Virus record (IMG/VR): IMGVR_UViG_3300035190_000963
Coordinates: 1-61,359 of that record
Length of the DNA stretch: 61,359 nt
Strand: one strand, 5' to 3'
From: a virus
Lineage: Duplodnaviria > Caudoviricetes
In this document: positions 1-61,359 of the stretch, piece after piece
Position numbering within the stretch: position 1 is the stretch's first letter
How the letters are laid out: every line of letters begins with the position of its first letter
Made by a program: the position numbers and the translations under genes
The notes under the pieces: model-generated
Told to the model about the DNA's origin: nothing
The model's database searches: none
Seen by the model: the letters and a program-made list of their open reading frames with translations, nothing else

Positions 1-69
1 GACGGGAATCGAACCTCGTGGCACAAGAAATTTCCGTTTCTCTGCTCTACCTACTGAGCTACCTCAACC
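1..69 (-). ncRNA. tRNA-like element, truncated by the window edge, with a degenerate anticodon arm
   Basis: Minus strand GGTTGAGG-TAGCTCAGTAGGTAGAGC (D arm) ... GGTTCGATTCC (T loop). The anticodon arm does not form a canonical 5-bp/7-nt structure. Confidence 0.6.
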
Positions 70-77
70 ATTTTTTG

Positions 78-158
78 TACCCCCTGTAGGATTCGAACCT
101 ACATGCTAATTTGCGATAGTTTCTAAAACTATTGTGTCTACCATTCCACCAAGGGGGC
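78..158 (-). tRNA. tRNA-Leu(TAG)
   Basis: Cloverleaf; anticodon arm ATAGT-TTTAGAA-ACTAT; long variable arm; GGTTCGAATCC. Confidence 0.93.
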
Positions 159-166
159 AATTGTTG

Positions 167-240
167 TGGTCCTCACAGGAATCGAACCTGTTACCTAATG
201 ATTATGAGTCATTTGCTCTAACCAAATGAGCTAGAGGACC
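167..240 (-). tRNA. tRNA-CAT, probably Ile2 (lysidine, reads AUA)
   Basis: Anticodon arm AATGA-CTCATAA-TCATT. Ile2 rather than Met is inferred from the GGTCCTC/TAGCTCA start and from two other CAT tRNAs in the window. Confidence 0.85.
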
Positions 241-251
241 TTTAATTATTG

Positions 252-335
252 TACCTCGAATAGGACTCGAACCTATACGACCTTTCAGGTCACCACATCT
301 TAAGCGTGGCGTGTCTACCATTTCACCACCGAGGC
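252..335 (-). tRNA. tRNA-Leu(TAA)
   Basis: Anticodon arm CCACG-CTTAAGA-TGTGG; variable arm GACCT-GAA-AGGTC. Confidence 0.93.
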
Positions 336-406
336 GTTTTATTTCTCAAATAACAACACAAAGATAATCAATATTTTACAAAAAGACAAATCTTTGTTTA
401 TTTTTT

Positions 407-497
407 TGGTCACTCTTCAGCATTCTACTTCCAGCTCCGAGAAATTGTATCTAACTTAGCCCGTCTCACCGCTGTACGGGTACTGAAGTTGATGACC
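407..497 (-). ncRNA. Structured small RNA with paired termini and an encoded 3' CCA
   Basis: GGTCA..CTTCAG pairs with CTGAAG..TGACC-A; internal hairpin CCCGT...ACGGG. Confidence 0.5.
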
Positions 498-499
498 TT

Positions 500-601
500 T
501 GTTGTTAGGATGGGACTCGAACCCACAATGAAAACCCGTCTCGGGTACCATAACCGTTTCGGCTTAAAGGATTGACTCCTTGGACTATTTTCTACCTAAC
601 A
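500..601 (-). ncRNA. tRNA-like RNA: acceptor stem and T arm with a three-hairpin core
   Basis: TGTTAGG/CCTAACA stem; GTGGG-TTCGAGT-CCCAT T arm; GAAAA/TTTTC encloses AAGGA..TCCTT, AGCCG..CGGTT and ACCCG..CGGGT. Confidence 0.65.
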
Positions 602-820
602 ATTCCCCACTCTGAGAATCCGAGTGAGTAGTTATATCGGTTTATTACTGTTTGAAAAACCTGTCGGGCATCCCCTATTAAAAAGTCAACCGTTACTGGG
701 AGCAAGGACGATTCTCCAGCTTTATTCCCACGAGACTGGCGTTTAAGGATGTCCAGTCCAATACCCTATCCATTGTTAAATGAGTCTTGGATTAAAGACT
801 GCTGAGTATCTCTTACTCAT

Positions 821-893
821 TGTAGTGTAGAAAGGAATTGAACCTTTAATCTTCCGAATAACTTCAGGGCTTTAACCATTAAGCTACTACACT
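821..893 (-). ncRNA. tRNA-like RNA with a 4-nt loop in place of the anticodon loop
   Basis: AGTGTAG/CTACACT acceptor; GCTT..AAGC D arm; CTGAA-GTTA-TTCGG; AAAGG-TTCAATT-CCTTT. Confidence 0.7.
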
Positions 894-1004
894 ATGTCCC
901 AAACTTCACTTAACACGTCTGTTAAGGGGTGTCGTGCACCGTACACCATAATCAATTCGGAAGTTTCGAACCTTCCAGTTTCAGGATAATTAATCCTGAG
1001 ATTT

Positions 1005-1188
1005 GAAATCATGGACAGGATTCGAACCTGTATTCTCATGGATTGACAACTTCCACTTGTACTGAGAATCTACGATGATTTTGAAATTGTACTTCTTTCT
1101 AATCATCAGCTACCTACTCATCACCTTGTCATTCGCTTCGTGTAGGTCATTGCTAATTGTAGTGCGTCTACCGTTTCGCCACCAGATT
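1005..1188 (-). ncRNA. tRNA-scaffold RNA with an expanded branched insert replacing the anticodon loop
   Basis: AATCTGG-TGGCGAAACGGTAGACGC D arm; CTAC..GTAG encloses ACCTAC/GTAGGT and GATGATT/AATCATC hairpins; long ATTCTCA/TGAGAAT variable arm; ACAGG-TTCGAAT-CCTGT. Confidence 0.7.
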
Positions 1189-1345
1189 ATATTTTATTCA
1201 AAGAACTTGAGTACAAAAATATGAGTTTTTTTTGGAACTACCAAAATTTTTTTCATATATAATTTTTTAATTAATAACACCCTGATTTATCCAACTTACA
1301 GGTGTTAAGGCTGTCCCCATTTTTGGGTTAGGAATAATCATTCGT

Positions 1346-1439
1346 CCTCACGAGGTCGAGCTGACTTGCTCAAGAGTTATCCCCATCCACTCTTATGTAG
1401 GTTCCCATACGGACATCACTCCGTTTCTCATCGTGTAGG
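1346..1439 (-). ncRNA. Multibranch structured RNA
   Basis: CCT(A)CACGA/TCGTGAGG closing stem with ACGGA/TCCGT, AAGAGT/ACTCTT and GAGC/GCTC hairpins. Confidence 0.45.
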
Positions 1440-1469
1440 GCACACTATCCGTTGTCGTGTTTCGGAACG

Positions 1470-1616
1470 TGTAATCAGGACAGGACTCGAACCTGTATGT
1501 ATCAATTAAAAATGTCGTCTTACTAAACATAACGCAAGACCGTCTATTATGATATGCGAGAGCCTAATTCGCATTTGATACTACATTTTAGCGTCTACCA
1601 GTTCCGCCACCTGACT
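1470..1616 (-). ncRNA. tRNA-scaffold RNA with a branched insert replacing the anticodon loop
   Basis: AGTCAGG/CCTGATT acceptor; GGCGGAACTGGTAGACGC D arm; AAAATGT/ACATTTT encloses ATGCGA/TCGCAT and GTCTTGC/GTAAGAC; ACAGG-TTCGAGT-CCTGT. Confidence 0.75.
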
Positions 1617-1617
1617 A

Positions 1618-1746
1618 TGTTGAGGATGAGAAGTCCTCTGTGTTGTCTGTACTGTTTTACCCATCATTAAAATGACCACCTTTTTTATTAAAGTCAGTTT
1701 CATACATAGCATCTGTTCAGTCTTCCTTTCTCAAGGGAACAACACA
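1618..1746 (-). ncRNA. Structured RNA with a potential kissing-loop pseudoknot
   Basis: TGTGTTGT/ACAACACA stem; TTCC-CTTGAGAAA-GGAA and GAGGA-CTTCTCA-TCCTC hairpins with complementary loops (TGAGAA/TTCTCA). Confidence 0.55.
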
Positions 1747-1751
1747 TTTTT

Positions 1752-1846
1752 TGAAATTGTTCAGTTAGACCATCTCTCCGCTATTACGGACATTCTGCAT
1801 AAACTGGTTTTCGTACAGATAGTCTGCACTCGGCCTTACAATTTCA
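1752..1846 (-). ncRNA. Structured small RNA (three-way junction)
   Basis: 9-bp terminal stem TGAAATTGT/ACAATTTCA; inner TGCAGACT/AGTTT(A)TGCA and TCCG/CGGA. Confidence 0.45.
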
Positions 1847-2210
1847 TTTAAACATCCCACTCAATGCTCGGTATTAACACATTTAGGGATGTCAACCCCA
1901 CTTTACTCAAATGGGGGGTGATACCGAATTAAGTTAGATAGTGTTGGGATACCCGTCTCGTCCCAATCTTAACAGCTTTATTTAAGTTTTACGAAGCTTC
2001 GGCTGAGGGTGCTGTACACTATGAACCTTACAACTACTTTGTCGACTTTCATTGTAAGAGTGACCACTATCTATATTTTTAAAGGAAAACAGAAGATGGT
2101 CGAGTGGACATCTGTTTTTACGAACGGCATTACTATGTTGGTTTCAACTCCGAAGGTAATCACCAACCACCAACAGGTGTCTTATCCTTCATTCCCCATT
2201 CAACCCTATT

Positions 2211-2295
2211 TTTCAAAGAACTTCTTATATATTGGGGGACAGGTCACCAACTAACCAACACAAACCTGTCCCCCTCAAATCTGAATACAAAGTTA
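2211..2295 (-). promoter_or_regulatory. Host-type promoter, hairpin and boxA-like site heading the ncRNA block
   Basis: TAACTTTG (-7 box) near 2288-2295; 11-bp hairpin at 2234-2274; GTTCTTTGAAA at 2211-2221. Confidence 0.6.
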
Positions 2296-2338
2296 CAAAA
2301 TATTTTTCAATTCTCCAAACCTTTCACAAAAAAAATTA

Positions 2339-2662
2339 TTATTCATCATCGTCATCAAAATTAAAATCATCATTTTCAGAAAATGTAAAATCTTCCATTT
2401 GTTCATCACTGAATTGTTGAATATACAAACCAAGATTTTTCTTGAAGTCATATCCTAATGAAATCAAATCTTCGGTTAGTTTTTCCCATTCAGGATATTT
2501 GTTTCCATAATAAGATAAGTTCTTATCCAAGTCAGACATGTACATATAAAAAGACCACATCGGAATTTCCATTGAACTATTGTTATCCAAAGTTAAAATG
2601 AATGTACTTTCTTCATATTCCGTGAAGTTAAACTCAAAGTTTTTTATTGTTCTCGAATTCAT
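2339..2662 (-). CDS. Hypothetical protein, acidic C-terminus
   Basis: 107-aa ORF with AT-rich codon usage typical of the window. Confidence 0.7.
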   Translation of the reverse strand: MNSRTIKNFEFNFTEYEESTFILTLDNNSSMEIPMWSFYMYMSDLDKNLSYYGNKYPEWEKLTEDLISLGYDFKKNLGLYIQQFSDEQMEDFTFSENDDFNFDDDDE

Positions 2663-2707
2663 AAAACAAATCTAAAAATAATTTTTGTAATAATCAATTT
2701 TTTTTTG

Positions 2708-2779
2708 AGCACCAAGAGAATTACGATATCTCGACCTGCGGTTTGGAAAACCGCCGCTCTACCTCTGAGCTATTGGTGC
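2708..2779 (-). tRNA. tRNA-Gly(TCC)
   Basis: Anticodon arm GCGGT-TTTCCAA-ACCGC; atypical T loop ATCGTAA. Confidence 0.85.
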
Positions 2780-3577
2780 ATTTATTTTAGATATAATATT
2801 CAAAATTTCTTTTTCATATTGTTTTTTCAATAAAGGTTTAACATCAAATCTAATAATGTTGTGATATTTTTTTATAATATTTTCTCTAGTAATTTCCTTA
2901 TTACTATTTTTATCATGCCATTGTTCACCGTCTATTTCAACCACTAAATTTATTGATGGGAAATAAAAATCAACATAATATTTCTCAACAGGATATTGAG
3001 TAAAAAAATCATAATCTTTAATTAAATTATTACTTGTTAAAAATTCCCTAAAAAATCTTTCAGGATATGTTTCATTTATCTTAGAACATCTCCTATTTGG
3101 ATGACTTTCAGGATTATTTTTATACCTCTCAATTATCTTACTTCTTATTTTTTCTTTTACTATTTCTGAATTATAAGAACATTTTTTTGAACAATATATA
3201 TGATGACTTTTTTTAACTTTTTTCCCACAATTTAAACATTCTTTTCTTTCTTTTAAAACACAATTTTTCAAATTTGAGTTTTTAATTTTTTTCTTAGTTT
3301 CTTCAGACAAAATTCTTTTTCTGTTATTGAAAGACACTCCGCAGCTTCTACCACAAAATTTCCTATCATCTGAAACATGACTTTCAAAAATTTGATGACA
3401 ATTTAAACATTCTTTTTTTATTTTAGTTTCTTCTTTAGATTTTTTAAAACCTAATCTTAAACATCTACTTGTTACTGAACGATAAGTGGTATTCAGTATT
3501 TCACTAATTTCTTTGTAATTTTTTTTGTTATTCAATAGTTCTAATAACAAATTATCTTTTTCATTGTTCCATTTCAT
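2759..3577 (-). CDS. Putative homing endonuclease: N-terminal HTH, Cys-rich Zn motifs, C-terminal DUF559/Vsr-like PD-(D/E)xK domain
   Basis: CLNC..FCGRSC repeats; YYVDFYFP..VVEIDGEQWH motif. Confidence 0.75.
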   Translation of the reverse strand: MKWNNEKDNLLLELLNNKKNYKEISEILNTTYRSVTSRCLRLGFKKSKEETKIKKECLNCHQIFESHVSDDRKFCGRSCGVSFNNRKRILSEETKKKIKNSNLKNCVLKERKECLNCGKKVKKSHHIYCSKKCSYNSEIVKEKIRSKIIERYKNNPESHPNRRCSKINETYPERFFREFLTSNNLIKDYDFFTQYPVEKYYVDFYFPSINLVVEIDGEQWHDKNSNKEITRENIIKKYHNIIRFDVKPLLKKQYEKEILNIISKINAPIAQR

Positions 3578-3641
3578 ATATTATAAATATATGTAAAAAG
3601 AGTAAAAGTTAATAATCGAACTATGTTTTTACTTAAAATTG

Positions 3642-3714
3642 AGCGGATGGCCGAGTATGATTCGGCAACCCCTACCTTGGCAAGGTAGTGCTCTACCAAT
3701 TGAGCTACATCCGC
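3642..3714 (-). tRNA. tRNA-Gly(GCC)
   Basis: CTACC-TTGCCAA-GGTAG; atypical T loop ATCATAC. Confidence 0.88.
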
Positions 3715-3720
3715 AAAAAC

Positions 3721-3800
3721 AAGATGGGTCGTGGACTTGTATACCACTTTTGTCCCCCTTTAATTAAATCACTAACCCTGGGTGTAGGAAAACTCATCTT
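3721..3800 (-). ncRNA. Structured spacer RNA between tRNAs
   Basis: AAGATGAGT/ACCCATCTT terminal stem; GTGG..CCAC inner hairpin. Confidence 0.4.
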
Positions 3801-3803
3801 TAG

Positions 3804-3877
3804 TGGAGAGTTAGGGAATTGAACCCTACTCACGATGATTGCAAATCATTGTCGCCAGCCTTGGTACATGACCCCCC
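3804..3877 (-). tRNA. tRNA-Ala(TGC)
   Basis: ATGA-TTTGCAA-TCAT; G3:U70 identity pair present. Confidence 0.88.
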
Positions 3878-3888
3878 ATTTATTTGTG

Positions 3889-3960
3889 TTGCGGTAAGTG
3901 GGTTCGAACCACTGACCTTGAGATTATGAGACTCACGAGCTACCACCGCTCTATCCCACA
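3889..3960 (-). tRNA. tRNA-Met(CAT), initiator-like
   Basis: TGAGT-CTCATAA-TCTCA; GAGC/GCTC D stem (A11:U24, typical of initiators). Confidence 0.85.
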
Positions 3961-3965
3961 ATTTG

Positions 3966-4038
3966 CGGCTCCAACGGGATTCGAACCCGTACCACGCACC
4001 GTGACAGGGTGGTATTGTGACCATTCAACCATAGAGCC
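3966..4038 (-). tRNA. tRNA-Asp(GTC)
   Basis: CACC-CTGTCAC-GGTG; G73 discriminator. Confidence 0.92.
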
Positions 4039-4060
4039 GTCTTTAATAATACAAATATAC

Positions 4061-4079
4061 AACCAATATGTCAAAGAAC
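4061..4079 (-). promoter_or_regulatory. boxA-like antitermination site (array 1)
   Basis: GTTCTTTGACATATTGGTT, identical to 7703-7721; resembles rrn boxA. Confidence 0.65.
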
Positions 4080-4089
4080 CAAATTTTTT

Positions 4090-4128
4090 AAAACAAAAAA
4101 CCCATCTTTTTTTAGGAGATGGGTTTTT
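4090..4128 (-). terminator. Intrinsic terminator of attenuator 1
   Basis: AAAAACCCATCT-CCTAAAAAA-AGATGGGTTTTTTGTTTT. Confidence 0.85.
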
Positions 4129-4152
4129 ACATTTTATATGTTAATGTCTACT

Positions 4153-4233
4153 TTACATAATACCATTTCCTACCGAGTAGATTAAATCCGATTCAGTCCC
4201 GCCTAAAAGTGTTATTATGTTTAAAGTTTTCAC
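4153..4233 (-). CDS. Putative attenuator leader peptide 1, MKTLNIITLLGGTESDLIYSVGNGIM (26 aa, GTG start)
   Basis: ORF ends about 25 nt before the terminator; its 3' part TAGGAAATGG is complementary (9/10) to the terminator 5' arm and loop CCATCTCCTA. Confidence 0.7.
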   Translation of the reverse strand: MKTLNIITLLGGTESDLIYSVGNGIM

Positions 4234-4324
4234 CTGTTTTAACTATTTTAGAATAAATATATCAAAGTTTTGAAAAGTTTCAAGTCCCTCAGATAATTTT
4301 TTTATTTTATACCTCTGTCGCAAA

Positions 4325-4363
4325 GGGGAAACGGGTCACCAACACCTATATACCCGTCCCCCC
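4325..4363 (-). promoter_or_regulatory. GC-rich hairpin similar to 2234-2274
   Basis: GGGGACGGGT..GTTGGTG-ACCCGT(TT)CCCC; shares GTTGGTGACC with the 2234 hairpin. Confidence 0.45.
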
Positions 4364-4373
4364 AAATACAACT

Positions 4374-4760
4374 TTAATTCATTACATACGCATTACATGC
4401 CCAAGTCTTAGCATTTACCGCTTTATATTGGTCTTGATTGTAAAGATTGGTATTTAAAAATGCACTATTGATATCACCAACCTTTACGTTTTTCAATATC
4501 TCCTCATCAATCAATATGATGTTTTTACCCTTCATGGCGAAAACCGTTAACCAGTTATTTGACCCCTCAGGTTTGAACTCAATGGTTTGAAGAGCTCCTT
4601 TTTTGAATCCGTTGAATACAGACATTACGTCTTTCCAATATTCATTTTCTACATTTGTGTGAAAACCCGCTTTCACTTTTACAATCGCTCTGAAATTACC
4701 AGAACGACCATTGATGAAATTTGCAGTGTGTAATCCCGAGATGTTGATGATGTTTGACAT
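4374..4760 (-). CDS. Hypothetical protein
   Basis: 128-aa ORF. Confidence 0.7.
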   Translation of the reverse strand: MSNIINISGLHTANFINGRSGNFRAIVKVKAGFHTNVENEYWKDVMSVFNGFKKGALQTIEFKPEGSNNWLTVFAMKGKNIILIDEEILKNVKVGDINSAFLNTNLYNQDQYKAVNAKTWACNAYVMN

Positions 4761-4789
4761 AGTTCGTTTGTTTTAGTAGGACAAATATA

Positions 4790-5194
4790 CTACTTTTTTT
4801 TGGATTTCAAAAACTTTTTCCAAATTATTTTTTTGTGTTCACTCGCAACCCGTCTAGCCTCAATCTCAAAAGGATGATTATTATACCCATACTCCTCAAG
4901 TAATGACATGTATTTAGTTCTACAAGGTTGTAAAGAATGAGTGTATTCGTGAACAAATGTTTCAATAAATTTACATATGTCCTTGGTGTTTTTATAATAA
5001 ACCCTTATTTCATTTATACATGGTCTGTATTCACCAAAATTTATAGTATTCTCCTCATCTGTTATTACGATGCTAAGTCCTCTCTTTTTTCTTGAGTTAT
5101 AACCAAAAACATCCATACAGTATTGCAAAGCAAACTTAATGATTTGGAGTCTTTGTCTTCTTGTTAACTTATTGACAGATGAATTTATCCTCAT
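4790..5194 (-). CDS. Putative zincin metallopeptidase
   Basis: HEYTH motif and PFEIEA downstream Glu; TATCTTTG promoter upstream. Confidence 0.6.
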   Translation of the reverse strand: MRINSSVNKLTRRQRLQIIKFALQYCMDVFGYNSRKKRGLSIVITDEENTINFGEYRPCINEIRVYYKNTKDICKFIETFVHEYTHSLQPCRTKYMSLLEEYGYNNHPFEIEARRVASEHKKIIWKKFLKSKKK

Positions 5195-5320
5195 GATGCA
5201 AAGATATATTCTTTTTTTGAATCTGCCAAATTATTGGTGAGAAAAATTTACAAGTCTTAGGAGTCCTATTATTCTCTTCTTTATCCTTCGAGATGGGGAG
5301 GGATGGACTTGTAAAATTAG

Positions 5321-5405
5321 CTGACAGGATGGGACTCGAACCCATGATGGAGTTTTAACTCGTTTGGTTAACAGCCAAATGCTCTCGCCGCTGAGCGACC
5401 TGCCA
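5321..5405 (-). tRNA. tRNA-Asn(GTT) with an extra variable arm
   Basis: TTTGG-CTGTTAA-CCAAA; GAGTT-AA-AACTC extra arm. Confidence 0.88.
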
Positions 5406-5412
5406 ATTTTAG

Positions 5413-5485
5413 CATAGGTGACAGGATTCGAACCTGTGACATTTCTTTTGGAGAGAAATATGATAAACCACTTCACCACACCTAC
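5413..5485 (-). tRNA. tRNA-Trp(CCA)
   Basis: TTTCT-CTCCAAA-AGAAA. Confidence 0.9.
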
Positions 5486-5487
5486 AT

Positions 5488-5709
5488 TTACTTCCATTGA
5501 GTTTTACGATTATACTTCCAAGTTCTAAACATCCTAACCTGATACTTGAATAACCTCTTATTTGGGTTTTTAAACCCTTTTCTATATTTAGGATACTCAA
5601 CAATACCATCATCCCAATACATAGGATATTCGTAGTTTAAAAGTACTATAAAATACTCTCTGCTGTTTGTTGCTTTGTTCAGTTTTGCTCTGTTTCTGTG
5701 TTTTGACAT
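5488..5709 (-). CDS. Small basic hypothetical protein within the tRNA array
   Basis: 73-aa ORF. Confidence 0.6.
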   Translation of the reverse strand: MSKHRNRAKLNKATNSREYFIVLLNYEYPMYWDDGIVEYPKYRKGFKNPNKRLFKYQVRMFRTWKYNRKTQWK

Positions 5710-5739
5710 ATCTATTGGTTTTAAACCTAATAGAAGTCC

Positions 5740-6426
5740 TTACTTTTTTTCATAATTTTTAAATTTTAAAAAGTTCTTTTTAAATGTTTTCTTCAAGATT
5801 ATTGATGATTCTTTCCATGTTGAATGAGGTACCGTTGATAAATAAGCTTGAATCTCATCATCAATTATACTTTTAATATCAACATATCCCATTTTAACCA
5901 ATTCTTTATTTAAATAGTTATAAGTTTTTGTGGGAATTGTTTTAATAATCTCATTCACTTCCAACTTATATTCAGGATTTGTATAATATAATCCGTGAGC
6001 AATTTCGTGGTCCATAACATCGGAACTTAATTTATCAGCACCAATTAAATAGAACTTTTCATTTTTAGAATGTTTATCACAACAAGAAATAATATCTGCC
6101 ATAACATCATCATATAAATTATTAGTTTTAAAAAAAACTTTCTGACCTTTTTTTAGAACATCGGATGGAATATTATAACCCGCCCAATCTGCAGGATATG
6201 TGAACATTCCTGATTTATTTTTCTTAACATATGTCCTCATAAGTTCTTCCAAAGTAAATTCTTTATTTCTAATCTCAGGAAATGGTGACTCATAAAATTC
6301 TTGATATCTGCAGAACAACATACCTCTATCATAATCGTTTTTAACAATAACGGCATATATGTGGGGCATAATTTTATTAATTGAACCTGACACCACTTTT
6401 GACTTAAAAGATTTTAATTTTTTCAT
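5740..6426 (-). CDS. Putative HExxH metalloprotein
   Basis: DHEIAH..DEIQAY; TATCTTTG promoter upstream. Confidence 0.6.
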   Translation of the reverse strand: MKKLKSFKSKVVSGSINKIMPHIYAVIVKNDYDRGMLFCRYQEFYESPFPEIRNKEFTLEELMRTYVKKNKSGMFTYPADWAGYNIPSDVLKKGQKVFFKTNNLYDDVMADIISCCDKHSKNEKFYLIGADKLSSDVMDHEIAHGLYYTNPEYKLEVNEIIKTIPTKTYNYLNKELVKMGYVDIKSIIDDEIQAYLSTVPHSTWKESSIILKKTFKKNFLKFKNYEKK

Positions 6427-6488
6427 AATTTATTTATTTCTGAAACAAAGATATCTTTTTTTTCTTGATTTACCAAACATTTTTTTTG

Positions 6489-6562
6489 AGTCCAAAGTTG
6501 GGTTCGAACCAACGAATACTTGTTTTGCAGACAAGCCCCTTAAACCACTTGGGTATTTGGAC
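6489..6562 (-). tRNA. tRNA-Cys(GCA)
   Basis: CTTGT-CTGCAAA-ACAAG; U73. Confidence 0.92.
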
Positions 6563-6569
6563 ATTTTAG

Positions 6570-6655
6570 TGACGCAAGTGGGACTCGAACCCACAACGGC
6601 ATTACGCTCCCTTCGCATTAAAAGTGCGAAGCTCTACCAATTGAGCTATTGCGTC
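6570..6655 (-). tRNA. tRNA-Lys(TTT) with an enlarged variable region
   Basis: TCGCA-CTTTTAA-TGCGA; variable region of about 18 nt. Confidence 0.88.
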
Positions 6656-6661
6656 ATTTTG

Positions 6662-6736
6662 TCGTCTCGGATGGACTTGAACCATCGACTTTCATCGTAT
6701 CAGGATGACACTCTAATCCAACTGAGTTACGAGACG
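6662..6736 (-). tRNA. tRNA-Ile(GAT)
   Basis: TCATC-CTGATAC-GATGA. Confidence 0.92.
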
Positions 6737-6741
6737 AATTG

Positions 6742-6817
6742 TAGAGTAGACAGGACTTGAACCTGCAATAATGTCCTTGTCCCAAACAAGGCGACTTACC
6801 AATTAGTCTACTACTCT
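6742..6817 (-). tRNA. tRNA-Pro(TGG)
   Basis: CCTTG-TTTGGGA-CAAGG. Confidence 0.9.
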
Positions 6818-6829
6818 ATATATTTTTTG

Positions 6830-6917
6830 CTGAGAGAAGTGGAATCGAACCACGCCCAACTTAATGGGTTATTGTTTAGCAAACAATCGGGGACACCATT
6901 TCCCTCCTTTACTCTCA
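6830..6917 (-). tRNA. tRNA-Ser(GCT)
   Basis: ATTGT-TTGCTAA-ACAAT; long variable arm. Confidence 0.88.
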
Positions 6918-6958
6918 ATTTATCCCGACCTAGCTCGGGAACACACATCGGATGTTTG

Positions 6959-7031
6959 TAGTCTCCTTGGGATTTGAACCCAAACTTTATCATCCGTAGT
7001 GATAGGTGCTTATCCATTACACCAAGAGACC
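6959..7031 (-). tRNA. tRNA-Arg(ACG)
   Basis: TATCA-CTACGGA-TGATA. Confidence 0.92.
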
Positions 7032-7036
7032 ATTCG

Positions 7037-7119
7037 CGGAAGCGAAGGGAATTGAACCCCCAAAGCTGTTACACCCGACTGTTTTCAAGACAGTTTCCTC
7101 GTCCATTCGGACCACTTCC
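7037..7119 (-). tRNA. tRNA-Ser(TGA)
   Basis: ACTGT-CTTGAAA-ACAGT; long variable arm. Confidence 0.92.
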
Positions 7120-7126
7120 ATTGTTG

Positions 7127-7208
7127 TCGGAGTAGGAGGACTCGAACCTCCGAACTCTAATGAGGGCTGATTTACAGTCAGCTGCAATTGCCACTATGCG
7201 ATACTCCG
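7127..7208 (-). tRNA. tRNA-Tyr(GTA)
   Basis: GCTGA-CTGTAAA-TCAGC; long variable arm. Confidence 0.92.
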
Positions 7209-7212
7209 ATTT

Positions 7213-7291
7213 TGGGGTGTTGTACGAGATTCGAACTCGTGACCTGATGAACCACAATCATCCGCTCTAAACCAACTGAGCTAACAACACC
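7213..7291 (-). tRNA. tRNA-His(GTG)
   Basis: GATGA-TTGTGGT-TCATC; G-1 and encoded CCA. Confidence 0.93.
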
Positions 7292-7371
7292 ATATAAACC
7301 CCCCATTTACCAGATTATCGGACTGGTTGCCATATTGGGAGTGGGGGATTTCCTGTTTATTCAGGACTCCG

Positions 7372-7446
7372 TGGTGAGGGTGAGAATCGAACTCACATCA
7401 CTCGCTCTTCAGACGAGCGCGAACTGACCAACTGCGCTACCTCACC
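7372..7446 (-). tRNA. tRNA-Phe(GAA)
   Basis: CTCGT-CTGAAGA-GCGAG. Confidence 0.9.
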
Positions 7447-7456
7447 AATTATAATG

Positions 7457-7530
7457 TAGTCCCCCCATGAATCGAACACGGGACTTATTGTTTGTAAAAC
7501 AATCACTCTAAACCACTGAGCTAGGGGACC
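7457..7530 (-). tRNA. tRNA-Val(TAC)
   Basis: ATTGT-TTTACAA-ACAAT. Confidence 0.9.
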
Positions 7531-7539
7531 GAATTTATG

Positions 7540-7611
7540 TAGTGATGGGAGGAATTGAACCTCCGACCTCTTGGATATGAATCAAGGGTTCTTCCACTGA
7601 ACTACATCACT
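7540..7611 (-). tRNA. tRNA-Met(CAT), elongator-like
   Basis: CTTG-ATTCATATC-CAAG anticodon arm; AGTGATG/CATCACT acceptor. Confidence 0.85.
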
Positions 7612-7616
7612 ATCTG

Positions 7617-7687
7617 TTGTCGGTGATGGGTTCGAACCACCATCATTTCTTCCAAAGAGAAATATCCTGCCATTAGACGAACCGACA
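7617..7687 (-). tRNA. tRNA-Gln(TTG)
   Basis: TTTCT-CTTTGGA-AGAAA. Confidence 0.9.
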
Positions 7688-7702
7688 ATTTATAAATTTT
7701 CA

Positions 7703-7721
7703 AACCAATATGTCAAAGAAC
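7703..7721 (-). promoter_or_regulatory. boxA-like antitermination site (array 2)
   Basis: GTTCTTTGACATATTGGTT, identical to 4061-4079. Confidence 0.65.
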
Positions 7722-7722
7722 T

Positions 7723-7766
7723 AAAACAAAAAACCCCGAACTTTTTACGGTTCGGGGTTTTTTTTT
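7723..7766 (-). terminator. Intrinsic terminator of attenuator 2
   Basis: AAAAAACCCCGAAC-CGTAAAAA-GTTCGGGGTTTTTTGTTTT. Confidence 0.88.
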
Positions 7767-7791
7767 ACAATTATATGTTATTATCTAAATC

Positions 7792-7890
7792 TCACGATTT
7801 TACCGAACCAATAAATAACATACGGGGATACCAACAGTTACTAAACTGCGATTTCACGACTTGGATATTATGTTTATTAATTCGTTTCAT
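7792..7890 (-). CDS. Putative attenuator leader peptide 2, MKRINKHNIQVVKSQFSNCWYPRMLFIGSVKS (32 aa)
   Basis: ATG about 25 nt after the promoter; its 3' part TTTAT(T)GGTTCGG is complementary to the terminator 5' arm and loop CCGAACCGTAAA. Confidence 0.8.
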   Translation of the reverse strand: MKRINKHNIQVVKSQFSNCWYPRMLFIGSVKS

Positions 7891-7914
7891 TTTATTATAT
7901 TTTAATAAGTATTA

Positions 7915-7946
7915 CAAAGTTAGTAAAAGTTTCTGTATTTGTCAAA
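7915..7946 (-). promoter_or_regulatory. Bacteroidota sigma-70-type promoter driving leader 2 and tRNA array 2
   Basis: TTTG-N20-TAACTTTG. Confidence 0.8.
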
Positions 7947-7963
7947 TGTTTTTAAAAAAAATA

Positions 7964-8230
7964 TTAATACTTGTTTATTATTTTTTTAATTGTTTCTTCT
8001 TCTTCAACTGTCAATCTCAATCTTAGTGATAACAATTTATCACAAAGGATATCCCACTCTAAATCCAAAACATTTTTTTCTATGTTTATATCATGAGGTA
8101 ATGAACTTTTATTTAAATGACCTTCATCAACTAATATCTCAATTAGTTCTTTGATTTCACGTTTTGAACATGAAGAAACAAAATCGTCAACTTCAACGTC
8201 AATTTCAGCATCTTGATTAAATGTTGGCAT
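7964..8230 (-). CDS. Hypothetical protein
   Basis: 88-aa ORF in a co-oriented run. Confidence 0.7.
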   Translation of the reverse strand: MPTFNQDAEIDVEVDDFVSSCSKREIKELIEILVDEGHLNKSSLPHDINIEKNVLDLEWDILCDKLLSLRLRLTVEEEETIKKIINKY

Positions 8231-8234
8231 AGTT

Positions 8235-8492
8235 TTATAATTTTTGAATTTTAATCATATAATCACTCACTTCAGGTTCTGTTAGATAACCTATAACATC
8301 ATTAGTTATTGGTGTATCATAATTTAAACCTTCCTTATCTAACACCGCAATCTCATAAAGACCTATTGACCCACCATATGTATGGTCTCCTTGGACAACA
8401 GAGATTCCGTATCCATTTTCAAACATTATAATCGCTTGAATTGAACGACCAAATCCGGCACTTTTGAAAGTTAAATCGTCAAATGTTTTCAT
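8235..8492 (-). CDS. Hypothetical phage protein
   Basis: 85 aa; FENGYGISVV..YGG..GLYEIAVL pattern often seen in phage proteins. Confidence 0.7.
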   Translation of the reverse strand: MKTFDDLTFKSAGFGRSIQAIIMFENGYGISVVQGDHTYGGSIGLYEIAVLDKEGLNYDTPITNDVIGYLTEPEVSDYMIKIQKL

Positions 8493-9123
8493 TTAATGTT
8501 ATTTTGGATGAACAATCGTCACAAAAATTAGACCCATAACTAACATCATATCCATTTCCAAAGGTTGACATAACACAGTGAGAATCTGAACAATGAGATA
8601 GCCCTAATGTGTGTCCGTATTCATGAATTAAAGTTTCTTTAAATGGCGATATTGTACTCACTAATATCGTGTTTCCACCACAAATTCCCATAACACTAGT
8701 AATACCATCATCATCCGTCATTTCTCTATCAGTTATGATAATTCTCTTCCGAGATGTACCATAATTTAGTTTTTCAACACTATAATACGGATTAATTTTA
8801 TCATAGTTCGCATAAAATAAATCTTCAGTATAATCAATACCATCAACTATTTTTGTCGTAACACCAAATTTTTCAGATATTACATGAGATGCTTTTTCTA
8901 ATGTTGAATTTTTGATAACACCCAAACTCAATATATATACGGTATCATCAACGGGTTTAGTTGTTTCCCACGTTTCTTTTTTCAAGAGACCACTCATGTC
9001 TCCATCATTTTTAATACCATATTCTGTAATACCTACGATTACCAAGAATATTAAACCGTAATTTACGATTCTTTTTGCTAGTGTGTCTTTTTCTCCGAAG
9101 AGGAATACTTTTAAATTTTTCAT
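8479..9123 (-). CDS. Archaemetzincin-like (M54) zinc metalloprotease with N-terminal TM
   Basis: HEYGHTLGLSHC..CVMS..FCDDC. Confidence 0.75.
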   Translation of the reverse strand: MKNLKVFLFGEKDTLAKRIVNYGLIFLVIVGITEYGIKNDGDMSGLLKKETWETTKPVDDTVYILSLGVIKNSTLEKASHVISEKFGVTTKIVDGIDYTEDLFYANYDKINPYYSVEKLNYGTSRKRIIITDREMTDDDGITSVMGICGGNTILVSTISPFKETLIHEYGHTLGLSHCSDSHCVMSTFGNGYDVSYGSNFCDDCSSKITLNENI

Positions 9124-9159
9124 GAAGCTAAGTTAATAATAATTTTTGAAATTACAAAA

Positions 9160-9375
9160 TTATTCTTCATTTAAATCTTCTTTCATCCAATCTTCTAAAA
9201 TTTTGGGATTGTTTTTCCACTCCTTCCAATCATCAAAATTCTGTAATCTTTCCAATGATTTCTCGGTTATTAATAAAAAACTTTCGGGGGCGACCTTATC
9301 AAACTTGTGATAATGTGAGTTTTTTATCTTTTTTTTGATAATATCACAAAGTAATTCTTTCATAAGAATGTACAA
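9160..9375 (-). CDS. Hypothetical protein
   Basis: 71-aa ORF. Confidence 0.55.
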   Translation of the reverse strand: MYILMKELLCDIIKKKIKNSHYHKFDKVAPESFLLITEKSLERLQNFDDWKEWKNNPKILEDWMKEDLNEE

Positions 9376-9383
9376 TATTTTAG

Positions 9384-9456
9384 TAGTCCTATCAAGATTC
9401 GAACTTGAATTTTAGCTTTAGAAGAGCCGCGTGTTAATCCATTACACTATAAGACC
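9384..9456 (-). tRNA. tRNA-Arg(TCT), stand-alone
   Basis: GGCT-CTTCTAA-AGCT; GGTCTTA/TAGGACT acceptor. Confidence 0.88.
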
Positions 9457-9477
9457 TTATTTATTTTAGTTGTATTA

Positions 9478-9660
9478 TTATTTGGGCGTTTTCTTAACTT
9501 CGTATCTATGACCACTATCAGAGTTTTTTTCAAACAAAACTTTATATTTTTCAGCCTCATCAAAAGTTTCAAACATCCAAACTTCTTCGTGTGAATCAAT
9601 TAATACCACAGGTATTTCAACCCCATTCGTGTTTTTAATGTGTTTTATAATTATGTACAT
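9478..9660 (-). CDS. Hypothetical protein
   Basis: 60-aa ORF. Confidence 0.6.
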   Translation of the reverse strand: MYIIIKHIKNTNGVEIPVVLIDSHEEVWMFETFDEAEKYKVLFEKNSDSGHRYEVKKTPK

Positions 9661-9698
9661 ATCGTAATTTTATAGAAATATAGTAAAAAAAATTGAAA

Positions 9699-11516
9699 TT
9701 ACAAATAGTATGACCCTCCTTTTTTATTTCTTGGGTTGGGTGATGTATTATCAGTCCTTCTTTTTGGTTTTTGATTACTCAAACGTAAAGAAATATCGGC
9801 TAATGACCCCTTTTTAACTTCAAACATATCATTTCTATTCACAGGTATATTTTCACGTATTGGTCTTTTACTCGTGTTAGGATTATAAACTTCTTTTTTA
9901 TTTATTACGTGATTTAGAAAATCATAATTAATATTAGTAGTATGTTTTTTAACCCTTTCTGTTAGTAATTTTACAATTTCTTTATTTTGTTCAATTTTTA
10001 TTCTAACTTGTTCATTAAATTCATCATTAGTTTTTTGAACATAAACTTCGTAGTATGAACCTGTAGTTAGTACTGGTAGTGGGCCGAAATGTTTTCTATT
10101 TCTACTGATTGAATTGTAACTTGACCTTTTTGATGAACCAATTCCAGTATCTTTTCTTTGTGTTAGACTATTTTTATGAACTCTTCTGAAAAATACCACG
10201 TCAGATGTTAAGGCTATTTTACGATTGTTTTTATATAATCTACTCATAAAATCAGTATCGGCTTCACATACCCACCCCTCAAAACCATTCATTGATAAAA
10301 AAACATCCTTTTTAATTGAGAAAACACCATCACCAAAATTACTAGTTTTTTTAGTATTTTTTCCCTCTATTTCATATTCATTTTTAAAGTTAAAATACAT
10401 TAGTCTAACAACATCAAAATCTTTTTGTTTTGATATTATTTCTTCTATCATATTTTCACACATAATATCATCAGAATCAAAAAATAAAATGATATTTGAA
10501 TTTGCTATTTTGGATAATGTATTTTTGATTATATAAGGACCAGCATGATTTTTAAAATAAAAAACACTAAATCTATTGTCAAATATTTTATATTTTAAAT
10601 GGGTTAATGTTTCTTCACATGCGTCAATTCCTATTAATACCTCACAATTTATATTTCCGATTGATTTTGTGATTGACTCTAAACATTTATCAATATATTG
10701 AACATTTTTGTATGTTGGTATAATAATGCTAAACTCTTTGTCGGTTTCCTCTTTGATTAAACTAAATGAATCAATCAAATATTTTTCATAAAACAAATCA
10801 TCAACTAAGATTGAGTTTGAGATTACTAATTCTTTTAAAGGTTGTTTTAAATTTCTTTCTATTTTATATTTTTTTTCATTATGATATTTTTTTCGTAATA
10901 ATGATTTCATTCCTGTTGAAGGTAACAAAGTTAAATTTGTATCATGTCTTCTATATAAAATATTGATTTCTTTTGATAATGATATTTTGTAATTATTTGA
11001 TTGGATTCTCCAAAAAAACTCACCATCTGATGCACATAACCAAGGTTCAAATCCATTCATTTCTAAAAAAACACTTTTTTTGATTCCAAAAGCACCATAA
11101 GAATACGAAAAAGGTTTATTTAAAACCTCTTTTTTTGGTATATCTAATTTATTATTAAATGTAATATATCCAAAACGAAAATAATCATTACCACTTTGTA
11201 ATGAACTAATCGTAGATTTAACAGTATCGGTTATCATTACATCATCGGAATCAAAAAATATTAAATTATCATATTTTGACAATTTAACCAATGAATTCCT
11301 TATGATGTAAGTTCCAACTTTATTTTTAAAAAAATATATTTTAATATTTTTATTTAAATTAGGGTACAGTGAAATTAAATTGTCCATAGTTTTACGACAA
11401 TTATCAACACCTATCAAAATTTCATAATCATGATTTTCACACGATTCAATAAAAGAATCAATCGCTTCCTTTATATATTTTGTATTGTTATAGGCGGTTG
11501 TTATTATAGATATCAT
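9699..11516 (-). CDS. Tandem GT2 glycosyltransferase (two GT-A domains)
   Basis: Two copies of SIII(T/P)(A/T)Y..FFDSDD..MNGFE.W. Confidence 0.85.
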   Translation of the reverse strand: MISIITTAYNNTKYIKEAIDSFIESCENHDYEILIGVDNCRKTMDNLISLYPNLNKNIKIYFFKNKVGTYIIRNSLVKLSKYDNLIFFDSDDVMITDTVKSTISSLQSGNDYFRFGYITFNNKLDIPKKEVLNKPFSYSYGAFGIKKSVFLEMNGFEPWLCASDGEFFWRIQSNNYKISLSKEINILYRRHDTNLTLLPSTGMKSLLRKKYHNEKKYKIERNLKQPLKELVISNSILVDDLFYEKYLIDSFSLIKEETDKEFSIIIPTYKNVQYIDKCLESITKSIGNINCEVLIGIDACEETLTHLKYKIFDNRFSVFYFKNHAGPYIIKNTLSKIANSNIILFFDSDDIMCENMIEEIISKQKDFDVVRLMYFNFKNEYEIEGKNTKKTSNFGDGVFSIKKDVFLSMNGFEGWVCEADTDFMSRLYKNNRKIALTSDVVFFRRVHKNSLTQRKDTGIGSSKRSSYNSISRNRKHFGPLPVLTTGSYYEVYVQKTNDEFNEQVRIKIEQNKEIVKLLTERVKKHTTNINYDFLNHVINKKEVYNPNTSKRPIRENIPVNRNDMFEVKKGSLADISLRLSNQKPKRRTDNTSPNPRNKKGGSYYL

Positions 11517-11518
11517 AT

Positions 11519-12160
11519 CTAAAAATTTTTTATATTAGTTAAATGTCCCCATTTTTTTTTTAATCTTTTTTTATATTCAATATAGTTTCCCCATTGATAT
11601 TTAACAGTTCTACATGTGTAACTATGATGTTGTATATTATTTAAAAGTATTCGCCCTTCAGAATCTAAATGACTTTTTCCCCAATTTAGAGGTAAAGAAT
11701 AAGTTCCTTTATTCATTTTTTCCTTTATACCTATACAATAATCTTCAACACAAAAATGAAAATCGTCAAAAATAATTTCATCAAATTTAAAATCATTATC
11801 TTTATTAATCACAAAAAAACAAGGGTCACAAAATTTCAATTCATATTTTGTAGATGCTAATGACCCAATATTTTTATTAAATTCATCTTTTCCTACAATA
11901 CATAACACCCCAAAATTTGGAGTCTCACTAATACATTTTTCTATTTGTTCTAATAAATTATGTGAGAATGTTATATCCTCATGTGAAAAAATAATATATT
12001 TATTAGGTGATTCTTTTTGTACTAAATTAAAAAACTTAGACGGTTTTATATTTGGTTTTGATATTATATCAACGTTATCAATAATATTATCTAAACAAGG
12101 TTTTAAATATTTTTCAAAAACATCTTTTTTATATTCTATATATGAAAATGTGAATCTCAT
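11519..12160 (-). CDS. GT-A fold glycosyltransferase
   Basis: YIIFSHEDI and FDE..FDDFHFCVEDYC motifs; in an operon with other GTs. Confidence 0.65.
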   Translation of the reverse strand: MRFTFSYIEYKKDVFEKYLKPCLDNIIDNVDIISKPNIKPSKFFNLVQKESPNKYIIFSHEDITFSHNLLEQIEKCISETPNFGVLCIVGKDEFNKNIGSLASTKYELKFCDPCFFVINKDNDFKFDEIIFDDFHFCVEDYCIGIKEKMNKGTYSLPLNWGKSHLDSEGRILLNNIQHHSYTCRTVKYQWGNYIEYKKRLKKKWGHLTNIKNF

Positions 12161-12161
12161 T

Positions 12162-12779
12162 TTAATTTAATGGTTTATCATTTGGGGTTAATTTAGATAT
12201 CGTGTTATTCCCATGAATACCTAGTTTTACATACCCTCTAGGTATATAGATAATATTTTTTGTAATCCCCTTTAAATGGTCGTGAACACAATCCATGATA
12301 CCACTATTCACTTTTTTTTGAATTAATGTACTAAACATTGAGCAAACTTTAGAATAATCTCTTCCATGAGTATATTCCTTACCTGTGTCTATAACCAATT
12401 TAGTGGGGTGAAAATTTAAAATAAAATCATCATATTTGTTCTTATTCTCATCATAAAGATTATGTATGTATTCAATATAGTTTGGTACCATTATATCGTC
12501 ACAATCATGTCTTGTTTGTATTGTAATATTATTTTTAACAACAAAATCTTTATAATCTTTTTTTGTGTCTGAAAATGGTATTAAATCAATTTCAATGTCT
12601 TTATTAATTTCATTTCTAATTAAATCGTAATGTCTTGGATTAACAATCAAAGCAATTGAAAAGTTTTTATCCGTTTGAGAATTAATTGATGGGATGTAAG
12701 TTTTCTTCATTACTTTAAAGTAATTTTCAAATTGTTCATCTTTACCGAATTTACATCTAGTAACTATTATGTGTTTCAT
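12162..12779 (-). CDS. Putative rhamnosyl/glycosyltransferase
   Basis: IVTR..PSINSQTDKNF..TRHDCDD. Confidence 0.65.
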   Translation of the reverse strand: MKHIIVTRCKFGKDEQFENYFKVMKKTYIPSINSQTDKNFSIALIVNPRHYDLIRNEINKDIEIDLIPFSDTKKDYKDFVVKNNITIQTRHDCDDIMVPNYIEYIHNLYDENKNKYDDFILNFHPTKLVIDTGKEYTHGRDYSKVCSMFSTLIQKKVNSGIMDCVHDHLKGITKNIIYIPRGYVKLGIHGNNTISKLTPNDKPLN

Positions 12780-12780
12780 T

Positions 12781-13515
12781 TTAATCTACTGTTATTACAT
12801 TTTTATTTTCTTTGGCCACAATATACCCTAGAATTCTTTCTACGGCGTGCATTGTGGATGGCTCTATAATATATCCGGGTTGGGTGTTATTCATTATTTG
12901 ATTTATAACGTTTTCTGTAAAATATTTTTTTATTATACCATATCTCACCCAAAAAATAGTACCCCCTATAAAATTTTTGTCAAGATATGTGGAGTCCAAT
13001 CCGAATAAAGGTAATAATTTAACGATATTATTTTTATTAACGGAAGAATTATTATATAATTTATACCCAACCATTCCACAATTATTATCTATTTTAAATT
13101 TATTTAAAATTCTATTAACTTTATCCTCATCCATTAAAACTCCCTTCATTAATCCATGAAACCACTGTCTACCGTGACTAATAGATACATCAATACCACT
13201 ACGTTTTACTCTTAAGGAGGGACTATTGGGTAAACCGATTCCTTTTTTTGTATGAATTTTTAGAACTAAATCAGTATCATTATCGATTACTTTTAAACAA
13301 TTTAAAAAACCACCAATATCCACTCCTTTGTTTTCAACAAATAATATTACCGCATCACTTTTATATTTTTTTATTTTTTCTATAATATCATTTGTGTAAT
13401 ATCCATTTACTAATGTTATGTATAATTTATACGGATGTTTCAAATTATTTAAATAATTAACAATATCGTTAAACATATCAGGATAGAATAAATGAACACA
13501 AACCGCAATCTTCAT
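12781..13515 (-). CDS. RgpF/WcbX-like rhamnan synthesis protein
   Basis: VHLFY.D, ENKGVDIGGF, LKIHTKK, GTIFW, HAVER. Confidence 0.75.
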   Translation of the reverse strand: MKIAVCVHLFYPDMFNDIVNYLNNLKHPYKLYITLVNGYYTNDIIEKIKKYKSDAVILFVENKGVDIGGFLNCLKVIDNDTDLVLKIHTKKGIGLPNSPSLRVKRSGIDVSISHGRQWFHGLMKGVLMDEDKVNRILNKFKIDNNCGMVGYKLYNNSSVNKNNIVKLLPLFGLDSTYLDKNFIGGTIFWVRYGIIKKYFTENVINQIMNNTQPGYIIEPSTMHAVERILGYIVAKENKNVITVD

Positions 13516-13578
13516 ATTGTGACTTTATTTGTTTTTTTACAAAATTATAACTATATTTACTTATAAATACAGTTCGAT

Positions 13579-14073
13579 ATGGAAAAAGTGTTGGTTCTTA
13601 ATGCGGATTATACTCCTTTGAATGTTACTACAGTATTCAAAGGGTTTAATTTAGTTACCAGAGGTAAAGCCGAGGTTTTGAAATCTTCGGATAATCCATT
13701 TTCAGCGGGACATAGAACATTCATTAGACCCTTAATAATTCGTTTACTAAACTATGTCAAATATCGAGTTAGTAATTTAAAAATAAACAGACATCGTTTA
13801 TTTAAACGTGATGGATATCAATGCACTTACTGTGGAAGTAAGAAAAATTTAACCATTGACCACATTTTACCCAAATCAAGGGGTGGTAGAAATACATGGC
13901 AAAACTTAATTACTTGTTGTTCAGGTTGTAATAGAATTAAAGGTGATAAAACACCTGAAGAAGCTAAAATGACAATGATTTTTAGACCTTATGAACCTTC
14001 TATATTTTCAGAAGTTATTAACCCTTCCGTTGAAAATCTTTGGAAAGATTTTAAGAAAACATATTTTGGATAA
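13579..14073 (+). CDS. HNH endonuclease (McrA-like)
   Basis: VLVLNADY N-terminus; RDGYQCTYCG..TIDHILPKSRGG..CCSGCN. Confidence 0.9.
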   Translation: MEKVLVLNADYTPLNVTTVFKGFNLVTRGKAEVLKSSDNPFSAGHRTFIRPLIIRLLNYVKYRVSNLKINRHRLFKRDGYQCTYCGSKKNLTIDHILPKSRGGRNTWQNLITCCSGCNRIKGDKTPEEAKMTMIFRPYEPSIFSEVINPSVENLWKDFKKTYFG

Positions 14074-14178
14074 AAAAACAGAAAGGTGTCTCACGACACC
14101 TTTACTGCTAGATTTTGGAATATCCCCCTTTCTTTTTAATGGTTTATCCCGAAATGGATGTTACTCCATTTGGTATCT

Positions 14179-15846
14179 TTAGCTTAATGCTTTTTGTTTC
14201 ATATCTGTTGCTGCTAATTCCATTTTTTGTTTAACACCACCTAATAAAGGACAAATTACTGAACCTATAGCATTTTCTATTTTTTGTCCTAATTCAGAAT
14301 CTTCTAACACTTCGACTAAACTGTTTCTTAATAAATCATAAAATTTACCTTCCATACCAGCGGAGTTTTTCATTTTATCTATTGCCTGTTCTGCAATAGA
14401 TTTAGATAAAACACTTGTTAAAAAGTTACATTCTGTTAATTTTGGTATATCACCAATTTCGACATCACCCAAAGCTTTAACGATTGTTCCACCAATCCAA
14501 CCATTAGTATCAACACCTAATGTGTCTAATATAAATTTTCCGATACTTTCTTTAAATGTTTGCATAATAGCATCGCCACCATGACCAAATAAACCTTTAA
14601 TCATATCCCAAAACTGTTCATTAATAATTTCTTGACTGAAACCTTGTTTGTTCAAATAAATCATTTCAAACATTAATTCTTTTGAAAACTTTTTTTGACC
14701 CTTTTTTGTTTTAACATTAACATTCTCAGTAATAAGAGCAAATCTGTTTTTAACAATTTTAATTTCAGTTAAGATTGTTTTATTTTTTTGTTCTTTAACT
14801 TCTAATAAACTTTCTTTAACAATGTTTTTAAGTTTAAATAAACTTTCAGTTTGTGTAGTACCTGAAGTTTGTGTAGTACTCGTATCATCAGTTAAACCTT
14901 TTACAGGTTTAGCCAAACCAAGAGCACTTGATGAGTCATTTTTAATTTTTTCCAATTTACCGTTTGTAATATTAAAATCATTGAAGTTCTTAACTTTAAC
15001 ATCACAACTATTAATCGCCAATTTCCAATTTTTTAGAGTTGCTTTGTCTACTGGTATTTTTTCATTATTTTTACTTTTTTTCCAAAGAGTGAAATAAGTA
15101 TTAATACCTTTTTTACATGATTTTCTATCACCAAAATTTTTACTTAAAGCAAATGCAGTCATTTCTTGAAATAAGGTATTAGTATCGGCCGATTCGATAG
15201 GTTGTACTAACAAATAAGGAGTCCCTGAAAATTCAAGAGGATATTCATCTCTTAAATCTAAAGTTTCATATTTATCTATCTCAGCGGGATTTATTTTGCC
15301 TCCTAAATCTTTCCAACCTCTATCCACATAAGTCGCGATTATTTTTTCTTGTTGTGGACTATTTGTTTGTCTTAAACCACCTTTTTCGTATATGATGTAA
15401 TCAAATTTAAATTGTTCAGGAAATCTATTTTTTAAATTTATTTTTTTCCATTCACCCGTTTTTAATTGGTCTGCAGTAGGTGTCTCTTTTTGGTACGTAC
15501 CAGGATATTTTGCAATTAAATCATCAACAGACTTCATTTGGTCTGCAGAAATTTGTGGTAGTACTACATCTTTATTTAATGTTGAACACGCCCATTTAAG
15601 ATTTGATTTAACTAATTTTTTGTCCCTAACAACGTCATATGTATAATCATCTTTAATAAATAAAAAATCACCAATGATATAATTTCCTTTCGGGCTATTT
15701 GTTTTGGCAATTCTTCTCATAACTTGTTTACCACCAACAGCAGGACCTGATTTGGCACCTATCAAAAATGGGCATTTATATACATCTCGTCCTTGTATTA
15801 AATCAATTTTATTTTGACTAACTTGTTCTTTTAAAATAGTTTTCAT
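14179..15846 (-). CDS. Large hypothetical protein, putatively virion-associated
   Basis: 555 aa; ILKE and IVKESLLE motifs; in a TATTTAT-preceded operon. Confidence 0.7.
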   Translation of the reverse strand: MKTILKEQVSQNKIDLIQGRDVYKCPFLIGAKSGPAVGGKQVMRRIAKTNSPKGNYIIGDFLFIKDDYTYDVVRDKKLVKSNLKWACSTLNKDVVLPQISADQMKSVDDLIAKYPGTYQKETPTADQLKTGEWKKINLKNRFPEQFKFDYIIYEKGGLRQTNSPQQEKIIATYVDRGWKDLGGKINPAEIDKYETLDLRDEYPLEFSGTPYLLVQPIESADTNTLFQEMTAFALSKNFGDRKSCKKGINTYFTLWKKSKNNEKIPVDKATLKNWKLAINSCDVKVKNFNDFNITNGKLEKIKNDSSSALGLAKPVKGLTDDTSTTQTSGTTQTESLFKLKNIVKESLLEVKEQKNKTILTEIKIVKNRFALITENVNVKTKKGQKKFSKELMFEMIYLNKQGFSQEIINEQFWDMIKGLFGHGGDAIMQTFKESIGKFILDTLGVDTNGWIGGTIVKALGDVEIGDIPKLTECNFLTSVLSKSIAEQAIDKMKNSAGMEGKFYDLLRNSLVEVLEDSELGQKIENAIGSVICPLLGGVKQKMELAATDMKQKALS

Positions 15847-15851
15847 AGTAA

Positions 15852-16967
15852 TTATCCTTCGGTTGTATCTGTTTCTTGTTTATTTATTGAAGCGTCTCCT
15901 GTTTCGGGTTCATTTGGTTCCCAATTATCATATGGATTTACTTCAGTTTGTTGAGTACTTGTTTGAGTACCACTACATTTTGCAACAATTTTATCATACA
16001 TTTCTTTAGTTAATGGTAATGAATAACCATTAGCTTTTAATGCGTTTTCAGTTGCTGGACCTAATAAACTGTCATCTTTCGTTCCAAGACATTGTTGTAC
16101 TTTTCTAATGACCTCACTTTTGCAATATAATCCATAAGGGAAATTATTACATACTTTATACTTTGAAGTACCATTTCCACCCTTTTTTAAAGGTTCACAT
16201 TTATTTGTCTTAGGGTTTATTATTTGACCTTCAGGACATTTATTTTCTTCTTTTACTTTAAGTAAACTATCTTCAACACAATTTCTTAAAGGTCTATATA
16301 TTTTTTTCCACTCATCAGGACTATCAATATCACTATCCAAATCTTCATATAAATCACCGTAAGATGTTTTATACTTATCATTTAAAGCACATATATCGGC
16401 CGCAGTACCTTCACTTACAGAATTAAAAGCAGAATATAAACTTTCTTCATCAGTTCCTGCGGGTATAAAACCTCCAGTTGAATAATTTATCGCATCATTT
16501 ATTTTATCGGATAAATCTCTAATTTGAGTGTCTGATAATTTACGTTCCAATTTTTTTATATTTGGATTTGTACTACACATTTGTAAAAGTTCTTTAACCG
16601 AATTTGCAGAACCCGTATCTTTTCTAATAATCCAATATGCTAAAGGTAATACCGCCAATCCTACTGCACCACCCAAAACAGCTGCACCACCTGCTAGACC
16701 AATACCTAAAGTAGAACCAATTGCCGCCGCTGTAGGTCCAAACGTAGAACCAACCGCAACCGCCACTGGTACACTTTGAGAACCCAATGCAACGGCACCA
16801 GCACCTAACGCAGCACCACCACCAACTCCAACCGCAGCGGCTGTTCCATAATCATCTTCCAAAATTTGTTCTTTATTCTCACTTAATGTTTTTGAAGAAT
16901 CGTATTTCATCATAAGAAGAACTCTTTTAAGTTGTTCTTCCGCTTCTTGTATTTTTTTGTCTTTCAT
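15852..16967 (-). CDS. Putative virion protein with a glycine-zipper hydrophobic segment and a C-terminal peptidoglycan-binding-like domain
   Basis: GA-rich stretch; VQQCLG..D..LGPATENAL. Confidence 0.6.
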   Translation of the reverse strand: MKDKKIQEAEEQLKRVLLMMKYDSSKTLSENKEQILEDDYGTAAAVGVGGGAALGAGAVALGSQSVPVAVAVGSTFGPTAAAIGSTLGIGLAGGAAVLGGAVGLAVLPLAYWIIRKDTGSANSVKELLQMCSTNPNIKKLERKLSDTQIRDLSDKINDAINYSTGGFIPAGTDEESLYSAFNSVSEGTAADICALNDKYKTSYGDLYEDLDSDIDSPDEWKKIYRPLRNCVEDSLLKVKEENKCPEGQIINPKTNKCEPLKKGGNGTSKYKVCNNFPYGLYCKSEVIRKVQQCLGTKDDSLLGPATENALKANGYSLPLTKEMYDKIVAKCSGTQTSTQQTEVNPYDNWEPNEPETGDASINKQETDTTEG

Positions 16968-16998
16968 AAGTTATTTTATTTTATATAAATATTTGAGT

Positions 16999-17250
16999 TT
17001 ATAATAAAGTATTTGCTTTTCCTCGATTAACTTTTACGCTATCTGACCATTTTGTATTACCAATTTGATTTGCCGGTCCTCTTGTTAAACCTGTTTCCCA
17101 TTTAGTAACTGAAGGATATTTTGGTTTTGTACCACCTCCTCCACCTGATGGAGTTCCACCTGCAGAATCTTGTTCACCAATTTCCCCATCATTAGTTGAT
17201 GTGGTAAATTTTGACATTAGATTAATAATATAGTCTAAATCATTTCTCAT
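16999..17250 (-). CDS. Hypothetical protein
   Basis: 83 aa; two W...RG.AN repeats. Confidence 0.65.
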   Translation of the reverse strand: MRNDLDYIINLMSKFTTSTNDGEIGEQDSAGGTPSGGGGGTKPKYPSVTKWETGLTRGPANQIGNTKWSDSVKVNRGKANTLL

Positions 17251-17251
17251 T

Positions 17252-17566
17252 TTAATATATTGTTACTGATGGTAGTCTTTCAGGATATATTGCGTAATAT
17301 TCATTTAAAAACGAAATAACTTCCTCCACCTCAATTTCTTCATCTTCATCCTCATCAATATCGAAAACATCCTCATCAAGGTTTAAATCTTCGTATAAAT
17401 CCTCAACATTTGTTTTTGTAAATAAAAAACCAAAGTTTTCGGCTTCATTCAAATCTACTTGGTCAACTCTTAACTCGTCATCGTTATCATTATTTGTTTT
17501 AAATGTAACTTCTAAAGTATGAAGAGTTTCATTTATATAATAATTAACAATTTCTCTAACTTCCAT
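17252..17566 (-). CDS. Acidic hypothetical protein
   Basis: 104-aa ORF. Confidence 0.7.
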   Translation of the reverse strand: MEVREIVNYYINETLHTLEVTFKTNNDNDDELRVDQVDLNEAENFGFLFTKTNVEDLYEDLNLDEDVFDIDEDEDEEIEVEEVISFLNEYYAIYPERLPSVTIY

Positions 17567-17567
17567 T

Positions 17568-18020
17568 TTAATAATTTTTAAATCTTCTGAACATATCCAA
17601 AGTCTTATTTACCTGTTCTTTTAAAGGTTCCTTAACTTCTTCTTCCACTTCATCAAATGTAATAACATCAATATCTGAAAAGTCAATATCTTCATCATCA
17701 AAAGTACCATGTTCCAAATCATCATCACCATCCCCAATCATATCCAATTGTTCATCGGTTTCACCCTCATCAAAAGATACTTCAGGTTCGAACTTAGTGC
17801 CGGAAAAAACGTCTTCATTGATACCCATGTAGGTGTGGTGTTTAACTTCACCTTTATTGTTTACAGTCAAACCTTTTTTATCATTTGCAAAGTCTTGAAC
17901 GTAAAGTGGTTGAACTTCAGGTTTAATGTATTGTGTAACATAACCATCGTATGGTTTTTTGTGTTGGTCGAGAATGTTTTCTTTCTCTTCTTTTGTGATT
18001 CCGAAAAAATATGAGTTCAT
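17568..18020 (-). CDS. Acidic hypothetical protein
   Basis: ITKEEKENIL N-terminal motif; TATTTAT upstream. Confidence 0.7.
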   Translation of the reverse strand: MNSYFFGITKEEKENILDQHKKPYDGYVTQYIKPEVQPLYVQDFANDKKGLTVNNKGEVKHHTYMGINEDVFSGTKFEPEVSFDEGETDEQLDMIGDGDDDLEHGTFDDEDIDFSDIDVITFDEVEEEVKEPLKEQVNKTLDMFRRFKNY

Positions 18021-18078
18021 AATTGTTTTTTCAATAAATATATTGATTCAATAGAATGTTTTAATTATAATTGTTATT

Positions 18079-18369
18079 ATGGAATTAAATATAGACGAAT
18101 ACGCAGAAGGTGCAATCCTACTTGATGGTTTGGAAGATGCAATAATAGGTATTGTTGAAGAATTTGGTAACGGACCTAGAATTTTGTACAGTAAACCTAA
18201 AATAATACAAATCTTACGTGAAAAAGATTTGATGACTGAGGAGGAGGCTGAAGAATATTATGATTATAATATCTTGGGGTTATATGCTGGTGAACAAAAT
18301 GCAGTTTTCTTAGATAGAGAAGTTACCCCAAAAAATGTTGATGGTGAGTGGAAATATATGTTAGTATAA
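18079..18369 (+). CDS. Hypothetical phage protein
   Basis: DGLEDAIIG..EEAEEYYDYNILG. Confidence 0.7.
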   Translation: MELNIDEYAEGAILLDGLEDAIIGIVEEFGNGPRILYSKPKIIQILREKDLMTEEEAEEYYDYNILGLYAGEQNAVFLDREVTPKNVDGEWKYMLV

Positions 18370-18972
18370 AAACATATAGTTCTCAACTATTTTTGTTGCA
18401 AATCTTGGTAAAAACCTCTTAACATTTTCAACACTAACTTCTTTTCCGGTTTTTTCCAAAAAACTTACAGTACCTTGAATCATTAAGTCTCTAGACTTAT
18501 CCGCATTTTCTAACATTTCGTCATATTGTTCACCTTCTAAATCTTTATATGACATTTCTTCTTCTATTTTTTGTCTTCCAACATATAAATAAGGTGATGC
18601 ACCAAACATATTTATAATTCCTGAGTTTCTAACCATAATTAGATATTTTTGAAAGAATTTCATTTTAAAATGAACAAAAACATCAATATTCGCTAACATT
18701 TTTTTATTAAAATCACTCTCATCATTTTCAATGATGTCTTTTTTCTTAATTTTGTTTAATATTCTTTTTTCAAAATTTTCAACAGTATCCCATTTATCAC
18801 AACAGTTTAATAACGACAATTTTGAACCATTATCCCATTCAATATTATATTGGTCATCACCAAAAACATTTGATTTATAAATTACCGTTCCTTTTTCACC
18901 CATAAGAACAGAACTTTCATTTTCCATATAAAGTAAAACTACTCTATCACCAATTTTTAACTCAGGATTCAT
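18361..18972 (-). CDS. Hypothetical protein (DUF4314-like N-terminus, DUF5049-like C-terminus)
   Basis: GDRVVL..GEKGTV..WDNGSKLSL; VRNSGIINMF; start moved to MNPELK after TATTTAT. Confidence 0.6.
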   Translation of the reverse strand: MNPELKIGDRVVLLYMENESSVLMGEKGTVIYKSNVFGDDQYNIEWDNGSKLSLLNCCDKWDTVENFEKRILNKIKKKDIIENDESDFNKKMLANIDVFVHFKMKFFQKYLIMVRNSGIINMFGASPYLYVGRQKIEEEMSYKDLEGEQYDEMLENADKSRDLMIQGTVSFLEKTGKEVSVENVKRFLPRFATKIVENYMFLY

Positions 18973-19014
18973 TTTGTATTTTACAATAAATATATTCGAA
19001 GTATTTATTATCAT

Positions 19015-19656
19015 ATGAGTATATCAATTATTATCACAGAGTCACAAAAAAGAACAATTTTGAGTGAATCATTTAAGAATGATTTTGAAGCACAAATTAA
19101 AAAAAATAATGATTTCATAAAAAAAATTGTTAAAGATTCTTCTGAACAAACGGGGTTGAACTTAGAGTTTATGTTAACTTGGGGTGCAGTAATTGGAGGA
19201 TTTATGAGACCAATTAATGATTTTGTCCAAGGAATATATCCTGAAATGTCAGATATTGAATTGAGTTTGGTATTAACAGGTATAATAGCAATTCATTTCA
19301 TTGATAATAAAAAAACTGTTGGGAGTATTTTAGAAACCATTAAAGAAAAAGGATTATATAATATTTTCAAAAAGATTCTATCAAAAAGTAATGAATTAAA
19401 AAGAGTTTTTATCGGTTTTATCCAAAGTTTGGGAATTACCTTTCATAAAGTAACAAATATTTTAAGTTACGCATTCATTATTCCTATTTTACCAATGTTA
19501 TATGAAATCGCAACGGACGGAGAACTGAATAATAAAGACATTCAAGAGATTGTTAAAAGATTAGGGACTTTCACAGTTTTAACGGTATCTGGGATTATTG
19601 TTAAAGAATTAATAACCAAATTGTTAAAAAGATTCAACAAAACAGTATCTGATTAA
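19015..19656 (+). CDS. Hypothetical membrane-associated protein with IITESQ N-terminal motif
   Basis: 213 aa; hydrophobic segments; TATTTAT upstream. Confidence 0.7.
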   Translation: MSISIIITESQKRTILSESFKNDFEAQIKKNNDFIKKIVKDSSEQTGLNLEFMLTWGAVIGGFMRPINDFVQGIYPEMSDIELSLVLTGIIAIHFIDNKKTVGSILETIKEKGLYNIFKKILSKSNELKRVFIGFIQSLGITFHKVTNILSYAFIIPILPMLYEIATDGELNNKDIQEIVKRLGTFTVLTVSGIIVKELITKLLKRFNKTVSD

Positions 19657-19658
19657 AT

Positions 19659-20624
19659 TCATTTACTACTATTATAAGTACTTATAATTGTTTTTATTAC
19701 CGTGTTTTTATCTTTTTCATTTAATGTATGTATATCACTATGGGTATCAAACCAATTCAGCACAACCTCTTCAAAAGGTTTTTTTCTAAGTTTCGATAGT
19801 CGTTTAAACCCTTTAATTTGGGCAGAAATTTCATGAGATTGTGTGTAGTATTTTAATGGGTCTTTAATTTCCTCAATATCATCATCAATTTCATATTCAC
19901 CACGATGTGATTGTAAAATATGTTCGATTTCATGTGCAACAATTTCATTCAATTCCCCAACCAAATCATATAATTGTTTTTCTATTAAATTAGGATTGTA
20001 TTCAACACCAATCTCAATTATATCCACACTACTTACAGAATACGCTTCAGTATTAAAATTTTTTATATCATTGTTTTGAACTAAGTAAAGTTCTACTCTG
20101 AAATCAACAGGTGAATTTGTAAAACTATATTCATCACCATCAATTGGTAAATTAAACTCACCCTCTTCATTGTCTTTTATTATTTTTATAATGTCTTTAA
20201 CAACAGTTCTGATTGCAATTCTACTCATTTTTGACTCTGTTAATTGTTTATTATCTGAAACATCAAGTACTAATTCATCTATAGTAATCCTAACATCAGT
20301 ATCAAAAAATTTAAATGTATCATAAAGATATGACCCTAAGTGTTGTTTAAAATACCAAAGTTCTTTTTCACCAAAATTTTCTAAATTAGGTATTAAACCC
20401 AGAATTAACCTAGATATATCATTATTTACCTCTACAATAGTTATTTTCAACGACAAATAATCATACCATTCACCAACACTAATCATTTTTTTTGACTTCA
20501 GAACCTCGACTTTGAAATCTATGTCAGCATTCATTTCTACCCCATGTATTATAGGACCATTATATTTCAATACTCTATCTTTAAAGTATTTGTTTACAAT
20601 TTTTAATAAATTTTCTTTCACCAC
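19659..20624 (-). CDS. Hypothetical protein with C-terminal HExxH domain
   Basis: AHEIEH..HEISA. Confidence 0.65.
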   Translation of the reverse strand: MVKENLLKIVNKYFKDRVLKYNGPIIHGVEMNADIDFKVEVLKSKKMISVGEWYDYLSLKITIVEVNNDISRLILGLIPNLENFGEKELWYFKQHLGSYLYDTFKFFDTDVRITIDELVLDVSDNKQLTESKMSRIAIRTVVKDIIKIIKDNEEGEFNLPIDGDEYSFTNSPVDFRVELYLVQNNDIKNFNTEAYSVSSVDIIEIGVEYNPNLIEKQLYDLVGELNEIVAHEIEHILQSHRGEYEIDDDIEEIKDPLKYYTQSHEISAQIKGFKRLSKLRKKPFEEVVLNWFDTHSDIHTLNEKDKNTVIKTIISTYNSSK

Positions 20625-20673
20625 ATTGATAAATACTTTGATTTTTTGTAATTAAATTATTATATTTGAATTT

Positions 20674-21123
20674 ATGGAATTACTAAGTACGTTTATTTGT
20701 AAAAACAGTGAACTTGGAGTTCACGGCAACATGTTTGGCGGAGCAATGTTAGCGCTAATTGATGAAACCGCAGCTGCATACGCTTCTCAAGTTTGTGATA
20801 CTCCCAAAGTGGTCACAATAAAAATTGAAGAGTTAATATTCAAAAGTCCTGTAAAGTTGGGAAACTTGTTAAAAGTATATGGTAAAGTTTTGAAATTTGG
20901 AAGAACTTCTTTAACTTTATACATTGAAGTTAGAAAACATAATGTACACACAGGATTACAAGATGTTGTTACTCACACAAACATAACTTTTGTTAAAATT
21001 GATGATGATGGAAATTCAATACCTATTTCTGATAGAGTAAAAGTTCGTTACCACGAACGTGTAAAGATATATGGTAAAGGATTATTAACACCTGAAGAAT
21101 TAGAAAAAGAAAGGAAAAAATAA
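20674..21123 (+). CDS. Acyl-CoA thioesterase (HotDog fold, YciA-like)
   Basis: HGNMFGG..DE; F.SPV..G; GRTSL. Confidence 0.85.
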   Translation: MELLSTFICKNSELGVHGNMFGGAMLALIDETAAAYASQVCDTPKVVTIKIEELIFKSPVKLGNLLKVYGKVLKFGRTSLTLYIEVRKHNVHTGLQDVVTHTNITFVKIDDDGNSIPISDRVKVRYHERVKIYGKGLLTPEELEKERKK

Positions 21124-21126
21124 GAT

Positions 21127-22158
21127 ATGAACAGAAAATTTGATTTCAAAGACATCACACTTGTTCCGGAAGTGTTAAGTTCTATTTATAGTAGAACAAG
21201 TTGTTCGATTTTGAACGACAAAGGAACTTTACCTATTATGGTATCACCAATGGATACTGTTGTTAGTGAAGAAAATTATGAATTATTTATAAATCAAGGA
21301 TTTGATGTTTGTTTACCAAGATGTGAATATTCAGATTCAAAAAATATTTTCATTTCAATATCGTTAGATGAATTTGAGGAATACATCACTTATTTTGATG
21401 ATTTTGAAGTAGATAAATCACCTAAAAGAATATTGGTAGATATTGCGAATGGTCATATGAAGAAACTTTATGATTTGTCCAAAACTTTTTTGTCCAAAAC
21501 TAAAGGTACTAATTATGAATTAATGGTTGGTAATATTGCAAATCCTAAAACATATCAAAAATTCGCAGAAATAGGTGTTCATTATATAAGAGTGGGTATT
21601 GGCGGAGGTAGTGGTTGCTTAACATCGGCAAATACAGGTATTCACTATCCTATGGCATCACTAATTAATGAATGTTTTGTCATTAAAAAACAAAATGGAT
21701 ATCAAACTAAAATAGTTGCTGACGGAGGTTTCAGAAACTATGACGATATTATTAAAGCATTAGCGTTAGGTGCTGATTATGTAATGTTGGGTGGAGTATT
21801 AAATAAAACATTAGAATCATCTTCAGAAACTGAATTGTTTAAATTATTTCCAATTTCAGAAAACACATCTATTTATTTGTGGAACGAGTTCCCATTTTTG
21901 AGAAAGCACTTTTACAAGAAATTCAGGGGTATGAGTACCAAAGAAGTACAGAAAAAATGGGGAAAAAGTAAATTAACAACATCTGAAGGAATTACAAAGT
22001 ATAATAAAGTTGAATATACATTATCTTCTTGGACTGAAAATTTAAAAGATTATTTACGTTCAGCGATGTCATACACAAATTCAACAACTTTAGAAGAATT
22101 TAAAGAATCTGAACATGTTTTTATTAGTCAAAACGCACTTAATAGATTTCATAAGTAA
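21127..22158 (+). CDS. GMP reductase / IMP dehydrogenase family protein
   Basis: SPMDTV, DIANGH, VGIGGGSGCLT, IVADGG, GADYVMLG, LRSAMSY. Confidence 0.88.
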   Translation: MNRKFDFKDITLVPEVLSSIYSRTSCSILNDKGTLPIMVSPMDTVVSEENYELFINQGFDVCLPRCEYSDSKNIFISISLDEFEEYITYFDDFEVDKSPKRILVDIANGHMKKLYDLSKTFLSKTKGTNYELMVGNIANPKTYQKFAEIGVHYIRVGIGGGSGCLTSANTGIHYPMASLINECFVIKKQNGYQTKIVADGGFRNYDDIIKALALGADYVMLGGVLNKTLESSSETELFKLFPISENTSIYLWNEFPFLRKHFYKKFRGMSTKEVQKKWGKSKLTTSEGITKYNKVEYTLSSWTENLKDYLRSAMSYTNSTTLEEFKESEHVFISQNALNRFHK

Positions 22159-22214
22159 ATTATATACGAAACTATTTTTATTTTGTGTAAAATATGAGTG
22201 GATTTTCAGAACAA

Positions 22215-22781
22215 TTACCTAAAAGTAATTTCAACTTTTAAATCTCCATTACCCTTAATTACTCGGTGGTAAACACCTTTAGGTATAAAATATTCTTTAC
22301 CTTCAGTTAGTGATTTTGGCATCTGATTGTCCATTTGAATTTTCCAATTGTTACTTTGGATTACTTTTACACTTCTATCTTCATTATCGAAATGCCATTT
22401 TAATTCATCAGACTTAGTATTTTCAGAAAAAACTCTCGTTCTGGCGTTTCCATTAACTTTTTCTTTGAAGGGTAGTTTTTCTTCATCTAATTTAAACAAA
22501 GGTCTTTTGTTGTAAGATATTAAATAATCACTATAATTTTCACCAAATAAAGATAATCCAACTTCAATCTCATCTTGTATCATATACTCAAGATATCTTT
22601 CATCTTTGGTTCTTTGATTTGGGATTTTTCTTGTTGTTGGTGTTGTATCTATAAAAATTTGTCCAATTGTTTCTGAAGGTGATTTAAACCCATATACAGA
22701 TATATCGGTCAATCCAAATTCTTTCAATCTTGGTAAAGAATATTCTTTCAAATATTTGTCTAAACGTTGTTTTAGTTTCAT
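22215..22781 (-). CDS. Hypothetical protein with C-terminal cupin-like domain
   Basis: ELKWH.D.EDR..FIPKGVYHRVIKG. Confidence 0.6.
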   Translation of the reverse strand: MKLKQRLDKYLKEYSLPRLKEFGLTDISVYGFKSPSETIGQIFIDTTPTTRKIPNQRTKDERYLEYMIQDEIEVGLSLFGENYSDYLISYNKRPLFKLDEEKLPFKEKVNGNARTRVFSENTKSDELKWHFDNEDRSVKVIQSNNWKIQMDNQMPKSLTEGKEYFIPKGVYHRVIKGNGDLKVEITFR

Positions 22782-23014
22782 AAATTATGATGGAATATAT
22801 TAATTTTATCTCTTTCCATATTAAAAAAATTTGTAAGTCCTGTTATGATATCATGTTCAATTTCTTCCTCTTGTTCATATTCCGTACCATCAACATAAAC
22901 AATAATTTCACATAAACCATTTCGAGTATCATAAATAACATCAAATGAATCTATCTCAGGGTGATATGGTTTAACCATTTCACCCAATAATTTTAATATT
23001 GCTCTTTCTTCCAT
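22778..23014 (-). CDS. Hypothetical protein
   Basis: 78-aa ORF. Confidence 0.6.
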   Translation of the reverse strand: MEERAILKLLGEMVKPYHPEIDSFDVIYDTRNGLCEIIVYVDGTEYEQEEEIEHDIITGLTNFFNMERDKINIFHHNL

Positions 23015-23017
23015 AAT

Positions 23018-23644
23018 TTACCAACTTCTTGAACTTTTTAAACCTAATTTTTTTGCATATCTACCAACAGAACAACTCCAATAACCAGCAGTAGTTCTAT
23101 CTTTCTTTTGGTCACATTTATGACGAGCTCTAAATGATTTTGCAGCTTTTGGATTTCTATTTCTAACTTTTAAATTTGGGTCACCAAATGTTACTTTTTT
23201 AATAGTACCTTTAGGTGTTTTCACATAAACGGCAAACTTTTTAGGACCACCAGGTGTTCTGAATGGACTATTTAATTTAACATTTTTACCACGGTGTTTT
23301 GCTTCAGTCAAAACATCTTCTAAATCATTCTCATAAATTGGAGCATCCAACCAAACAATATCACCATTATTTAATTTAACTCTTTTTCCTAAATCACTTT
23401 CAACAATCCAAGTATCGTCATCATTAAGTCTTATTAAATTACGGTTATATAGGTCTCTAACTTCGTTTATTAATTTAAAATATCCGTCAGAGTATATTCT
23501 AAAAACATTTTCAGATAAACTTATATTATTATCTAAATGATATTCTAATTCTTCTGAAATTTCAACATTTTCAGTCAGTTTCATTGGGGGATTAACCAAT
23601 TCTAATAAACTTTCTCTTATTATATTTTTTATTTTTTTGTTCAT
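23018..23644 (-). CDS. Hypothetical large-phage protein with basic C-terminal domain
   Basis: IIRESLLE motif; KKFAVYV..KKVTFGDPN..SFRARHKC..GYWSC. Confidence 0.7.
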   Translation of the reverse strand: MNKKIKNIIRESLLELVNPPMKLTENVEISEELEYHLDNNISLSENVFRIYSDGYFKLINEVRDLYNRNLIRLNDDDTWIVESDLGKRVKLNNGDIVWLDAPIYENDLEDVLTEAKHRGKNVKLNSPFRTPGGPKKFAVYVKTPKGTIKKVTFGDPNLKVRNRNPKAAKSFRARHKCDQKKDRTTAGYWSCSVGRYAKKLGLKSSRSW

Positions 23645-23682
23645 AATTTCGTTTTTTAAATAAATATTCGTATCTTTGTGTT

Positions 23683-24084
23683 ATGAACAAAGAACTTTAT
23701 TTATTAAGAGGATTACCAGGTTCTGGTAAAAGTACATTAGCAAAATCATTAGTCGGTGACAAAGATTATTGTCATAAGGAAGCTGATATGTATTTCATTG
23801 ATAGAGAAGGTAATTACAAATTTAATTCGTCTCAGATAAAGGATGCACATAAATGGTGTCAAGAAGAAATTGAATTTGTGATGAAATATGAACACCCTCG
23901 GGTTGTGGTTTCAAACACTTTTACTCAAGAATGGGAAATACTACCATATTATGAATTAGCCGCAAAGTATGGATACAAAGTTTATTCTCTAATTGTTGAA
24001 AACCGACATGGGGGTGTTAACGAACATGGTGTTCCTGAAGATAAATTAACTCAAATGAAAAACAGATTTGAAATTCGATTATGA
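23683..24084 (+). CDS. P-loop kinase (AAA_33 / N4BP2-like)
   Basis: LRGLPGSGKST; VVVSNT; HGVP. Confidence 0.85.
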   Translation: MNKELYLLRGLPGSGKSTLAKSLVGDKDYCHKEADMYFIDREGNYKFNSSQIKDAHKWCQEEIEFVMKYEHPRVVVSNTFTQEWEILPYYELAAKYGYKVYSLIVENRHGGVNEHGVPEDKLTQMKNRFEIRL

Positions 24085-24269
24085 AAACAATATTATCATT
24101 ATTATTAATCCTTGGTAGGATTATTGTTACTATTAAAGTAATAATTTTCTTATTTGATTCTAGAAATGGTTTCAGTTCAAATTTAATTGATGTTGCTGTT
24201 TGGTGGATTTTGTTTCTTGTTTTTGATATTTGGTTACAGATTATACTACCATCTCAAAAAGAAGAGTAA
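24081..24269 (+). CDS. Small membrane protein
   Basis: Two hydrophobic helices; ATGA overlap with the previous gene. Confidence 0.6.
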   Translation: MKTILSLLLILGRIIVTIKVIIFLFDSRNGFSSNLIDVAVWWILFLVFDIWLQIILPSQKEE

Positions 24270-24271
24270 AT

Positions 24272-24493
24272 CTAATTATCAGAAGTTTTTTGTGATAAAA
24301 AAGATAACCCAAAGAAAAGAACCGAAACAAAGTACAAAATTAAGTTTGCTTTCCACAAATTTCCTGTTAAACATACAAGTTGATATTGCACGATATCGAA
24401 TCCAAATGGATTGAAAAACATTGCAAGCATCAAAAACTTCACGGATAAGTTTTTTGTAAAAAAATCTACTATTTTTTGTTTTACTATCACCAT
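24272..24493 (-). CDS. Small membrane protein
   Basis: Hydrophobic 73-aa ORF; FFNPFGFD. Confidence 0.5.
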   Translation of the reverse strand: MVIVKQKIVDFFTKNLSVKFLMLAMFFNPFGFDIVQYQLVCLTGNLWKANLILYFVSVLFFGLSFLSQKTSDN

Positions 24494-24617
24494 CGTCCAT
24501 ATATTTCTGTTAAAAAGTTTATTTACATCTCTTAAATTGAGGGTAATTTTATTATAAATACACCTGTAAGTGAATATTTATTGGTAAATGGATATTTATA
24601 ATTAAAAACATTTTATT

Positions 24618-25121
24618 ATGCCTAAATATATTATAAACGAGAAAAAACTTCGTCAATCTATACGAGAATACATTTTGGAACAAAGTAATGTTGAACCAAA
24701 AGAAGAGAAACAGAGATGTGTTGCTGGAAATATAATTTCTTTAGACGAGATAGTTGGTCCTTCTAAAGAATTTCAAAACTACACAAGTAATTTAACTAAA
24801 AGAGATGGTGGTATAAACGGAATTGTTGACACATTGGATATGTTAAAAACAATTAGATTACATCCTGATATTAAAGACGGTGGTGAACATTTATCTTACG
24901 GTTTAATGAATCATTTAAACAAATTCAGAAATAAAAATTACTTTGATGAGACTAATAGTGGTTGTTTAAAGGCTATGGATAAAGTAATCGAATTGTATAA
25001 AGAGAATGAACATGGTGAAGAATTAGTTAGGGATATTGAAAAAGTATTAAAACACAATGACCCGTCACCAAGAGCAAAAGAGTACTTAAAAAGATGTTTA
25101 ATTTTAATAAAAGAAAAATAA
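24618..25121 (+). CDS. Hypothetical protein with KYIINE N-terminal motif
   Basis: TATTTAT upstream. Confidence 0.7.
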   Translation: MPKYIINEKKLRQSIREYILEQSNVEPKEEKQRCVAGNIISLDEIVGPSKEFQNYTSNLTKRDGGINGIVDTLDMLKTIRLHPDIKDGGEHLSYGLMNHLNKFRNKNYFDETNSGCLKAMDKVIELYKENEHGEELVRDIEKVLKHNDPSPRAKEYLKRCLILIKEK

Positions 25122-25123
25122 TT

Positions 25124-25660
25124 ATGGAAAAAAGATTATCTGAAGAACTAAATCAAATTTTATATTTGACAAATTATAAAAAAGGTGTTGTTATAAGTGA
25201 ACAAGCCTTACCTCAAAAATACTTCTCATTAATTGGGAACAAGTTAACTATTCAGAATTCAAAACTTTATTTATATGATAAAGATGGTGAAATGACCCCA
25301 TTAAATGGTGTTGTATCAGAATTCAAAGTAAACCCAAAAACAAATGAGATTGTTGACGGTGATTTTATTAAAAATCAAGGAATTGTTTCTGAAAACTTCA
25401 ATAATATTGTTCGTTCAAGTCTATCCCCGATACAAATTAACGCAAAATTCAAATTTGTTGGTATAGACCCTAAAGACAATAATGTTAGGGTATTTACTGG
25501 TGATATTGCTGAAATGGATATTACTGTATTAGAAAATGATAAGTCATTTAAAAAATCAACAGACGGTCTTATATCTCCAAACACATTTGTGAAAAAAGGT
25601 AAAAATGGTTTATTTATTAGACTTTACCCTGGTGGAAAACCTTTACCACTTAGTGCATAA
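25124..25660 (+). CDS. Hypothetical protein (start MEKRLSEE)
   Basis: Start placed just after the stop of the previous gene. Confidence 0.65.
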   Translation: MEKRLSEELNQILYLTNYKKGVVISEQALPQKYFSLIGNKLTIQNSKLYLYDKDGEMTPLNGVVSEFKVNPKTNEIVDGDFIKNQGIVSENFNNIVRSSLSPIQINAKFKFVGIDPKDNNVRVFTGDIAEMDITVLENDKSFKKSTDGLISPNTFVKKGKNGLFIRLYPGGKPLPLSA

Positions 25661-25661
25661 A

Positions 25662-26048
25662 TTAAAAAACAAATATACCGATTACTTTTTCATCATAAAA
25701 AGAATCAAATGAAAAAATCGTAAAATATTTATTGTTTTTAGGATTTTTTCTATGAATTTCCTTTGTTTTATAAGTTGATACTTTTGTTCTCTTATCCAAA
25801 GTGAGAGAGTAAGAAGTGTAATCACAAGTATCTAATAACCCTAGAGACGCCGCTTTATCCATAGATATCAATTCATATTCTTTAATATCGATATGGAAAA
25901 CATCGATGAGTTTTGATATCAGTACTGAGTCTTTTTCAATAAGAGATTTACCATCATAAAAATACCCACCAACAGGTAATGATTCATTTTGTCCGAATAG
26001 TAGTTTTGAAAAAACAATCAAAACTAACAATATAAGTATTCTTTTCAT
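25662..26048 (-). CDS. Hypothetical secreted protein
   Basis: Signal-peptide-like MKRILILLVLIVFS; TATCTTTG promoter. Confidence 0.65.
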   Translation of the reverse strand: MKRILILLVLIVFSKLLFGQNESLPVGGYFYDGKSLIEKDSVLISKLIDVFHIDIKEYELISMDKAASLGLLDTCDYTSYSLTLDKRTKVSTYKTKEIHRKNPKNNKYFTIFSFDSFYDEKVIGIFVF

Positions 26049-26182
26049 AATTCTGTTTATTTAGTAATACAAAGATACTCTTTTTTTCCAAACTAACAAA
26101 ATTTTTTTCAAAAAAAAATGTACAAATATATTTATAGAAAAAAGTGTTAAAAAATGGCAAAATCTAAATCAACAAGTAATGA

Positions 26183-26234
26183 AAAAATAATTATGGAAAA
26201 AAGATTATCTGAAGAACTAAATCAAATTTTATAT
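26183..26234 (+). repeat. 52-bp copy of 25114-25165
   Basis: Identical AAAAATAATTATGG...AAATTTTATAT. Confidence 0.9.
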
Positions 26235-26288
26235 AACTCCACCGAAAAACCCACAAATCTTTAGTTTGTGGGATGAAAGGTGGTTTTA
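26228..26288 (+). mobile_element. Isolated IS200/IS605-type left-end hairpin
   Basis: 61 bp identical to 47609-47669; CCCACAAA-TCTTTAG-TTTGTGGG. Confidence 0.7.
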
Positions 26289-26347
26289 GTTATATGACTC
26301 CTTTCTTTTTCAAACAATTGTATAATTATAGTAATAAAATAACAAAG

Positions 26348-26977
26348 ATGAAATTCACGTCAATATTAAAAAAAGTCATTTTAGAACAATCAAGATTTGA
26401 ATTGGTTTACAATCGTTTTTTGACAAAAGAATATGGTAGTGTTGAACCTATTGAGTCCGATGATAAAATTTCATTTATGAAAAATGGTGATGAAGTTTTC
26501 ACTTATTATAAAAAATTAAAAAGACCTACACTGAGTCACCATGTTAGTGGGTTTTTACGTAATATTTTTGGGTTTAATTTTGATGACACTGAAGATATCT
26601 TTGATAAGTGGTTTTCAAAACATTTCAACTTGGAAGTTGATTTTAATAGAAAAGATTATATAAGGAATTATATTAAAAATCAAAAATTAAAAATTAAAAC
26701 TTATAATCAATTTTTTGGTCTTAAAAAACCGAAAAATTGGGGTAAAGGTGATGATATAACTGTTGACACTATTAAAGACCAAATTGTTGGTGATTTAACC
26801 GATGGGTATGATTTATCAGGTATCAATAAAGAGGTTGTGAAACATGGTGTTGATAGATTTGCTCAAAAGTGGTATAATGATGTTAGAGATTTAGATTATG
26901 ATTCCGCAATTTATAAAACAAATTATATTAGTGAGACTGATGATTGGGATGAATTTTTGGGTGAAATAGGGATTTAA
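26348..26977 (+). CDS. Hypothetical protein (start MKFTSILKKVILEQ)
   Basis: Start adjusted; the upstream in-frame ATG lies inside the IS end. Confidence 0.65.
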   Translation: MKFTSILKKVILEQSRFELVYNRFLTKEYGSVEPIESDDKISFMKNGDEVFTYYKKLKRPTLSHHVSGFLRNIFGFNFDDTEDIFDKWFSKHFNLEVDFNRKDYIRNYIKNQKLKIKTYNQFFGLKKPKNWGKGDDITVDTIKDQIVGDLTDGYDLSGINKEVVKHGVDRFAQKWYNDVRDLDYDSAIYKTNYISETDDWDEFLGEIGI

Positions 26978-27028
26978 CAGTACAACCGATGTAATTGATA
27001 CAACAAGTGAATAAACTCCTCCAACTCC

Positions 27029-27628
27029 TTAAAGTAGAAATTGGAGGATTTTTTCTTTAATTCCTGATTGTTTAATACCTTCGTTACCATTTGGTGTTAG
27101 AACAAAATTATCCAATCCCCATTCGTGTTCAAATTCCATACCATTAACTTTACCTGTTTTACCCATATTAAGGTCATCAATTGCAACCCAATGAGTAATT
27201 TCAGGATGATTTTGTAGGTACTGTTTGATTTCAATAGACCTAGTTTGTTCTAAATCCCATTGACGAGACCACGGAAATGTATCTTTATCGTAATTGGTAC
27301 ATTCACCTAGATTTGGTGTAAAATCAATAGGTTTATTAATAATACCTTGAGACTCGTAATATTCTCCCATCTCATGAACATTAGCCCAACGTTTCCAGTC
27401 TGATGATACAACAATTTCAGCACCCGTTTCTTCTAAAATTTCATTTAAAACTTTGATTGCCTTTTTGTTGAAATTATCAAAACGGTATTCGATAGGAATC
27501 TCTAAGTTAGTCGTAGATAATTTACGACCACCCCACTTCTTCTGTTTATTAAAACGACCACCCCATTCTGAGGATAGACAGATAACACCATCATGGTCTA
27601 AAAAAATTATTTTCATACTATTTTCCAT
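27029..27628 (-). CDS. HAD-family protein (Swiss Army Knife RNA-repair type)
   Basis: IIFLDHDGV, VVSSDW, VAIDD. Confidence 0.8.
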   Translation of the reverse strand: MENSMKIIFLDHDGVICLSSEWGGRFNKQKKWGGRKLSTTNLEIPIEYRFDNFNKKAIKVLNEILEETGAEIVVSSDWKRWANVHEMGEYYESQGIINKPIDFTPNLGECTNYDKDTFPWSRQWDLEQTRSIEIKQYLQNHPEITHWVAIDDLNMGKTGKVNGMEFEHEWGLDNFVLTPNGNEGIKQSGIKEKILQFLL

Positions 27629-28107
27629 ATACTTTGTAAAACTTTTCTTGTTTTTTTAGCGTCCTCAACATTACCAATAACCACACCATTTTTAATTGTA
27701 AAAACATGACCTCTTACTGAAACCAAAAATGTTCCAATCGGATTATCTTTGATGAATTTTCCAACAGTCAAAGCTCTTTTTATTTTTTTATTCTTAATCT
27801 TAACATCGTAGTATAGCGAATAAAACTTACCAACAAGATTGAATTTTTTACCGTTAATTACTTCATTTTTTTTAACCAAGATTTCCAATTTTACTACAAA
27901 ATTATGAACACCATCTCTGTGTTTTCTTTTCAACACTTTCTCACAATATGTATGAGATTCATCATATGGTATATCAAATGATGATGCAAATGCTCTTACC
28001 ACACAATCATTTCGTTCTCCTTTAGCAATTACAGATTCTTGATATCCTTTAATTGCTTCGTTCGTTTTACAATAAGGTAGTTTCATATCCATGATACAAA
28101 GATACAA
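27613..28107 (-). CDS. Hypothetical protein with a possible Cys/His papain-like dyad
   Basis: NDCVVRA..RGHV. Confidence 0.6.
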   Translation of the reverse strand: MYLCIMDMKLPYCKTNEAIKGYQESVIAKGERNDCVVRAFASSFDIPYDESHTYCEKVLKRKHRDGVHNFVVKLEILVKKNEVINGKKFNLVGKFYSLYYDVKIKNKKIKRALTVGKFIKDNPIGTFLVSVRGHVFTIKNGVVIGNVEDAKKTRKVLQSIWKIV

Positions 28108-28121
28108 AAAAAATATGAAAT

Positions 28122-28155
28122 AAAAAAACCCCCATTGTAAAAAAATGGGGGTTTA
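28122..28155. terminator. Intrinsic terminator after dnaK
   Basis: AAACCCCCATT..AATGGGGGTTT with flanking A/T tract. Confidence 0.75.
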
Positions 28156-28158
28156 ACA

Positions 28159-30018
28159 TTAATTTTTATTAACTTCCTCAAATTCGACATCTGAACCATC
28201 AAAACCCGTATCTGTCGTTGTTTGATTATAAAGGTCTTGACTAATTTTTTGGAACTTCAAGTTAATTTCATCTAGTTTTGTTCGGATAGATTCAATATCC
28301 CTACCACTTATTGATTTTTTTAATTCTTCAATACCATTTACAACCTCACTTTTTTGTTCCTCGGACAATTTATCGTCCAAGTCTTTTAATGATTTTTCCA
28401 TTTGAAATACTGTTGAATCGGCAGTATTGATTAACTCAGCTTCTTCTTTGAATTTCTTATCCGATTCTGCATTCAACTCAGCATCTTTTTTCATTTTTTC
28501 AATATCTTCTTTTGAAAGTCCTGAAGATGACTCAATTCTAATTTCTTGTTTTTTATTAGTCCCTTTATCAAGTGCCGAAACTTGAATAATACCATTTGCA
28601 TCAATATCAAATGTAACTTCAATTTGTGGAATACCTCTCATTGAAGGGGGAATACCATCTAAATGGAATCGACCAATTGTTTTATTGTCTTTTGCCATAC
28701 TTCTTTCTCCTTGGAGAACGTGAATTTCAACTGATGGTTGGTTATCTACTGCGGTAGAGAAAACTTGAGATTTTTTAGTTGGGATTGTGGTATTTGATTC
28801 AATTAATTTTGTAAATACACCACCCATAGTTTCAATTCCTAATGATAAAGGAGTAACATCAAGTAACAATACATCTTTTACATCACCACCCAATACACCA
28901 CCTTGAATCGCGGCACCTAATGCCACAACCTCATCAGGATTTACACCTTTTGAAGGTTCTTTTCCGAAATATTTTTTAACCGCTTCCTGAATTGCGGGAA
29001 TACGTGTTGAACCTCCAACCAAAATAATTTCATCAATTTGGTCAGGATTTAATTTTGCATTTCTTAATGCCGATTTACAAGGTTCAATTGTTCTTTCAAC
29101 CAATTTTTCAATTAATTGTTCAAACTTAGCTTTAGTCAAATTTCTAACCAAATGTTTTGGTACACCATCCACCGGCATTAAATAAGGTAAATTAATCTCA
29201 GTTGATGGAGTTGATGACAATTCAATTTTAGCCTTCTCAGAGGATTCTTTTAATCGTTGTAGCGCCATTGAATCTTTTGACACATCAACGCCATTTTCAT
29301 CTTTAAATTCTTTCACCAACCAATCAATAATCACCTGGTCGAAGTCATCACCACCAAGATGTGTATCACCATCAGTTGATAATACTTCAAATACACCATC
29401 ACCCAATTCTAATACAGATACGTCATGTGTGCCACCACCACAGTCGAACACAACAACAATCATATCTTTATCTTTTTTATCTAACCCATACGCTAATGCC
29501 GCAGCGGTTGGTTCATTAATAATTCGTCTAACATTTAGACCTGCAATTTCACCTGCTTCTTTTGTTGCCTGTCTTTGAGCATCATTAAAATACGCAGGAA
29601 CTGTAATAACCGCATCAGTCACAGTTTCACCTAAATAATCTTCAGCGGTTTGTTTCATTTTTTGTAGTACCGCAGCAGATATCTCCTGTGGTGTAAATGT
29701 TCTACCATCAATATCCACTCTTGGTGTGTCATTATCACCCTTAACTACTTTATAAGGAACTCTACCAACCTCATTGATTGATTCTGAATACTTAGACCCC
29801 ATAAATCGTTTTATGGAATAAACCGTTTTTGTTGGATTCGTGACCGCTTGTCGTTTAGCAGAGTCACCTACTTTTCTTTCACCATCTTTAATGAATCCTA
29901 CGATAGATGGAGTTGTTCTTTTGCCTTCATTATTTGTAATTACAGTAGGTCCACTACTTTCCATAACTGCAACACATGAATTTGTGGTACCTAAATCCAC
30001 GCCTATTATTTTTCCCAT
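28159..30018 (-). CDS. dnaK: Hsp70 chaperone DnaK
   Basis: [40 protein letters not shown]. Confidence 0.97.
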
Positions 30019-30216
30019 GTTTTTAATTTTTTTTGTTTAGTTTATTTTTTTTAAATTTAGTTAATTTATTTTATGGAATCAAGTCCGAAACAAATATTGT
30101 TAAAAACCATACCAAATTAATAATACAGACATTTTGTCATTAAATTTGAAAAAATGTCAGATTAATATGACATTTTTTCATTTTGATTTTTATTTTTTTA
30201 TTTGTAACTTTGTGAA

Positions 30217-30408
30217 ATGGATAATAAGAAAAAAAATACTAATATTGCACCCTTAACAAAGTGGGAGGTGATATACGAAGATGAAAATACCTTGGATATT
30301 TGGAGATATGATATCAAAGTAAGTCGTATTAATCCATATGAGGTTGAAATACTATATAAAAATGATAAGAATGACAGAGCAAAAATTGCAAGAATGAACA
30401 AAAAGTGA
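30217..30408 (+). CDS. Hypothetical protein
   Basis: 63 aa; TAACTTTG promoter directly upstream. Confidence 0.6.
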   Translation: MDNKKKNTNIAPLTKWEVIYEDENTLDIWRYDIKVSRINPYEVEILYKNDKNDRAKIARMNKK

Positions 30409-30421
30409 TATTTATCATAAT

Positions 30422-30847
30422 ATGAAAATGATTTCTGTTCTTGGTCAACGAATCGATAAACAATATTTGTTATCAAAACTATATGAAATGGGTTTTGATG
30501 AAGAAAGTGCTGAAGATGAATTAGAGTACTTGATTGATTATTTATATGAACTACCTGACCTTATTGATTTATATAGAATAATCTCTGTCGATAATAAAAA
30601 AGATATTGATATAAAAAAACCGGGCTCACATTACTCAACATCAAAAAAAGATTTATTAAAATCTTACTCTTTTTGTACAGGTTGTGGTGATGAAATCTAT
30701 CTACTAACAGTAGAATCACCAAAAGAATTGATTGATATATCACAAACTTTGGCAAATAGGATACTTTATCCAAATGAACAAGAGATAACCTTAAAAAATA
30801 AAGGTAGTGGGGTTAACACGGTCTCAATTAAAAAAATCAAACGTTAG
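30422..30847 (+). CDS. Putative ADP-ribosyltransferase-fold protein
   Basis: LYR .. HYST .. EQEI matches the R-S-ExE pattern. Confidence 0.5.
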   Translation: MKMISVLGQRIDKQYLLSKLYEMGFDEESAEDELEYLIDYLYELPDLIDLYRIISVDNKKDIDIKKPGSHYSTSKKDLLKSYSFCTGCGDEIYLLTVESPKELIDISQTLANRILYPNEQEITLKNKGSGVNTVSIKKIKR

Positions 30848-30849
30848 AA

Positions 30850-31524
30850 TTAATTTTCTTTTGATGCGTATTTTACACCCATAATAGTTCCGATAATACT
30901 AAATGCGTTGGTTAATAAAATACCAAGCATGTTTGACCATGTTGACCCAATAATCTGAGTGTCTTTGTTCATATATAAAGAAATCATATACATGATTGTT
31001 GTAATCACCCCAACAGTTATAATAACACCTAAAGAAACTTTAACGATAACACTAATCAATTCTGTTTGACTTTTTTTCTGTAACAAATCCAAATCATTCA
31101 TCGCAACATGTTTTGCATTTTCAGCCTCAATACGTGCTTGTTCTGATTTAATCATTGATTCTCGTAACTCCTGACCAATTCTTTGGTTGTCTTCTTTCCA
31201 AGAGGTTAGTTCTCGGTTTTGTAATTCAATCTGAGATTTGGATTCCTCAACACTCGTTAAAGTGTTTTGTAATTCAGTCATTATTCTTTGATTCTCTAAG
31301 TTTAATTCAGAAAGTTCTTTATTTTGGATTTGGACTTGTTTTGTTATTTCTAATCTTCTTCTTCTTATTTCTTTATCTTTTGAAATACAGAAATCAAGAT
31401 ACTCTTTGAATTCAATATTATCATCAGCGTCAATTACTTTAGCAATATTACCCTCAAGGGCGATATTTTTTGACTTATTTAAATCAATTAATTGTTGTTG
31501 ACTATTTTTATCAAATACTATCAT
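30850..31524 (-). CDS. Coiled-coil protein with two C-terminal TM helices
   Basis: Heptad-rich middle; two hydrophobic segments; ATGA-coupled to the response regulator. Confidence 0.7.
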   Translation of the reverse strand: MIVFDKNSQQQLIDLNKSKNIALEGNIAKVIDADDNIEFKEYLDFCISKDKEIRRRRLEITKQVQIQNKELSELNLENQRIMTELQNTLTSVEESKSQIELQNRELTSWKEDNQRIGQELRESMIKSEQARIEAENAKHVAMNDLDLLQKKSQTELISVIVKVSLGVIITVGVITTIMYMISLYMNKDTQIIGSTWSNMLGILLTNAFSIIGTIMGVKYASKEN

Positions 31525-31955
31525 TTATATATTTTAAATGGTGCGGTTCTATTTTTGTAACTTTCGTAATCTTGTCTAAACTCATCTAACCTTGGTTCAA
31601 TGTCATCCGATTTTATAATCCAAAATTGAGCACCCGCCTGTAGAGCTTTTGCTTGTTCTTCAGGTTCATCTGAAGATGAAATAATCCCAATAACTACATT
31701 GTTCCCGTATTCAAAATTTATTTTTCTTATTAACTCAATACCATCAAAGGAAGAACCAATAATATTTAAATCAACGAATACACATTCAGGTCTATCACTA
31801 TTATCCCCAGTTAACCATCGTTTAAATAGTTTCGCCGCTTCATCCGAACTGTTTAAAGATTTTAGTGAAAGACTAATATCCAATAACGAACACGCATCTT
31901 CGAATACTAAATGGAATAAATCTTCATCATCCACTAATAAAATTGAATCAATCAT
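31521..31955 (-). CDS. Single-domain response regulator (receiver)
   Basis: LLVDD, VFVDL phospho-Asp, ISSS, WIIK. Confidence 0.88.
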   Translation of the reverse strand: MIDSILLVDDEDLFHLVFEDACSLLDISLSLKSLNSSDEAAKLFKRWLTGDNSDRPECVFVDLNIIGSSFDGIELIRKINFEYGNNVVIGIISSSDEPEEQAKALQAGAQFWIIKSDDIEPRLDEFRQDYESYKNRTAPFKIYK

Positions 31956-31967
31956 TTTTTTGTTTTT

Positions 31968-33593
31968 TTACTTTTTTATGTTTATTTTAATTTTAGTTCC
32001 GACTTCATTTTTTTCACAGGTAATTTTAAACCCATGTTCTTCCAAAATTGCAACACAAATATTCAACCCCAATCCACTACCTGATTCTTTTTGACCTTCT
32101 TTTCTTGTGTAAGGTTTTGATAAATGGTCAAAGTCTTCTTGAGTAATTCCTCTACCATTGTCTTGGATATATATGGATTCTTCATCTGAATATATTTTAA
32201 CAAATTTGGTTTCTGAGTCATTATATTTTAACCCATTTCTGATTAAATTGTCCACTGCGGTGCAGAATAGAGCTTCGTTAACATCAATAGTTGGTAAATC
32301 TTCGATAATCACCTGACTAATATATGCAGTTGATGACAAGTAATCGTTTAAAATAGTTTTTAAATTACATTCTGTTTTATTTAAAACAACGTCTTTCTTA
32401 ACTAAATTAGTAAACTCATACACTCCTTTATAAACTTTTTGAGAATGTTTTAAACCTTCTTTAATCATTTTAAGAGGTGATTCAATCTTTAATGATTCGA
32501 TATCTTCAGGTTTTAATCTACGTTCTAAAGAATTAAGTCCTCTTGGCATGTAAGTATTAATCCCTGAGTGCATATCGTGTCTTAATATTTTGGCGGCATG
32601 TTCTAAATACGTATTTTTCTTTTCAATCTCTTTCTTTTGTTCATAAGAATTGGTGATGTCTGTTGCGATTTTCATAACACGATAAATCTTACCATCAGTA
32701 CCAATAATAGGATTGTAAGTTGCCTGTAAATAAACTAACGACCCATCTTTTTTGACTCTAACAATTTCACCTGAAAACAATACGCCCTCATTTAATTTTT
32801 CCCAAAAAATACGATATTCATCGCTTTTTGAATACTCTTCATCTATAAAAATTCTATGATGTTTTCCAGATATCTTATCTTGTAAAGAATAACCCATAGT
32901 ATTTAAAAACAATTCATTAGCGAAAATAATGTTTCCTTGTAAATCGAACTCAATAACCGCATTAGATTTATTTATGGCGTTCATTCTATTACGAATCTCC
33001 GCTTCTTTTTTCTTTAATTCGGTAACGTCTTGTCTAATTGATGAAAACCCTACCAACTTATTATTTTTATCAAATTTTGCTTTAATGTATGTATCAACAT
33101 AATACAATTCACCTGATTTTGTTTTATTGGTAACAACATCATTCCATATTTCACCGTTCATTACCGTCTTATACATCTTACCCCAATAACCGTCAGGTTG
33201 TAATCCCGAATTAACGATAATATGGTCCTTACCTATTACTTCATCTAATGACCATCCAGAAACTTCCTCAAATTTTTTATTAACATACGTTATTTTACCG
33301 TTTTTATCTGCAACTGAAACAATTGCTGCAGTATCAATAAACTCCTCACTCTCTTTTATTGTTTTTAATAAATCACTTTTTAGTTCAGCGGTTTGTGATT
33401 TCATTAAAAAATAAAATATTGGTATAAATAAAACTATACAAAGGTATTCAACAATACGAGTTAATTGAGTTGGTTCAAACATTCCAATTAATATTGCGGT
33501 TTTAAGGATAAAAAAAACCGACATAATGATGATTGAAAAAAGTAAATAGTGTTTTGATTCTTTATTCATATTCATAAATACTTCTTTATTCAT
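31968..33593 (-). CDS. Membrane sensor histidine kinase with two PAS/PAC domains
   Basis: Two N-terminal TMs; PAS motifs; RHDMHS H-box, NLIRNGLKY, DNGRGI, GSGLGL. Confidence 0.92.
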   Translation of the reverse strand: MNKEVFMNMNKESKHYLLFSIIIMSVFFILKTAILIGMFEPTQLTRIVEYLCIVLFIPIFYFLMKSQTAELKSDLLKTIKESEEFIDTAAIVSVADKNGKITYVNKKFEEVSGWSLDEVIGKDHIIVNSGLQPDGYWGKMYKTVMNGEIWNDVVTNKTKSGELYYVDTYIKAKFDKNNKLVGFSSIRQDVTELKKKEAEIRNRMNAINKSNAVIEFDLQGNIIFANELFLNTMGYSLQDKISGKHHRIFIDEEYSKSDEYRIFWEKLNEGVLFSGEIVRVKKDGSLVYLQATYNPIIGTDGKIYRVMKIATDITNSYEQKKEIEKKNTYLEHAAKILRHDMHSGINTYMPRGLNSLERRLKPEDIESLKIESPLKMIKEGLKHSQKVYKGVYEFTNLVKKDVVLNKTECNLKTILNDYLSSTAYISQVIIEDLPTIDVNEALFCTAVDNLIRNGLKYNDSETKFVKIYSDEESIYIQDNGRGITQEDFDHLSKPYTRKEGQKESGSGLGLNICVAILEEHGFKITCEKNEVGTKIKINIKK

Positions 33594-33610
33594 TTAAGTT
33601 TATATTTATA

Positions 33611-34441
33611 ATGAAAAACATTATGATTAAATTAGGTTCAAACGGAGATGTTGTTAAACAAATCCAACAAAAATTAGGAATTTCTGCAGATGGTAACTTC
33701 GGTCCCGGTACTGAAAAATCCGTAAAAGAATGGCAAACAAAAAATGGATTAACTGCTGATGGTATTGTTGGTTCTTCAACTTTGGAAAAAATGGGAATCA
33801 CTTCAGTTATTAAGGAGAATATAATTATTCCTTCAGGTGGTTCGTTAAATCTTGAGAAATTAAAGGGACATATCCCTGACTCAGTAATTGCACAAATCCC
33901 CGATACCTGTGCAAAATTTAACATCACAACACCACTTAGATTGGCACACTTTTTAGCTCAATGTGCTCATGAGAGTGGTAATTTCAAAGCGATAAATGAA
34001 AATTTAAACTACTCTGCTGATGGTTTAAAGAAAATATTCCCTAAATATTTTCCTGGTACTTTGGCAGAATCTTATGCAAAACAACCTGAAAAAATTGCTT
34101 CAAGAGTATATGGTGGTCGAATGGGTAATGGTGATGAAACCACAAAGGAAGGTTTTAAATTTCGTGGCAGAGGATTTATCCAATTGACTGGAAAAGAAAA
34201 TTATAAAAAACTAGGTGATTTTTTAAAAGAAGATTTGACAACCAATCCTGATTTAGTTGCAACTAAATACCCATTAGCATCTGCAGCATTTTTCTTTAAT
34301 AATAACGGACTTTGGTCTATCTGTGACAAAGGTGCTGATGACGCAACTGTTACCGCAGTAACAAAACGAGTAAACGGCGGAATCATAGGGTTGACCGATA
34401 GAATAAAACATTTCAAAGAATTTTATTCACTTTTAAAATAA
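33611..34441 (+). CDS. Endolysin: PG-binding domain plus glycoside hydrolase family 19
   Basis: DGNFGPGT/DGIVG repeats; FLAQCAHESG; FRGRGFIQLTG; VTKRVNGG. Confidence 0.92.
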   Translation: MKNIMIKLGSNGDVVKQIQQKLGISADGNFGPGTEKSVKEWQTKNGLTADGIVGSSTLEKMGITSVIKENIIIPSGGSLNLEKLKGHIPDSVIAQIPDTCAKFNITTPLRLAHFLAQCAHESGNFKAINENLNYSADGLKKIFPKYFPGTLAESYAKQPEKIASRVYGGRMGNGDETTKEGFKFRGRGFIQLTGKENYKKLGDFLKEDLTTNPDLVATKYPLASAAFFFNNNGLWSICDKGADDATVTAVTKRVNGGIIGLTDRIKHFKEFYSLLK

Positions 34442-34579
34442 TTTTTCATATCTTTGATGTATGAAAAATTTACTTAAAAAAATATCTGATAAGTTCGAAT
34501 TCCATTTCGGATGGTTTTTTGTCAATGGTATGAAACACGAAAAATGGCAAGAAAAGATGAAGGAAAAATACGGAAAATA

Positions 34580-34608
34580 AAAAAACCCCCAATTTTATGG
34601 GGGATTTT
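34580..34608. terminator. Bidirectional terminator
   Basis: AAAAAACCCCCA..TGGGGGATTTT between convergent genes. Confidence 0.7.
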
Positions 34609-34611
34609 AGT

Positions 34612-35304
34612 TTATAGGAATATTAACTCATTTGTTTCAGGATTCCAATCTGCTGTTAATGGTTTGTTATAGTATTCATACCTTTCACTCAAAACTGAAC
34701 CATTAATAAAGTGAGTTGTTCCATCAAATATATAACCATGACCACTATGAATATGACCGCAAAGGTGTATTTTTGGTTTTATTTCTTTAATTCTTTGAAC
34801 TAACAATTCACAACCAAGATTTTCAGTTCCCCCAATTACTTTGTCAACATAACCCCAAGCAGGTCCGTGACTTATCAAAATATCGGTATTTTCGGGTATT
34901 TGATTCCATTTTTCGGATAATTCTAAACCATTTCTTGGTAAATTAAACGCCCAATTATGAAATTCAGGTTGCCAAGGACTACCATAAACTTTAATTGATG
35001 TCTCATAGTCTTCACCGATAACATGTAAATCGTCTTGAAGATAATTTAATTTATCGTCATATAATTCGAGCATTTCTTTACACCAATCAGGACTGTCTTG
35101 GAATCCCCAATCATGATTACCTGCAATAAAAACTTTATTCTTATAGTTATCCAATTTAGAGAACCATTCAAGAAAATTAATTATTTCGTGATTATATCCT
35201 CTAGAAGACATATCACCAGCATGTAGTAATAAATCACCGCCAGGTAAATCCTTTGTGATTTGGTTATGTTTAGAATGTGTGTCTGATATGAATGTAATTC
35301 TCAT
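34612..35304 (-). CDS. Calcineurin-like metallophosphoesterase
   Basis: SDTH, HAGD, GNHD, SHGP, GHIH. Confidence 0.9.
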   Translation of the reverse strand: MRITFISDTHSKHNQITKDLPGGDLLLHAGDMSSRGYNHEIINFLEWFSKLDNYKNKVFIAGNHDWGFQDSPDWCKEMLELYDDKLNYLQDDLHVIGEDYETSIKVYGSPWQPEFHNWAFNLPRNGLELSEKWNQIPENTDILISHGPAWGYVDKVIGGTENLGCELLVQRIKEIKPKIHLCGHIHSGHGYIFDGTTHFINGSVLSERYEYYNKPLTADWNPETNELIFL

Positions 35305-35319
35305 AATTTTTATTTTTTT

Positions 35320-35919
35320 TTAATCCCACCACCCACGAAGACCACTTCCATCAAAATGTTTATCGAAGTCTTCGTCTTTTGGGAATTTAGAATAATCTTG
35401 TCCTTTAAGGATTTCAAAAAGTTCTATCCATTCTTGTTCTCCAATTTCATGTGCTCGTTTAAACACCTTACTATTATGTTTCTTTTCTTCAGGTGTGTCT
35501 TTATCTTTTAGTTCATATAATTCAGGTTTACCTTCAACAGGAATAAATTCCCAAGGATGAAGAACTAATTCACCTAATTCACTTTCCGCCATTTCAATGT
35601 ATCTGTCCTGATTGTAGTTTCTAATAAGTTCAACAACCCTCCTCATCTTTTCGATTTTTTTTAATCTAGAAGAATCCACTTCACAACCTTTTTCCTCAAT
35701 GTTTTTTGACATATCTTCAAGAGCGGTCTCAACAAACATTAAAAGGCCGTGATGGTCAAACCAATAATGATTATATAATGCTTTACGAAACTTCCAAAAG
35801 TTTTTAAAAAATCTTGGTACATCTCTCCTTAAAAAGGAATATGACTCATATATTTTGGTGTTCTCCCAATAGAAGTTTTTGAAATAATCTACAACAGATT
35901 CGGTTAGTTTATTTTTCAT
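35320..35919 (-). CDS. Hypothetical phage protein
   Basis: 199 aa ending in GWWD. Confidence 0.7.
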   Translation of the reverse strand: MKNKLTESVVDYFKNFYWENTKIYESYSFLRRDVPRFFKNFWKFRKALYNHYWFDHHGLLMFVETALEDMSKNIEEKGCEVDSSRLKKIEKMRRVVELIRNYNQDRYIEMAESELGELVLHPWEFIPVEGKPELYELKDKDTPEEKKHNSKVFKRAHEIGEQEWIELFEILKGQDYSKFPKDEDFDKHFDGSGLRGWWD

Positions 35920-36137
35920 TATTTTTTTAATTTAAAAAAGTTTAACATTTTATCGTTTTTCAATTTAGTATAATGATAAACCATAGTCAAATAATTTTGT
36001 TCTGTTAATTTATCTGACCATTTTTTTAAGAATAGATTAAAGTAATTTTCCGCAACACTAATTTGCGCATCAGTGTTACAAGAATTAAGAACTTTAACAA
36101 CCCTGTGGTAGTCAGTAACAAAAGTTTTATTTTTCAT
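35919..36137 (-). CDS. Hypothetical protein
   Basis: 72-aa ORF. Confidence 0.6.
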   Translation of the reverse strand: MKNKTFVTDYHRVVKVLNSCNTDAQISVAENYFNLFLKKWSDKLTEQNYLTMVYHYTKLKNDKMLNFFKLKK

Positions 36138-36172
36138 AATATTTAATTTTACACAAATATACGGATTATTTT

Positions 36173-36481
36173 TTAATCTAACAAAGCCAAACTTAAAAAT
36201 TTTTTTATTGTCCTTACTAAAGTAGGCATAGATACGTATGAAAACTCATCTTTTAACATATTTTTAAACTTTTCCGCTAAATACGATTTATTATCCTTTA
36301 AATAATATGTTTTATCATCAATAATTAGATATTTCATCTTTATTTTTGGTTCAAAATCTAACTCATGTGTTAATACAGGATAGTGTCTACGTAAATAATT
36401 AAAAACATTATCGTCCGTATTTTTGGAATATTTATCTAATATATCTCTTTTTTCCTGTTCAGAAATTGTAAATGATTTCAT
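36173..36481 (-). CDS. Hypothetical protein with FTISEQEK N-terminal motif
   Basis: 102 aa. Confidence 0.65.
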   Translation of the reverse strand: MKSFTISEQEKRDILDKYSKNTDDNVFNYLRRHYPVLTHELDFEPKIKMKYLIIDDKTYYLKDNKSYLAEKFKNMLKDEFSYVSMPTLVRTIKKFLSLALLD

Positions 36482-36501
36482 ATACTTAAATATATTTTTA
36501 A

Positions 36502-36774
36502 ATGAAAAAATGTCTATACGTTTTATTAAACACCACCTTCAAAAATGAGTTGGAATTATTATATGGTAAGGGTAGTATTGTTGAAATTACTGACATAATA
36601 TATTCGACAAATGCAAAACACCTATCGGTATCCTGTAAATTACTTTTTACCGATATTCAATTATTTGAGGAAACAAATACAGAAGGCGTTGAGTTTTTAA
36701 TCAAAGAATGTTGGAATTATTTAGGTATAGAACAGAGTAAAATATCCCTTACAATGTCTGTTGATATTATTTAA
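36502..36774 (+). CDS. Hypothetical protein
   Basis: 90 aa. Confidence 0.6.
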   Translation: MKKCLYVLLNTTFKNELELLYGKGSIVEITDIIYSTNAKHLSVSCKLLFTDIQLFEETNTEGVEFLIKECWNYLGIEQSKISLTMSVDII

Positions 36775-36821
36775 TATTTGATTATTAATTTTTTTTTCTT
36801 ATCTTTACAAAAAAAAACATT

Positions 36822-37247
36822 ATGAAAAAAGTTCAAAATGGTGACACCGTTACAGTCAATTACACCGGAAGATTAGAAGATGGAACAGTATTCGATTCTT
36901 CTTTAAACGAGGGTCGTACACCTCTAACAGCTAAACTTGGTGAAGGTAGACTTATCAAAGGTTTTGAAAATGGTTTATTCGAAATGACCATTGGTGAAAA
37001 GAAAACAGTTGAGATTGAACCATCTGAAGCATATGGAGAATACAATATCCTTATGATTAGTGAGGTTCCAAAATCTAATATTCCACCTGATATTAATGTT
37101 GGCGATACTTTACAAGGGATGGGTCCTAACGGCCCTGTAATCGTCAAAATTATGGAAATTAAGGAAGACACCGTATTAATTGATGCAAATCATCCTTTAT
37201 CGGGTAAGAAACTTATCTTCGATTTAGAAGTTGTTGGTGTTGAATAA
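36822..37247 (+). CDS. FKBP-type peptidyl-prolyl isomerase (SlyD/FkpB-like)
   Basis: VNYTGRLEDGTVFDSS; EAYG; DANHPLSGKKLIF. Confidence 0.92.
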   Translation: MKKVQNGDTVTVNYTGRLEDGTVFDSSLNEGRTPLTAKLGEGRLIKGFENGLFEMTIGEKKTVEIEPSEAYGEYNILMISEVPKSNIPPDINVGDTLQGMGPNGPVIVKIMEIKEDTVLIDANHPLSGKKLIFDLEVVGVE

Positions 37248-37300
37248 CACCAACAATTCTTATTTTTTTTACTTTTTACTAACAATTAAATTTTTATTTT

Positions 37301-37639
37301 ATGGAAAATCAAATGAATAATAGATTAGAAAAAATTAAATCTGGTTTTAAGAATATTTTGAAACATCTAACAATTTATTCTGTAATTATTTTATCATGCG
37401 TAACCTCTTTTTTTATAGGTTTCTATTATCGAAAAATGTTGATTGTTAAAAATGGCGAAACTCGAGAGGTTGTAAAAATATCTAAAAGTGATGTTACATT
37501 AGCCGTAGATGAATATAATAACCTTATGATAATTGATAGGGAATCAGGAAATTATACCATTTTTACGGACTCTGTTGGTAAATCAATATTTAACATTTAC
37601 GCTAAGAGTATGGTTGAGAAACACATCTCATCTAAATAA
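37301..37639 (+). CDS. Membrane-anchored hypothetical protein
   Basis: Single TM; upstream of the SLT gene. Confidence 0.65.
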   Translation: MENQMNNRLEKIKSGFKNILKHLTIYSVIILSCVTSFFIGFYYRKMLIVKNGETREVVKISKSDVTLAVDEYNNLMIIDRESGNYTIFTDSVGKSIFNIYAKSMVEKHISSK

Positions 37640-37661
37640 TAAATCCTTTAATAAATAATCT

Positions 37662-38210
37662 ATGAATATAAGAAATGTAGTTTTATTCGGAGCGTCATTA
37701 ATTAGTTGTTTGGTTTTATTTTGTGCTAACAAACTTAGTAACGATTACAAATCATTAGTTAATCAAAAAAAATCAGAGAATGAAATAAAAGGGCTTGAAC
37801 AACCAGTTTCTATCGAAATGTATGATAATTTGGAAAAATACTCTGATGAGTATGATATTCCAAAATATATTGCTTACAATATCGCTTATTTAGAAACAAC
37901 ATATCAAGGACCTTTTGATTGGGATTATAAACATAACAGAACTTCATCGGCAGGTGCTGTTGGTCCAATGCAAATTATGCCAACAACTGCTAATGGAATT
38001 TACAAGAAAAAAATCCCAACCTCAAAATTAAAAAACGATGTCGAGTTTAATGTTATTACAAGTATGAAATTATTGTCCAAACTTCACGATAAATATGAGA
38101 ATTGGGGTCTTGTTTGTGGTTATTATAACACAGGAAGACCAATTATTAATCAATATGCCGAGTTTTGCATATCAAATACTGATTATTATAAAAATTGGGT
38201 ATCTTACTAA
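37662..38210 (+). CDS. Lytic transglycosylase (SLT domain)
   Basis: LET catalytic Glu; SSAGAVGPMQIMP; YYNTG. Confidence 0.85.
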   Translation: MNIRNVVLFGASLISCLVLFCANKLSNDYKSLVNQKKSENEIKGLEQPVSIEMYDNLEKYSDEYDIPKYIAYNIAYLETTYQGPFDWDYKHNRTSSAGAVGPMQIMPTTANGIYKKKIPTSKLKNDVEFNVITSMKLLSKLHDKYENWGLVCGYYNTGRPIINQYAEFCISNTDYYKNWVSY

Positions 38211-38596
38211 TTATACATTCTTTCTTCTAAGTTCGGGAATTTTTTCTCGAACTTTTTTATTAAAACACCGGCAACACTATTTGCCATATCTTCATTCTTT
38301 CCACCAATATCAGGTCCTTTTTTCATTTTTAGATTCACTCTTTGATGTTCGTGAACCCATTCATGACTAAGTGTTCTTAAAATGTCACGATTCATTCTAT
38401 TTTTGGTCAAAACATTTATTACATGTTTATCCATTCTATTCCCTGTTGTCATATTACCAACCCTATTATTTACAAAATTGATTTTAATATCCTGAGTTAA
38501 AGGATATTCATCCTGTAAAAATTCAATAAAATCATGATAAAAACTATGGTCTTCATCATATACAGAATCTTTTTGATATCTAACGGTTACTTTCAT
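38207..38596 (-). CDS. Putative HExxH metallopeptidase
   Basis: RTLSHEWVH..EDMAN. Confidence 0.6.
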   Translation of the reverse strand: MKVTVRYQKDSVYDEDHSFYHDFIEFLQDEYPLTQDIKINFVNNRVGNMTTGNRMDKHVINVLTKNRMNRDILRTLSHEWVHEHQRVNLKMKKGPDIGGKNEDMANSVAGVLIKKFEKKFPNLEERMYN

Positions 38597-38621
38597 ATTG
38601 ATAAATATCTTAGGATACTAA

Positions 38622-38921
38622 TTACTGTAAATTAGAAAGTAAGAATGCCAACTTATATCCTACAAATGCACCTAAAGCGGCTGCGGAAGGGAATATCATG
38701 TATTTACCGACTTTTGTTTGATATTTTTCTCGATTAATAACAATACTCACAAACATATAGTATATTAGAAAATTTATTAAAATCGCAACATCATACTTTA
38801 AAATAATAAATACTGTTACGGTGTTTGCTATAAAACCATATAAAAAATTAACTAAAGTCTCAATAATTAATTCTCGTGCTGATGTTTCAGCATCCAAAAA
38901 TTGAAATTTTCTATCTATCAT
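38622..38921 (-). CDS. Membrane protein
   Basis: Three hydrophobic segments. Confidence 0.65.
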   Translation of the reverse strand: MIDRKFQFLDAETSARELIIETLVNFLYGFIANTVTVFIILKYDVAILINFLIYYMFVSIVINREKYQTKVGKYMIFPSAAALGAFVGYKLAFLLSNLQ

Positions 38922-39065
38922 TTTTTAATGCTTATGTAGATATCACCGTACCAACCAAATATCTCATCGTTAAACTCTTTATTTGGTTTGAATTTATTCA
39001 TGTCGATATATGTTTCCTCAAAAAAAGATTCATTTGGGAATCTAACTAACATTTTTTTCATATCT

Positions 39066-40160
39066 TTAATTTGATAAGGGGAATTTTATACTAGGGTGTG
39101 ATTTATAATCTTTAATTTGAAAATCTACAATATCTAAATGAGATAACAGAGACAAATTTTCAGATAATGATTTATAAAAATCATCTGTCTTCATGTGAAT
39201 TAATTTAGGTAGTTCGTATGGTTTTCTTGTTAATTGTTCTTTAATACCATCAATCTGGTTTAAGTAGATATGACAATCACCCATATTAGTAATCAATTCA
39301 TCAGGAGCCATGTTAACCATCTTTGCGATTATATCTAATAGTAAAGCATAAGACGCTATATTAAATGGTGTTCCCAACGGAACATCTTGACTTCTGGCAT
39401 TATACATTAAAGAGATTGCTCTGGTTGGGATGTTATATTCTTTGTAGTACTCTTCTATTTGTTCTTTATTAGTGGAACCTTTTATTGTTGGTGTTTTTAA
39501 TCGGTTACTAGTAGTAACATATAATTCCCATCTTTCTTGTTCACTCAACTCTCTTGTATACACTTGAAATCCATAATGACAAGGCGGTAAAACGCAACTA
39601 TCAACTTCTGATGGGTTCCAAGCTGTGACAATCATTCTCCTATCATCAGGATTGGTTTTTAACTTGTTAATTAGGTTTGCAATTTGGTCTGTCCCAATAA
39701 AGTACTCGTTATCGATTGAATCGTACCTTCTTTCACCCCACTTGCGCCATTGATGTCCATATATCTTTCCGAGTGCCCCCCATTTCTTAGCAAACTCATC
39801 ATCTGTTTTTATACGGTTAATGAATTCTTCTTTTGATAGTGGTATTGGCGCACCGCCTGGAGAGTAAGATTTCCACCATTTTTCATAGTTCTTATAAGCG
39901 TCCCCATCCCAAATATGACAACCATTATCAACAAGGAATTTAATATTTGTATCACCACGAAGGAACCAAAGTAACTCAGTTACCATTGTTTTAAACGCCA
40001 TTTTTTTGGTGGTAAGAAGTGGAAAGCCATCTTTCATAGAATGTCTTATTTGTCTACCGAATACAGATATGGTACCACCATTTCTTGTTTCTTTTTTAGT
40101 ACCCTTATCAAGAATGTCTTGACATAGTGCTAAATAATCTTTATCGAGTTTGTTAGTCAT
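39066..40160 (-). CDS. thyA: Thymidylate synthase
   Basis: FPLLTTKK, ELLWF, LPPCH, RSQD..LGTPFNIASY, GDCHIY. Confidence 0.96.
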   Translation of the reverse strand: MTNKLDKDYLALCQDILDKGTKKETRNGGTISVFGRQIRHSMKDGFPLLTTKKMAFKTMVTELLWFLRGDTNIKFLVDNGCHIWDGDAYKNYEKWWKSYSPGGAPIPLSKEEFINRIKTDDEFAKKWGALGKIYGHQWRKWGERRYDSIDNEYFIGTDQIANLINKLKTNPDDRRMIVTAWNPSEVDSCVLPPCHYGFQVYTRELSEQERWELYVTTSNRLKTPTIKGSTNKEQIEEYYKEYNIPTRAISLMYNARSQDVPLGTPFNIASYALLLDIIAKMVNMAPDELITNMGDCHIYLNQIDGIKEQLTRKPYELPKLIHMKTDDFYKSLSENLSLLSHLDIVDFQIKDYKSHPSIKFPLSN

Positions 40161-40416
40161 TTGTAATTATTTTTTCTAAGGTAATCGGTTTTTCAGATAC
40201 AATTATATTCTTTTTAATTCCGTCAAATACTTCAATATCATCATAAGGACCAATAATATAAACCATTTCGGTTTTATCTTTATTTAATTCAACTGTCAAT
40301 GTTTGGTCAGGATGATATCTATCGTAGTATATTTTAACACCATCAACTTCTCCAAGATTAACGATTCCGTCCCAATCTTTATAGGGGTACACAAGGTCTT
40401 TATTTTCCATTTTCAT
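40153..40416 (-). CDS. Hypothetical protein
   Basis: 87 aa. Confidence 0.6.
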   Translation of the reverse strand: MKMENKDLVYPYKDWDGIVNLGEVDGVKIYYDRYHPDQTLTVELNKDKTEMVYIIGPYDDIEVFDGIKKNIIVSEKPITLEKIITND

Positions 40417-40706
40417 CAGTTACTATTAATATTATTAATTATCTTCTTATCTTTTCTTTTTTTATATTCTACTGTACCAGCGGTTCCAATAAATGAGCCG
40501 ATTATGGCGGCAACAATTAGAGTTTTATCTTCAATATAAGAAGTCACCGTAAATGCACCGAATATGTAAATCAAACATGCCCATATACCTGCAGAAATTG
40601 ATTTTCTTTCGGCAATTTTAATAAAGTAATAAGTCCAACAAATATCAGCTAACGTCATAGCAACCATAACGCCAAGGAACTTAGTAATGTAATTATAGTC
40701 TATCAT
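40416..40706 (-). CDS. Small membrane protein
   Basis: Three TMs; GSFIGT. Confidence 0.65.
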   Translation of the reverse strand: MIDYNYITKFLGVMVAMTLADICWTYYFIKIAERKSISAGIWACLIYIFGAFTVTSYIEDKTLIVAAIIGSFIGTAGTVEYKKRKDKKIINNINSN

Positions 40707-40787
40707 AGTTATTTATGTTAAATTGTCTATCATACATTTCTATATATTTTATCGTATGTTTCATGTAAAATATTATCTATTAGTTCT

Positions 40788-41123
40788 TTATTCATATATT
40801 TCTATTGTTTCGTTATATGTTATTGTTATTAGTTTGGTTGGTGTTGGTGTATAATACTGGTTATCAAAGTTTGGAATATTGTTTGAGTGAAAGTATCTTT
40901 CCATACCTGTTTCATAATTATTATTAAACCATAGATGGTATCTCTCTTCCAAACTCAATTCTCGTTCTTCAATCTTTAACCCCCATTTTTCAGAGAACTC
41001 TGGATTGGTTTTAATTTCATGAATAAAAAGTTCTTTTATTGGAACATCTTCATATCCAATATACTTGTCGGTGTATTTTTTATACACCTCATCAATAATC
41101 TGATTCATTTTTTCGTTATTCAT
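40788..41123 (-). CDS. Hypothetical protein
   Basis: 111 aa. Confidence 0.65.
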   Translation of the reverse strand: MNNEKMNQIIDEVYKKYTDKYIGYEDVPIKELFIHEIKTNPEFSEKWGLKIEERELSLEERYHLWFNNNYETGMERYFHSNNIPNFDNQYYTPTPTKLITITYNETIEIYE

Positions 41124-41127
41124 AATA

Positions 41128-41502
41128 TTAATTTAATTCCCAATAAGGTCCTAATATAAATTTTGTGTTTTTATCCCAATCACTAGTCAACTCTTCTTTG
41201 TGTTTTTCATTAAATTCGGAAATGTTCTTATTAGTACCCCATAAAGATGGTTGGTCATAATGATTCAATTTCGCAATACGAATCATTTCATTATAATGGT
41301 CTTCTATGATGTAACCTTTTAATGGAGTTATTCTCATCAAACAAGTTGTTAATTTAAGTTTTCTACCATCATATAAACAATAATAGTAATCATGTTCATC
41401 CTCAACAATTCCTATTAGACGAAACGATTCACAATCAACAAGAACATATTGTCCTTTTAGATTTTCAAACTCATTAGTTATTAATGTTAAATTATCTGTC
41501 AT
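41128..41502 (-). CDS. Hypothetical protein
   Basis: 124 aa. Confidence 0.65.
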   Translation of the reverse strand: MTDNLTLITNEFENLKGQYVLVDCESFRLIGIVEDEHDYYYCLYDGRKLKLTTCLMRITPLKGYIIEDHYNEMIRIAKLNHYDQPSLWGTNKNISEFNEKHKEELTSDWDKNTKFILGPYWELN

Positions 41503-41511
41503 GTATTATTA

Positions 41512-42039
41512 TTAATGTGTCCCGTTTGTTAAACTAATTCCATGTCTAATTCCTGAAATAAAAATACTAATTTCATTTTCAGTCATATTCTCAACCCCTT
41601 TACCAACAGAAATTCCAATTTCATTTCCCAAATCGGATATATCACCATTATCATATTGAACATTTTGTAATTGTTCACTCACCTTCCAAAGAATACTTTG
41701 GAAACTTATATTTCTGTCAGAATGTTCATACGCCCCATCAGGACCTATTTGAAAATCATCTGAAATAATAGGTTCACATTCATCAACCTTTATTTTTGCA
41801 AAACCTGATAATAAAAATTTTGTATTTTTATTATTCGGTAAATACTCAAACTCAACCTCCATACCTTCACATTTATTTTTCCAATCATCACTTAACTCCG
41901 CAAACATATATAAGCTTTGTTGTTCAGAGATAACCGGTAATTTAATTGAAATAAATTCCATGTATGAACTATATTGGTCGTCTATATATTCAAATTTGAC
42001 AACCCAACCATCTTTTGTATTATGTAATTTTCCTTTCAT
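41512..42039 (-). CDS. Hypothetical protein
   Basis: 175 aa. Confidence 0.65.
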   Translation of the reverse strand: MKGKLHNTKDGWVVKFEYIDDQYSSYMEFISIKLPVISEQQSLYMFAELSDDWKNKCEGMEVEFEYLPNNKNTKFLLSGFAKIKVDECEPIISDDFQIGPDGAYEHSDRNISFQSILWKVSEQLQNVQYDNGDISDLGNEIGISVGKGVENMTENEISIFISGIRHGISLTNGTH

Positions 42040-42264
42040 GTTTAATAAAAAAAACCTTTATCTATTAAGATGATAAAGGTTTAGTTGTTAAGATTAAAAT
42101 CGATAATTCTAATAATAGTGAATTTTGATTAACCATTTATCTATTTTTATAAAGAATTAAAAAAAAATGGTGGGAGAACAACTTAGGAGACTAAACCAAT
42201 TCTGTCCTCCACACCTTAACATCTTTTCTGATTACTACATCAGAGTTAATAGATGTTCTTGTGA

Positions 42265-42447
42265 TTAGGCTTCTGCCTGCTCAGACTTCCAAGTTCTACG
42301 AAGAGAACGAGCCTCGTTTAATGTGGTCACATAAGCATCATTACGATTTCCTCCTACTGATACACGAACACGATAACGATTACCGCTTTTGTAAATGTTG
42401 CTACCGTAAGTCGCCTTGTAGCTGCCGTTGTTTTGGTTTCTAGCCAT
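42265..42447 (-). CDS. Small basic protein, AP2-like DNA-binding fold suspected
   Basis: NIYKSGNRYRVRV..TLNEAR. Confidence 0.55.
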   Translation of the reverse strand: MARNQNNGSYKATYGSNIYKSGNRYRVRVSVGGNRNDAYVTTLNEARSLRRTWKSEQAEA

Positions 42448-42516
42448 TTTGTTTTGATTTAAAGTGATTAATTAATTATGATACAAGTATAAGGGTTTTT
42501 TTCGTGAAGTCAAATT

Positions 42517-42762
42517 TTATTTACGATAAATTTTGTCGTAAGTCTCATCCCACATTTTATCTATTTGTTCTTTGTACTTCTCATCCTCACCAACCAATTC
42601 TATTATATGTTTATACATTTGATAACCAAATCTCAAATCTTTAAGATATGTTTTACAATAATGACCATCAGGACTCTGTTCACAAAACATAGGTGAACAA
42701 CAACCTTCTTCACCACAACCATCACATACAGGGCAATAAGGTGATTCAATTTCTTCCGTCAT
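42517..42762 (-). CDS. Cys-rich hypothetical protein
   Basis: CPVCDGCGEEGCC. Confidence 0.65.
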   Translation of the reverse strand: MTEEIESPYCPVCDGCGEEGCCSPMFCEQSPDGHYCKTYLKDLRFGYQMYKHIIELVGEDEKYKEQIDKMWDETYDKIYRK

Positions 42763-43016
42763 ATTTTATAAATGTTAAATTCTTTTCCTGTAAATTTACA
42801 AACTTCATCGGTTATATTATTAGTCTCATCCGATGACAAATCTTCGGGTTCGATTTCTTTATTAGTTTCAATAGTAACAAAAATACTTGGTTCACATTTT
42901 ATAAACTCACCCTCCTTATCCATATCAAATCTTTCATGAACCTCATATTCCTTGACACTAAATTTTGTTTTAGGATACAAAGATAATAAAACTTTCTCAA
43001 AAATTTCTCTCCTCAT
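42759..43016 (-). CDS. Hypothetical protein
   Basis: 85 aa. Confidence 0.6.
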   Translation of the reverse strand: MRREIFEKVLLSLYPKTKFSVKEYEVHERFDMDKEGEFIKCEPSIFVTIETNKEIEPEDLSSDETNNITDEVCKFTGKEFNIYKI

Positions 43017-43260
43017 TATATTTTTTTGTTAAAAAAGTTATCGTATCTCCTTTAATATATTTGTTACCTTGTTTTGTAGTTATATTAACCCCACAATCAG
43101 TTCTTATTTCCCATGTTAAATCCGGTTCAATTGTTGAATGTTGTCCTTTGTATACAATAGTATCAACAACACATTTTTTCGTAATTAACTCAAAATCAGT
43201 CGTTTTTTGATTACAACTAGTCATTATTACGGGTAAAATTATAAAAATTAGTTTTTTCAT
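42997..43260 (-). CDS. Putative lipoprotein
   Basis: MKKLIFIILPVIMTSC lipobox; TATCTTTG upstream. Confidence 0.6.
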   Translation of the reverse strand: MKKLIFIILPVIMTSCNQKTTDFELITKKCVVDTIVYKGQHSTIEPDLTWEIRTDCGVNITTKQGNKYIKGDTITFLTKKYNEERNF

Positions 43261-43310
43261 AATCACAAAGATATAAAAAATAATTGTTAAAAACAAGGTA
43301 TTTATCAATT

Positions 43311-44498
43311 ATGAGAGATTTAATTAAAAAAGTATTAAGAGAAGCTGTCGGTGTTCCGTCAGGAATATATGAGACAACAATTGAACTTTATAAGAAAATT
43401 AATAAATCTATTAAAACATTAGAAGAACCATTGTTTCCTGAAGGAGAGAAGGATGTTGAGTTTAAATACACTTACGATATGAATTTTAAAATCTCTGATT
43501 ATGAAATTGATAAAATTAATACCACGGTAAGATTTATCAAACATGAGTCTGTTGATGTAATTACACTTGTCAGTATGTCTTATCATCACAAATCAAGTAT
43601 TGAAGATTCGAAAGTTAAAACAATTATTGAGGATGGTGAAGTATCAATAAGTATCACTATTGCCATCCCATTAAACACTGAAATTAATGATATTATTTCT
43701 TTTTTTAATCAAAATAAAACCGAAATTGTATCTTCACTATCTCACGAGTTAATGCACTCATATGATGATTTTAAATCTAAAGAAAAGTCATTATATCCTT
43801 TTACAAAATATGTAGGGTTTCAAAAAGTCACATTTAAAGTTAAACCTGTTGATAGATTTTTATTTTTAATATATTTTGTACATGGTATTGAGAATGTAGT
43901 TAGACCATCTGAATTATTTACGAACATGAAAGAAAACAGTATATCTTCAGAAGAATTTTACAATTTCATAACATCAACAAAAACATGGAATTATCTAAAA
44001 GAAGCACAAAATTGGAGTTTTTCTGAATTCAAAGACGATTTGAAGAACAACATACCAGATATTATTAGAGTTCTTGATATCGCAGGTGCGGTAGTCCCAC
44101 ATAATGAAGATGATATGATTAATTATTTTTTAAGAATTATATATATTAATTTGATAAATTCTCAATTAGACACAACCAAAGAGATGTTAACCACCAATTT
44201 TTTTGAAGCATTCATGGGTTTATCAGGAGATAAAGAAGAATTATTCAAAAAAATAATAAAAAAAGCATCTAAATTTGAAAATAACGTAGAAAATTTCTAT
44301 CTTTACGAAGAAAAAAATTTTAAAACAGTGTCAAGAGAAGTTATGAAAAAGATAAGTAAACTATACAGTTTAACAAATAAAACTGAAAAAACATCTATTT
44401 TGGATTGGGATTTACATCATGAGATTAATAAAACTTATGAGAAAATAGATAAGGACTATAAATATAAAAAAAACAAATCCAAAAATGGAAATTTATAA
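43311..44498 (+). CDS. Hypothetical protein with HExxH motif (start MRDLIKKVLRE)
   Basis: SHELMH; TATTTAT upstream. Confidence 0.7.
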   Translation: MRDLIKKVLREAVGVPSGIYETTIELYKKINKSIKTLEEPLFPEGEKDVEFKYTYDMNFKISDYEIDKINTTVRFIKHESVDVITLVSMSYHHKSSIEDSKVKTIIEDGEVSISITIAIPLNTEINDIISFFNQNKTEIVSSLSHELMHSYDDFKSKEKSLYPFTKYVGFQKVTFKVKPVDRFLFLIYFVHGIENVVRPSELFTNMKENSISSEEFYNFITSTKTWNYLKEAQNWSFSEFKDDLKNNIPDIIRVLDIAGAVVPHNEDDMINYFLRIIYINLINSQLDTTKEMLTTNFFEAFMGLSGDKEELFKKIIKKASKFENNVENFYLYEEKNFKTVSREVMKKISKLYSLTNKTEKTSILDWDLHHEINKTYEKIDKDYKYKKNKSKNGNL

Positions 44499-45267
44499 AT
44501 TAGCACAACTATCATTAAAAATAGGTGGAACTTTTAAAAATAGAAGACCAGGATTCTTTTATCAAGAATTCAAATCAAATTTGTTTTTTAAACAGATGTA
44601 TGAAAATATGACATCCGATGAAATTGTCTTATTCTGTTTTCTTTGTTCTCAAGTGTCGACAGGATTAAACCCCAAAGAAATTGGTCAACTTATTGAAGAT
44701 ATAAAAAATAATTTATTTTGTTTTTCCGTTATTGAAGTAACCAGTGAAGAACCAGTTGAAACATGTGGTAATTGTGGTGGTGATGGTGAAGTGACATGTG
44801 GTGAATGTGGTGGTGGTGGTGAAATTGAATGTGATTATTGTAATGGTAGTGGTAATGTTGAGGATGATGAAGGTAATGATATTACATGTAGTAATTGTGG
44901 TGGTGATGGTAAGTTACAATGTGATGAATGTCAAAATGGACATATTGAATGCGATAGTTGTGATGGTTATGGTGAGGTAGAAAAAAGTGGTTACATATCA
45001 ATTAGCGTTGAAGAATTTATAAGTTATGATTCTGAAATTTTTAACAAAATTGAATTGTTAAATGAATTTGATAAGATAGATAATGAAACAATTAATCTAT
45101 TCTACGATACTGAAACAACATTTATATCGAATAGATATCATACTGATACAGATACTTTACCATCTAATGTATATAGTGGGAATTATTATTTTGGAGAGTT
45201 AGAAAAAGAAAACTATAGAACATGGAAAAAATCAACAAGTATTGATACTCTCCTATCAACATACTAA
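44485..45267 (+). CDS. DnaJ-type CxxCxGxG zinc-finger repeat protein (no J domain)
   Basis: Six CxxC(xGxG) repeats. Confidence 0.75.
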   Translation: MEIYKLAQLSLKIGGTFKNRRPGFFYQEFKSNLFFKQMYENMTSDEIVLFCFLCSQVSTGLNPKEIGQLIEDIKNNLFCFSVIEVTSEEPVETCGNCGGDGEVTCGECGGGGEIECDYCNGSGNVEDDEGNDITCSNCGGDGKLQCDECQNGHIECDSCDGYGEVEKSGYISISVEEFISYDSEIFNKIELLNEFDKIDNETINLFYDTETTFISNRYHTDTDTLPSNVYSGNYYFGELEKENYRTWKKSTSIDTLLSTY

Positions 45268-45881
45268 CCTTGTCTTTTACCACCAAAGAACACATTACTT
45301 AAAAATTGTTTAACGATTTCAGATTCAAAACCTGATGGTGTAGAACTTGATGATGAACTTGTACTACCTGATACGTCAAAATAACCTGAAGAATTCACTT
45401 CAGGAGAACCTTTAGTGTAAGAAATATGGAAATGTCCTCCCGTAGAACCCTTACTAGGATTTTTATATTCATCAATAAAGCTAAAACCAGGATATTTTGT
45501 TTTAAAAACGTTAAGTAAATCAATAAATTTACCATGACAGGATGATTCCATAGTTACATCAACCGCCATTCCTTGGTTATGTCTACTTTTTCTATTCTTA
45601 TGAAATTTATCGTTACCTGATGTAAATGTTCCTTTGCATCCAGGTCCCGGAACATATGTCTGTGCAGAATAAACTAATTCATTAATAATTGTTGATAATT
45701 CACTTGTAATGTCACCACCGCTAGATAATTCATCATTTTTTTCTTTCCATCCTAAATCATTAATTGCATAATTTCTAATATCAGAAGCTCTCTCATTAAT
45801 AAATCTTTCTTCTAATTTTAAATTAGATTCATTAATGTATCTTTTTTTTGTATAACTTCTGTTCATAATAATAAATATCAC
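45264..45881 (-). CDS. Putative M15-family Zn peptidase (cell-wall hydrolase)
   Basis: TSG..SRH..GMAVD..HFHISY. Confidence 0.6.
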   Translation of the reverse strand: MIFIIMNRSYTKKRYINESNLKLEERFINERASDIRNYAINDLGWKEKNDELSSGGDITSELSTIINELVYSAQTYVPGPGCKGTFTSGNDKFHKNRKSRHNQGMAVDVTMESSCHGKFIDLLNVFKTKYPGFSFIDEYKNPSKGSTGGHFHISYTKGSPEVNSSGYFDVSGSTSSSSSSTPSGFESEIVKQFLSNVFFGGKRQG

Positions 45882-46381
45882 ATCAAACGATAATCCAAAT
45901 ATTCATCGACTTGTAAACCAATCGTATTAATAATTACTTGACCTGTTGATATAGAATACTCGTATTTGATTAAAAATTCATCAGGTAATTTTTCATACAA
46001 ACTCATAAGAGTTGTTTTAAATTTTTTGGTGTTTTCAAAACCTTTATTACGAAAAATTTCACTTTCTTCCTTATTAAATTCGTCTAAGTCAAAAAAGACG
46101 TATGGAGCAGGTGATTTTAAATAAATAGAACTATTATCATAATTTTTCTCATAATAGTCTCTAAACCTATATCCATTAACTTCACCATATTCTTTCCAAT
46201 TCACAAATATATCGATATATAAAGTTGTTGGCCATTTATCATATTCTTCATCAAATTTCCAACCTTTTACATATGGATATTTCTTAGCCATTGATTTTAC
46301 TACTAAATCAATACCTCTAATTTGTTTTGGAGTGAAATTATTATCTCTTATAGCATCCATGAAATGAATATTATTGGTCAA
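45878..46381 (-). CDS. Hypothetical protein
   Basis: 167 aa. Confidence 0.6.
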   Translation of the reverse strand: MTNNIHFMDAIRDNNFTPKQIRGIDLVVKSMAKKYPYVKGWKFDEEYDKWPTTLYIDIFVNWKEYGEVNGYRFRDYYEKNYDNSSIYLKSPAPYVFFDLDEFNKEESEIFRNKGFENTKKFKTTLMSLYEKLPDEFLIKYEYSISTGQVIINTIGLQVDEYLDYRLM

Positions 46382-46561
46382 ACAATTAATTATTTGACAA
46401 AATTATAAAGATTACCCTTTTAAAGTTGTTGTCTTAGTAGTCACCTGTGATTGTGCTAATTTTTTAGATTCAACAAGTTTTTTTATAGTATCTAAAATAC
46501 TATGATTGATTTTAAAATTTTTAAATTTCATAAATTTCTTTTTAATATAAATATCTCAAAA

Positions 46562-46798
46562 TTATTTAAAATAACATGTTATAGTGTCACCTATTTCATA
46601 ATCAACATCATTAAATTTATCTCTAACCCACATAACATCTTGATTATTTAAGAATAGTATTTTTGTAGCTATTGAAGTTGTATCTCTTATTGGATAAGGA
46701 TAAACTGTTTTTGGTGTTACTTTATCTAAAACTACAACATTGTATAGTTGACAAGATGATAGTGTTAAAGAAAGTAAAATGATGGGGATTTTTTTCAT
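46562..46798 (-). CDS. Putative lipoprotein
   Basis: MKKIPIILLSLTLSSC lipobox. Confidence 0.6.
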   Translation of the reverse strand: MKKIPIILLSLTLSSCQLYNVVVLDKVTPKTVYPYPIRDTTSIATKILFLNNQDVMWVRDKFNDVDYEIGDTITCYFK

Positions 46799-46916
46799 AA
46801 ATTAAAAAGATTTGACCATAAATATATGAAAATTAAACTTTTTTATGTGGTCAGAATATTTTTTTTATTATTAAAAAAATGAGTAGTGAATATATTATGT
46901 TTTTTGGAGATTATTA

Positions 46917-47237
46917 CTAATCATAAATTAAATTGCCGTCAGGCCCAAATACTGAGATATAAACCTGTTCGATATCTCTTTTTGATATACTGAGAAACTT
47001 CAATAAGTCGATAACATGTTTGTCCACCAAATAATGGGGGTCAAAATTTTTGACATACATGTTATCTTTATTTATGGATTTATCATTCAAATATATCTCA
47101 ATACCTATTTTATACCAGGTATCTTCGATATCACCATCATCCTCAACCCAAGTTTCAATGTGGTCAATCATTGGATAAATCTTATGTATTATTCCTGAAT
47201 TTAATAACTTATCCAATTTTTCACTATCCAAAATCAT
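46917..47237 (-). CDS. Hypothetical protein
   Basis: 106 aa. Confidence 0.65.
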   Translation of the reverse strand: MILDSEKLDKLLNSGIIHKIYPMIDHIETWVEDDGDIEDTWYKIGIEIYLNDKSINKDNMYVKNFDPHYLVDKHVIDLLKFLSISKRDIEQVYISVFGPDGNLIYD

Positions 47238-47241
47238 TGGG

Positions 47242-47481
47242 TTATCCTTTTTTTAGGTAATCAATTCTTTTTAACCTTGTTGGTATAAATTCACTGTTAA
47301 GTTCATTTAATCTGTCTACATAGTCATACCCAAACTCTATAATTCTATTTATAACATCATCAACTATAATCTTTCTATCTTCATAAGAAATTTTATTGTC
47401 TAACATTTTACTTTGTTCAACTATTTTACCAATAGTTTCAACCAATTGTTTTTCCGATAATTTTACTATTTTCTTTGACAT
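47242..47481 (-). CDS. Hypothetical protein with IVKLSEKQL N-terminal motif
   Basis: TATTTAT upstream. Confidence 0.65.
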   Translation of the reverse strand: MSKKIVKLSEKQLVETIGKIVEQSKMLDNKISYEDRKIIVDDVINRIIEFGYDYVDRLNELNSEFIPTRLKRIDYLKKG

Positions 47482-47666
47482 AATTTTTTATTTATAAATA
47501 TCTCGTTTATCTACATTTTTTCACATACGAACCAACCCTAACATCAATATCTGTAAAACTTTTAATTTGTTCTCTAACCTAACGTCTAATTTTGTTTACC
47601 CAAGCAACTTTATATAACTCCACCGAAAAACCCACAAATCTTTAGTTTGTGGGATGAAAGGTGGTT

Positions 47667-49097
47667 TTAAATGTCTAATGATTTTAATAAACCATTACTA
47701 TCATAACCAAAATTAAATTTTCTGATGTCAGGATTTGGTGTTATTTCATATAATCGGTCAATTAATTTAAAAAAATTATTAGTCTCGGAAGAGGTTTTAG
47801 TTTGTTTTTTTAAAATATTAAATTGTTTGTAAACCGATTCATTTGTTTTAAAATTTTTCAATATATATTCTAAACTATTTTGTTTATTATGTGGTAGTTT
47901 TTTTTGAATCTGAAATAGATTTTTCTCCATGTCATCCCAAAAATTCATAAATTTTGAAGTATCTAATCGTTCCATAACAACAGCGTTTAACATTTTACCA
48001 CTATCGTCTTTAACTTTTACTTTTTTACCTACTTTTGGAAAAACATCAGGGTTTTTAGAAAATAAATCATACCATTTATCTACTTCACCAGGTCTAATTT
48101 CCGCTTTATATACTAACTTTGGATTTATTGAACTAAATATTCTGTGGTCAGCACCACCCCCAATAGGAGATTTGACTCTGATATTGGGGTTTTGTATATT
48201 TTTCAATTTAGAAATTAGAGTTTTTTTATCAATCCCCCCATAAAGGTATTTTTGCATCAATGATTTATACTCTCGTTCACCATATTTTTTAACATAATTA
48301 GATTTAATTATTTCAATTTCATTACCTAATTTTTTTAAATTGGAAGTTAATGTAGAAACTTCTTTAGGATTTTTTAAATAATTAGGCGGTATAAACTCCT
48401 CAAGTTTTTTTGTGTAATCTATTTTAGATAACGGGAGTTTCACTTTATTAGTGATTTTACTTAACAATTGTTTAATTCTGTTTGTAAAATTAGTAATAAA
48501 ACCTGAAATTTTATTTGCCCATTTTCCCATTATATTTTTAGCTAACGGAGATTTTAATGCAGAATTTACTTGTGAGGGTATACCCACCAATAAAGTATCA
48601 AGAGAACTAGCAATAATTTTTAAACCGTTTAATACAACTTTTGATGTCATTCCCACACCAGTTCTTATTGCTTTTTTTAGAGGTATTGCAATAGCTTGTA
48701 AAGGACCCGGCAATAAAACAAACCCAAATGATATTAATGCCATCAAATATAAAGAATCTCTTTCTTTTTCTCCTTTGAATTGACCTTCAATAATATAACT
48801 TATTGCATTCAATACATCAACAACGGCACCAGAACCTGGAATAACAAAATCTAAGCCCATAGATAATATATCAGCACCTGTGTGTAATATATCACTTAAT
48901 GTCCACTCTTCGTTAATTGGGACTTTTTCACCAGTAAAACAAGAATATGCCATTCCTTCAAAAATGACGTATTTTCCATCCGTAGTAAATTTGCATGTTA
49001 AAAGTTTTTCAAATGGTCGTCTTAAATCCTCACGAATAATACCGTATAATCCTAATATATATTCTCTATCATTTTCAGAAATTAAAATATTACCCAT
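47667..49097 (-). CDS. Multidomain protein: ILISE leader, pre-toxin-TG-like region, C-terminal protein-kinase-like domain
   Basis: LDFVIPGSGAVVDVLNAISY..EG; GGGAD, VYK, VVMERL, PDIRKFNFG, LDI. Confidence 0.6.
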   Translation of the reverse strand: MGNILISENDREYILGLYGIIREDLRRPFEKLLTCKFTTDGKYVIFEGMAYSCFTGEKVPINEEWTLSDILHTGADILSMGLDFVIPGSGAVVDVLNAISYIIEGQFKGEKERDSLYLMALISFGFVLLPGPLQAIAIPLKKAIRTGVGMTSKVVLNGLKIIASSLDTLLVGIPSQVNSALKSPLAKNIMGKWANKISGFITNFTNRIKQLLSKITNKVKLPLSKIDYTKKLEEFIPPNYLKNPKEVSTLTSNLKKLGNEIEIIKSNYVKKYGEREYKSLMQKYLYGGIDKKTLISKLKNIQNPNIRVKSPIGGGADHRIFSSINPKLVYKAEIRPGEVDKWYDLFSKNPDVFPKVGKKVKVKDDSGKMLNAVVMERLDTSKFMNFWDDMEKNLFQIQKKLPHNKQNSLEYILKNFKTNESVYKQFNILKKQTKTSSETNNFFKLIDRLYEITPNPDIRKFNFGYDSNGLLKSLDI

Positions 49098-49146
49098 ATT
49101 AATAAATATCCATCAAAAAAAAAACGATTTTTCTGAAAAAATATTT

Positions 49147-49283
49147 TTAACCTTGATTTAAAATATATTCTCTAATTGTTTCTGGTGAAGCTTCACCAAT
49201 TGAACAAGCAAAATAACCATCAGACCAAAAAGTTTTCTCCAACCAAAATTCTTGACTTAAAACATCCTTAAACAAGGAATAAA
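49147..49283 (-). pseudogene. tnpA: IS200 Y1 transposase 3' fragment
   Basis: Translates as ..FWSDGYFACSIGEASPETIREYILNQG*, the typical TnpA C-terminus with the catalytic Tyr. Confidence 0.85.
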
Positions 49284-49400
49284 CATATTGTCTGGTTATG
49301 GAATAGAATCGGACATTAAACAAAAACAGGAGGAGGCGTTACCATTAGGTGAGTCTGTGATTCCTGAAGCCCAACCATCTTTAGTGGTTGGGTAGTTCAC
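49284..49400 (+). pseudogene. tnpB: tnpB 3' tail / omegaRNA scaffold and IS right end
   Basis: Translates as ..KQKQEEALPLGESVIPEAQPSLVVG*; GAAGCCCAACCATCTTTAGTGGTTGGGTAGTTCAC end. Confidence 0.7.
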
Positions 49401-49463
49401 TGAATTCACAAATATTTGTAAAACATCAAAAATTTTGGATTCTTGGATAATGTATTTCATATC

Positions 49464-49832
49464 TTAGTTATAATAATCGATTGTTTTTGCACCAAATACT
49501 TCGAATTTTTTATTAAACCATTCTTTGAATACTGGTATCCATTTATCGTTAAAAAATCCCGTCATTTCATTTGTGAATTTTTCATCTTCTATTGTTACTA
49601 TTGGACTCATTTTTATCTTGTGTTCTACATGTTCATCCCAATATTTTGGACCATACCATCTAAATATTGTGTCATCATCCATATAATCACCTATATAGAA
49701 TTCAACCCCCTCAATTTCATCACCCCATTCATCCTCCATATGTGTCCAATTAATATCATCTAAATTATAATACTTATCAATATGACTCATAATTAATTTC
49801 TCCAATGTATTTTCACTAATAATGTATTTCAT
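49464..49832 (-). CDS. Hypothetical protein, MKYIISE family
   Basis: 122 aa. Confidence 0.7.
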   Translation of the reverse strand: MKYIISENTLEKLIMSHIDKYYNLDDINWTHMEDEWGDEIEGVEFYIGDYMDDDTIFRWYGPKYWDEHVEHKIKMSPIVTIEDEKFTNEMTGFFNDKWIPVFKEWFNKKFEVFGAKTIDYYN

Positions 49833-49834
49833 AA

Positions 49835-50146
49835 CTAACTTTCAATTAAAAAAATTTGAACATCAAATTTATTTGCAAACCACTCACCAACTTTTTGATA
49901 GGCTTCTTCCCTATCTAAACCGAACAATGAATACATTTTTTCAATAATCTGGTGAACTACATATAATCTACCATCAGAATAATCATATTCCATAATTACA
50001 TCACCCATTTCTTCAATTTCTTCATCAACAAGTTCTCGTAAAACAATAAAATTATCCCAAGAATCAATGTATGAATTATTATTTATATCATTCAAAAATT
50101 CAATTATATATTTGTCTAATTTACTTTCTGATATAAGATATCTCAT
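49835..50146 (-). CDS. Hypothetical protein, MRYLISE family
   Basis: 103 aa. Confidence 0.7.
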   Translation of the reverse strand: MRYLISESKLDKYIIEFLNDINNNSYIDSWDNFIVLRELVDEEIEEMGDVIMEYDYSDGRLYVVHQIIEKMYSLFGLDREEAYQKVGEWFANKFDVQIFLIES

Positions 50147-50203
50147 TTTTCACAAAATTTATTATAGTATTCGATTATCTTTTCCATATACCATATAAAT
50201 ACT

Positions 50204-50803
50204 TTACTTTTTGGTATATAATTTTTCTAATAAATCATAATTAATTTCGTTTTTGTGAGGATTTCTTTTTGTGTATTGTGTATGTGGTGATAAACCGGCG
50301 GGAACTCTAACCAACTTAGATATTTTACCTAAAGTATAAGGAAAACTTAACTGGTCTCTACTACTACCTCTACATATTTCAGCCCACCATCTTTCATTAT
50401 ATTGATTGCATAGTTCTGAATTTTTTCTAATAATTAAACCACAAAATCCTAACACACCACTTTTATTTCTGTGATATTCCAAATTTTCAATAGAATCCAA
50501 CCCCTTACATTCAGTTATCTCATCATTAATATGGATTCTATCTCGGTGTTTTAACACCATACAATGATAATCACCCAATTCTTCGATTAATTCCTCTTTA
50601 GTCACTTTAAGTTCTAAATTTGCATCAACCCAAATACTATAATCATGTTTGGGTAAATAAAGATGTGGTAATATTTTAGGTGCTTTAGCGTTCATTCTAT
50701 CTGAATTAAACTTATCAGACCCCTTAACGTAAAATCTACCATCCTCAACAGGAGTATCTCTTTTACCAACATGACAAGAATATACTATAATATTTTCTGA
50801 CAT
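50204..50803 (-). CDS. DUF616 (TOD1/MUCI70-like) glycosyltransferase
   Basis: KILPH, SIWVDAN, HRDR, RDQLSF. Confidence 0.75.
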   Translation of the reverse strand: MSENIIVYSCHVGKRDTPVEDGRFYVKGSDKFNSDRMNAKAPKILPHLYLPKHDYSIWVDANLELKVTKEELIEELGDYHCMVLKHRDRIHINDEITECKGLDSIENLEYHRNKSGVLGFCGLIIRKNSELCNQYNERWWAEICRGSSRDQLSFPYTLGKISKLVRVPAGLSPHTQYTKRNPHKNEINYDLLEKLYTKK

Positions 50804-50850
50804 AAATTTACGAATAAATTATAGAGGAATTAAGGCAAATGTGAATATAA

Positions 50851-51198
50851 TTACCAATCAATACCAGGACCAAATGTCCTCTCATCAATTATTTCGGCAA
50901 TGTATATCTCAATATTTGGAAACCACTTATCAACTCTGTATTGAATTTCCGCCCTTATATTATCAAAATCTTCTCTATTAGTGTTTCTAAATATTTTAAC
51001 ATAAACCTTTGGTTTTGTGACATTAACAATACTATCAATTACAATTTTATCAATAGATTCAAGTTCATTCAACTCATCCATCTCACCAAGACCCCACTCT
51101 TCAGATTCTTCACGAATTTCGTTTAAAGCTGAGTCAATTAATTTTTGTATTATCGGATACATTTTCTTTACCTGAGATTCTGTTATAATATATTTCAC
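50851..51198 (-). CDS. Hypothetical protein, MKYIITE family
   Basis: GTG start; TATTTAT upstream. Confidence 0.7.
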   Translation of the reverse strand: MKYIITESQVKKMYPIIQKLIDSALNEIREESEEWGLGEMDELNELESIDKIVIDSIVNVTKPKVYVKIFRNTNREDFDNIRAEIQYRVDKWFPNIEIYIAEIIDERTFGPGIDW

Positions 51199-51224
51199 GT
51201 TATATAAATAGAGTTCAAAATAAT

Positions 51225-51539
51225 TTATTTAATAAATTCTCTTTTAAAATAAGCACCCAATATAAATAATCCAATCAAAATGAATACATAAGATGGGAAT
51301 AATGGTGTGTTATATAATTCGTGTAACATCCAAAATACGTTCATCATTACCCAAGATGAAAATATGGTTGTGGTTGAAACAAATTTTTTTTGTTTGATGA
51401 CAATATATAATGTTAATACTATTGTTGGGATTAACATTAAACTGGCAAGTACTTTAAATTTAAGTAGCCAAAATATGTCCTTGAGTAACCAAAAACTAAA
51501 ATGAAAAAAATCAATCTTATCCTCACTTTGTACCATCAC
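51225..51539 (-). CDS. Membrane protein
   Basis: Four hydrophobic segments. Confidence 0.65.
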   Translation of the reverse strand: MMVQSEDKIDFFHFSFWLLKDIFWLLKFKVLASLMLIPTIVLTLYIVIKQKKFVSTTTIFSSWVMMNVFWMLHELYNTPLFPSYVFILIGLFILGAYFKREFIK

Positions 51540-51909
51540 CTATGATTGTCATTTTTTCACCATTTCTATCAATCAACAAATATTCATAATTAAGTAACTC
51601 AAATTGATTTAAATGGTTTAAAACTTCTTCAGGTGTAAAGTGAGAACATGAATATAAATCAAATTGAAACATGGGTTGGGTATATTTTTCCCATATGTGT
51701 ATAGAAGCATGTGATGTTGCCAATGTTACGGTTCCTGTCAACCCTTCGTTACCTTCTTCAGATACATATACGGAGGTGGGTCCAGCTACTACAACCATCC
51801 TAACTTTTTCAACTAAATCGGAAAACCATTTATTTAAAATATCAACTTCTGTTGGTGGGTTTTTAATAGTACCCTTAACTAATAGGTGGAGGTGGTTTGG
51901 TTTAAACAT
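51523..51909 (-). CDS. speD: S-adenosylmethionine decarboxylase proenzyme (SpeD/SpeH family)
   Basis: GLTGTVTLATSHASIHIW..DLYSC. Confidence 0.8.
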   Translation of the reverse strand: MFKPNHLHLLVKGTIKNPPTEVDILNKWFSDLVEKVRMVVVAGPTSVYVSEEGNEGLTGTVTLATSHASIHIWEKYTQPMFQFDLYSCSHFTPEEVLNHLNQFELLNYEYLLIDRNGEKMTIIGDGTK

Positions 51910-52019
51910 TTAATTTTTTAAATATAAATACCTCGATTAATATGAAAATATCATCATTAAACCACCATCAGAAAACATTTTATTAATTTTATCTGATAAA
52001 TATTATTCGGGGCAAATTT

Positions 52020-52496
52020 TTATATTAATTTAGGTTCTATGAAATCTTTATCAAGGTTTTCAAACTCCACCCTTTTTTCATTTAACTCATCACGAGACCA
52101 ATAAGGTTTAAAATATGGTCGTTGATTAAATGGTTTATTTTCACTATTCTCCCATTCAATTAATGATTCTTCAATGTCTTTTAGTATTATCTCAGTATCA
52201 TGATAATTTTTCCATTTGTTATAATCCTCAACGGATTCAATGTAAAAAACATTTCCGTAAATTTCAATCTTTAAATTAGGATTTGTTGTATATACATCAA
52301 CAATTCCATCATCACCAAAATATCTATAAGATAGATTTTGTACTTCATAACTATTTTGAGGTCTCTCAACCCAATTCCTACCATATGAACGAACTTTACA
52401 GATATACTCATATCCATCCGTATATGAATAAATCATACCTTCAATAGTGTTTTTCAGTTCAATAAGTTGTTCGAAAGTGTATCCTGTTAAATCCAT
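52020..52496 (-). CDS. Hypothetical protein
   Basis: 158 aa. Confidence 0.65.
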   Translation of the reverse strand: MDLTGYTFEQLIELKNTIEGMIYSYTDGYEYICKVRSYGRNWVERPQNSYEVQNLSYRYFGDDGIVDVYTTNPNLKIEIYGNVFYIESVEDYNKWKNYHDTEIILKDIEESLIEWENSENKPFNQRPYFKPYWSRDELNEKRVEFENLDKDFIEPKLI

Positions 52497-52533
52497 AGTA
52501 CAAATATAGGAAAAATTTTTAATTAATCAAAAT

Positions 52534-53448
52534 TTAATCTTTTATTATCAAAATTTCATGTGATTCTTTTGAATTTACAATACCTTCTCTAATTCTATTC
52601 TCACCAATTCTAGTTTCTCCGTTACCCATAGAATAATTCCACTTAGGATATTCCAATCTAAAATCCTGATAATAATCCCTAATTGTCTCACAATTATTAT
52701 AGGACATAATAAATTTACCCTTGTGATTATGTAGTAAATCTCTTAAACCTTCATGGTTAAATCCATCGTGGTGAACCGGTATATTTTTCATTGGGTATAT
52801 TGCTGCGTGCATTTTATTATCACTATCTTTACCCATAAAATACGGTGGGTCTAAATAAATGAAATCCTCAGGATGTCCTTTAATAACTTCAGAAAAATCA
52901 GATAATCCAACTTCCAAATTACTACCATCGAATTTAGATATGTTTTCAATCATATTATTCCATGATTTTTGATTTAAATAAACTGAAGATGGCCAACCCA
53001 AATACCCTGGACCATATGATGTATTATGATTAAAATAATAATACGCCGCAACTTGTAAATCAGTCAATGATATTGGATTTTCTCGTTTATAAAAATCAGT
53101 CTTCCAATCCTTTAACATTTCTTGGGTATAATCCCATTTTATAAGTTCGTCTTTAATTTCTTTGTATCTTTCTTCATTTGGTTGAATAGTTTTTAATAAA
53201 TTAACTAATTCCTCATTATTAGTTATAATTTGATTCCAAAACACCACTAATGGCTTAAAGATATCATACCCATGTACTTTTATACCCAAGTTTGTTAAAT
53301 AAACTTCTAAAGAACCTCCACCCATAAATGGTGAGATAATTTTTTTCAAGTTAGTTGGGAAATAAGGTATAATATGTTTTATAGCTCTTGTTTTTCCACC
53401 AGCATATCTAATCGGTGTCTTATTTAATTTTGTAGATTTCTTTAACAT
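52534..53448 (-). CDS. D12-class N6-adenine DNA methyltransferase (Dam-like)
   Basis: PIRYAGGK, PFMGGGS, YLDPPY, MSYN. Confidence 0.92.
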   Translation of the reverse strand: MLKKSTKLNKTPIRYAGGKTRAIKHIIPYFPTNLKKIISPFMGGGSLEVYLTNLGIKVHGYDIFKPLVVFWNQIITNNEELVNLLKTIQPNEERYKEIKDELIKWDYTQEMLKDWKTDFYKRENPISLTDLQVAAYYYFNHNTSYGPGYLGWPSSVYLNQKSWNNMIENISKFDGSNLEVGLSDFSEVIKGHPEDFIYLDPPYFMGKDSDNKMHAAIYPMKNIPVHHDGFNHEGLRDLLHNHKGKFIMSYNNCETIRDYYQDFRLEYPKWNYSMGNGETRIGENRIREGIVNSKESHEILIIKD

Positions 53449-54265
53449 CTATTTTGTATTTTTTTATTATTTTTATTATTACCTCACTGGTTCCGTGCAT
53501 CAATAAATTCTTTTTATCTTTTCTAATCTCAAATTCAAACAATACTCTTCTTTTTTTTTCACCCAAATCAATATTGGTATTAATCTTAATTGTTCCTTTA
53601 GTAGTATAAAAATTTATGTTATCAACAATAACATTTATCAAGTCATCATAACTTATCCTATAATACATTTCTCCATTTTTAACATCTCTAATGATAATAT
53701 AAGGTAAATTTTCATATTTTCTACAAAACCAATTTATCCAATAATATCTTAATTCTCTAGAATTTTGTAACTTTTGAATTATTTTGTTTGCAATATCAAG
53801 TCTTTCATTAAAAGATACTAAATTATTTTTATAAGTAAAAACCCAATCAGAAAATAATTCTTTTATTTTTTCTGGAGTATTATTTAAAACGTGCATCCCG
53901 TATTGTATTTTTTTACCTCCTTTGAGTGACGCATAAATCTCACCATCTTTTATTAAATCAGCCTTTTCCTGACCAGATTTAACTTCAAAACCATATTTTA
54001 ATTTAAAATCATTCTCTCTTTTATGCCCCTCACGTTTTTTTTGCGATGCTAATTCACTATTCATACCATGATAACGAATTACCTTATCTTTTATCTTCAA
54101 TTCTTTACACACATAATGATAATAATTCCATCTTTCTTCATTTTCAATACCATCAATAAAAATAAAAGTGTTGGTATCAATTATATTTTCATTTATTAAA
54201 TCCCATCTTAATGAAAATTTATTAAGTATTTTCAACAAATGTTCTTGCATTTCTAAATTCTTCAC
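53420..54265 (-). CDS. Putative restriction-endonuclease-like PD-(D/E)xK nuclease
   Basis: GHKRE..KADL..SLK pattern; overlaps the methyltransferase start. Confidence 0.5.
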   Translation of the reverse strand: MKNLEMQEHLLKILNKFSLRWDLINENIIDTNTFIFIDGIENEERWNYYHYVCKELKIKDKVIRYHGMNSELASQKKREGHKRENDFKLKYGFEVKSGQEKADLIKDGEIYASLKGGKKIQYGMHVLNNTPEKIKELFSDWVFTYKNNLVSFNERLDIANKIIQKLQNSRELRYYWINWFCRKYENLPYIIIRDVKNGEMYYRISYDDLINVIVDNINFYTTKGTIKINTNIDLGEKKRRVLFEFEIRKDKKNLLMHGTSEVIIKIIKKYKIDVKEIYKIK

Positions 54266-55196
54266 TATTAATATAATTTAAAATATTAGTATATCTAATT
54301 TCCGCACTACCTCTCGAACCAAAACTATTAACCTTTTTTAATATATCTAAAATAACTTTATCATCTGTCAAAAAATATTTTTTACATGACAATATATGTA
54401 TAATAAAATATAAATTTGATTGTGAAACGAATGTTGTTTTTTTATCAATATAATTTACCAATCTTTTCCATATCACCATCAAATTATTGAAATTAATAAA
54501 CAATTTGATGTTTAAGTTGGAGTTTACAAATTCTTTCATTGAATCTTGTCTAGTATCATTTGTAATTCCGATACCTTCATGTGATAATGAAACTTTAAGA
54601 ATCTTGGTCACATTTTTGTAAATGTCTCTTTTATTTTTTTCAATATCTTTTCCCTTATATATTCTAATTAAATCTTGTTCTTTTATATAAGTTTTAATTG
54701 AATTATTAAACTCATTATTAACACCCCAAAGTTTTTCATCATTGGTAACCGTTGCCCCACCATTTATTTTACCAAATAAACTAATTAGTCTATTACGACT
54801 AGCATATTTAATTATTTTAACAAAAACATATGAATTTAAAAACTTTTTCTTCTCGTTCATATCCATAAAATCAGAATCGTCAATTAATTGTAAAACAGAA
54901 ATTCTGTGTTGACTATCCTCAATTGAATATAAATTATTTTTATCCACATACTCAGAAAAAAAACTTGAATCATTAGGATTATTGTTTAATTTAGAATATT
55001 CTAAGTTGGTAATTAAATCAGAAAATATAAAATCAACCAAAAGATTTTCATTGATGATATCATCAATTAACATTCTTTTGTTAATGTTTTTTTTATTTTT
55101 AGGTCTTTGGTGTGATAATAGAACTAATTTTCTATTTGATGCGAGTTCGATTATTTTAGAAACTTTCCATTTCTCAGAAATAACTTGGTAATTCAT
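54222..55196 (-). CDS. DUF262 (ParB-like DGQQR) domain protein
   Basis: HQR, IEDSQHR, LFGKING motifs in the expected order. Confidence 0.6.
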   Translation of the reverse strand: MNYQVISEKWKVSKIIELASNRKLVLLSHQRPKNKKNINKRMLIDDIINENLLVDFIFSDLITNLEYSKLNNNPNDSSFFSEYVDKNNLYSIEDSQHRISVLQLIDDSDFMDMNEKKKFLNSYVFVKIIKYASRNRLISLFGKINGGATVTNDEKLWGVNNEFNNSIKTYIKEQDLIRIYKGKDIEKNKRDIYKNVTKILKVSLSHEGIGITNDTRQDSMKEFVNSNLNIKLFINFNNLMVIWKRLVNYIDKKTTFVSQSNLYFIIHILSCKKYFLTDDKVILDILKKVNSFGSRGSAEIRYTNILNYINSEEFRNARTFVENT

Positions 55197-55402
55197 GCTA
55201 TTATTTTTTGGTTATACTCAATAAAGACACAAATATAATACTATTTTATTAAAAAACCAAACAAAGGGGTAAATAAAAAAATCACTATAACATTTTACTA
55301 GTTAATTAAAATAAAACACATAAAAGAAATTTGTGAACTCTTAGGATTAGAATTAATAGAATTGTAAAAACTACCCATCATTAATTTGGTGGGGTTTTTT
55401 AT

Positions 55403-55744
55403 TTATTCTTCATAAAATGTATCAATCACATCATTGAGGGATATTCCAACAGGTGGGACACCCAATATATCAAGAACTTCACCTTCAGAAAGTTGTTCAC
55501 GATTATTATCATAGATTCTAACAATACTATCTCGGTTTTGATATAAAAACTTATTATCAGGGGTTTCAATAACAAACATAGGACCGAATTCATTTAAATT
55601 GTTATTAACTATTGCCCTATTCAAAAATCTAAATTCGATTGGGAGTTCATTAAAATGAGTTACAATGTGAATCTTACCAGTTAAGTCAACACCGAATTTT
55701 GTTAATACTTTTTTTAATGCGGAATCTTTAATTACGTAGTTCAT
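55403..55744 (-). CDS. Hypothetical protein
   Basis: 113 aa; TATTTAT upstream. Confidence 0.65.
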   Translation of the reverse strand: MNYVIKDSALKKVLTKFGVDLTGKIHIVTHFNELPIEFRFLNRAIVNNNLNEFGPMFVIETPDNKFLYQNRDSIVRIYDNNREQLSEGEVLDILGVPPVGISLNDVIDTFYEE

Positions 55745-55779
55745 GATTATTATAAATACCCCGATTAACCAAAAAAGGG

Positions 55780-55929
55780 GGTCTACACATTTTCACGATA
55801 TATATTTCTGATATAGTCTTGGAAATGGTCATCAATAAATGACATTAAATCTTCACGATTTATTTCATCCCAATGCAAACCTTCTCGATTACCAAGAAAT
55901 ACGTTCTTATATACCAAATCTTTTACATC
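55780..55929 (+). repeat. 150-bp direct repeat of 60147-60296
   Basis: One mismatch seen. Confidence 0.9.
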
Positions 55930-55956
55930 CTCTTCAGATATGTAGTTTTTTTCCAT
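55783..55956 (-). CDS. Chimeric 57-aa ORF (new N-terminus plus duplicated C-terminus of 60150-60428)
   Basis: MEKNYISEE-DVKDLVYKNVFLGN..RENV*; TATCTTTG upstream. Confidence 0.5.
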   Translation of the reverse strand: MEKNYISEEDVKDLVYKNVFLGNREGLHWDEINREDLMSFIDDHFQDYIRNIYRENV

Positions 55957-55979
55957 AGTCACAAAGATATAAAAAAAGA

Positions 55980-57812
55980 TTGAGATTACAAAATAAATTT
56001 GATGTAATGCAAAATATTAGGTATATTTGTTATTATTTTTTTAATATGAAATGTGATATAAAATATACCGATGAACAAATTTTAGAGTCCGCAAAAAAAT
56101 ATAACAATCAAAGAGATTGGAAAAATAATGACCTACTATTATTTCAAGCGGCAAATAACCGTAAACGTTATGATTTAAATTTTTGGAATAAATGTATTTC
56201 ACATATGAGTTACATTTTCAAACCAAATGGTTATTGGACTTATGAGAGATGTCAGGAAGTTTCAAAAAAATATGAAAATATACAGTTATTTAGAAAAGAA
56301 CAATTACAAGTTTATAATAAAATAAAAAAAATGAAGTGGGATAATCTTATCTCACATTTAAAATCAAACATTAAACCAAATGGTTATTGGACGTTTGAAA
56401 TTTGTTTAGAAGCATCAAGAAAATATTCCACAAGGGGTGAAATGTCTAAAAATGATTCAACACCATACCATATGATATTAAAAAATAAATGGGATGATGT
56501 TTGTTTTAGTCATATGAAAAGAGGTCTAACATTAAAAGAAAGACATATTTACGCATTTGAGTTTAATAATACTAAATTTGCTTATATTGGTTTAACGTGT
56601 CAAGTAGAAAGGAGAAAAAACGCTCATCTTGGAAAAGAATCAAAATATGGAAGAGTAGTCTCAAATGTTTATCATCATATGGTTCAACATAATGAAGAAC
56701 CGTTATTCAAACTATTAACAGATACTCCTGTTCATGAGGAAATTGCCACGAAATTGGAAGACGATTGGATAAAAAAATATATTTCGATGGGTTATAAGCT
56801 TTTAAATAAAACAAAGGCAGGGTCACTTGGAATGATGAAACCAAAATGGACTTATGAAATTTTTTTGGAAATAAAGAAAAATTGTACGACAATAGAAGAA
56901 TTTAAAAATAAACTAAACTCACACTCCATTAATCTAGCAAAAAGAAACAAATGGTGGGAAGAATTAACCAAAGATTTAATTGATACAGGTAAACCAATTA
57001 CAGAGTGGACATATGAAAAAGTTATTGAGGAATCTAAAAAATATAATTCAATATCCGAAATACAAAAAGAACGAAGAGGTTTATATAAAGCAATTATAAG
57101 ATTGAATCTTAAAAAAACATTATTTCCAATTAACTTACATGAAAAAAGAATTCAAAAGTTTTCAAAAGAGAATTGTACTAAAGAAGCATTAAAATATAAA
57201 ACAAGAAAAGAATTCAAGGATAACTCAAAATCCTATTATAATTACGCATCATATAAAAAATGGATGAAAGATATTTGTTCCCATATGAACATCCCCAAAC
57301 CAATAAAAAAAATAAATATAATTAACAAAGAAGATTTGTTGGAAGACGCAAAAAAATACAATTCAATAAAAGATTGGAAAAACTCATCAAGAATTTATTG
57401 GAGGAAGTCAACCAAATTGGGGAGAGAATTTATGGAGCAATGTAAATCACATATGATACCCCCAAATGAACAGAAAACCAAATGGACTAAAGATAAAATA
57501 TTGATAGAATCGAAAAAATACATACAAAGATGGGAATGGAGATTAAGTTCAAGAGGAAGTTATGACGCCGCTCTAAGATATGATAAATATTTTTATGAAG
57601 AATGTGTTAAACATATGTTGCCAAAATCAACGGTAATTAAAATAAAATGGACAAAAGAGAAAACATTACTTGAATCAAAAAAATATAATCAAGTAAGAAA
57701 ATGGTGTAAAAATTCAAAAGGAAGTTATAATGCTGCACTAAGATATGGTAAAGATTTTTATGAAGAATGTACCAATCACATGTTAAAAAGGACAAAAAAT
57801 TTGGTTAATTGA
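55980..57812 (+). CDS. GIY-YIG homing-endonuclease-like protein flanked by W-T-x-E..A.KY helical repeats (probable start 56046)
   Basis: HIYAFEF..AYIGLT..RRKNAH..E..W..LN; about nine repeats. Confidence 0.75.
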   Translation: MRLQNKFDVMQNIRYICYYFFNMKCDIKYTDEQILESAKKYNNQRDWKNNDLLLFQAANNRKRYDLNFWNKCISHMSYIFKPNGYWTYERCQEVSKKYENIQLFRKEQLQVYNKIKKMKWDNLISHLKSNIKPNGYWTFEICLEASRKYSTRGEMSKNDSTPYHMILKNKWDDVCFSHMKRGLTLKERHIYAFEFNNTKFAYIGLTCQVERRKNAHLGKESKYGRVVSNVYHHMVQHNEEPLFKLLTDTPVHEEIATKLEDDWIKKYISMGYKLLNKTKAGSLGMMKPKWTYEIFLEIKKNCTTIEEFKNKLNSHSINLAKRNKWWEELTKDLIDTGKPITEWTYEKVIEESKKYNSISEIQKERRGLYKAIIRLNLKKTLFPINLHEKRIQKFSKENCTKEALKYKTRKEFKDNSKSYYNYASYKKWMKDICSHMNIPKPIKKINIINKEDLLEDAKKYNSIKDWKNSSRIYWRKSTKLGREFMEQCKSHMIPPNEQKTKWTKDKILIESKKYIQRWEWRLSSRGSYDAALRYDKYFYEECVKHMLPKSTVIKIKWTKEKTLLESKKYNQVRKWCKNSKGSYNAALRYGKDFYEECTNHMLKRTKNLVN

Positions 57813-57853
57813 AATAAAATACATACCTTTGTTCTCAATAAAATAATAATACT

Positions 57854-58456
57854 ATGAAATATATCTTATTGTCCATTCTTTTGATTATAATTAACAATGT
57901 TAATTCGAATATTTATAATCCTCTTATAAAAAAAGAAAAATTAAAAATTGGTATTACTGTAATGGGTAATGTTGAAAAAAATGATATAAATTTAATTAGA
58001 GATAATTTGATTAAATTTTATGATTGTGAAGTGGTTTTACTTCCAAAGACAAAATTATTGACCGAAACTAAAGTTATGGGTACTGATAAATATTCTGCGA
58101 ATAAAATATTGGAAAATATGAATAAAATATTCTCCAATAAAGAATATAAAATCTTAATGATAACAAATTATAACATATGTACCGATAGAAAATTAAATGG
58201 TGTCACACATAAAAATTGGAGTATTTTTGGATTAGCGTTTTTGAATAAAAAACCTTGTGTTGTATCAACAAATAGATTGAAGGGTAGTAAAGAAAAATTA
58301 GTAAAAACATCTATTCATGAAATTGGTCACACATTAGGAATACCACATTGTGAAAACGATAGATGTATTTTAACTGACGCCAAAGGAAAAGGTAGTCGAG
58401 TTGATAACATGAAGATATGGTTGTGTGAAAATTGTACTAAAAAAATAAAATATTAA
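57854..58456 (+). CDS. Archaemetzincin-like (M54) zinc metalloprotease
   Basis: HEIGHTLGIPHC..CIL..LCENC; signal-like N-terminus. Confidence 0.75.
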   Translation: MKYILLSILLIIINNVNSNIYNPLIKKEKLKIGITVMGNVEKNDINLIRDNLIKFYDCEVVLLPKTKLLTETKVMGTDKYSANKILENMNKIFSNKEYKILMITNYNICTDRKLNGVTHKNWSIFGLAFLNKKPCVVSTNRLKGSKEKLVKTSIHEIGHTLGIPHCENDRCILTDAKGKGSRVDNMKIWLCENCTKKIKY

Positions 58457-58460
58457 AAAA

Positions 58461-59864
58461 TTACGCAACATTAGTATTAATACCTTGACCTAAATCCGTT
58501 CCTATACTTTCTATTGGTTTACAACTTTTACCATCACCCTTCAAATCCAAAAAGAATTCATCTTGTTTATTTGGTTCTACTTGAACTAAATAATTTTCTT
58601 GTCTTTCGGACATTATAAATACAAAAGCTTTACTCTTAGCGATTTCAATAACTTTAGGGTTATTTGCGAATTCAGGACTTACGTTAAAACATCCTGAACT
58701 TAAATCATATTTAGATGTTAAATTTTCAACTGCGTTTATATATTCTTTAGGTATTTTACCATATTGTTTTTCTTTTTGTAAAAATTTACGTAATTCTTCA
58801 TCAGCAGTAACCCTATTACGGGTATTAGGGGTATTTACTAGAGCATGAATGGCGGTTGGAACTTGTGTACCATCAGGAGTCTCCAAATGAAACAAATTGT
58901 CAACACCTTTTTCACCAAAATAACCCGGTTCATATCTGGTTTTACTAACTTTAAAGATACCCTCTTTTTGACTTCTAAGTTGTACATCTTTTAAAATGTC
59001 ATACTTAGGTGTTACACCTTTCGTTTTCACCGAATCAACGGCAGATGATACATCCTCACCAACACATTTCTTACCAAATTTATCATATTTTAATTTTGAC
59101 AATTTACACCATTGTTCATATGTGAATATTTCTTCAGGTTGTTTGTCAGCACCAGCAACACTAGCGCTATAATCAATCAATTTATGTTCTTTATTAAATG
59201 CTAAAACTAAATTATGTCTTGGGTCAACAATAAAAAAAGGTTTTCCATTATATTCAGGTCTTTTATTAATGTAAACTAATTCTTTATTTATTCTGTCAGA
59301 ACCTTCAATTTCTGTTGGTACAGGATAATAATCAGATTCTATCTTACTTTTAACTTCTATATCAGGATTTTTTAATTTATAATATTCTCCTAATTTCATA
59401 GTTTTACCAGATTTTAATGGTAAATCATAATTCCAAGCATTTATAATATTTGGACTGGTGTAACTTCCTTTTTTATCTAACTCAAATCTCTTTGCAACAC
59501 TAGGTAAATTTTGATTAACCCATAATCTAAAATGATTCCCCCATTCAACGGATTTAAATGGTGAAGTTAAATTTTGACTTGGTTTTGTTTTTTCAGTACT
59601 TTTAGTTTGTTTTGGTGTTGAACCTGATATTGGTTTTTTAAAAACATTTACTTTTATTGATTCTAAACCTTTACCTGTCGCCTTTACCCAATCTTGACTA
59701 TTTTTTAACTTATAAAAATAATTTTCACCTTCTTTTTTATAATCATATTTTTTATCATAATTAGTAACAACTTGTTCTGACAAATAAAGATTTTTTGCGG
59801 CAACCTCATGCAGATTCAATATTCTCTTTTTTTCTTCTTCAGATATTAAGAATAGTTTTGACAT
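58461..59864 (-). CDS. Putative virion protein with C-terminal L,D-transpeptidase (YkuD)-like domain
   Basis: FLISEEEK leader; FFIVD..AIH..SSGCFNV. Confidence 0.6.
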   Translation of the reverse strand: MSKLFLISEEEKKRILNLHEVAAKNLYLSEQVVTNYDKKYDYKKEGENYFYKLKNSQDWVKATGKGLESIKVNVFKKPISGSTPKQTKSTEKTKPSQNLTSPFKSVEWGNHFRLWVNQNLPSVAKRFELDKKGSYTSPNIINAWNYDLPLKSGKTMKLGEYYKLKNPDIEVKSKIESDYYPVPTEIEGSDRINKELVYINKRPEYNGKPFFIVDPRHNLVLAFNKEHKLIDYSASVAGADKQPEEIFTYEQWCKLSKLKYDKFGKKCVGEDVSSAVDSVKTKGVTPKYDILKDVQLRSQKEGIFKVSKTRYEPGYFGEKGVDNLFHLETPDGTQVPTAIHALVNTPNTRNRVTADEELRKFLQKEKQYGKIPKEYINAVENLTSKYDLSSGCFNVSPEFANNPKVIEIAKSKAFVFIMSERQENYLVQVEPNKQDEFFLDLKGDGKSCKPIESIGTDLGQGINTNVA

Positions 59865-59865
59865 A

Positions 59866-60099
59866 TTAACGAGTATTAGGTTGTTTGGTTATTGTATAAA
59901 TATTACCAAAAGCGTCAATAACTAATTTATTTGTGGTAAATGAAACCAATTCTACATTATCACCATCTATGTTTGATATCATCTCTTTATAAAAAGGATG
60001 ATTCATTGGATGTTCCTTAAAATTACTCTCTTCTTCATTAATCACTCGTTTAACAATTCTCATTAAATCGTTTTCTGTAAGTCTTATTGTTTTTTTCAT
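59866..60099 (-). CDS. Hypothetical protein, IRLTENDL family
   Basis: 77 aa; TATTTAT upstream. Confidence 0.65.
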   Translation of the reverse strand: MKKTIRLTENDLMRIVKRVINEEESNFKEHPMNHPFYKEMISNIDGDNVELVSFTTNKLVIDAFGNIYTITKQPNTR

Positions 60100-60149
60100 A
60101 ATATATTTTAATTATAAATACTCAGATTTTTCAAAAAAAAAACGGTGGT

Positions 60150-60428
60150 CTACACATTTTCACGATATATATTTCTGATATAGTCTTGGAAATGGTCATC
60201 AATAAATGACATTAAATCTTCACGATTTATTTCATCCCAATGCAAACCTTCTCGATTACCAAGAAATACGTTCTTATATACCAAATCTTTCACATCATCA
60301 TAAAACTCACCCTCATCATCATACAAATCAGGATTGTCAGAAAGACCATCAATTAATTTTTTAATTTGATTATATCTTCGTTTATAAATAATCGAATTGT
60401 ATTGTTCTTCAGTTATAATGTATTTCAT
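60150..60428 (-). CDS. Hypothetical protein, MKYIITEEQ family
   Basis: Start moved to the ATG after GTATTTAT. Confidence 0.7.
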   Translation of the reverse strand: MKYIITEEQYNSIIYKRRYNQIKKLIDGLSDNPDLYDDEGEFYDDVKDLVYKNVFLGNREGLHWDEINREDLMSFIDDHFQDYIRNIYRENV

Positions 60429-60483
60429 ATAACATAAATACCTTATAAAATAAAAAACCCCCACTATAATAATGGGGTGATAA

Positions 60484-60756
60484 TCAACAATCTTCTTGGG
60501 AATTAATATAATACTGCGATATATAATCTTTCTTATGTTTTTTGATATAATTAATAATCTCCTCAGATTCAACCCCCTCAAATTTTAATAAATCCAAATT
60601 AACTTCCAATTCATATATAACACCAACATAAAAATGAGCATCATTTGAAAAATCACAAGGATTCATATTGTCTAAAGTAACATTCAATAAATTATTAATG
60701 TGTTGAAGTCTTCGTCTTAATTTAATGCTTTGTTCTTCTGTAATAATATATTTCAT
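60484..60756 (-). CDS. Hypothetical protein, MKYIITEEQ family
   Basis: 90 aa; TATTTAT upstream. Confidence 0.7.
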   Translation of the reverse strand: MKYIITEEQSIKLRRRLQHINNLLNVTLDNMNPCDFSNDAHFYVGVIYELEVNLDLLKFEGVESEEIINYIKKHKKDYISQYYINSQEDC

Positions 60757-60816
60757 ATTAGATAAATATTATATAAAATAAAAAACCCCACCTATAAAAG
60801 ATGGGGGTTCATATTC

Positions 60817-61209
60817 TTAAATAACATTCATAAAACAAACCCCAAACACATTACCAAGAGTGCTGGTATTCAAACCAATCATTGGAAGAAGGTTTTTAAT
60901 CTCATTACTTACTATACTATTATGAAATCCGTCAGAAACCTTATTATGTTTCTTTTTATACTCATCATTATATGTAAAATACTTAGGTACACCAATGTCC
61001 GAATAAACCTCAATCACATAATTATAAGGTTCCCCGTGAGAACCAGCATTACAACCAACAAATGGTGTATCTGTACCTTTTCTTACTTTAACCCTAAAAT
61101 TAAAATCATAATCAATCGTGGTAGTCTTTTTAAGATAGTTACCAATTACCGAATTAACCACCTTAGTTAATAATACATTAAACTTTTCCGAACCAATATT
61201 ATTATTCAT
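60817..61209 (-). CDS. Hypothetical protein
   Basis: 130 aa; TATTTAT upstream. Confidence 0.65.
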   Translation of the reverse strand: MNNNIGSEKFNVLLTKVVNSVIGNYLKKTTTIDYDFNFRVKVRKGTDTPFVGCNAGSHGEPYNYVIEVYSDIGVPKYFTYNDEYKKKHNKVSDGFHNSIVSNEIKNLLPMIGLNTSTLGNVFGVCFMNVI

Positions 61210-61359
61210 ATTCCATAAATATCAAAATTTTCCCAGAAATTTTTTTGTATAAAATGGGGGTCATGTTTTAGAAAAATTAGTTTACAGTAAACACTCTACT
61301 GTAAACAAAATAATTAACAATCCTCTTTATTAAACTCCCAAAACTCAGTAATCCTATTG

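Follow-up and report, generated by a model that had tools for sequence, protein, structure and literature searches.

A probable boxA-associated leader-peptide attenuator, one of a candidate pair, upstream of tRNA arrays in a huge phage of probable Bacteroidota hosts

The DNA analysed in the current study (hereafter ‘the window’) is the complete IMG/VR virus record IMGVR_UViG_3300035190_000963, a stretch of 61,359 bases classified within the Caudoviricetes. Its source is a huge lake-water phage, of which the window is a 61-kb fragment end: the record is rated 21% complete, and thus the full genome is expected to measure approximately 290 kb. Near-identical DNA is present in lake-water metagenomes, and none of the sequencing runs listed as carrying it is an RNA run. 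Proteins encoded in the window include DnaK, thymidylate synthase, glycosyltransferases and a PAS sensor-kinase-like protein. Searches by blast against GenBank phages found no cultured relative, and a megablast search with positions 3600–5400 against these phages gave no match. The host very probably belongs to the Bacteroidota, because an exact 17-base sequence at the locus is the boxA element of Bacteroidota rRNA-operon spacers, as detailed below.

All features of the two modules described herein lie on the minus strand, and coordinates are therefore given in descending order. In the direction of transcription, module 1 is arranged as the end of a 128-amino-acid ORF and the hairpin that belongs to it, a promoter-like site, a short leader ORF, an intrinsic terminator, a conserved 19-mer and the gene for tRNA-Asp. 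PHROG and Pfam searches with the leader and with the neighbouring ORFs of 128 and 134 amino acids gave nothing useful, and the relatives of the 128-amino-acid ORF amount to one 5-kb contig that is devoid of tRNAs. The promoter-like site consists of a TTG (4283–4281), a 19-base spacer and an 8-base motif of the −7 type (4261–4254), whose consensus we take to be that of the Bacteroidota promoter literature; the same site (4283–4254) also scores as sigma-70-like with an extended −10 element. Leader ORF 1 (4233–4153) starts with GTG and comprises 26 codons plus a stop codon, wherein codons 2–17 constitute the proposed sensor and the last nine codons or so contain, as judged from folding and alignment, the strand whose pairing would compete with terminator formation. 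The terminator (4128–4096) has arms at 4123–4117 and 4107–4101 followed by a T-run at 4100–4095, and owing to an A-run upstream of it the other strand also looks terminator-like. An initial reading of the locus, made from the DNA letters with no database searches (the sequence-only reading), had proposed both the ORF and a terminator after it; the ORF is present exactly as given and is followed by this hairpin with its T-run. The boxA-like 19-mer (4079–4061) is overlapped by a second promoter-like site (4082–4052), formed by a TTG (4082–4080), a 20-base spacer and a perfect −7 type motif (4059–4052), which scores 11 of 12 in a sigma-70 scan. If this site is a functional promoter, transcripts from it would begin a few bases upstream of tRNA-Asp.

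The window carries 24 tRNA genes in two arrays. Array 1 (4038–1) begins with the genes for tRNA-Asp, tRNA-Met(CAT), tRNA-Ala and tRNA-Gly(GCC), which are followed by an HNH-like ORF (3577–2759), tRNA-Gly(TCC) and a 107-amino-acid ORF. Beyond an interior stretch come an odd tRNA (893–822), tRNA-Leu(TAA), tRNA-Met(CAT), tRNA-Leu(TAG) and a cut, Phe-like tRNA (68–1). The tRNAs that had been expected downstream of leader 1, namely Asp(GTC), Met(CAT), Ala(TGC), Gly(GCC), Gly(TCC), Leu(TAA), a second Met(CAT) and Leu(TAG), were all found. Internal promoters had likewise been suspected lower in the array, and the interior stretch between the 107-amino-acid ORF and the odd tRNA indeed contains a further promoter-like motif at about 2325–2289 together with boxA-like variants. 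Array 2 (7687–5320) encodes tRNAs for Gln, Met, Val, Phe, His, Tyr, Ser, Arg, Pro, Ile, Lys and Cys, then an ORF, then tRNAs for Trp and Asn. Threonine and glutamate are the only amino acids for which the window holds no tRNA gene.

Array 2 is preceded by a paralogous module (7945–7703) with the same architecture. It comprises a promoter-like site (TTG at 7945–7943, a 20-base spacer and a −7 motif at 7922–7915), a leader ORF of 32 codons (7890–7792), a putative antiterminator strand (7811–7802), a terminator (7763–7728) and a boxA-like element (7721–7703). The two modules align at 76% column identity and have identical 19-mers. Their terminator stems differ in sequence and fold alike.

The occurrence of two copies of the 19-mer in the window was reached in none of 100 shuffles, and the element proved to be identical to one in the 16S–23S spacer of Bacteroidota rRNA operons, which upholds its original designation as boxA. 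Its first 17 bases (4079–4063) are found, for example, between tRNA-Ala and the 23S gene in Pedobacter africanus and Flavihumibacter petaseus, where a spacer boxA is classically located. The exact 17-mer occurs in at least 120 bacterial stretches, almost all from Bacteroidota, and the bacterial matches have a tRNA within 200 nt upstream in 70 of 122 cases and downstream in none. It also occurs in more than 115 viral stretches, where most copies precede a tRNA by 8–20 nt, separate two tRNAs or follow a promoter motif of the Bacteroidota type. We considered whether positions 4074–4046 form a sigma-70 promoter with the 19-mer as its −35 box, and rejected this reading because copies of the 19-mer also occur in the rRNA spacers of bacteria, in gaps between tRNA genes and after promoters; a Bacteroidota-type promoter motif that overlaps the 19-mer is nevertheless possible. 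No leader module was found in the 120 bacterial 17-mer loci, wherein the three ORF matches directly precede Ile–Ala tRNAs and presumably lie inside the 3′ region of the 16S gene. The boxA elements of rRNA operons mediate NusB/NusE-dependent antitermination. Judging from its position, the element presumably binds Nus factors and supports antitermination in the phage arrays as well.

Viral loci were gathered via the exact 17-mer, such that the sample covers only those designs that carry it, and all fetched loci were searched for a short ORF followed by a terminator and then by a tRNA within 200 nt. Fifty-six modules were recovered from related viral contigs by this search, and between them they encode 43 different leader peptides. 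Of the 17 viral loci in which a terminator precedes the 17-mer by at most 80 nt, all contain an ORF of 22–37 codons that begins with ATG and ends 44–57 nt ahead of the T-run. A Met-Lys start is shared by 30 of the 43 distinct leaders, as counted from the module list, and in 35 of the 43 modules a −7 type motif precedes the start codon by 5–70 nt, compared with 13% of control windows. Between the terminator and the first tRNA, a promoter motif is absent from 29 of the 43 modules and present in 14, and thus most arrays appear to have no other promoter route. Two modules each were also found in five related genomes (G001–G005), one of which is a complete genome of 257 kb. When both modules of the window were compared by blastn with GenBank phages, only two short matches were obtained for each. 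One match led to a module in a 735-kb uncultured phage from GenBank, and a match in a Cellulophaga phage sits inside a protein gene.

The sequence-only reading had proposed that relatives should be examined for conservation of the leader ORF and of an antiterminator. The homologues of module 1 indeed keep the leader ORF, the terminator and the boxA element, and their antiterminator helix shows compensatory changes. ORF 1 is conserved across the eight aligned homologues, and the terminator stem is 93.8% paired in the eight-sequence alignment with three pairs changed on both sides. The antiterminator helix (4170–4163 with 4122–4115) is 95.3% paired in these eight sequences, again with three pairs changed on both sides; this pairing was reached by only one of 500 shuffles, and slid controls gave 44–67%. 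A further helix is predicted within the leader. In the minimum-energy fold, segment 1 (4227–4205) forms the 5′ strand of a hairpin whose other strand belongs to segment 2 (4172–4150), and the latter is thereby bifunctional: positions 4172–4163 can pair with the terminator 5′ arm and positions 4161–4150 with segment 1. The core of the segment 1:2 helix (4219–4214 with 4161–4156) is paired in 81% of cells of the same alignment, and the helix, which joins codons 5–8 to the ORF end, has two positions changed on both sides. In our structural model this helix is the 1:2 pairing of classical attenuation. The nucleotides in the 3′ part of the ORF are conserved, yet the window and one homologue (L092) read them in a different frame, which indicates that what is selected is the RNA and the openness of the frame rather than the peptide.

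The potential for alternative pairing is not confined to the homologues of module 1. Among the 43 modules, complementarity between the ORF and the terminator 5′ arm has a mean z of −2.26 relative to shuffles, with p ≤ 0.05 in 25 of the 43, and the pairing strand lies mostly within the last 30 nt of the ORF. The fold of module 2 RNA truncated before the 3′ arm directly shows the antiterminator. An Rfam search of the window, with T-box and leader families included, gave no match at gathering score, and at E ≤ 1 the region 4030–4350 gave only sub-threshold matches to terminator-like hairpins. At the level of the family, the sequence features that are characteristic of attenuators (a leader ORF, cognate codons, a terminator and an alternative helix) are all found, of which the cognate codons are considered next.

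Leader 1 was originally noted as rich in codons for the tRNAs of its own array. A direct reading agrees that 13 of the 16 residues at codons 2–17 are Thr, Leu, Ile(ATA), Gly, Glu or Asp, and enrichment of this kind holds for the family, but it is weak for the window copy alone. Compared with the visible array, 10 of the 25 residues of leader 1 are in the set (p = 0.09); when tRNA-Thr and tRNA-Glu are assumed, 11 of 16 residues at codons 2–17 are in the set (p = 0.02), and nine of 25 codons are read only by array 2 tRNAs. Leader 2 presents a far clearer picture. A fraction of 0.94 of its residues (30/31 counted) belongs to the 14 amino acids of array 2, all 14 of which are covered, and both figures were reached by none of 20,000 random windows from long phage ORFs. 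The suggestion that the two leaders are largely complementary also proved correct: among 17 amino acids served by one array only, 14 are commoner in the cognate leader, two are tied and one is opposite.

The same trend extends to relatives. Across six two-module genomes, the cognate leader contains more of a one-array amino acid in 73 cases, the same number in 11 and fewer in 11, and under strict wobble rules 189 codons are read by the leader’s own array only, 74 by the other array only, six by both and 76 by neither, although the relatedness of these sequences means that the sign test, the Fisher test and simple p-values overstate independence. Stronger evidence comes from genomes in which the tRNAs are partitioned differently and from permutations among distant representatives. 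Three genomes (G001, G003 and G004) have Thr and Leu(TAG) in array 2, and both amino acids occur in their leader 2. In a fourth (G002), Asp and Glu are grouped with Ile, Phe, Lys and Trp, and the matching leader has four Asp and two Glu, whereas Asn, Pro, Tyr and Gln are grouped with Leu, Gly and Thr, and the matching leader has seven Asn. The array of the 735-kb phage reads Trp-His-His-Phe-Lys-Ser, and 16 of the 30 residues of its leader are Ser, Lys, His, Phe or Trp. The Ser codons of this leader are not read by its tRNA-Ser(CGA) under strict wobble, and thus the match in this phage is at the level of amino acids and not always at that of codons.

For 37 distinct modules, whose arrays are in part cut by locus ends, 775 residues fell in the set where 653 were expected (z = 8.3), and the leaders covered 389 of the 425 amino-acid types of their arrays. 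The corresponding values for 18 representatives with less than 50% identity were 401 in-set residues versus 340 expected, with 199 of 216 types covered. When arrays were permuted among modules, these values were reached in none of 5000 trials for either set. Moreover, among 30 modules with 5–15 amino-acid types in the array, the in-set fraction is 0.71 in the leader body versus 0.52 in the last nine codons, which are the part assigned to pairing.

The codons of leader 1 had led to the prediction that genes for tRNA-Thr and tRNA-Glu lie just beyond the left end of the window. A search of positions 1–2800 with ARAGORN, set to permit introns, revealed neither a Glu nor a Thr gene, and an Rfam search of 330–2710 at E ≤ 0.1 gave only the odd tRNA and one weak tRNA match. 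The record stops at base 1; contigs from two lake metagenome runs extend 231 and 371 nt further left. The most informative comparison is with G005, which is the closest relative and contributes the closest homologue of leader 1. Its homologous array holds Glu(TTC) and ends with Leu(TAA), Ile(TAT), Leu(TAG), Phe and Thr(TGT), and the relatives of leader 1 more generally have Glu, Thr, Ile(TAT) and Phe tRNAs in their arrays along with matching leader codons. The CAT tRNA at 240–166 of the window, a candidate Ile2-type tRNA, most resembles a Met(CAT) gene of G005 and not the syntenic Ile(TAT) gene, and the cut tRNA at 68–1 is most like the G005 Phe gene. Given this Phe-like gene and the Phe–Thr order in G005, tRNA-Thr would be expected next, and it is likely to be located just past the left end of the window. 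The case for tRNA-Glu is less certain because its syntenic slot falls inside the window, where no recognizable Glu gene is present; this gene may lie beyond the left end or may be missing.

On the basis of these observations, we judge it likely that positions 4283–4061 constitute one of two ribosome-mediated transcription attenuators that precede tRNA arrays in this huge Bacteroidota phage. The proposed mechanism is as follows. RNA would start near position 4250, and the 26-codon leader, whose first two-thirds contain codons for amino acids of the downstream tRNAs, would be translated at once. If the leader is read quickly, a ribosome at the end of the ORF would cover segment 2, allowing the terminator (4123–4101) to form and the RNA to end at 4095. 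If charged tRNA is scarce, the ribosome would stall earlier, and the freed segment 2 could then pair with the terminator 5′ arm such that the polymerase continues. The rRNA-type boxA would next be transcribed and presumably load host Nus factors, so that a long, untranslated and ORF-interrupted array can be read through. If no translation takes place, segments 1 and 2 are predicted to pair and termination would occur by default. The net effect would be a feedback loop in which slow decoding of the codons read by the array tRNAs causes the genes for these tRNAs to be transcribed. We also lean, with less assurance, towards a broader interpretation, in which the leaders that mirror their arrays serve as multiplexed gauges of tRNA demand, and each array is transcribed through its boxA-coupled attenuator only when decoding is slow.

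Some characteristics of module 1 imperfectly reflect those of its relatives, and these raise the alternative that the family is real and that the window copy is decaying or vestigial. According to this alternative, tRNA-Asp would be transcribed from the promoter-like site at 4082–4052, the rest of the array would be served by internal promoters as well, the leader would have lost any measurable regulatory effect, and the hairpin would only stop upstream transcripts. The start codon of leader 1 is GTG with C at −3, versus ATG in all seven aligned homologues and A at −3 in 26 of the 43 modules. According to one report, Bacteroidota mRNAs lack Shine–Dalgarno sequences and A at −3 favours initiation (PMC6847099). 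The missing ribosome-binding site before the leaders is therefore no argument against their translation, and leader 1, with GTG, C at −3 and no Shine–Dalgarno help, may be initiated poorly. Its ORF is nevertheless open over 26 codons, and it keeps at the nucleotide level a conserved block with two distinct Leu codons and two distinct Gly codons, followed by codons for Thr and Glu. Across several lake metagenomes, leader 1 shows only two substitutions, a Ser-to-Ala change at codon 15 and an Ile-to-Ser change at codon 18. Three of four lake metagenome runs, like the relatives, have Ala at codon 15, which for that strain removes the caveat raised at the outset that leader 1 has no Ala codon although tRNA-Ala is present in its array.

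The RNA structures of module 1 are similarly mixed. Its terminator has a predicted energy of −10.7 kcal/mol and is weaker than those of most modules (typically −13 to −15 kcal/mol). The originally proposed pairing of the ORF end with the terminator 5′ arm (4172–4163 with 4122–4113) makes nine of ten pairs, with one A–C mismatch, and is conserved in the family, but it is at chance level when the window copy is taken alone: RNAduplex gives −9.0 kcal/mol versus −8.6 kcal/mol for 200 shuffles (p = 0.33), and the helix is absent from the minimum-energy fold of the module 1 transcript truncated before the 3′ arm. Against decay, the 1:2 helix is kept with compensatory changes relative to the homologues. 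The promoter motifs at 4082–4052 and about 2325–2289 imply that much of array 1 may not need read-through, but two other loci (L092 and L115) have a strong internal promoter and still retain intact leaders. Weighing these points, we consider a purely vestigial copy to be unlikely. We propose instead that the window copy is probably a weak member of the attenuator family that adds to the output of a constitutive promoter just before tRNA-Asp, and it may be only partly functional.

It is also conceivable that the promoter, ORF and terminator make up a separate small gene, for a micro-protein or a small RNA, that has no role in transcription of the array. The unit does have its own promoter-like site and its own terminator, and the 14 of 43 arrays with a promoter motif after the terminator would be compatible with such independence. 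A micro-protein, however, would be expected neither to vary as these leaders do, given that the peptide is not conserved between leader types and that the frame of the 3′ part differs among close relatives, nor to have a composition that tracks the downstream tRNAs, and a separate gene sits poorly with covariation between the ORF 3′ end and the terminator arm and with the lack of any Rfam or PHROG family match. We therefore regard this explanation as very improbable. Least credible of all, to the point of being almost dismissible, is that the reading frame arose by chance in the gap that separates the upstream gene’s terminator from the array promoter: the window copy alone is statistically weak and promoter-like matches abound in AT-rich DNA (51 found versus 44 expected), but an ORF at a fixed distance in 17 of 17 terminator–17-mer loci, a Met-Lys start in 30 of 43 leaders and permutations that never reach the leader–array match all speak against it.

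If the broader, gauge-like interpretation is correct, these modules would, within the literature searched, be the first case of attenuation control of tRNA genes and the first leaders that sense up to 14 amino acids simultaneously. To our knowledge, the regulation of phage-carried tRNAs is largely unknown, and debate has centred on why phages carry them. A leader that mirrors its array suggests that tRNA supply could be matched to decoding demand via simple feedback, and the slow decoding to which it would respond could come from host shut-off or from anticodon nucleases that deplete host tRNAs. Classical attenuation would thereby be extended to a new gene class, to a phylum whose mRNAs lack Shine–Dalgarno sequences, to viruses and to combinatorial sensing with one codon for each amino acid, and phages would be seen to borrow the boxA of host rRNA operons for their tRNA arrays. 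The rule that relates leader to array could also aid the annotation of tRNA arrays, as illustrated by leader 1, which predicts Thr and Glu past the end of the contig, and codon swaps should re-address the sensor.

No description of leader-peptide or attenuator control of phage tRNA arrays was found in the openly available full-text literature covered by our search. As far as searched, the new aspects are tRNA genes as the regulated class, a leader that represents many amino acids, the occurrence in phages and in a Bacteroidota context, and the link to boxA. The arrays themselves have familiar counterparts. Large phages such as T4, T5 and the huge phages carry tRNA clusters interrupted by small ORFs and homing-endonuclease genes, and the arrays of the window likewise contain many tRNAs with small ORFs and an HNH-like ORF between them. 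Compared with rRNA operons, the 17-mer of the spacer is identical, whereas the phage copy is located before tRNA genes, and in relatives also between them, directly after the proposed attenuator.

T-box riboswitches share with the phage modules the proposed sensing of tRNA state and the choice between a terminator and an antiterminator before genes of the translation apparatus. However, T-box RNAs bind uncharged tRNA directly and function without an ORF, whereas the phage module has one, and neither a T-box sequence with its specifier-loop architecture nor an Rfam T-box match is present in the window.

The closest functional parallel is to the leader-peptide attenuators of Proteobacteria, which are known from the trp, his, leu, thr, ilv and pheA operons and from pheST. 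In common with these systems, the phage modules have a promoter, a short leader ORF with cognate codons, potential 1:2, 2:3 and 3:4 helices, and an intrinsic terminator before the regulated genes, with read-through proposed to follow ribosome stalling. They differ in preceding tRNAs rather than enzymes or a synthetase, and in using a leader that samples up to 14 amino-acid types once or a few times each in place of a run of one residue. The modules are further set apart by their occurrence in phages, by a Bacteroidota context that lacks Shine–Dalgarno sequences and by the rRNA-type boxA that follows, and there is no sequence relation between the two groups.

The second attenuator of the window (7945-7703, minus strand), which precedes tRNA array 2, is cleaner than its paralogue, attenuator 1, ahead of array 1. 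Its 32-codon leader (7890-7792) has codons for all 14 amino acids represented in array 2, and its antiterminator is seen when truncated RNA is folded. No promoter motif was found between the attenuator 2 terminator and tRNA-Gln. The leader of attenuator 1 carries two substitutions, at positions 4181 and 4191 of the window, in three of the four lake metagenome runs. With them, codon 15 specifies Ala instead of Ser, and codon 18 Ser instead of Ile.

Several elements other than ordinary tRNA genes reside within array 1. A 272-aa ORF (2759-3577, minus strand), with weak PHROG matches to HNH-endonuclease and D5-like proteins, is flanked by tRNA-Gly(GCC) on one side and tRNA-Gly(TCC) on the other. 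Within about 2325-2205 on the minus strand lies a promoter-like site composed of TTG, a 20-base spacer and a Bacteroidota-type -7 motif, and it is followed in the same interval by a GC-rich hairpin lacking a T-run and by a variant resembling boxA. A second such boxA-like variant (about 1215-1195, minus strand) is located immediately 5' of a tRNA-like sequence.

Class II tRNA-like 5' halves, separated by approximately 65-150 nt from T-arm-like 3' halves, occur at about 1616-1471 and 1190-1010 of the minus strand, and sequences split in the same manner are present 3' of boxA in two related viral loci (L118 and L063). The gap looks as if it might be an insertion carried by a tRNA gene. When introns are allowed, ARAGORN reports one of the split sequences as a gene for tRNA-Arg interrupted by a 64-nt intron. 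No group I intron is detected by Rfam. Metagenome depth peaks sharply at 1471-1617.

A number of tRNA genes exhibit abnormal anticodon loops. ARAGORN assigns a 2-base anticodon to the gene at 893-822, whereas Rfam scores it as a tRNA at 51.5 bits, and the truncated Phe-like gene at 68-1 has, when read by eye, a loop of either 8 or 6 bases. Anticodons of 4 bases are found in tRNA genes of relatives (L119, L121 and L244). Such genes might encode tRNAs that act like frameshift suppressors, serve as decoys, or have decayed.

Elsewhere, the phage encodes a full-length DnaK/Hsp70 (28159-30018), a protein that combines PAS domains with a histidine-kinase ATPase domain (31968-33593), and a thymidylate synthase (39066-40160) that exceeds the Pfam profile by about 100 residues.

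A lone tRNA-Arg(TCT) gene (9383-9456, minus strand) lies upstream of attenuator 2 and outside both arrays. In the related records G004 and G005 the Arg(TCT) gene is within array 2. The 20 amino acids are divided differently between the two arrays among related huge phages, namely L123 (G002), L119 (G001), L121 (G004), L122 (G003) and L120 (G005), and tRNA genes have evidently moved from array to array among them. These differing splits provide a natural experiment for dating the pace at which leaders adapt to the relocation of tRNA genes.

Follow-up and report, generated by a model that had tools for sequence, protein, structure and literature searches.

A leader peptide that matches the tRNA array behind it: a probable ribosome-coupled attenuator in phages of Bacteroidota

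Introduction

Why should a short open reading frame (ORF) in front of a phage tRNA array be built from exactly the amino acids that the tRNAs of the array carry? This question is raised by a 61-kb virus record, which was analyzed over its whole length of 61,359 nucleotides (the window). The contig contains genes for thymidylate synthase and endolysin, and in one protein search the best cultured match was a Flavobacterium phage; this match and the promoter consensus described below suggest a host in the Bacteroidota. Minus-strand ORFs at 9699-13515 and 28159-33593 look like glycosyltransferases, DnaK and a sensor-kinase/response-regulator pair. These labels were read off the translations, and the DnaK label is backed by a separate search.

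Leader-peptide attenuators include trpL, hisL, pheL and leuL, the multivalent thrL and ilvL, and pheM in front of pheST; trpL and hisL use tandem regulatory codons. A general description of leader-peptide transcription attenuators is found in the available part of PMC4833913. The original prediction for the present locus held that the leader monitors the charged-tRNA pool and induces replacement tRNAs when any of them is depleted. We consider it highly probable that the locus is a ribosome-coupled attenuator and that it regulates the very tRNAs by which the leader is decoded, an arrangement that would provide negative feedback.

Results

The promoter of the first cassette (7915-7946, minus strand, predicted from the sequence) consists of a -33 element TTTG at 7946-7943, a spacer of 20 nt and the -7 element TAACTTTG at 7922-7915. 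The promoters of the window follow the Bacteroidota consensus TTTG/TANNTTTG given in the available text of PMC6847099, and the -33/-7 pair is kept upstream of the leader in 16 of 17 close relatives. The leader ORF (7792-7890) has 32 codons, MKRINKHNIQVVKSQFSNCWYPRMLFIGSVKS, and an A-rich start context. Its codons 26-30 form the antiterminator segment (7803-7815, core GGTTCGG), and the intrinsic terminator (7728-7763) is a hairpin of 14 pairs, six of them G-C, with a loop of 8 and a U tract. A putative antitermination signal, the boxA-like 17-mer at 7705-7721, follows and has an identical copy at 4079-4063. The first block of the tRNA array, called with ARAGORN and Rfam (6488-7687), comprises Gln, Met, Val, Phe, His, Tyr, Ser(TGA), Arg(ACG), Ser(GCT), Pro, Ile(GAT), Lys and Cys; the tRNAs for Trp and Asn, which also belong to the census, are found by ARAGORN at 5320-5485. 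All elements of the cassette, from the promoter through the tRNAs, lie on the minus strand, and the promoter, 32-codon ORF, terminator, boxA and 15 tRNAs of the original prediction were each located where it had placed them.

At its default setting ARAGORN called 14 of the 15 listed tRNAs. Ser(GCT), at 6906-6831, is a weak call, scored by Rfam at 27.6 bits against a gathering score of 29 and found by ARAGORN at a lowered threshold. Neither of the two leaders in the window matches any PHROG. No terminator is predicted between an upstream 88-aa ORF and the leader promoter (7964-7946, minus strand), so upstream transcripts may also enter the switch. A AAACATAAT stretch occurs in both leaders of the window, at 7874-7866 and 4222-4214 on the minus strand, though not in the same reading frame, and AACA-A does not vary across an alignment of 24 leader sequences; these shared letters are possibly an RNA-level element, for example a pause or a helix arm. 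The spacer between the tRNAs for Phe and His (7370-7291, minus strand) is structured, with a fold of about -19 to -24 kcal/mol, and conserved in six relatives. It has no Rfam match and could be a small RNA.

Codons 1-24 of the leader contain all 14 amino acids of the array, and A, D, E, G, L and T are absent; the codon listing bears out the claim that this stretch uses exactly those 14. Serine is encoded by TCG and AGT, arginine by CGA and CGT, and isoleucine by ATT and ATC, as had been claimed. Several leader codons are not in Watson-Crick relation to the array anticodons (Val GTC/GTG and TAC, Pro CCC and TGG, Ser TCG and TGA, Gln CAG and TTG) and need wobble, so the isoacceptor match holds at the level of the codon box and not for each anticodon. 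H, F, C, W, Y, P and the internal M have one codon each. With the census cut at codon 24, which had been picked post hoc, the composition departs from codon usage: under the codon usage of the window, the probability that 23 codons all fall in the array set is 3.4e-5, and the probability that all 13 non-Met residues are covered, given 23 in the set, is 0.0043. None of 12,988 23-residue stretches from the long ORFs of the window lies wholly in the set.

The end of the leader was said to pair with the 5' arm and loop of the terminator. In folding, 7815-7803 and 7755-7744 indeed form a duplex of -13.8 kcal/mol; the terminator hairpin 7763-7728 is present in the minimum-energy fold of the entire leader. 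The nascent window RNA was also folded with a 30-nt ribosome mask, in a model that describes equilibrium and not kinetics. The antiterminator probability in this model is 0.68-0.84 with the ribosomal A site at codons 2-22, 0.57 at codon 23, 0.54 at codon 24, 0.26 at codon 25 and 0 beyond. The modelled flip at codons 24-25 coincides with the end of the census; the model places this boundary independently of it. The predicted polarity, in which a finished leader masks the antiterminator and an earlier stall frees it, is reproduced. Without a ribosome, the nascent RNA is predicted to favor the antiterminator at equilibrium (0.71). The full-length fold contains a protector 1:2 helix that joins codons 3-9 to codons 23-29; it is weak across families (mean z -0.71, with 9 of 40 below -1.65), and a conserved 1:2 helix is not established.

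Relatives were collected by scanning viral, metagenome and genome collections for DNA patterns, which gave at least 285 loci, with 80 loci per scan having full flanks. The rule used for finding cassettes is blind to array content. Among the loci listed and the window there were 992 boxA-like matches, 286 with a terminator and 279 with a candidate ORF. These yield at least 172 distinct leaders in at least 43 peptide families, which were set by similarity of the peptides and are perhaps not wholly independent. At 150 of the 152 distinct terminator and boxA sites with a tRNA within 700 nt, among the matches listed, an ATG ORF of 18-45 codons ends 19-43 nt before the hairpin (7.5% in shuffles), the 19-43-nt range being derived from the same data. 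An earlier pass that allowed 0-75 nt had given stop-to-hairpin distances of 19-43 nt in 163 leaders among the loci listed. The homologs of the leader ORF are open with the frame preserved: in the focal family, the frame between two anchors is kept in 27 of 31 scored leaders (of 38), across six lengths, whereas the spacer beyond the stop occurs in each of the three frames. A short, conserved and open ORF is thus present between the promoter and the regulated genes, as in known attenuators. A BLAST search of the array against GenBank phages gave matches to single tRNAs alone. By its sequence signature, the design appears to be widespread among Bacteroidota phages.

The leader ends of these relatives also pair with the terminator 5' arm and loop, and the pairing is compensatory. 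For 40 families, the mean energy of the cognate leader-terminator duplex is -14.0 kcal/mol, versus -9.3 kcal/mol for non-cognate combinations (0 of 100,000 permutations). A perfect complement of at least 6 nt occurs in 50 of 55 focal-family members in many sequence versions, among them GGTTCGG/CCGAACC, AGTTCAG/CTGAACT and CTGTAGTTC/GAACTACAG; the antiterminator covaries with the terminator arm. The terminator and a mutually exclusive antiterminator that overlaps the end of the ORF are found together, as an attenuator would require.

One representative was taken from each of 31 families with arrays of at least four amino acids and set against every array, with Met excluded; 12 families with short or missing arrays were dropped, and two visibly wrong picks, L087 (second cassette missed) and L038 (doubtful ORF), were kept. 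The leaders contain 0.915 of the amino acids of their own array, compared with 0.638 in shuffled pairings, and 0.777 of the leader codons belong to the array, compared with 0.519; neither value was reached in 100,000 permutations. The overall agreement is 0.793 against 0.507 when shuffled, and the own array ranks first in 23 of the 31 families, ties being counted as first. The claim that leader codons track array content among relatives is therefore confirmed, and three phage records from outside the survey, described below, agree with it.

The match depends on position. In 72 leaders of 22 families it is 0.92 in the middle of the leader (expected 0.50), 0.52-0.57 at codons 2-3, and 0.46 from the antiterminator to the stop (expected 0.51), so it is restricted to the region upstream of the antiterminator. 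In close relatives Thr often stands at codon 2 or 3 though the array is without a Thr tRNA. Within the focal family, relatives that have gained a Glu tRNA (L159, L236 and L270) have Glu in the leader, and in L025 and L061 Trp shifts its position and is never lost. The sensing codons are accordingly tied to the regulated function and confined to the predicted stall window, as in attenuators.

Synonymous codons follow the array as well; the numbers given here are family-weighted codon counts and are small. For Arg, arrays with CGN tRNAs only go with 9.5 CGN to 1.0 AGR codons (background 25% CGN), and AGR-only arrays with 7.2 AGR to 1.6 CGN. For Leu, the ratio is 15.5 to 0.8 in TTR-only arrays and 18.2 to 6.5 in CTN-only arrays (background 31% CTN); for Ser, it is 5.7 to 0.7 in AGY-only arrays. 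For Ile, ATY-only arrays give 18.5 to 2.2 and ATA-only arrays 5.8 ATA to 3.2 ATY, the latter class resting partly on the C4/C5 acceptor rule, which we take to identify Ile2. G-ending codons are enriched in the leaders (NNG 0.34 versus 0.19 expected, in 34 of 40 families), and the arrays have mostly U34 anticodons. This enrichment persists after the antiterminator (0.31) and is for that reason not claimed as sensing; it may make decoding more sensitive or be a consequence of RNA structure. For NNT, the idea that wobble codons are generally preferred was rejected (0.75 versus 0.75).

Two or three cassettes are present at 21 loci, with arrays delimited by a gap rule of 1,500 nt. Of 44 leaders at these loci, 34 are fitted best by their own array, 3 are tied, and 7 prefer another array, including the second leader of the window. 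This second leader (4153-4233, minus strand) has a GTG start, where its homologs in relatives start with ATG, and 26 codons rich in T, L, G and I, with ATA codons; its modelled switch window is codons 6-18. No strict promoter was found ahead of the second cassette (4233-4063). Its terminator (4128-4096) and the boxA copy are followed by a -7 box at 4059-4052 (the region 4063-4128 holding the first two), and the second tRNA region (1-4038, minus strand; ARAGORN), with Asp, CAU, Ala, Gly, Gly, Leu, CAU and Leu, ends at the contig edge. The fit is 3/17 to its own array, which is cut by the contig end, and 7/17 to the first array; relatives of this leader fit their own arrays better (13/16, 12/16 and 11/16). 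No Thr or Glu tRNA was called in the second region before the contig end.

Other observations concern the same region. Three CAU tRNAs lie on the minus strand, at 240-166, 3960-3888 and 7611-7539. The one at 240-166 has C4/C5 with G68/G69 and occupies the position of Ile(TAT) in relatives; by the C4/C5 acceptor rule it may be Ile2. An HNH-like ORF (3577-2759, minus strand) is inserted between the two Gly tRNAs. A long minus-strand stretch without sizeable ORFs (2250-400) has promoters at 2295 and 1221 and a boxA-like site at 2221-2205. Within it, 2080-1937 and 1497-1275 reach 91-92% identity in relatives and 822-602 about 70-75%; weak tRNA-like matches are seen at 601-502 and 1079-1007, and an odd tRNA at 893-822 (minus strand). 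No Rfam family reaches its cut-off in 2250-400, and its pieces are candidates for RNAs of a new type.

The switch appears to gate the tRNAs only in part. A lineage-specific insert (5488-6453, minus strand; delimited from the sequence and relatives) contains ORFs of 228 and 73 aa and a promoter, TTG-N20-TATCTTTG, at 6453-6446, upstream of the two ORFs and the Trp and Asn tRNAs. The original prediction had already noted, correctly, that these two tRNAs lie beyond two ORFs and an internal promoter. The 1,003-nt insert is absent from nine relatives, in which the Cys-Trp spacing is 5-161 nt without a promoter pattern, so the Trp and Asn entries of the census are probably relics of a contiguous array. 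Between the terminator and the first tRNA there is no -7 box in the first cassette of the window, nor in any of 19 close leaders; overall, such a box stands behind the terminator in 32 of 152 cassettes. These boxes and the separate promoter of Trp and Asn make the gating partial.

Six GenBank records or regions were checked, and three of them, none used to build the census test, have cassettes. The 735,411-bp phage genome LR756501.1 has four, preceding Trp/His/Phe/Lys/Ser, five Leu tRNAs, Ile/Cys/Asp/Asn/Tyr and Met/Gln/Ile(TAT)/Glu. With core limits drawn by eye, they fit their own arrays at 14/17, 6/13 (5/13 for the next best), 8/13 and 12/14, and the leader before the five Leu tRNAs contains all six Leu codons. 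The isolate Tenacibaculum phage Gundel_1 has two cassettes. In its first leader, codons 6-15 are all Tyr, Ser, Cys, Phe or Trp, with Tyr-like, Trp, Phe, Ser, Cys-like and Ser tRNAs downstream, and the modelled boundary is at codon 15-16; the second cassette precedes Pro, Gln, CAU, Asn and Leu, and the single His codon in it has no His tRNA as counterpart. No boxA match was found in either Gundel_1 cassette. At L313:7641-7655 of this phage, a -7 box ends a few bases before the leader ATG, which suggests that the transcript is leaderless or nearly so. The isolate Cellulophaga phage Calle_1 has three cassettes that fit their own arrays at 12/14, 17/19 and 12/12 and other arrays at no more than 2; a duplex energy of -2.7 for its first cassette was rejected as an artefact of a mis-picked terminator. 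Gundel_1, Calle_1 and the 735-kb phage thus have the same design with different codon sets. No cassette was detected in the examined regions of Flavobacterium phage immuto_2-6A, Kehishuvirus tikkala and Lak-B5, by a detector that also missed one Gundel_1 cassette, and Tenacibaculum phage pT24 is without a boxA match.

Discussion

In the proposed mechanism, the host RNA polymerase would start at the -33/-7 promoter and a ribosome would follow it. With the A site at codons 2-22, the antiterminator is predicted by folding to be free and to take the terminator 5' arm; from codon 25-26 to the stop, the ribosome would mask the antiterminator and the terminator would form. A shortage of charged tRNAs of the array's own kinds could make the ribosome lag and let transcription pass into the tRNA genes. 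Read-through would take the polymerase across boxA, where Nus factors would likely be loaded for the long untranslated RNA; the tRNAs made in this way would speed decoding of the leader and so close a negative feedback loop on tRNA supply. Candidate causes of the shortage are host tRNA cleavage, starvation and the load of late phage translation. The available part of PMC10264068 documents that host tRNAs become depleted in infection, and this is a plausible natural trigger. The accessible portion of PMC9723704 considers leader-peptide attenuation likely upstream of amino-acid operons of Flavobacterium psychrophilum, which we count in favor of ribosome-polymerase coupling in the host.

As a whole, the claim of an attenuator responding to the charged-tRNA pool is upheld by the relatives, the geometry and the modelled polarity. 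The part of it that may be too strong is induction when any one tRNA is depleted, because several amino acids have one leader codon. Many residues with a single codon, unlike the tandem codons of trpL and hisL, might mean that only severe or cumulative slowing flips the switch.

A multivalent leader of the thr/ilv kind, which senses amino-acid starvation and to which tRNA identity is irrelevant, would have the same geometry. Stalling on uncharged tRNA is indistinguishable by sequence from loss of the tRNA, and the best Rfam likeness of the leader is to Thr_leader, at 32.5 bits, below the cut-off of 55. However, synonymous codons follow the isoacceptor box of the array against background usage. 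The tRNA-Arg(TCT) of the window (9456-9383, minus strand) is not part of the cassette but is located upstream of it, and AGA is absent from the leader though this codon makes up 70% of Arg codons; moreover, an extra tRNA would supply no amino acid. We therefore regard a starvation sensor as unlikely. Somewhat less probable still is a switch that gauges overall translation, that is, ribosome loading or speed under antibiotics or shut-off, in which the codon match prevents false firing. One codon per amino acid would suit an integrating gauge, the folding without a ribosome favors read-through, and the available text of PMC10272220 describes a cyanobacterial trn array induced by general translational stress. 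But where arrays are split within a genome, each has a leader of its own and the codon sets complement one another, even for a Leu-only array, and a general gauge would need none of this.

The boxA has to be weighed in the same way, since a hairpin and boxA could belong to an rRNA-operon-style leader for constitutive transcription, with the ORF incidental. The phage boxA is identical to that of host rrn operons. Its 16-mer was found in 12 of 151 genomes sampled from the phylum to which a Bacteroidales assembly belongs, and at 11 of 15 host loci (8 genomes) it lies in the 16S-23S spacer. As to likeness with rRNA operon antitermination, the identical 16-mer of the Bacteroidota spacer is what is shared; the difference is that the phage boxA stands after the terminator and before tRNAs, where it is unable to act on that terminator. 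The Gundel_1 cassettes have no boxA match, and the presence of the ORF, the conservation of its frame and the position-limited codon match would go unexplained; such a leader has about the same small chance as the translation gauge. A terminator directly before boxA has 3 matches in 185,579 species genomes, none in a host rRNA or tRNA operon, and one of them, L263, is a contig of 1.5 kb that shares its leader with the metagenome locus L205. A host origin of this order was not found. In the attenuator reading, boxA is probably an aid to processivity after the switch decision, because it lies downstream of the terminator and is missing in Gundel_1. Action of the leader peptide in trans as a small protein has scarcely any probability: some residues are conserved within a family, but 43 unrelated peptide families occupy the same position, Trp moves yet stays present in L025 and L061, and it is codons and not residues that are conserved.

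The proposed ribosome-coupled attenuator would work like trpL, hisL and thrL attenuation except for its regulated genes and the tandem codons, and it matches no Rfam family: Thr_leader, His_leader and the other leader families all stay below their gathering thresholds for this leader. Shared with the known type are the short ORF overlapping the antiterminator, the stop shortly before an intrinsic terminator, the sensing codons confined upstream of the antiterminator and a predicted stall that leads to read-through. In contrast, the genes downstream are tRNAs and not genes for amino-acid biosynthesis, transport or synthetases. The phage leaders cover 1 to about 19 amino acids, mostly without tandem runs; where the known type has one to three regulatory amino acids in tandem or dense runs, the focal leader has 14, many of them single, and dense runs are confined to specialised cassettes. 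The phage leaders also match isoacceptor boxes, and the regulated product is the decoding molecule itself.

In the available parts of PMC8421152 and PMC10272220, the cyanobacterial trn operon (L-array) is a long tRNA array under TrcR. It resembles the phage case in being long and in its induction by translational stress, and differs in that TrcR, a ribbon-helix-helix repressor, acts at initiation; attenuation, a leader peptide or a terminator are not mentioned in the main text of PMC8421152 as available. In function, this array is the nearest parallel.

Papers on PARIS and retrons reportedly describe phage tRNAs as counter-defence against anticodon nucleases. The available portion of PMC10264068 likewise gives a selective reason to restore specific tRNAs in infection; it and similar reports, as far as available, concern the presence of tRNAs or resistance, with no sensor, and the word attenuation is absent from it. 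The stem "attenuat" is absent from the main texts of the Gundel_1/Calle_1 paper (PMC8776804) and the huge-phage paper (PMC7162821), and "attenuation" from that of a 2026 survey of phage tRNAs (PMC13015707). We found no description of attenuation of tRNA arrays in the openly accessible literature searched.

The reason why phages carry tRNAs has been unclear for over 50 years, according to the available text of PMC10264068. We tentatively suggest, at somewhat less than even chances, that a programmable sensor of the tRNA pool has arisen repeatedly in Bacteroidota phages ranging from podoviruses of 73 kb to giants of 735 kb. Each sub-array would be wired to its own census leader, would detect the loss of specific isoacceptors, for example by host anticodon-nuclease cleavage, and would replace just that group on demand. 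If this is true, phage tRNAs would serve as a counter-defence that can be induced, and from the leaders one could read which tRNAs become limiting in infection. A sensor linking array to codons would imply that tRNAs are made on shortage and not to offset a fixed codon bias, and it would extend attenuation to direct feedback control of tRNA genes. The idea is testable in the isolates Calle_1, with three cassettes, and Gundel_1, with two, where one cassette can be the control for another. A further use of the leaders could be as small reporters of tRNA charging in Bacteroidota.
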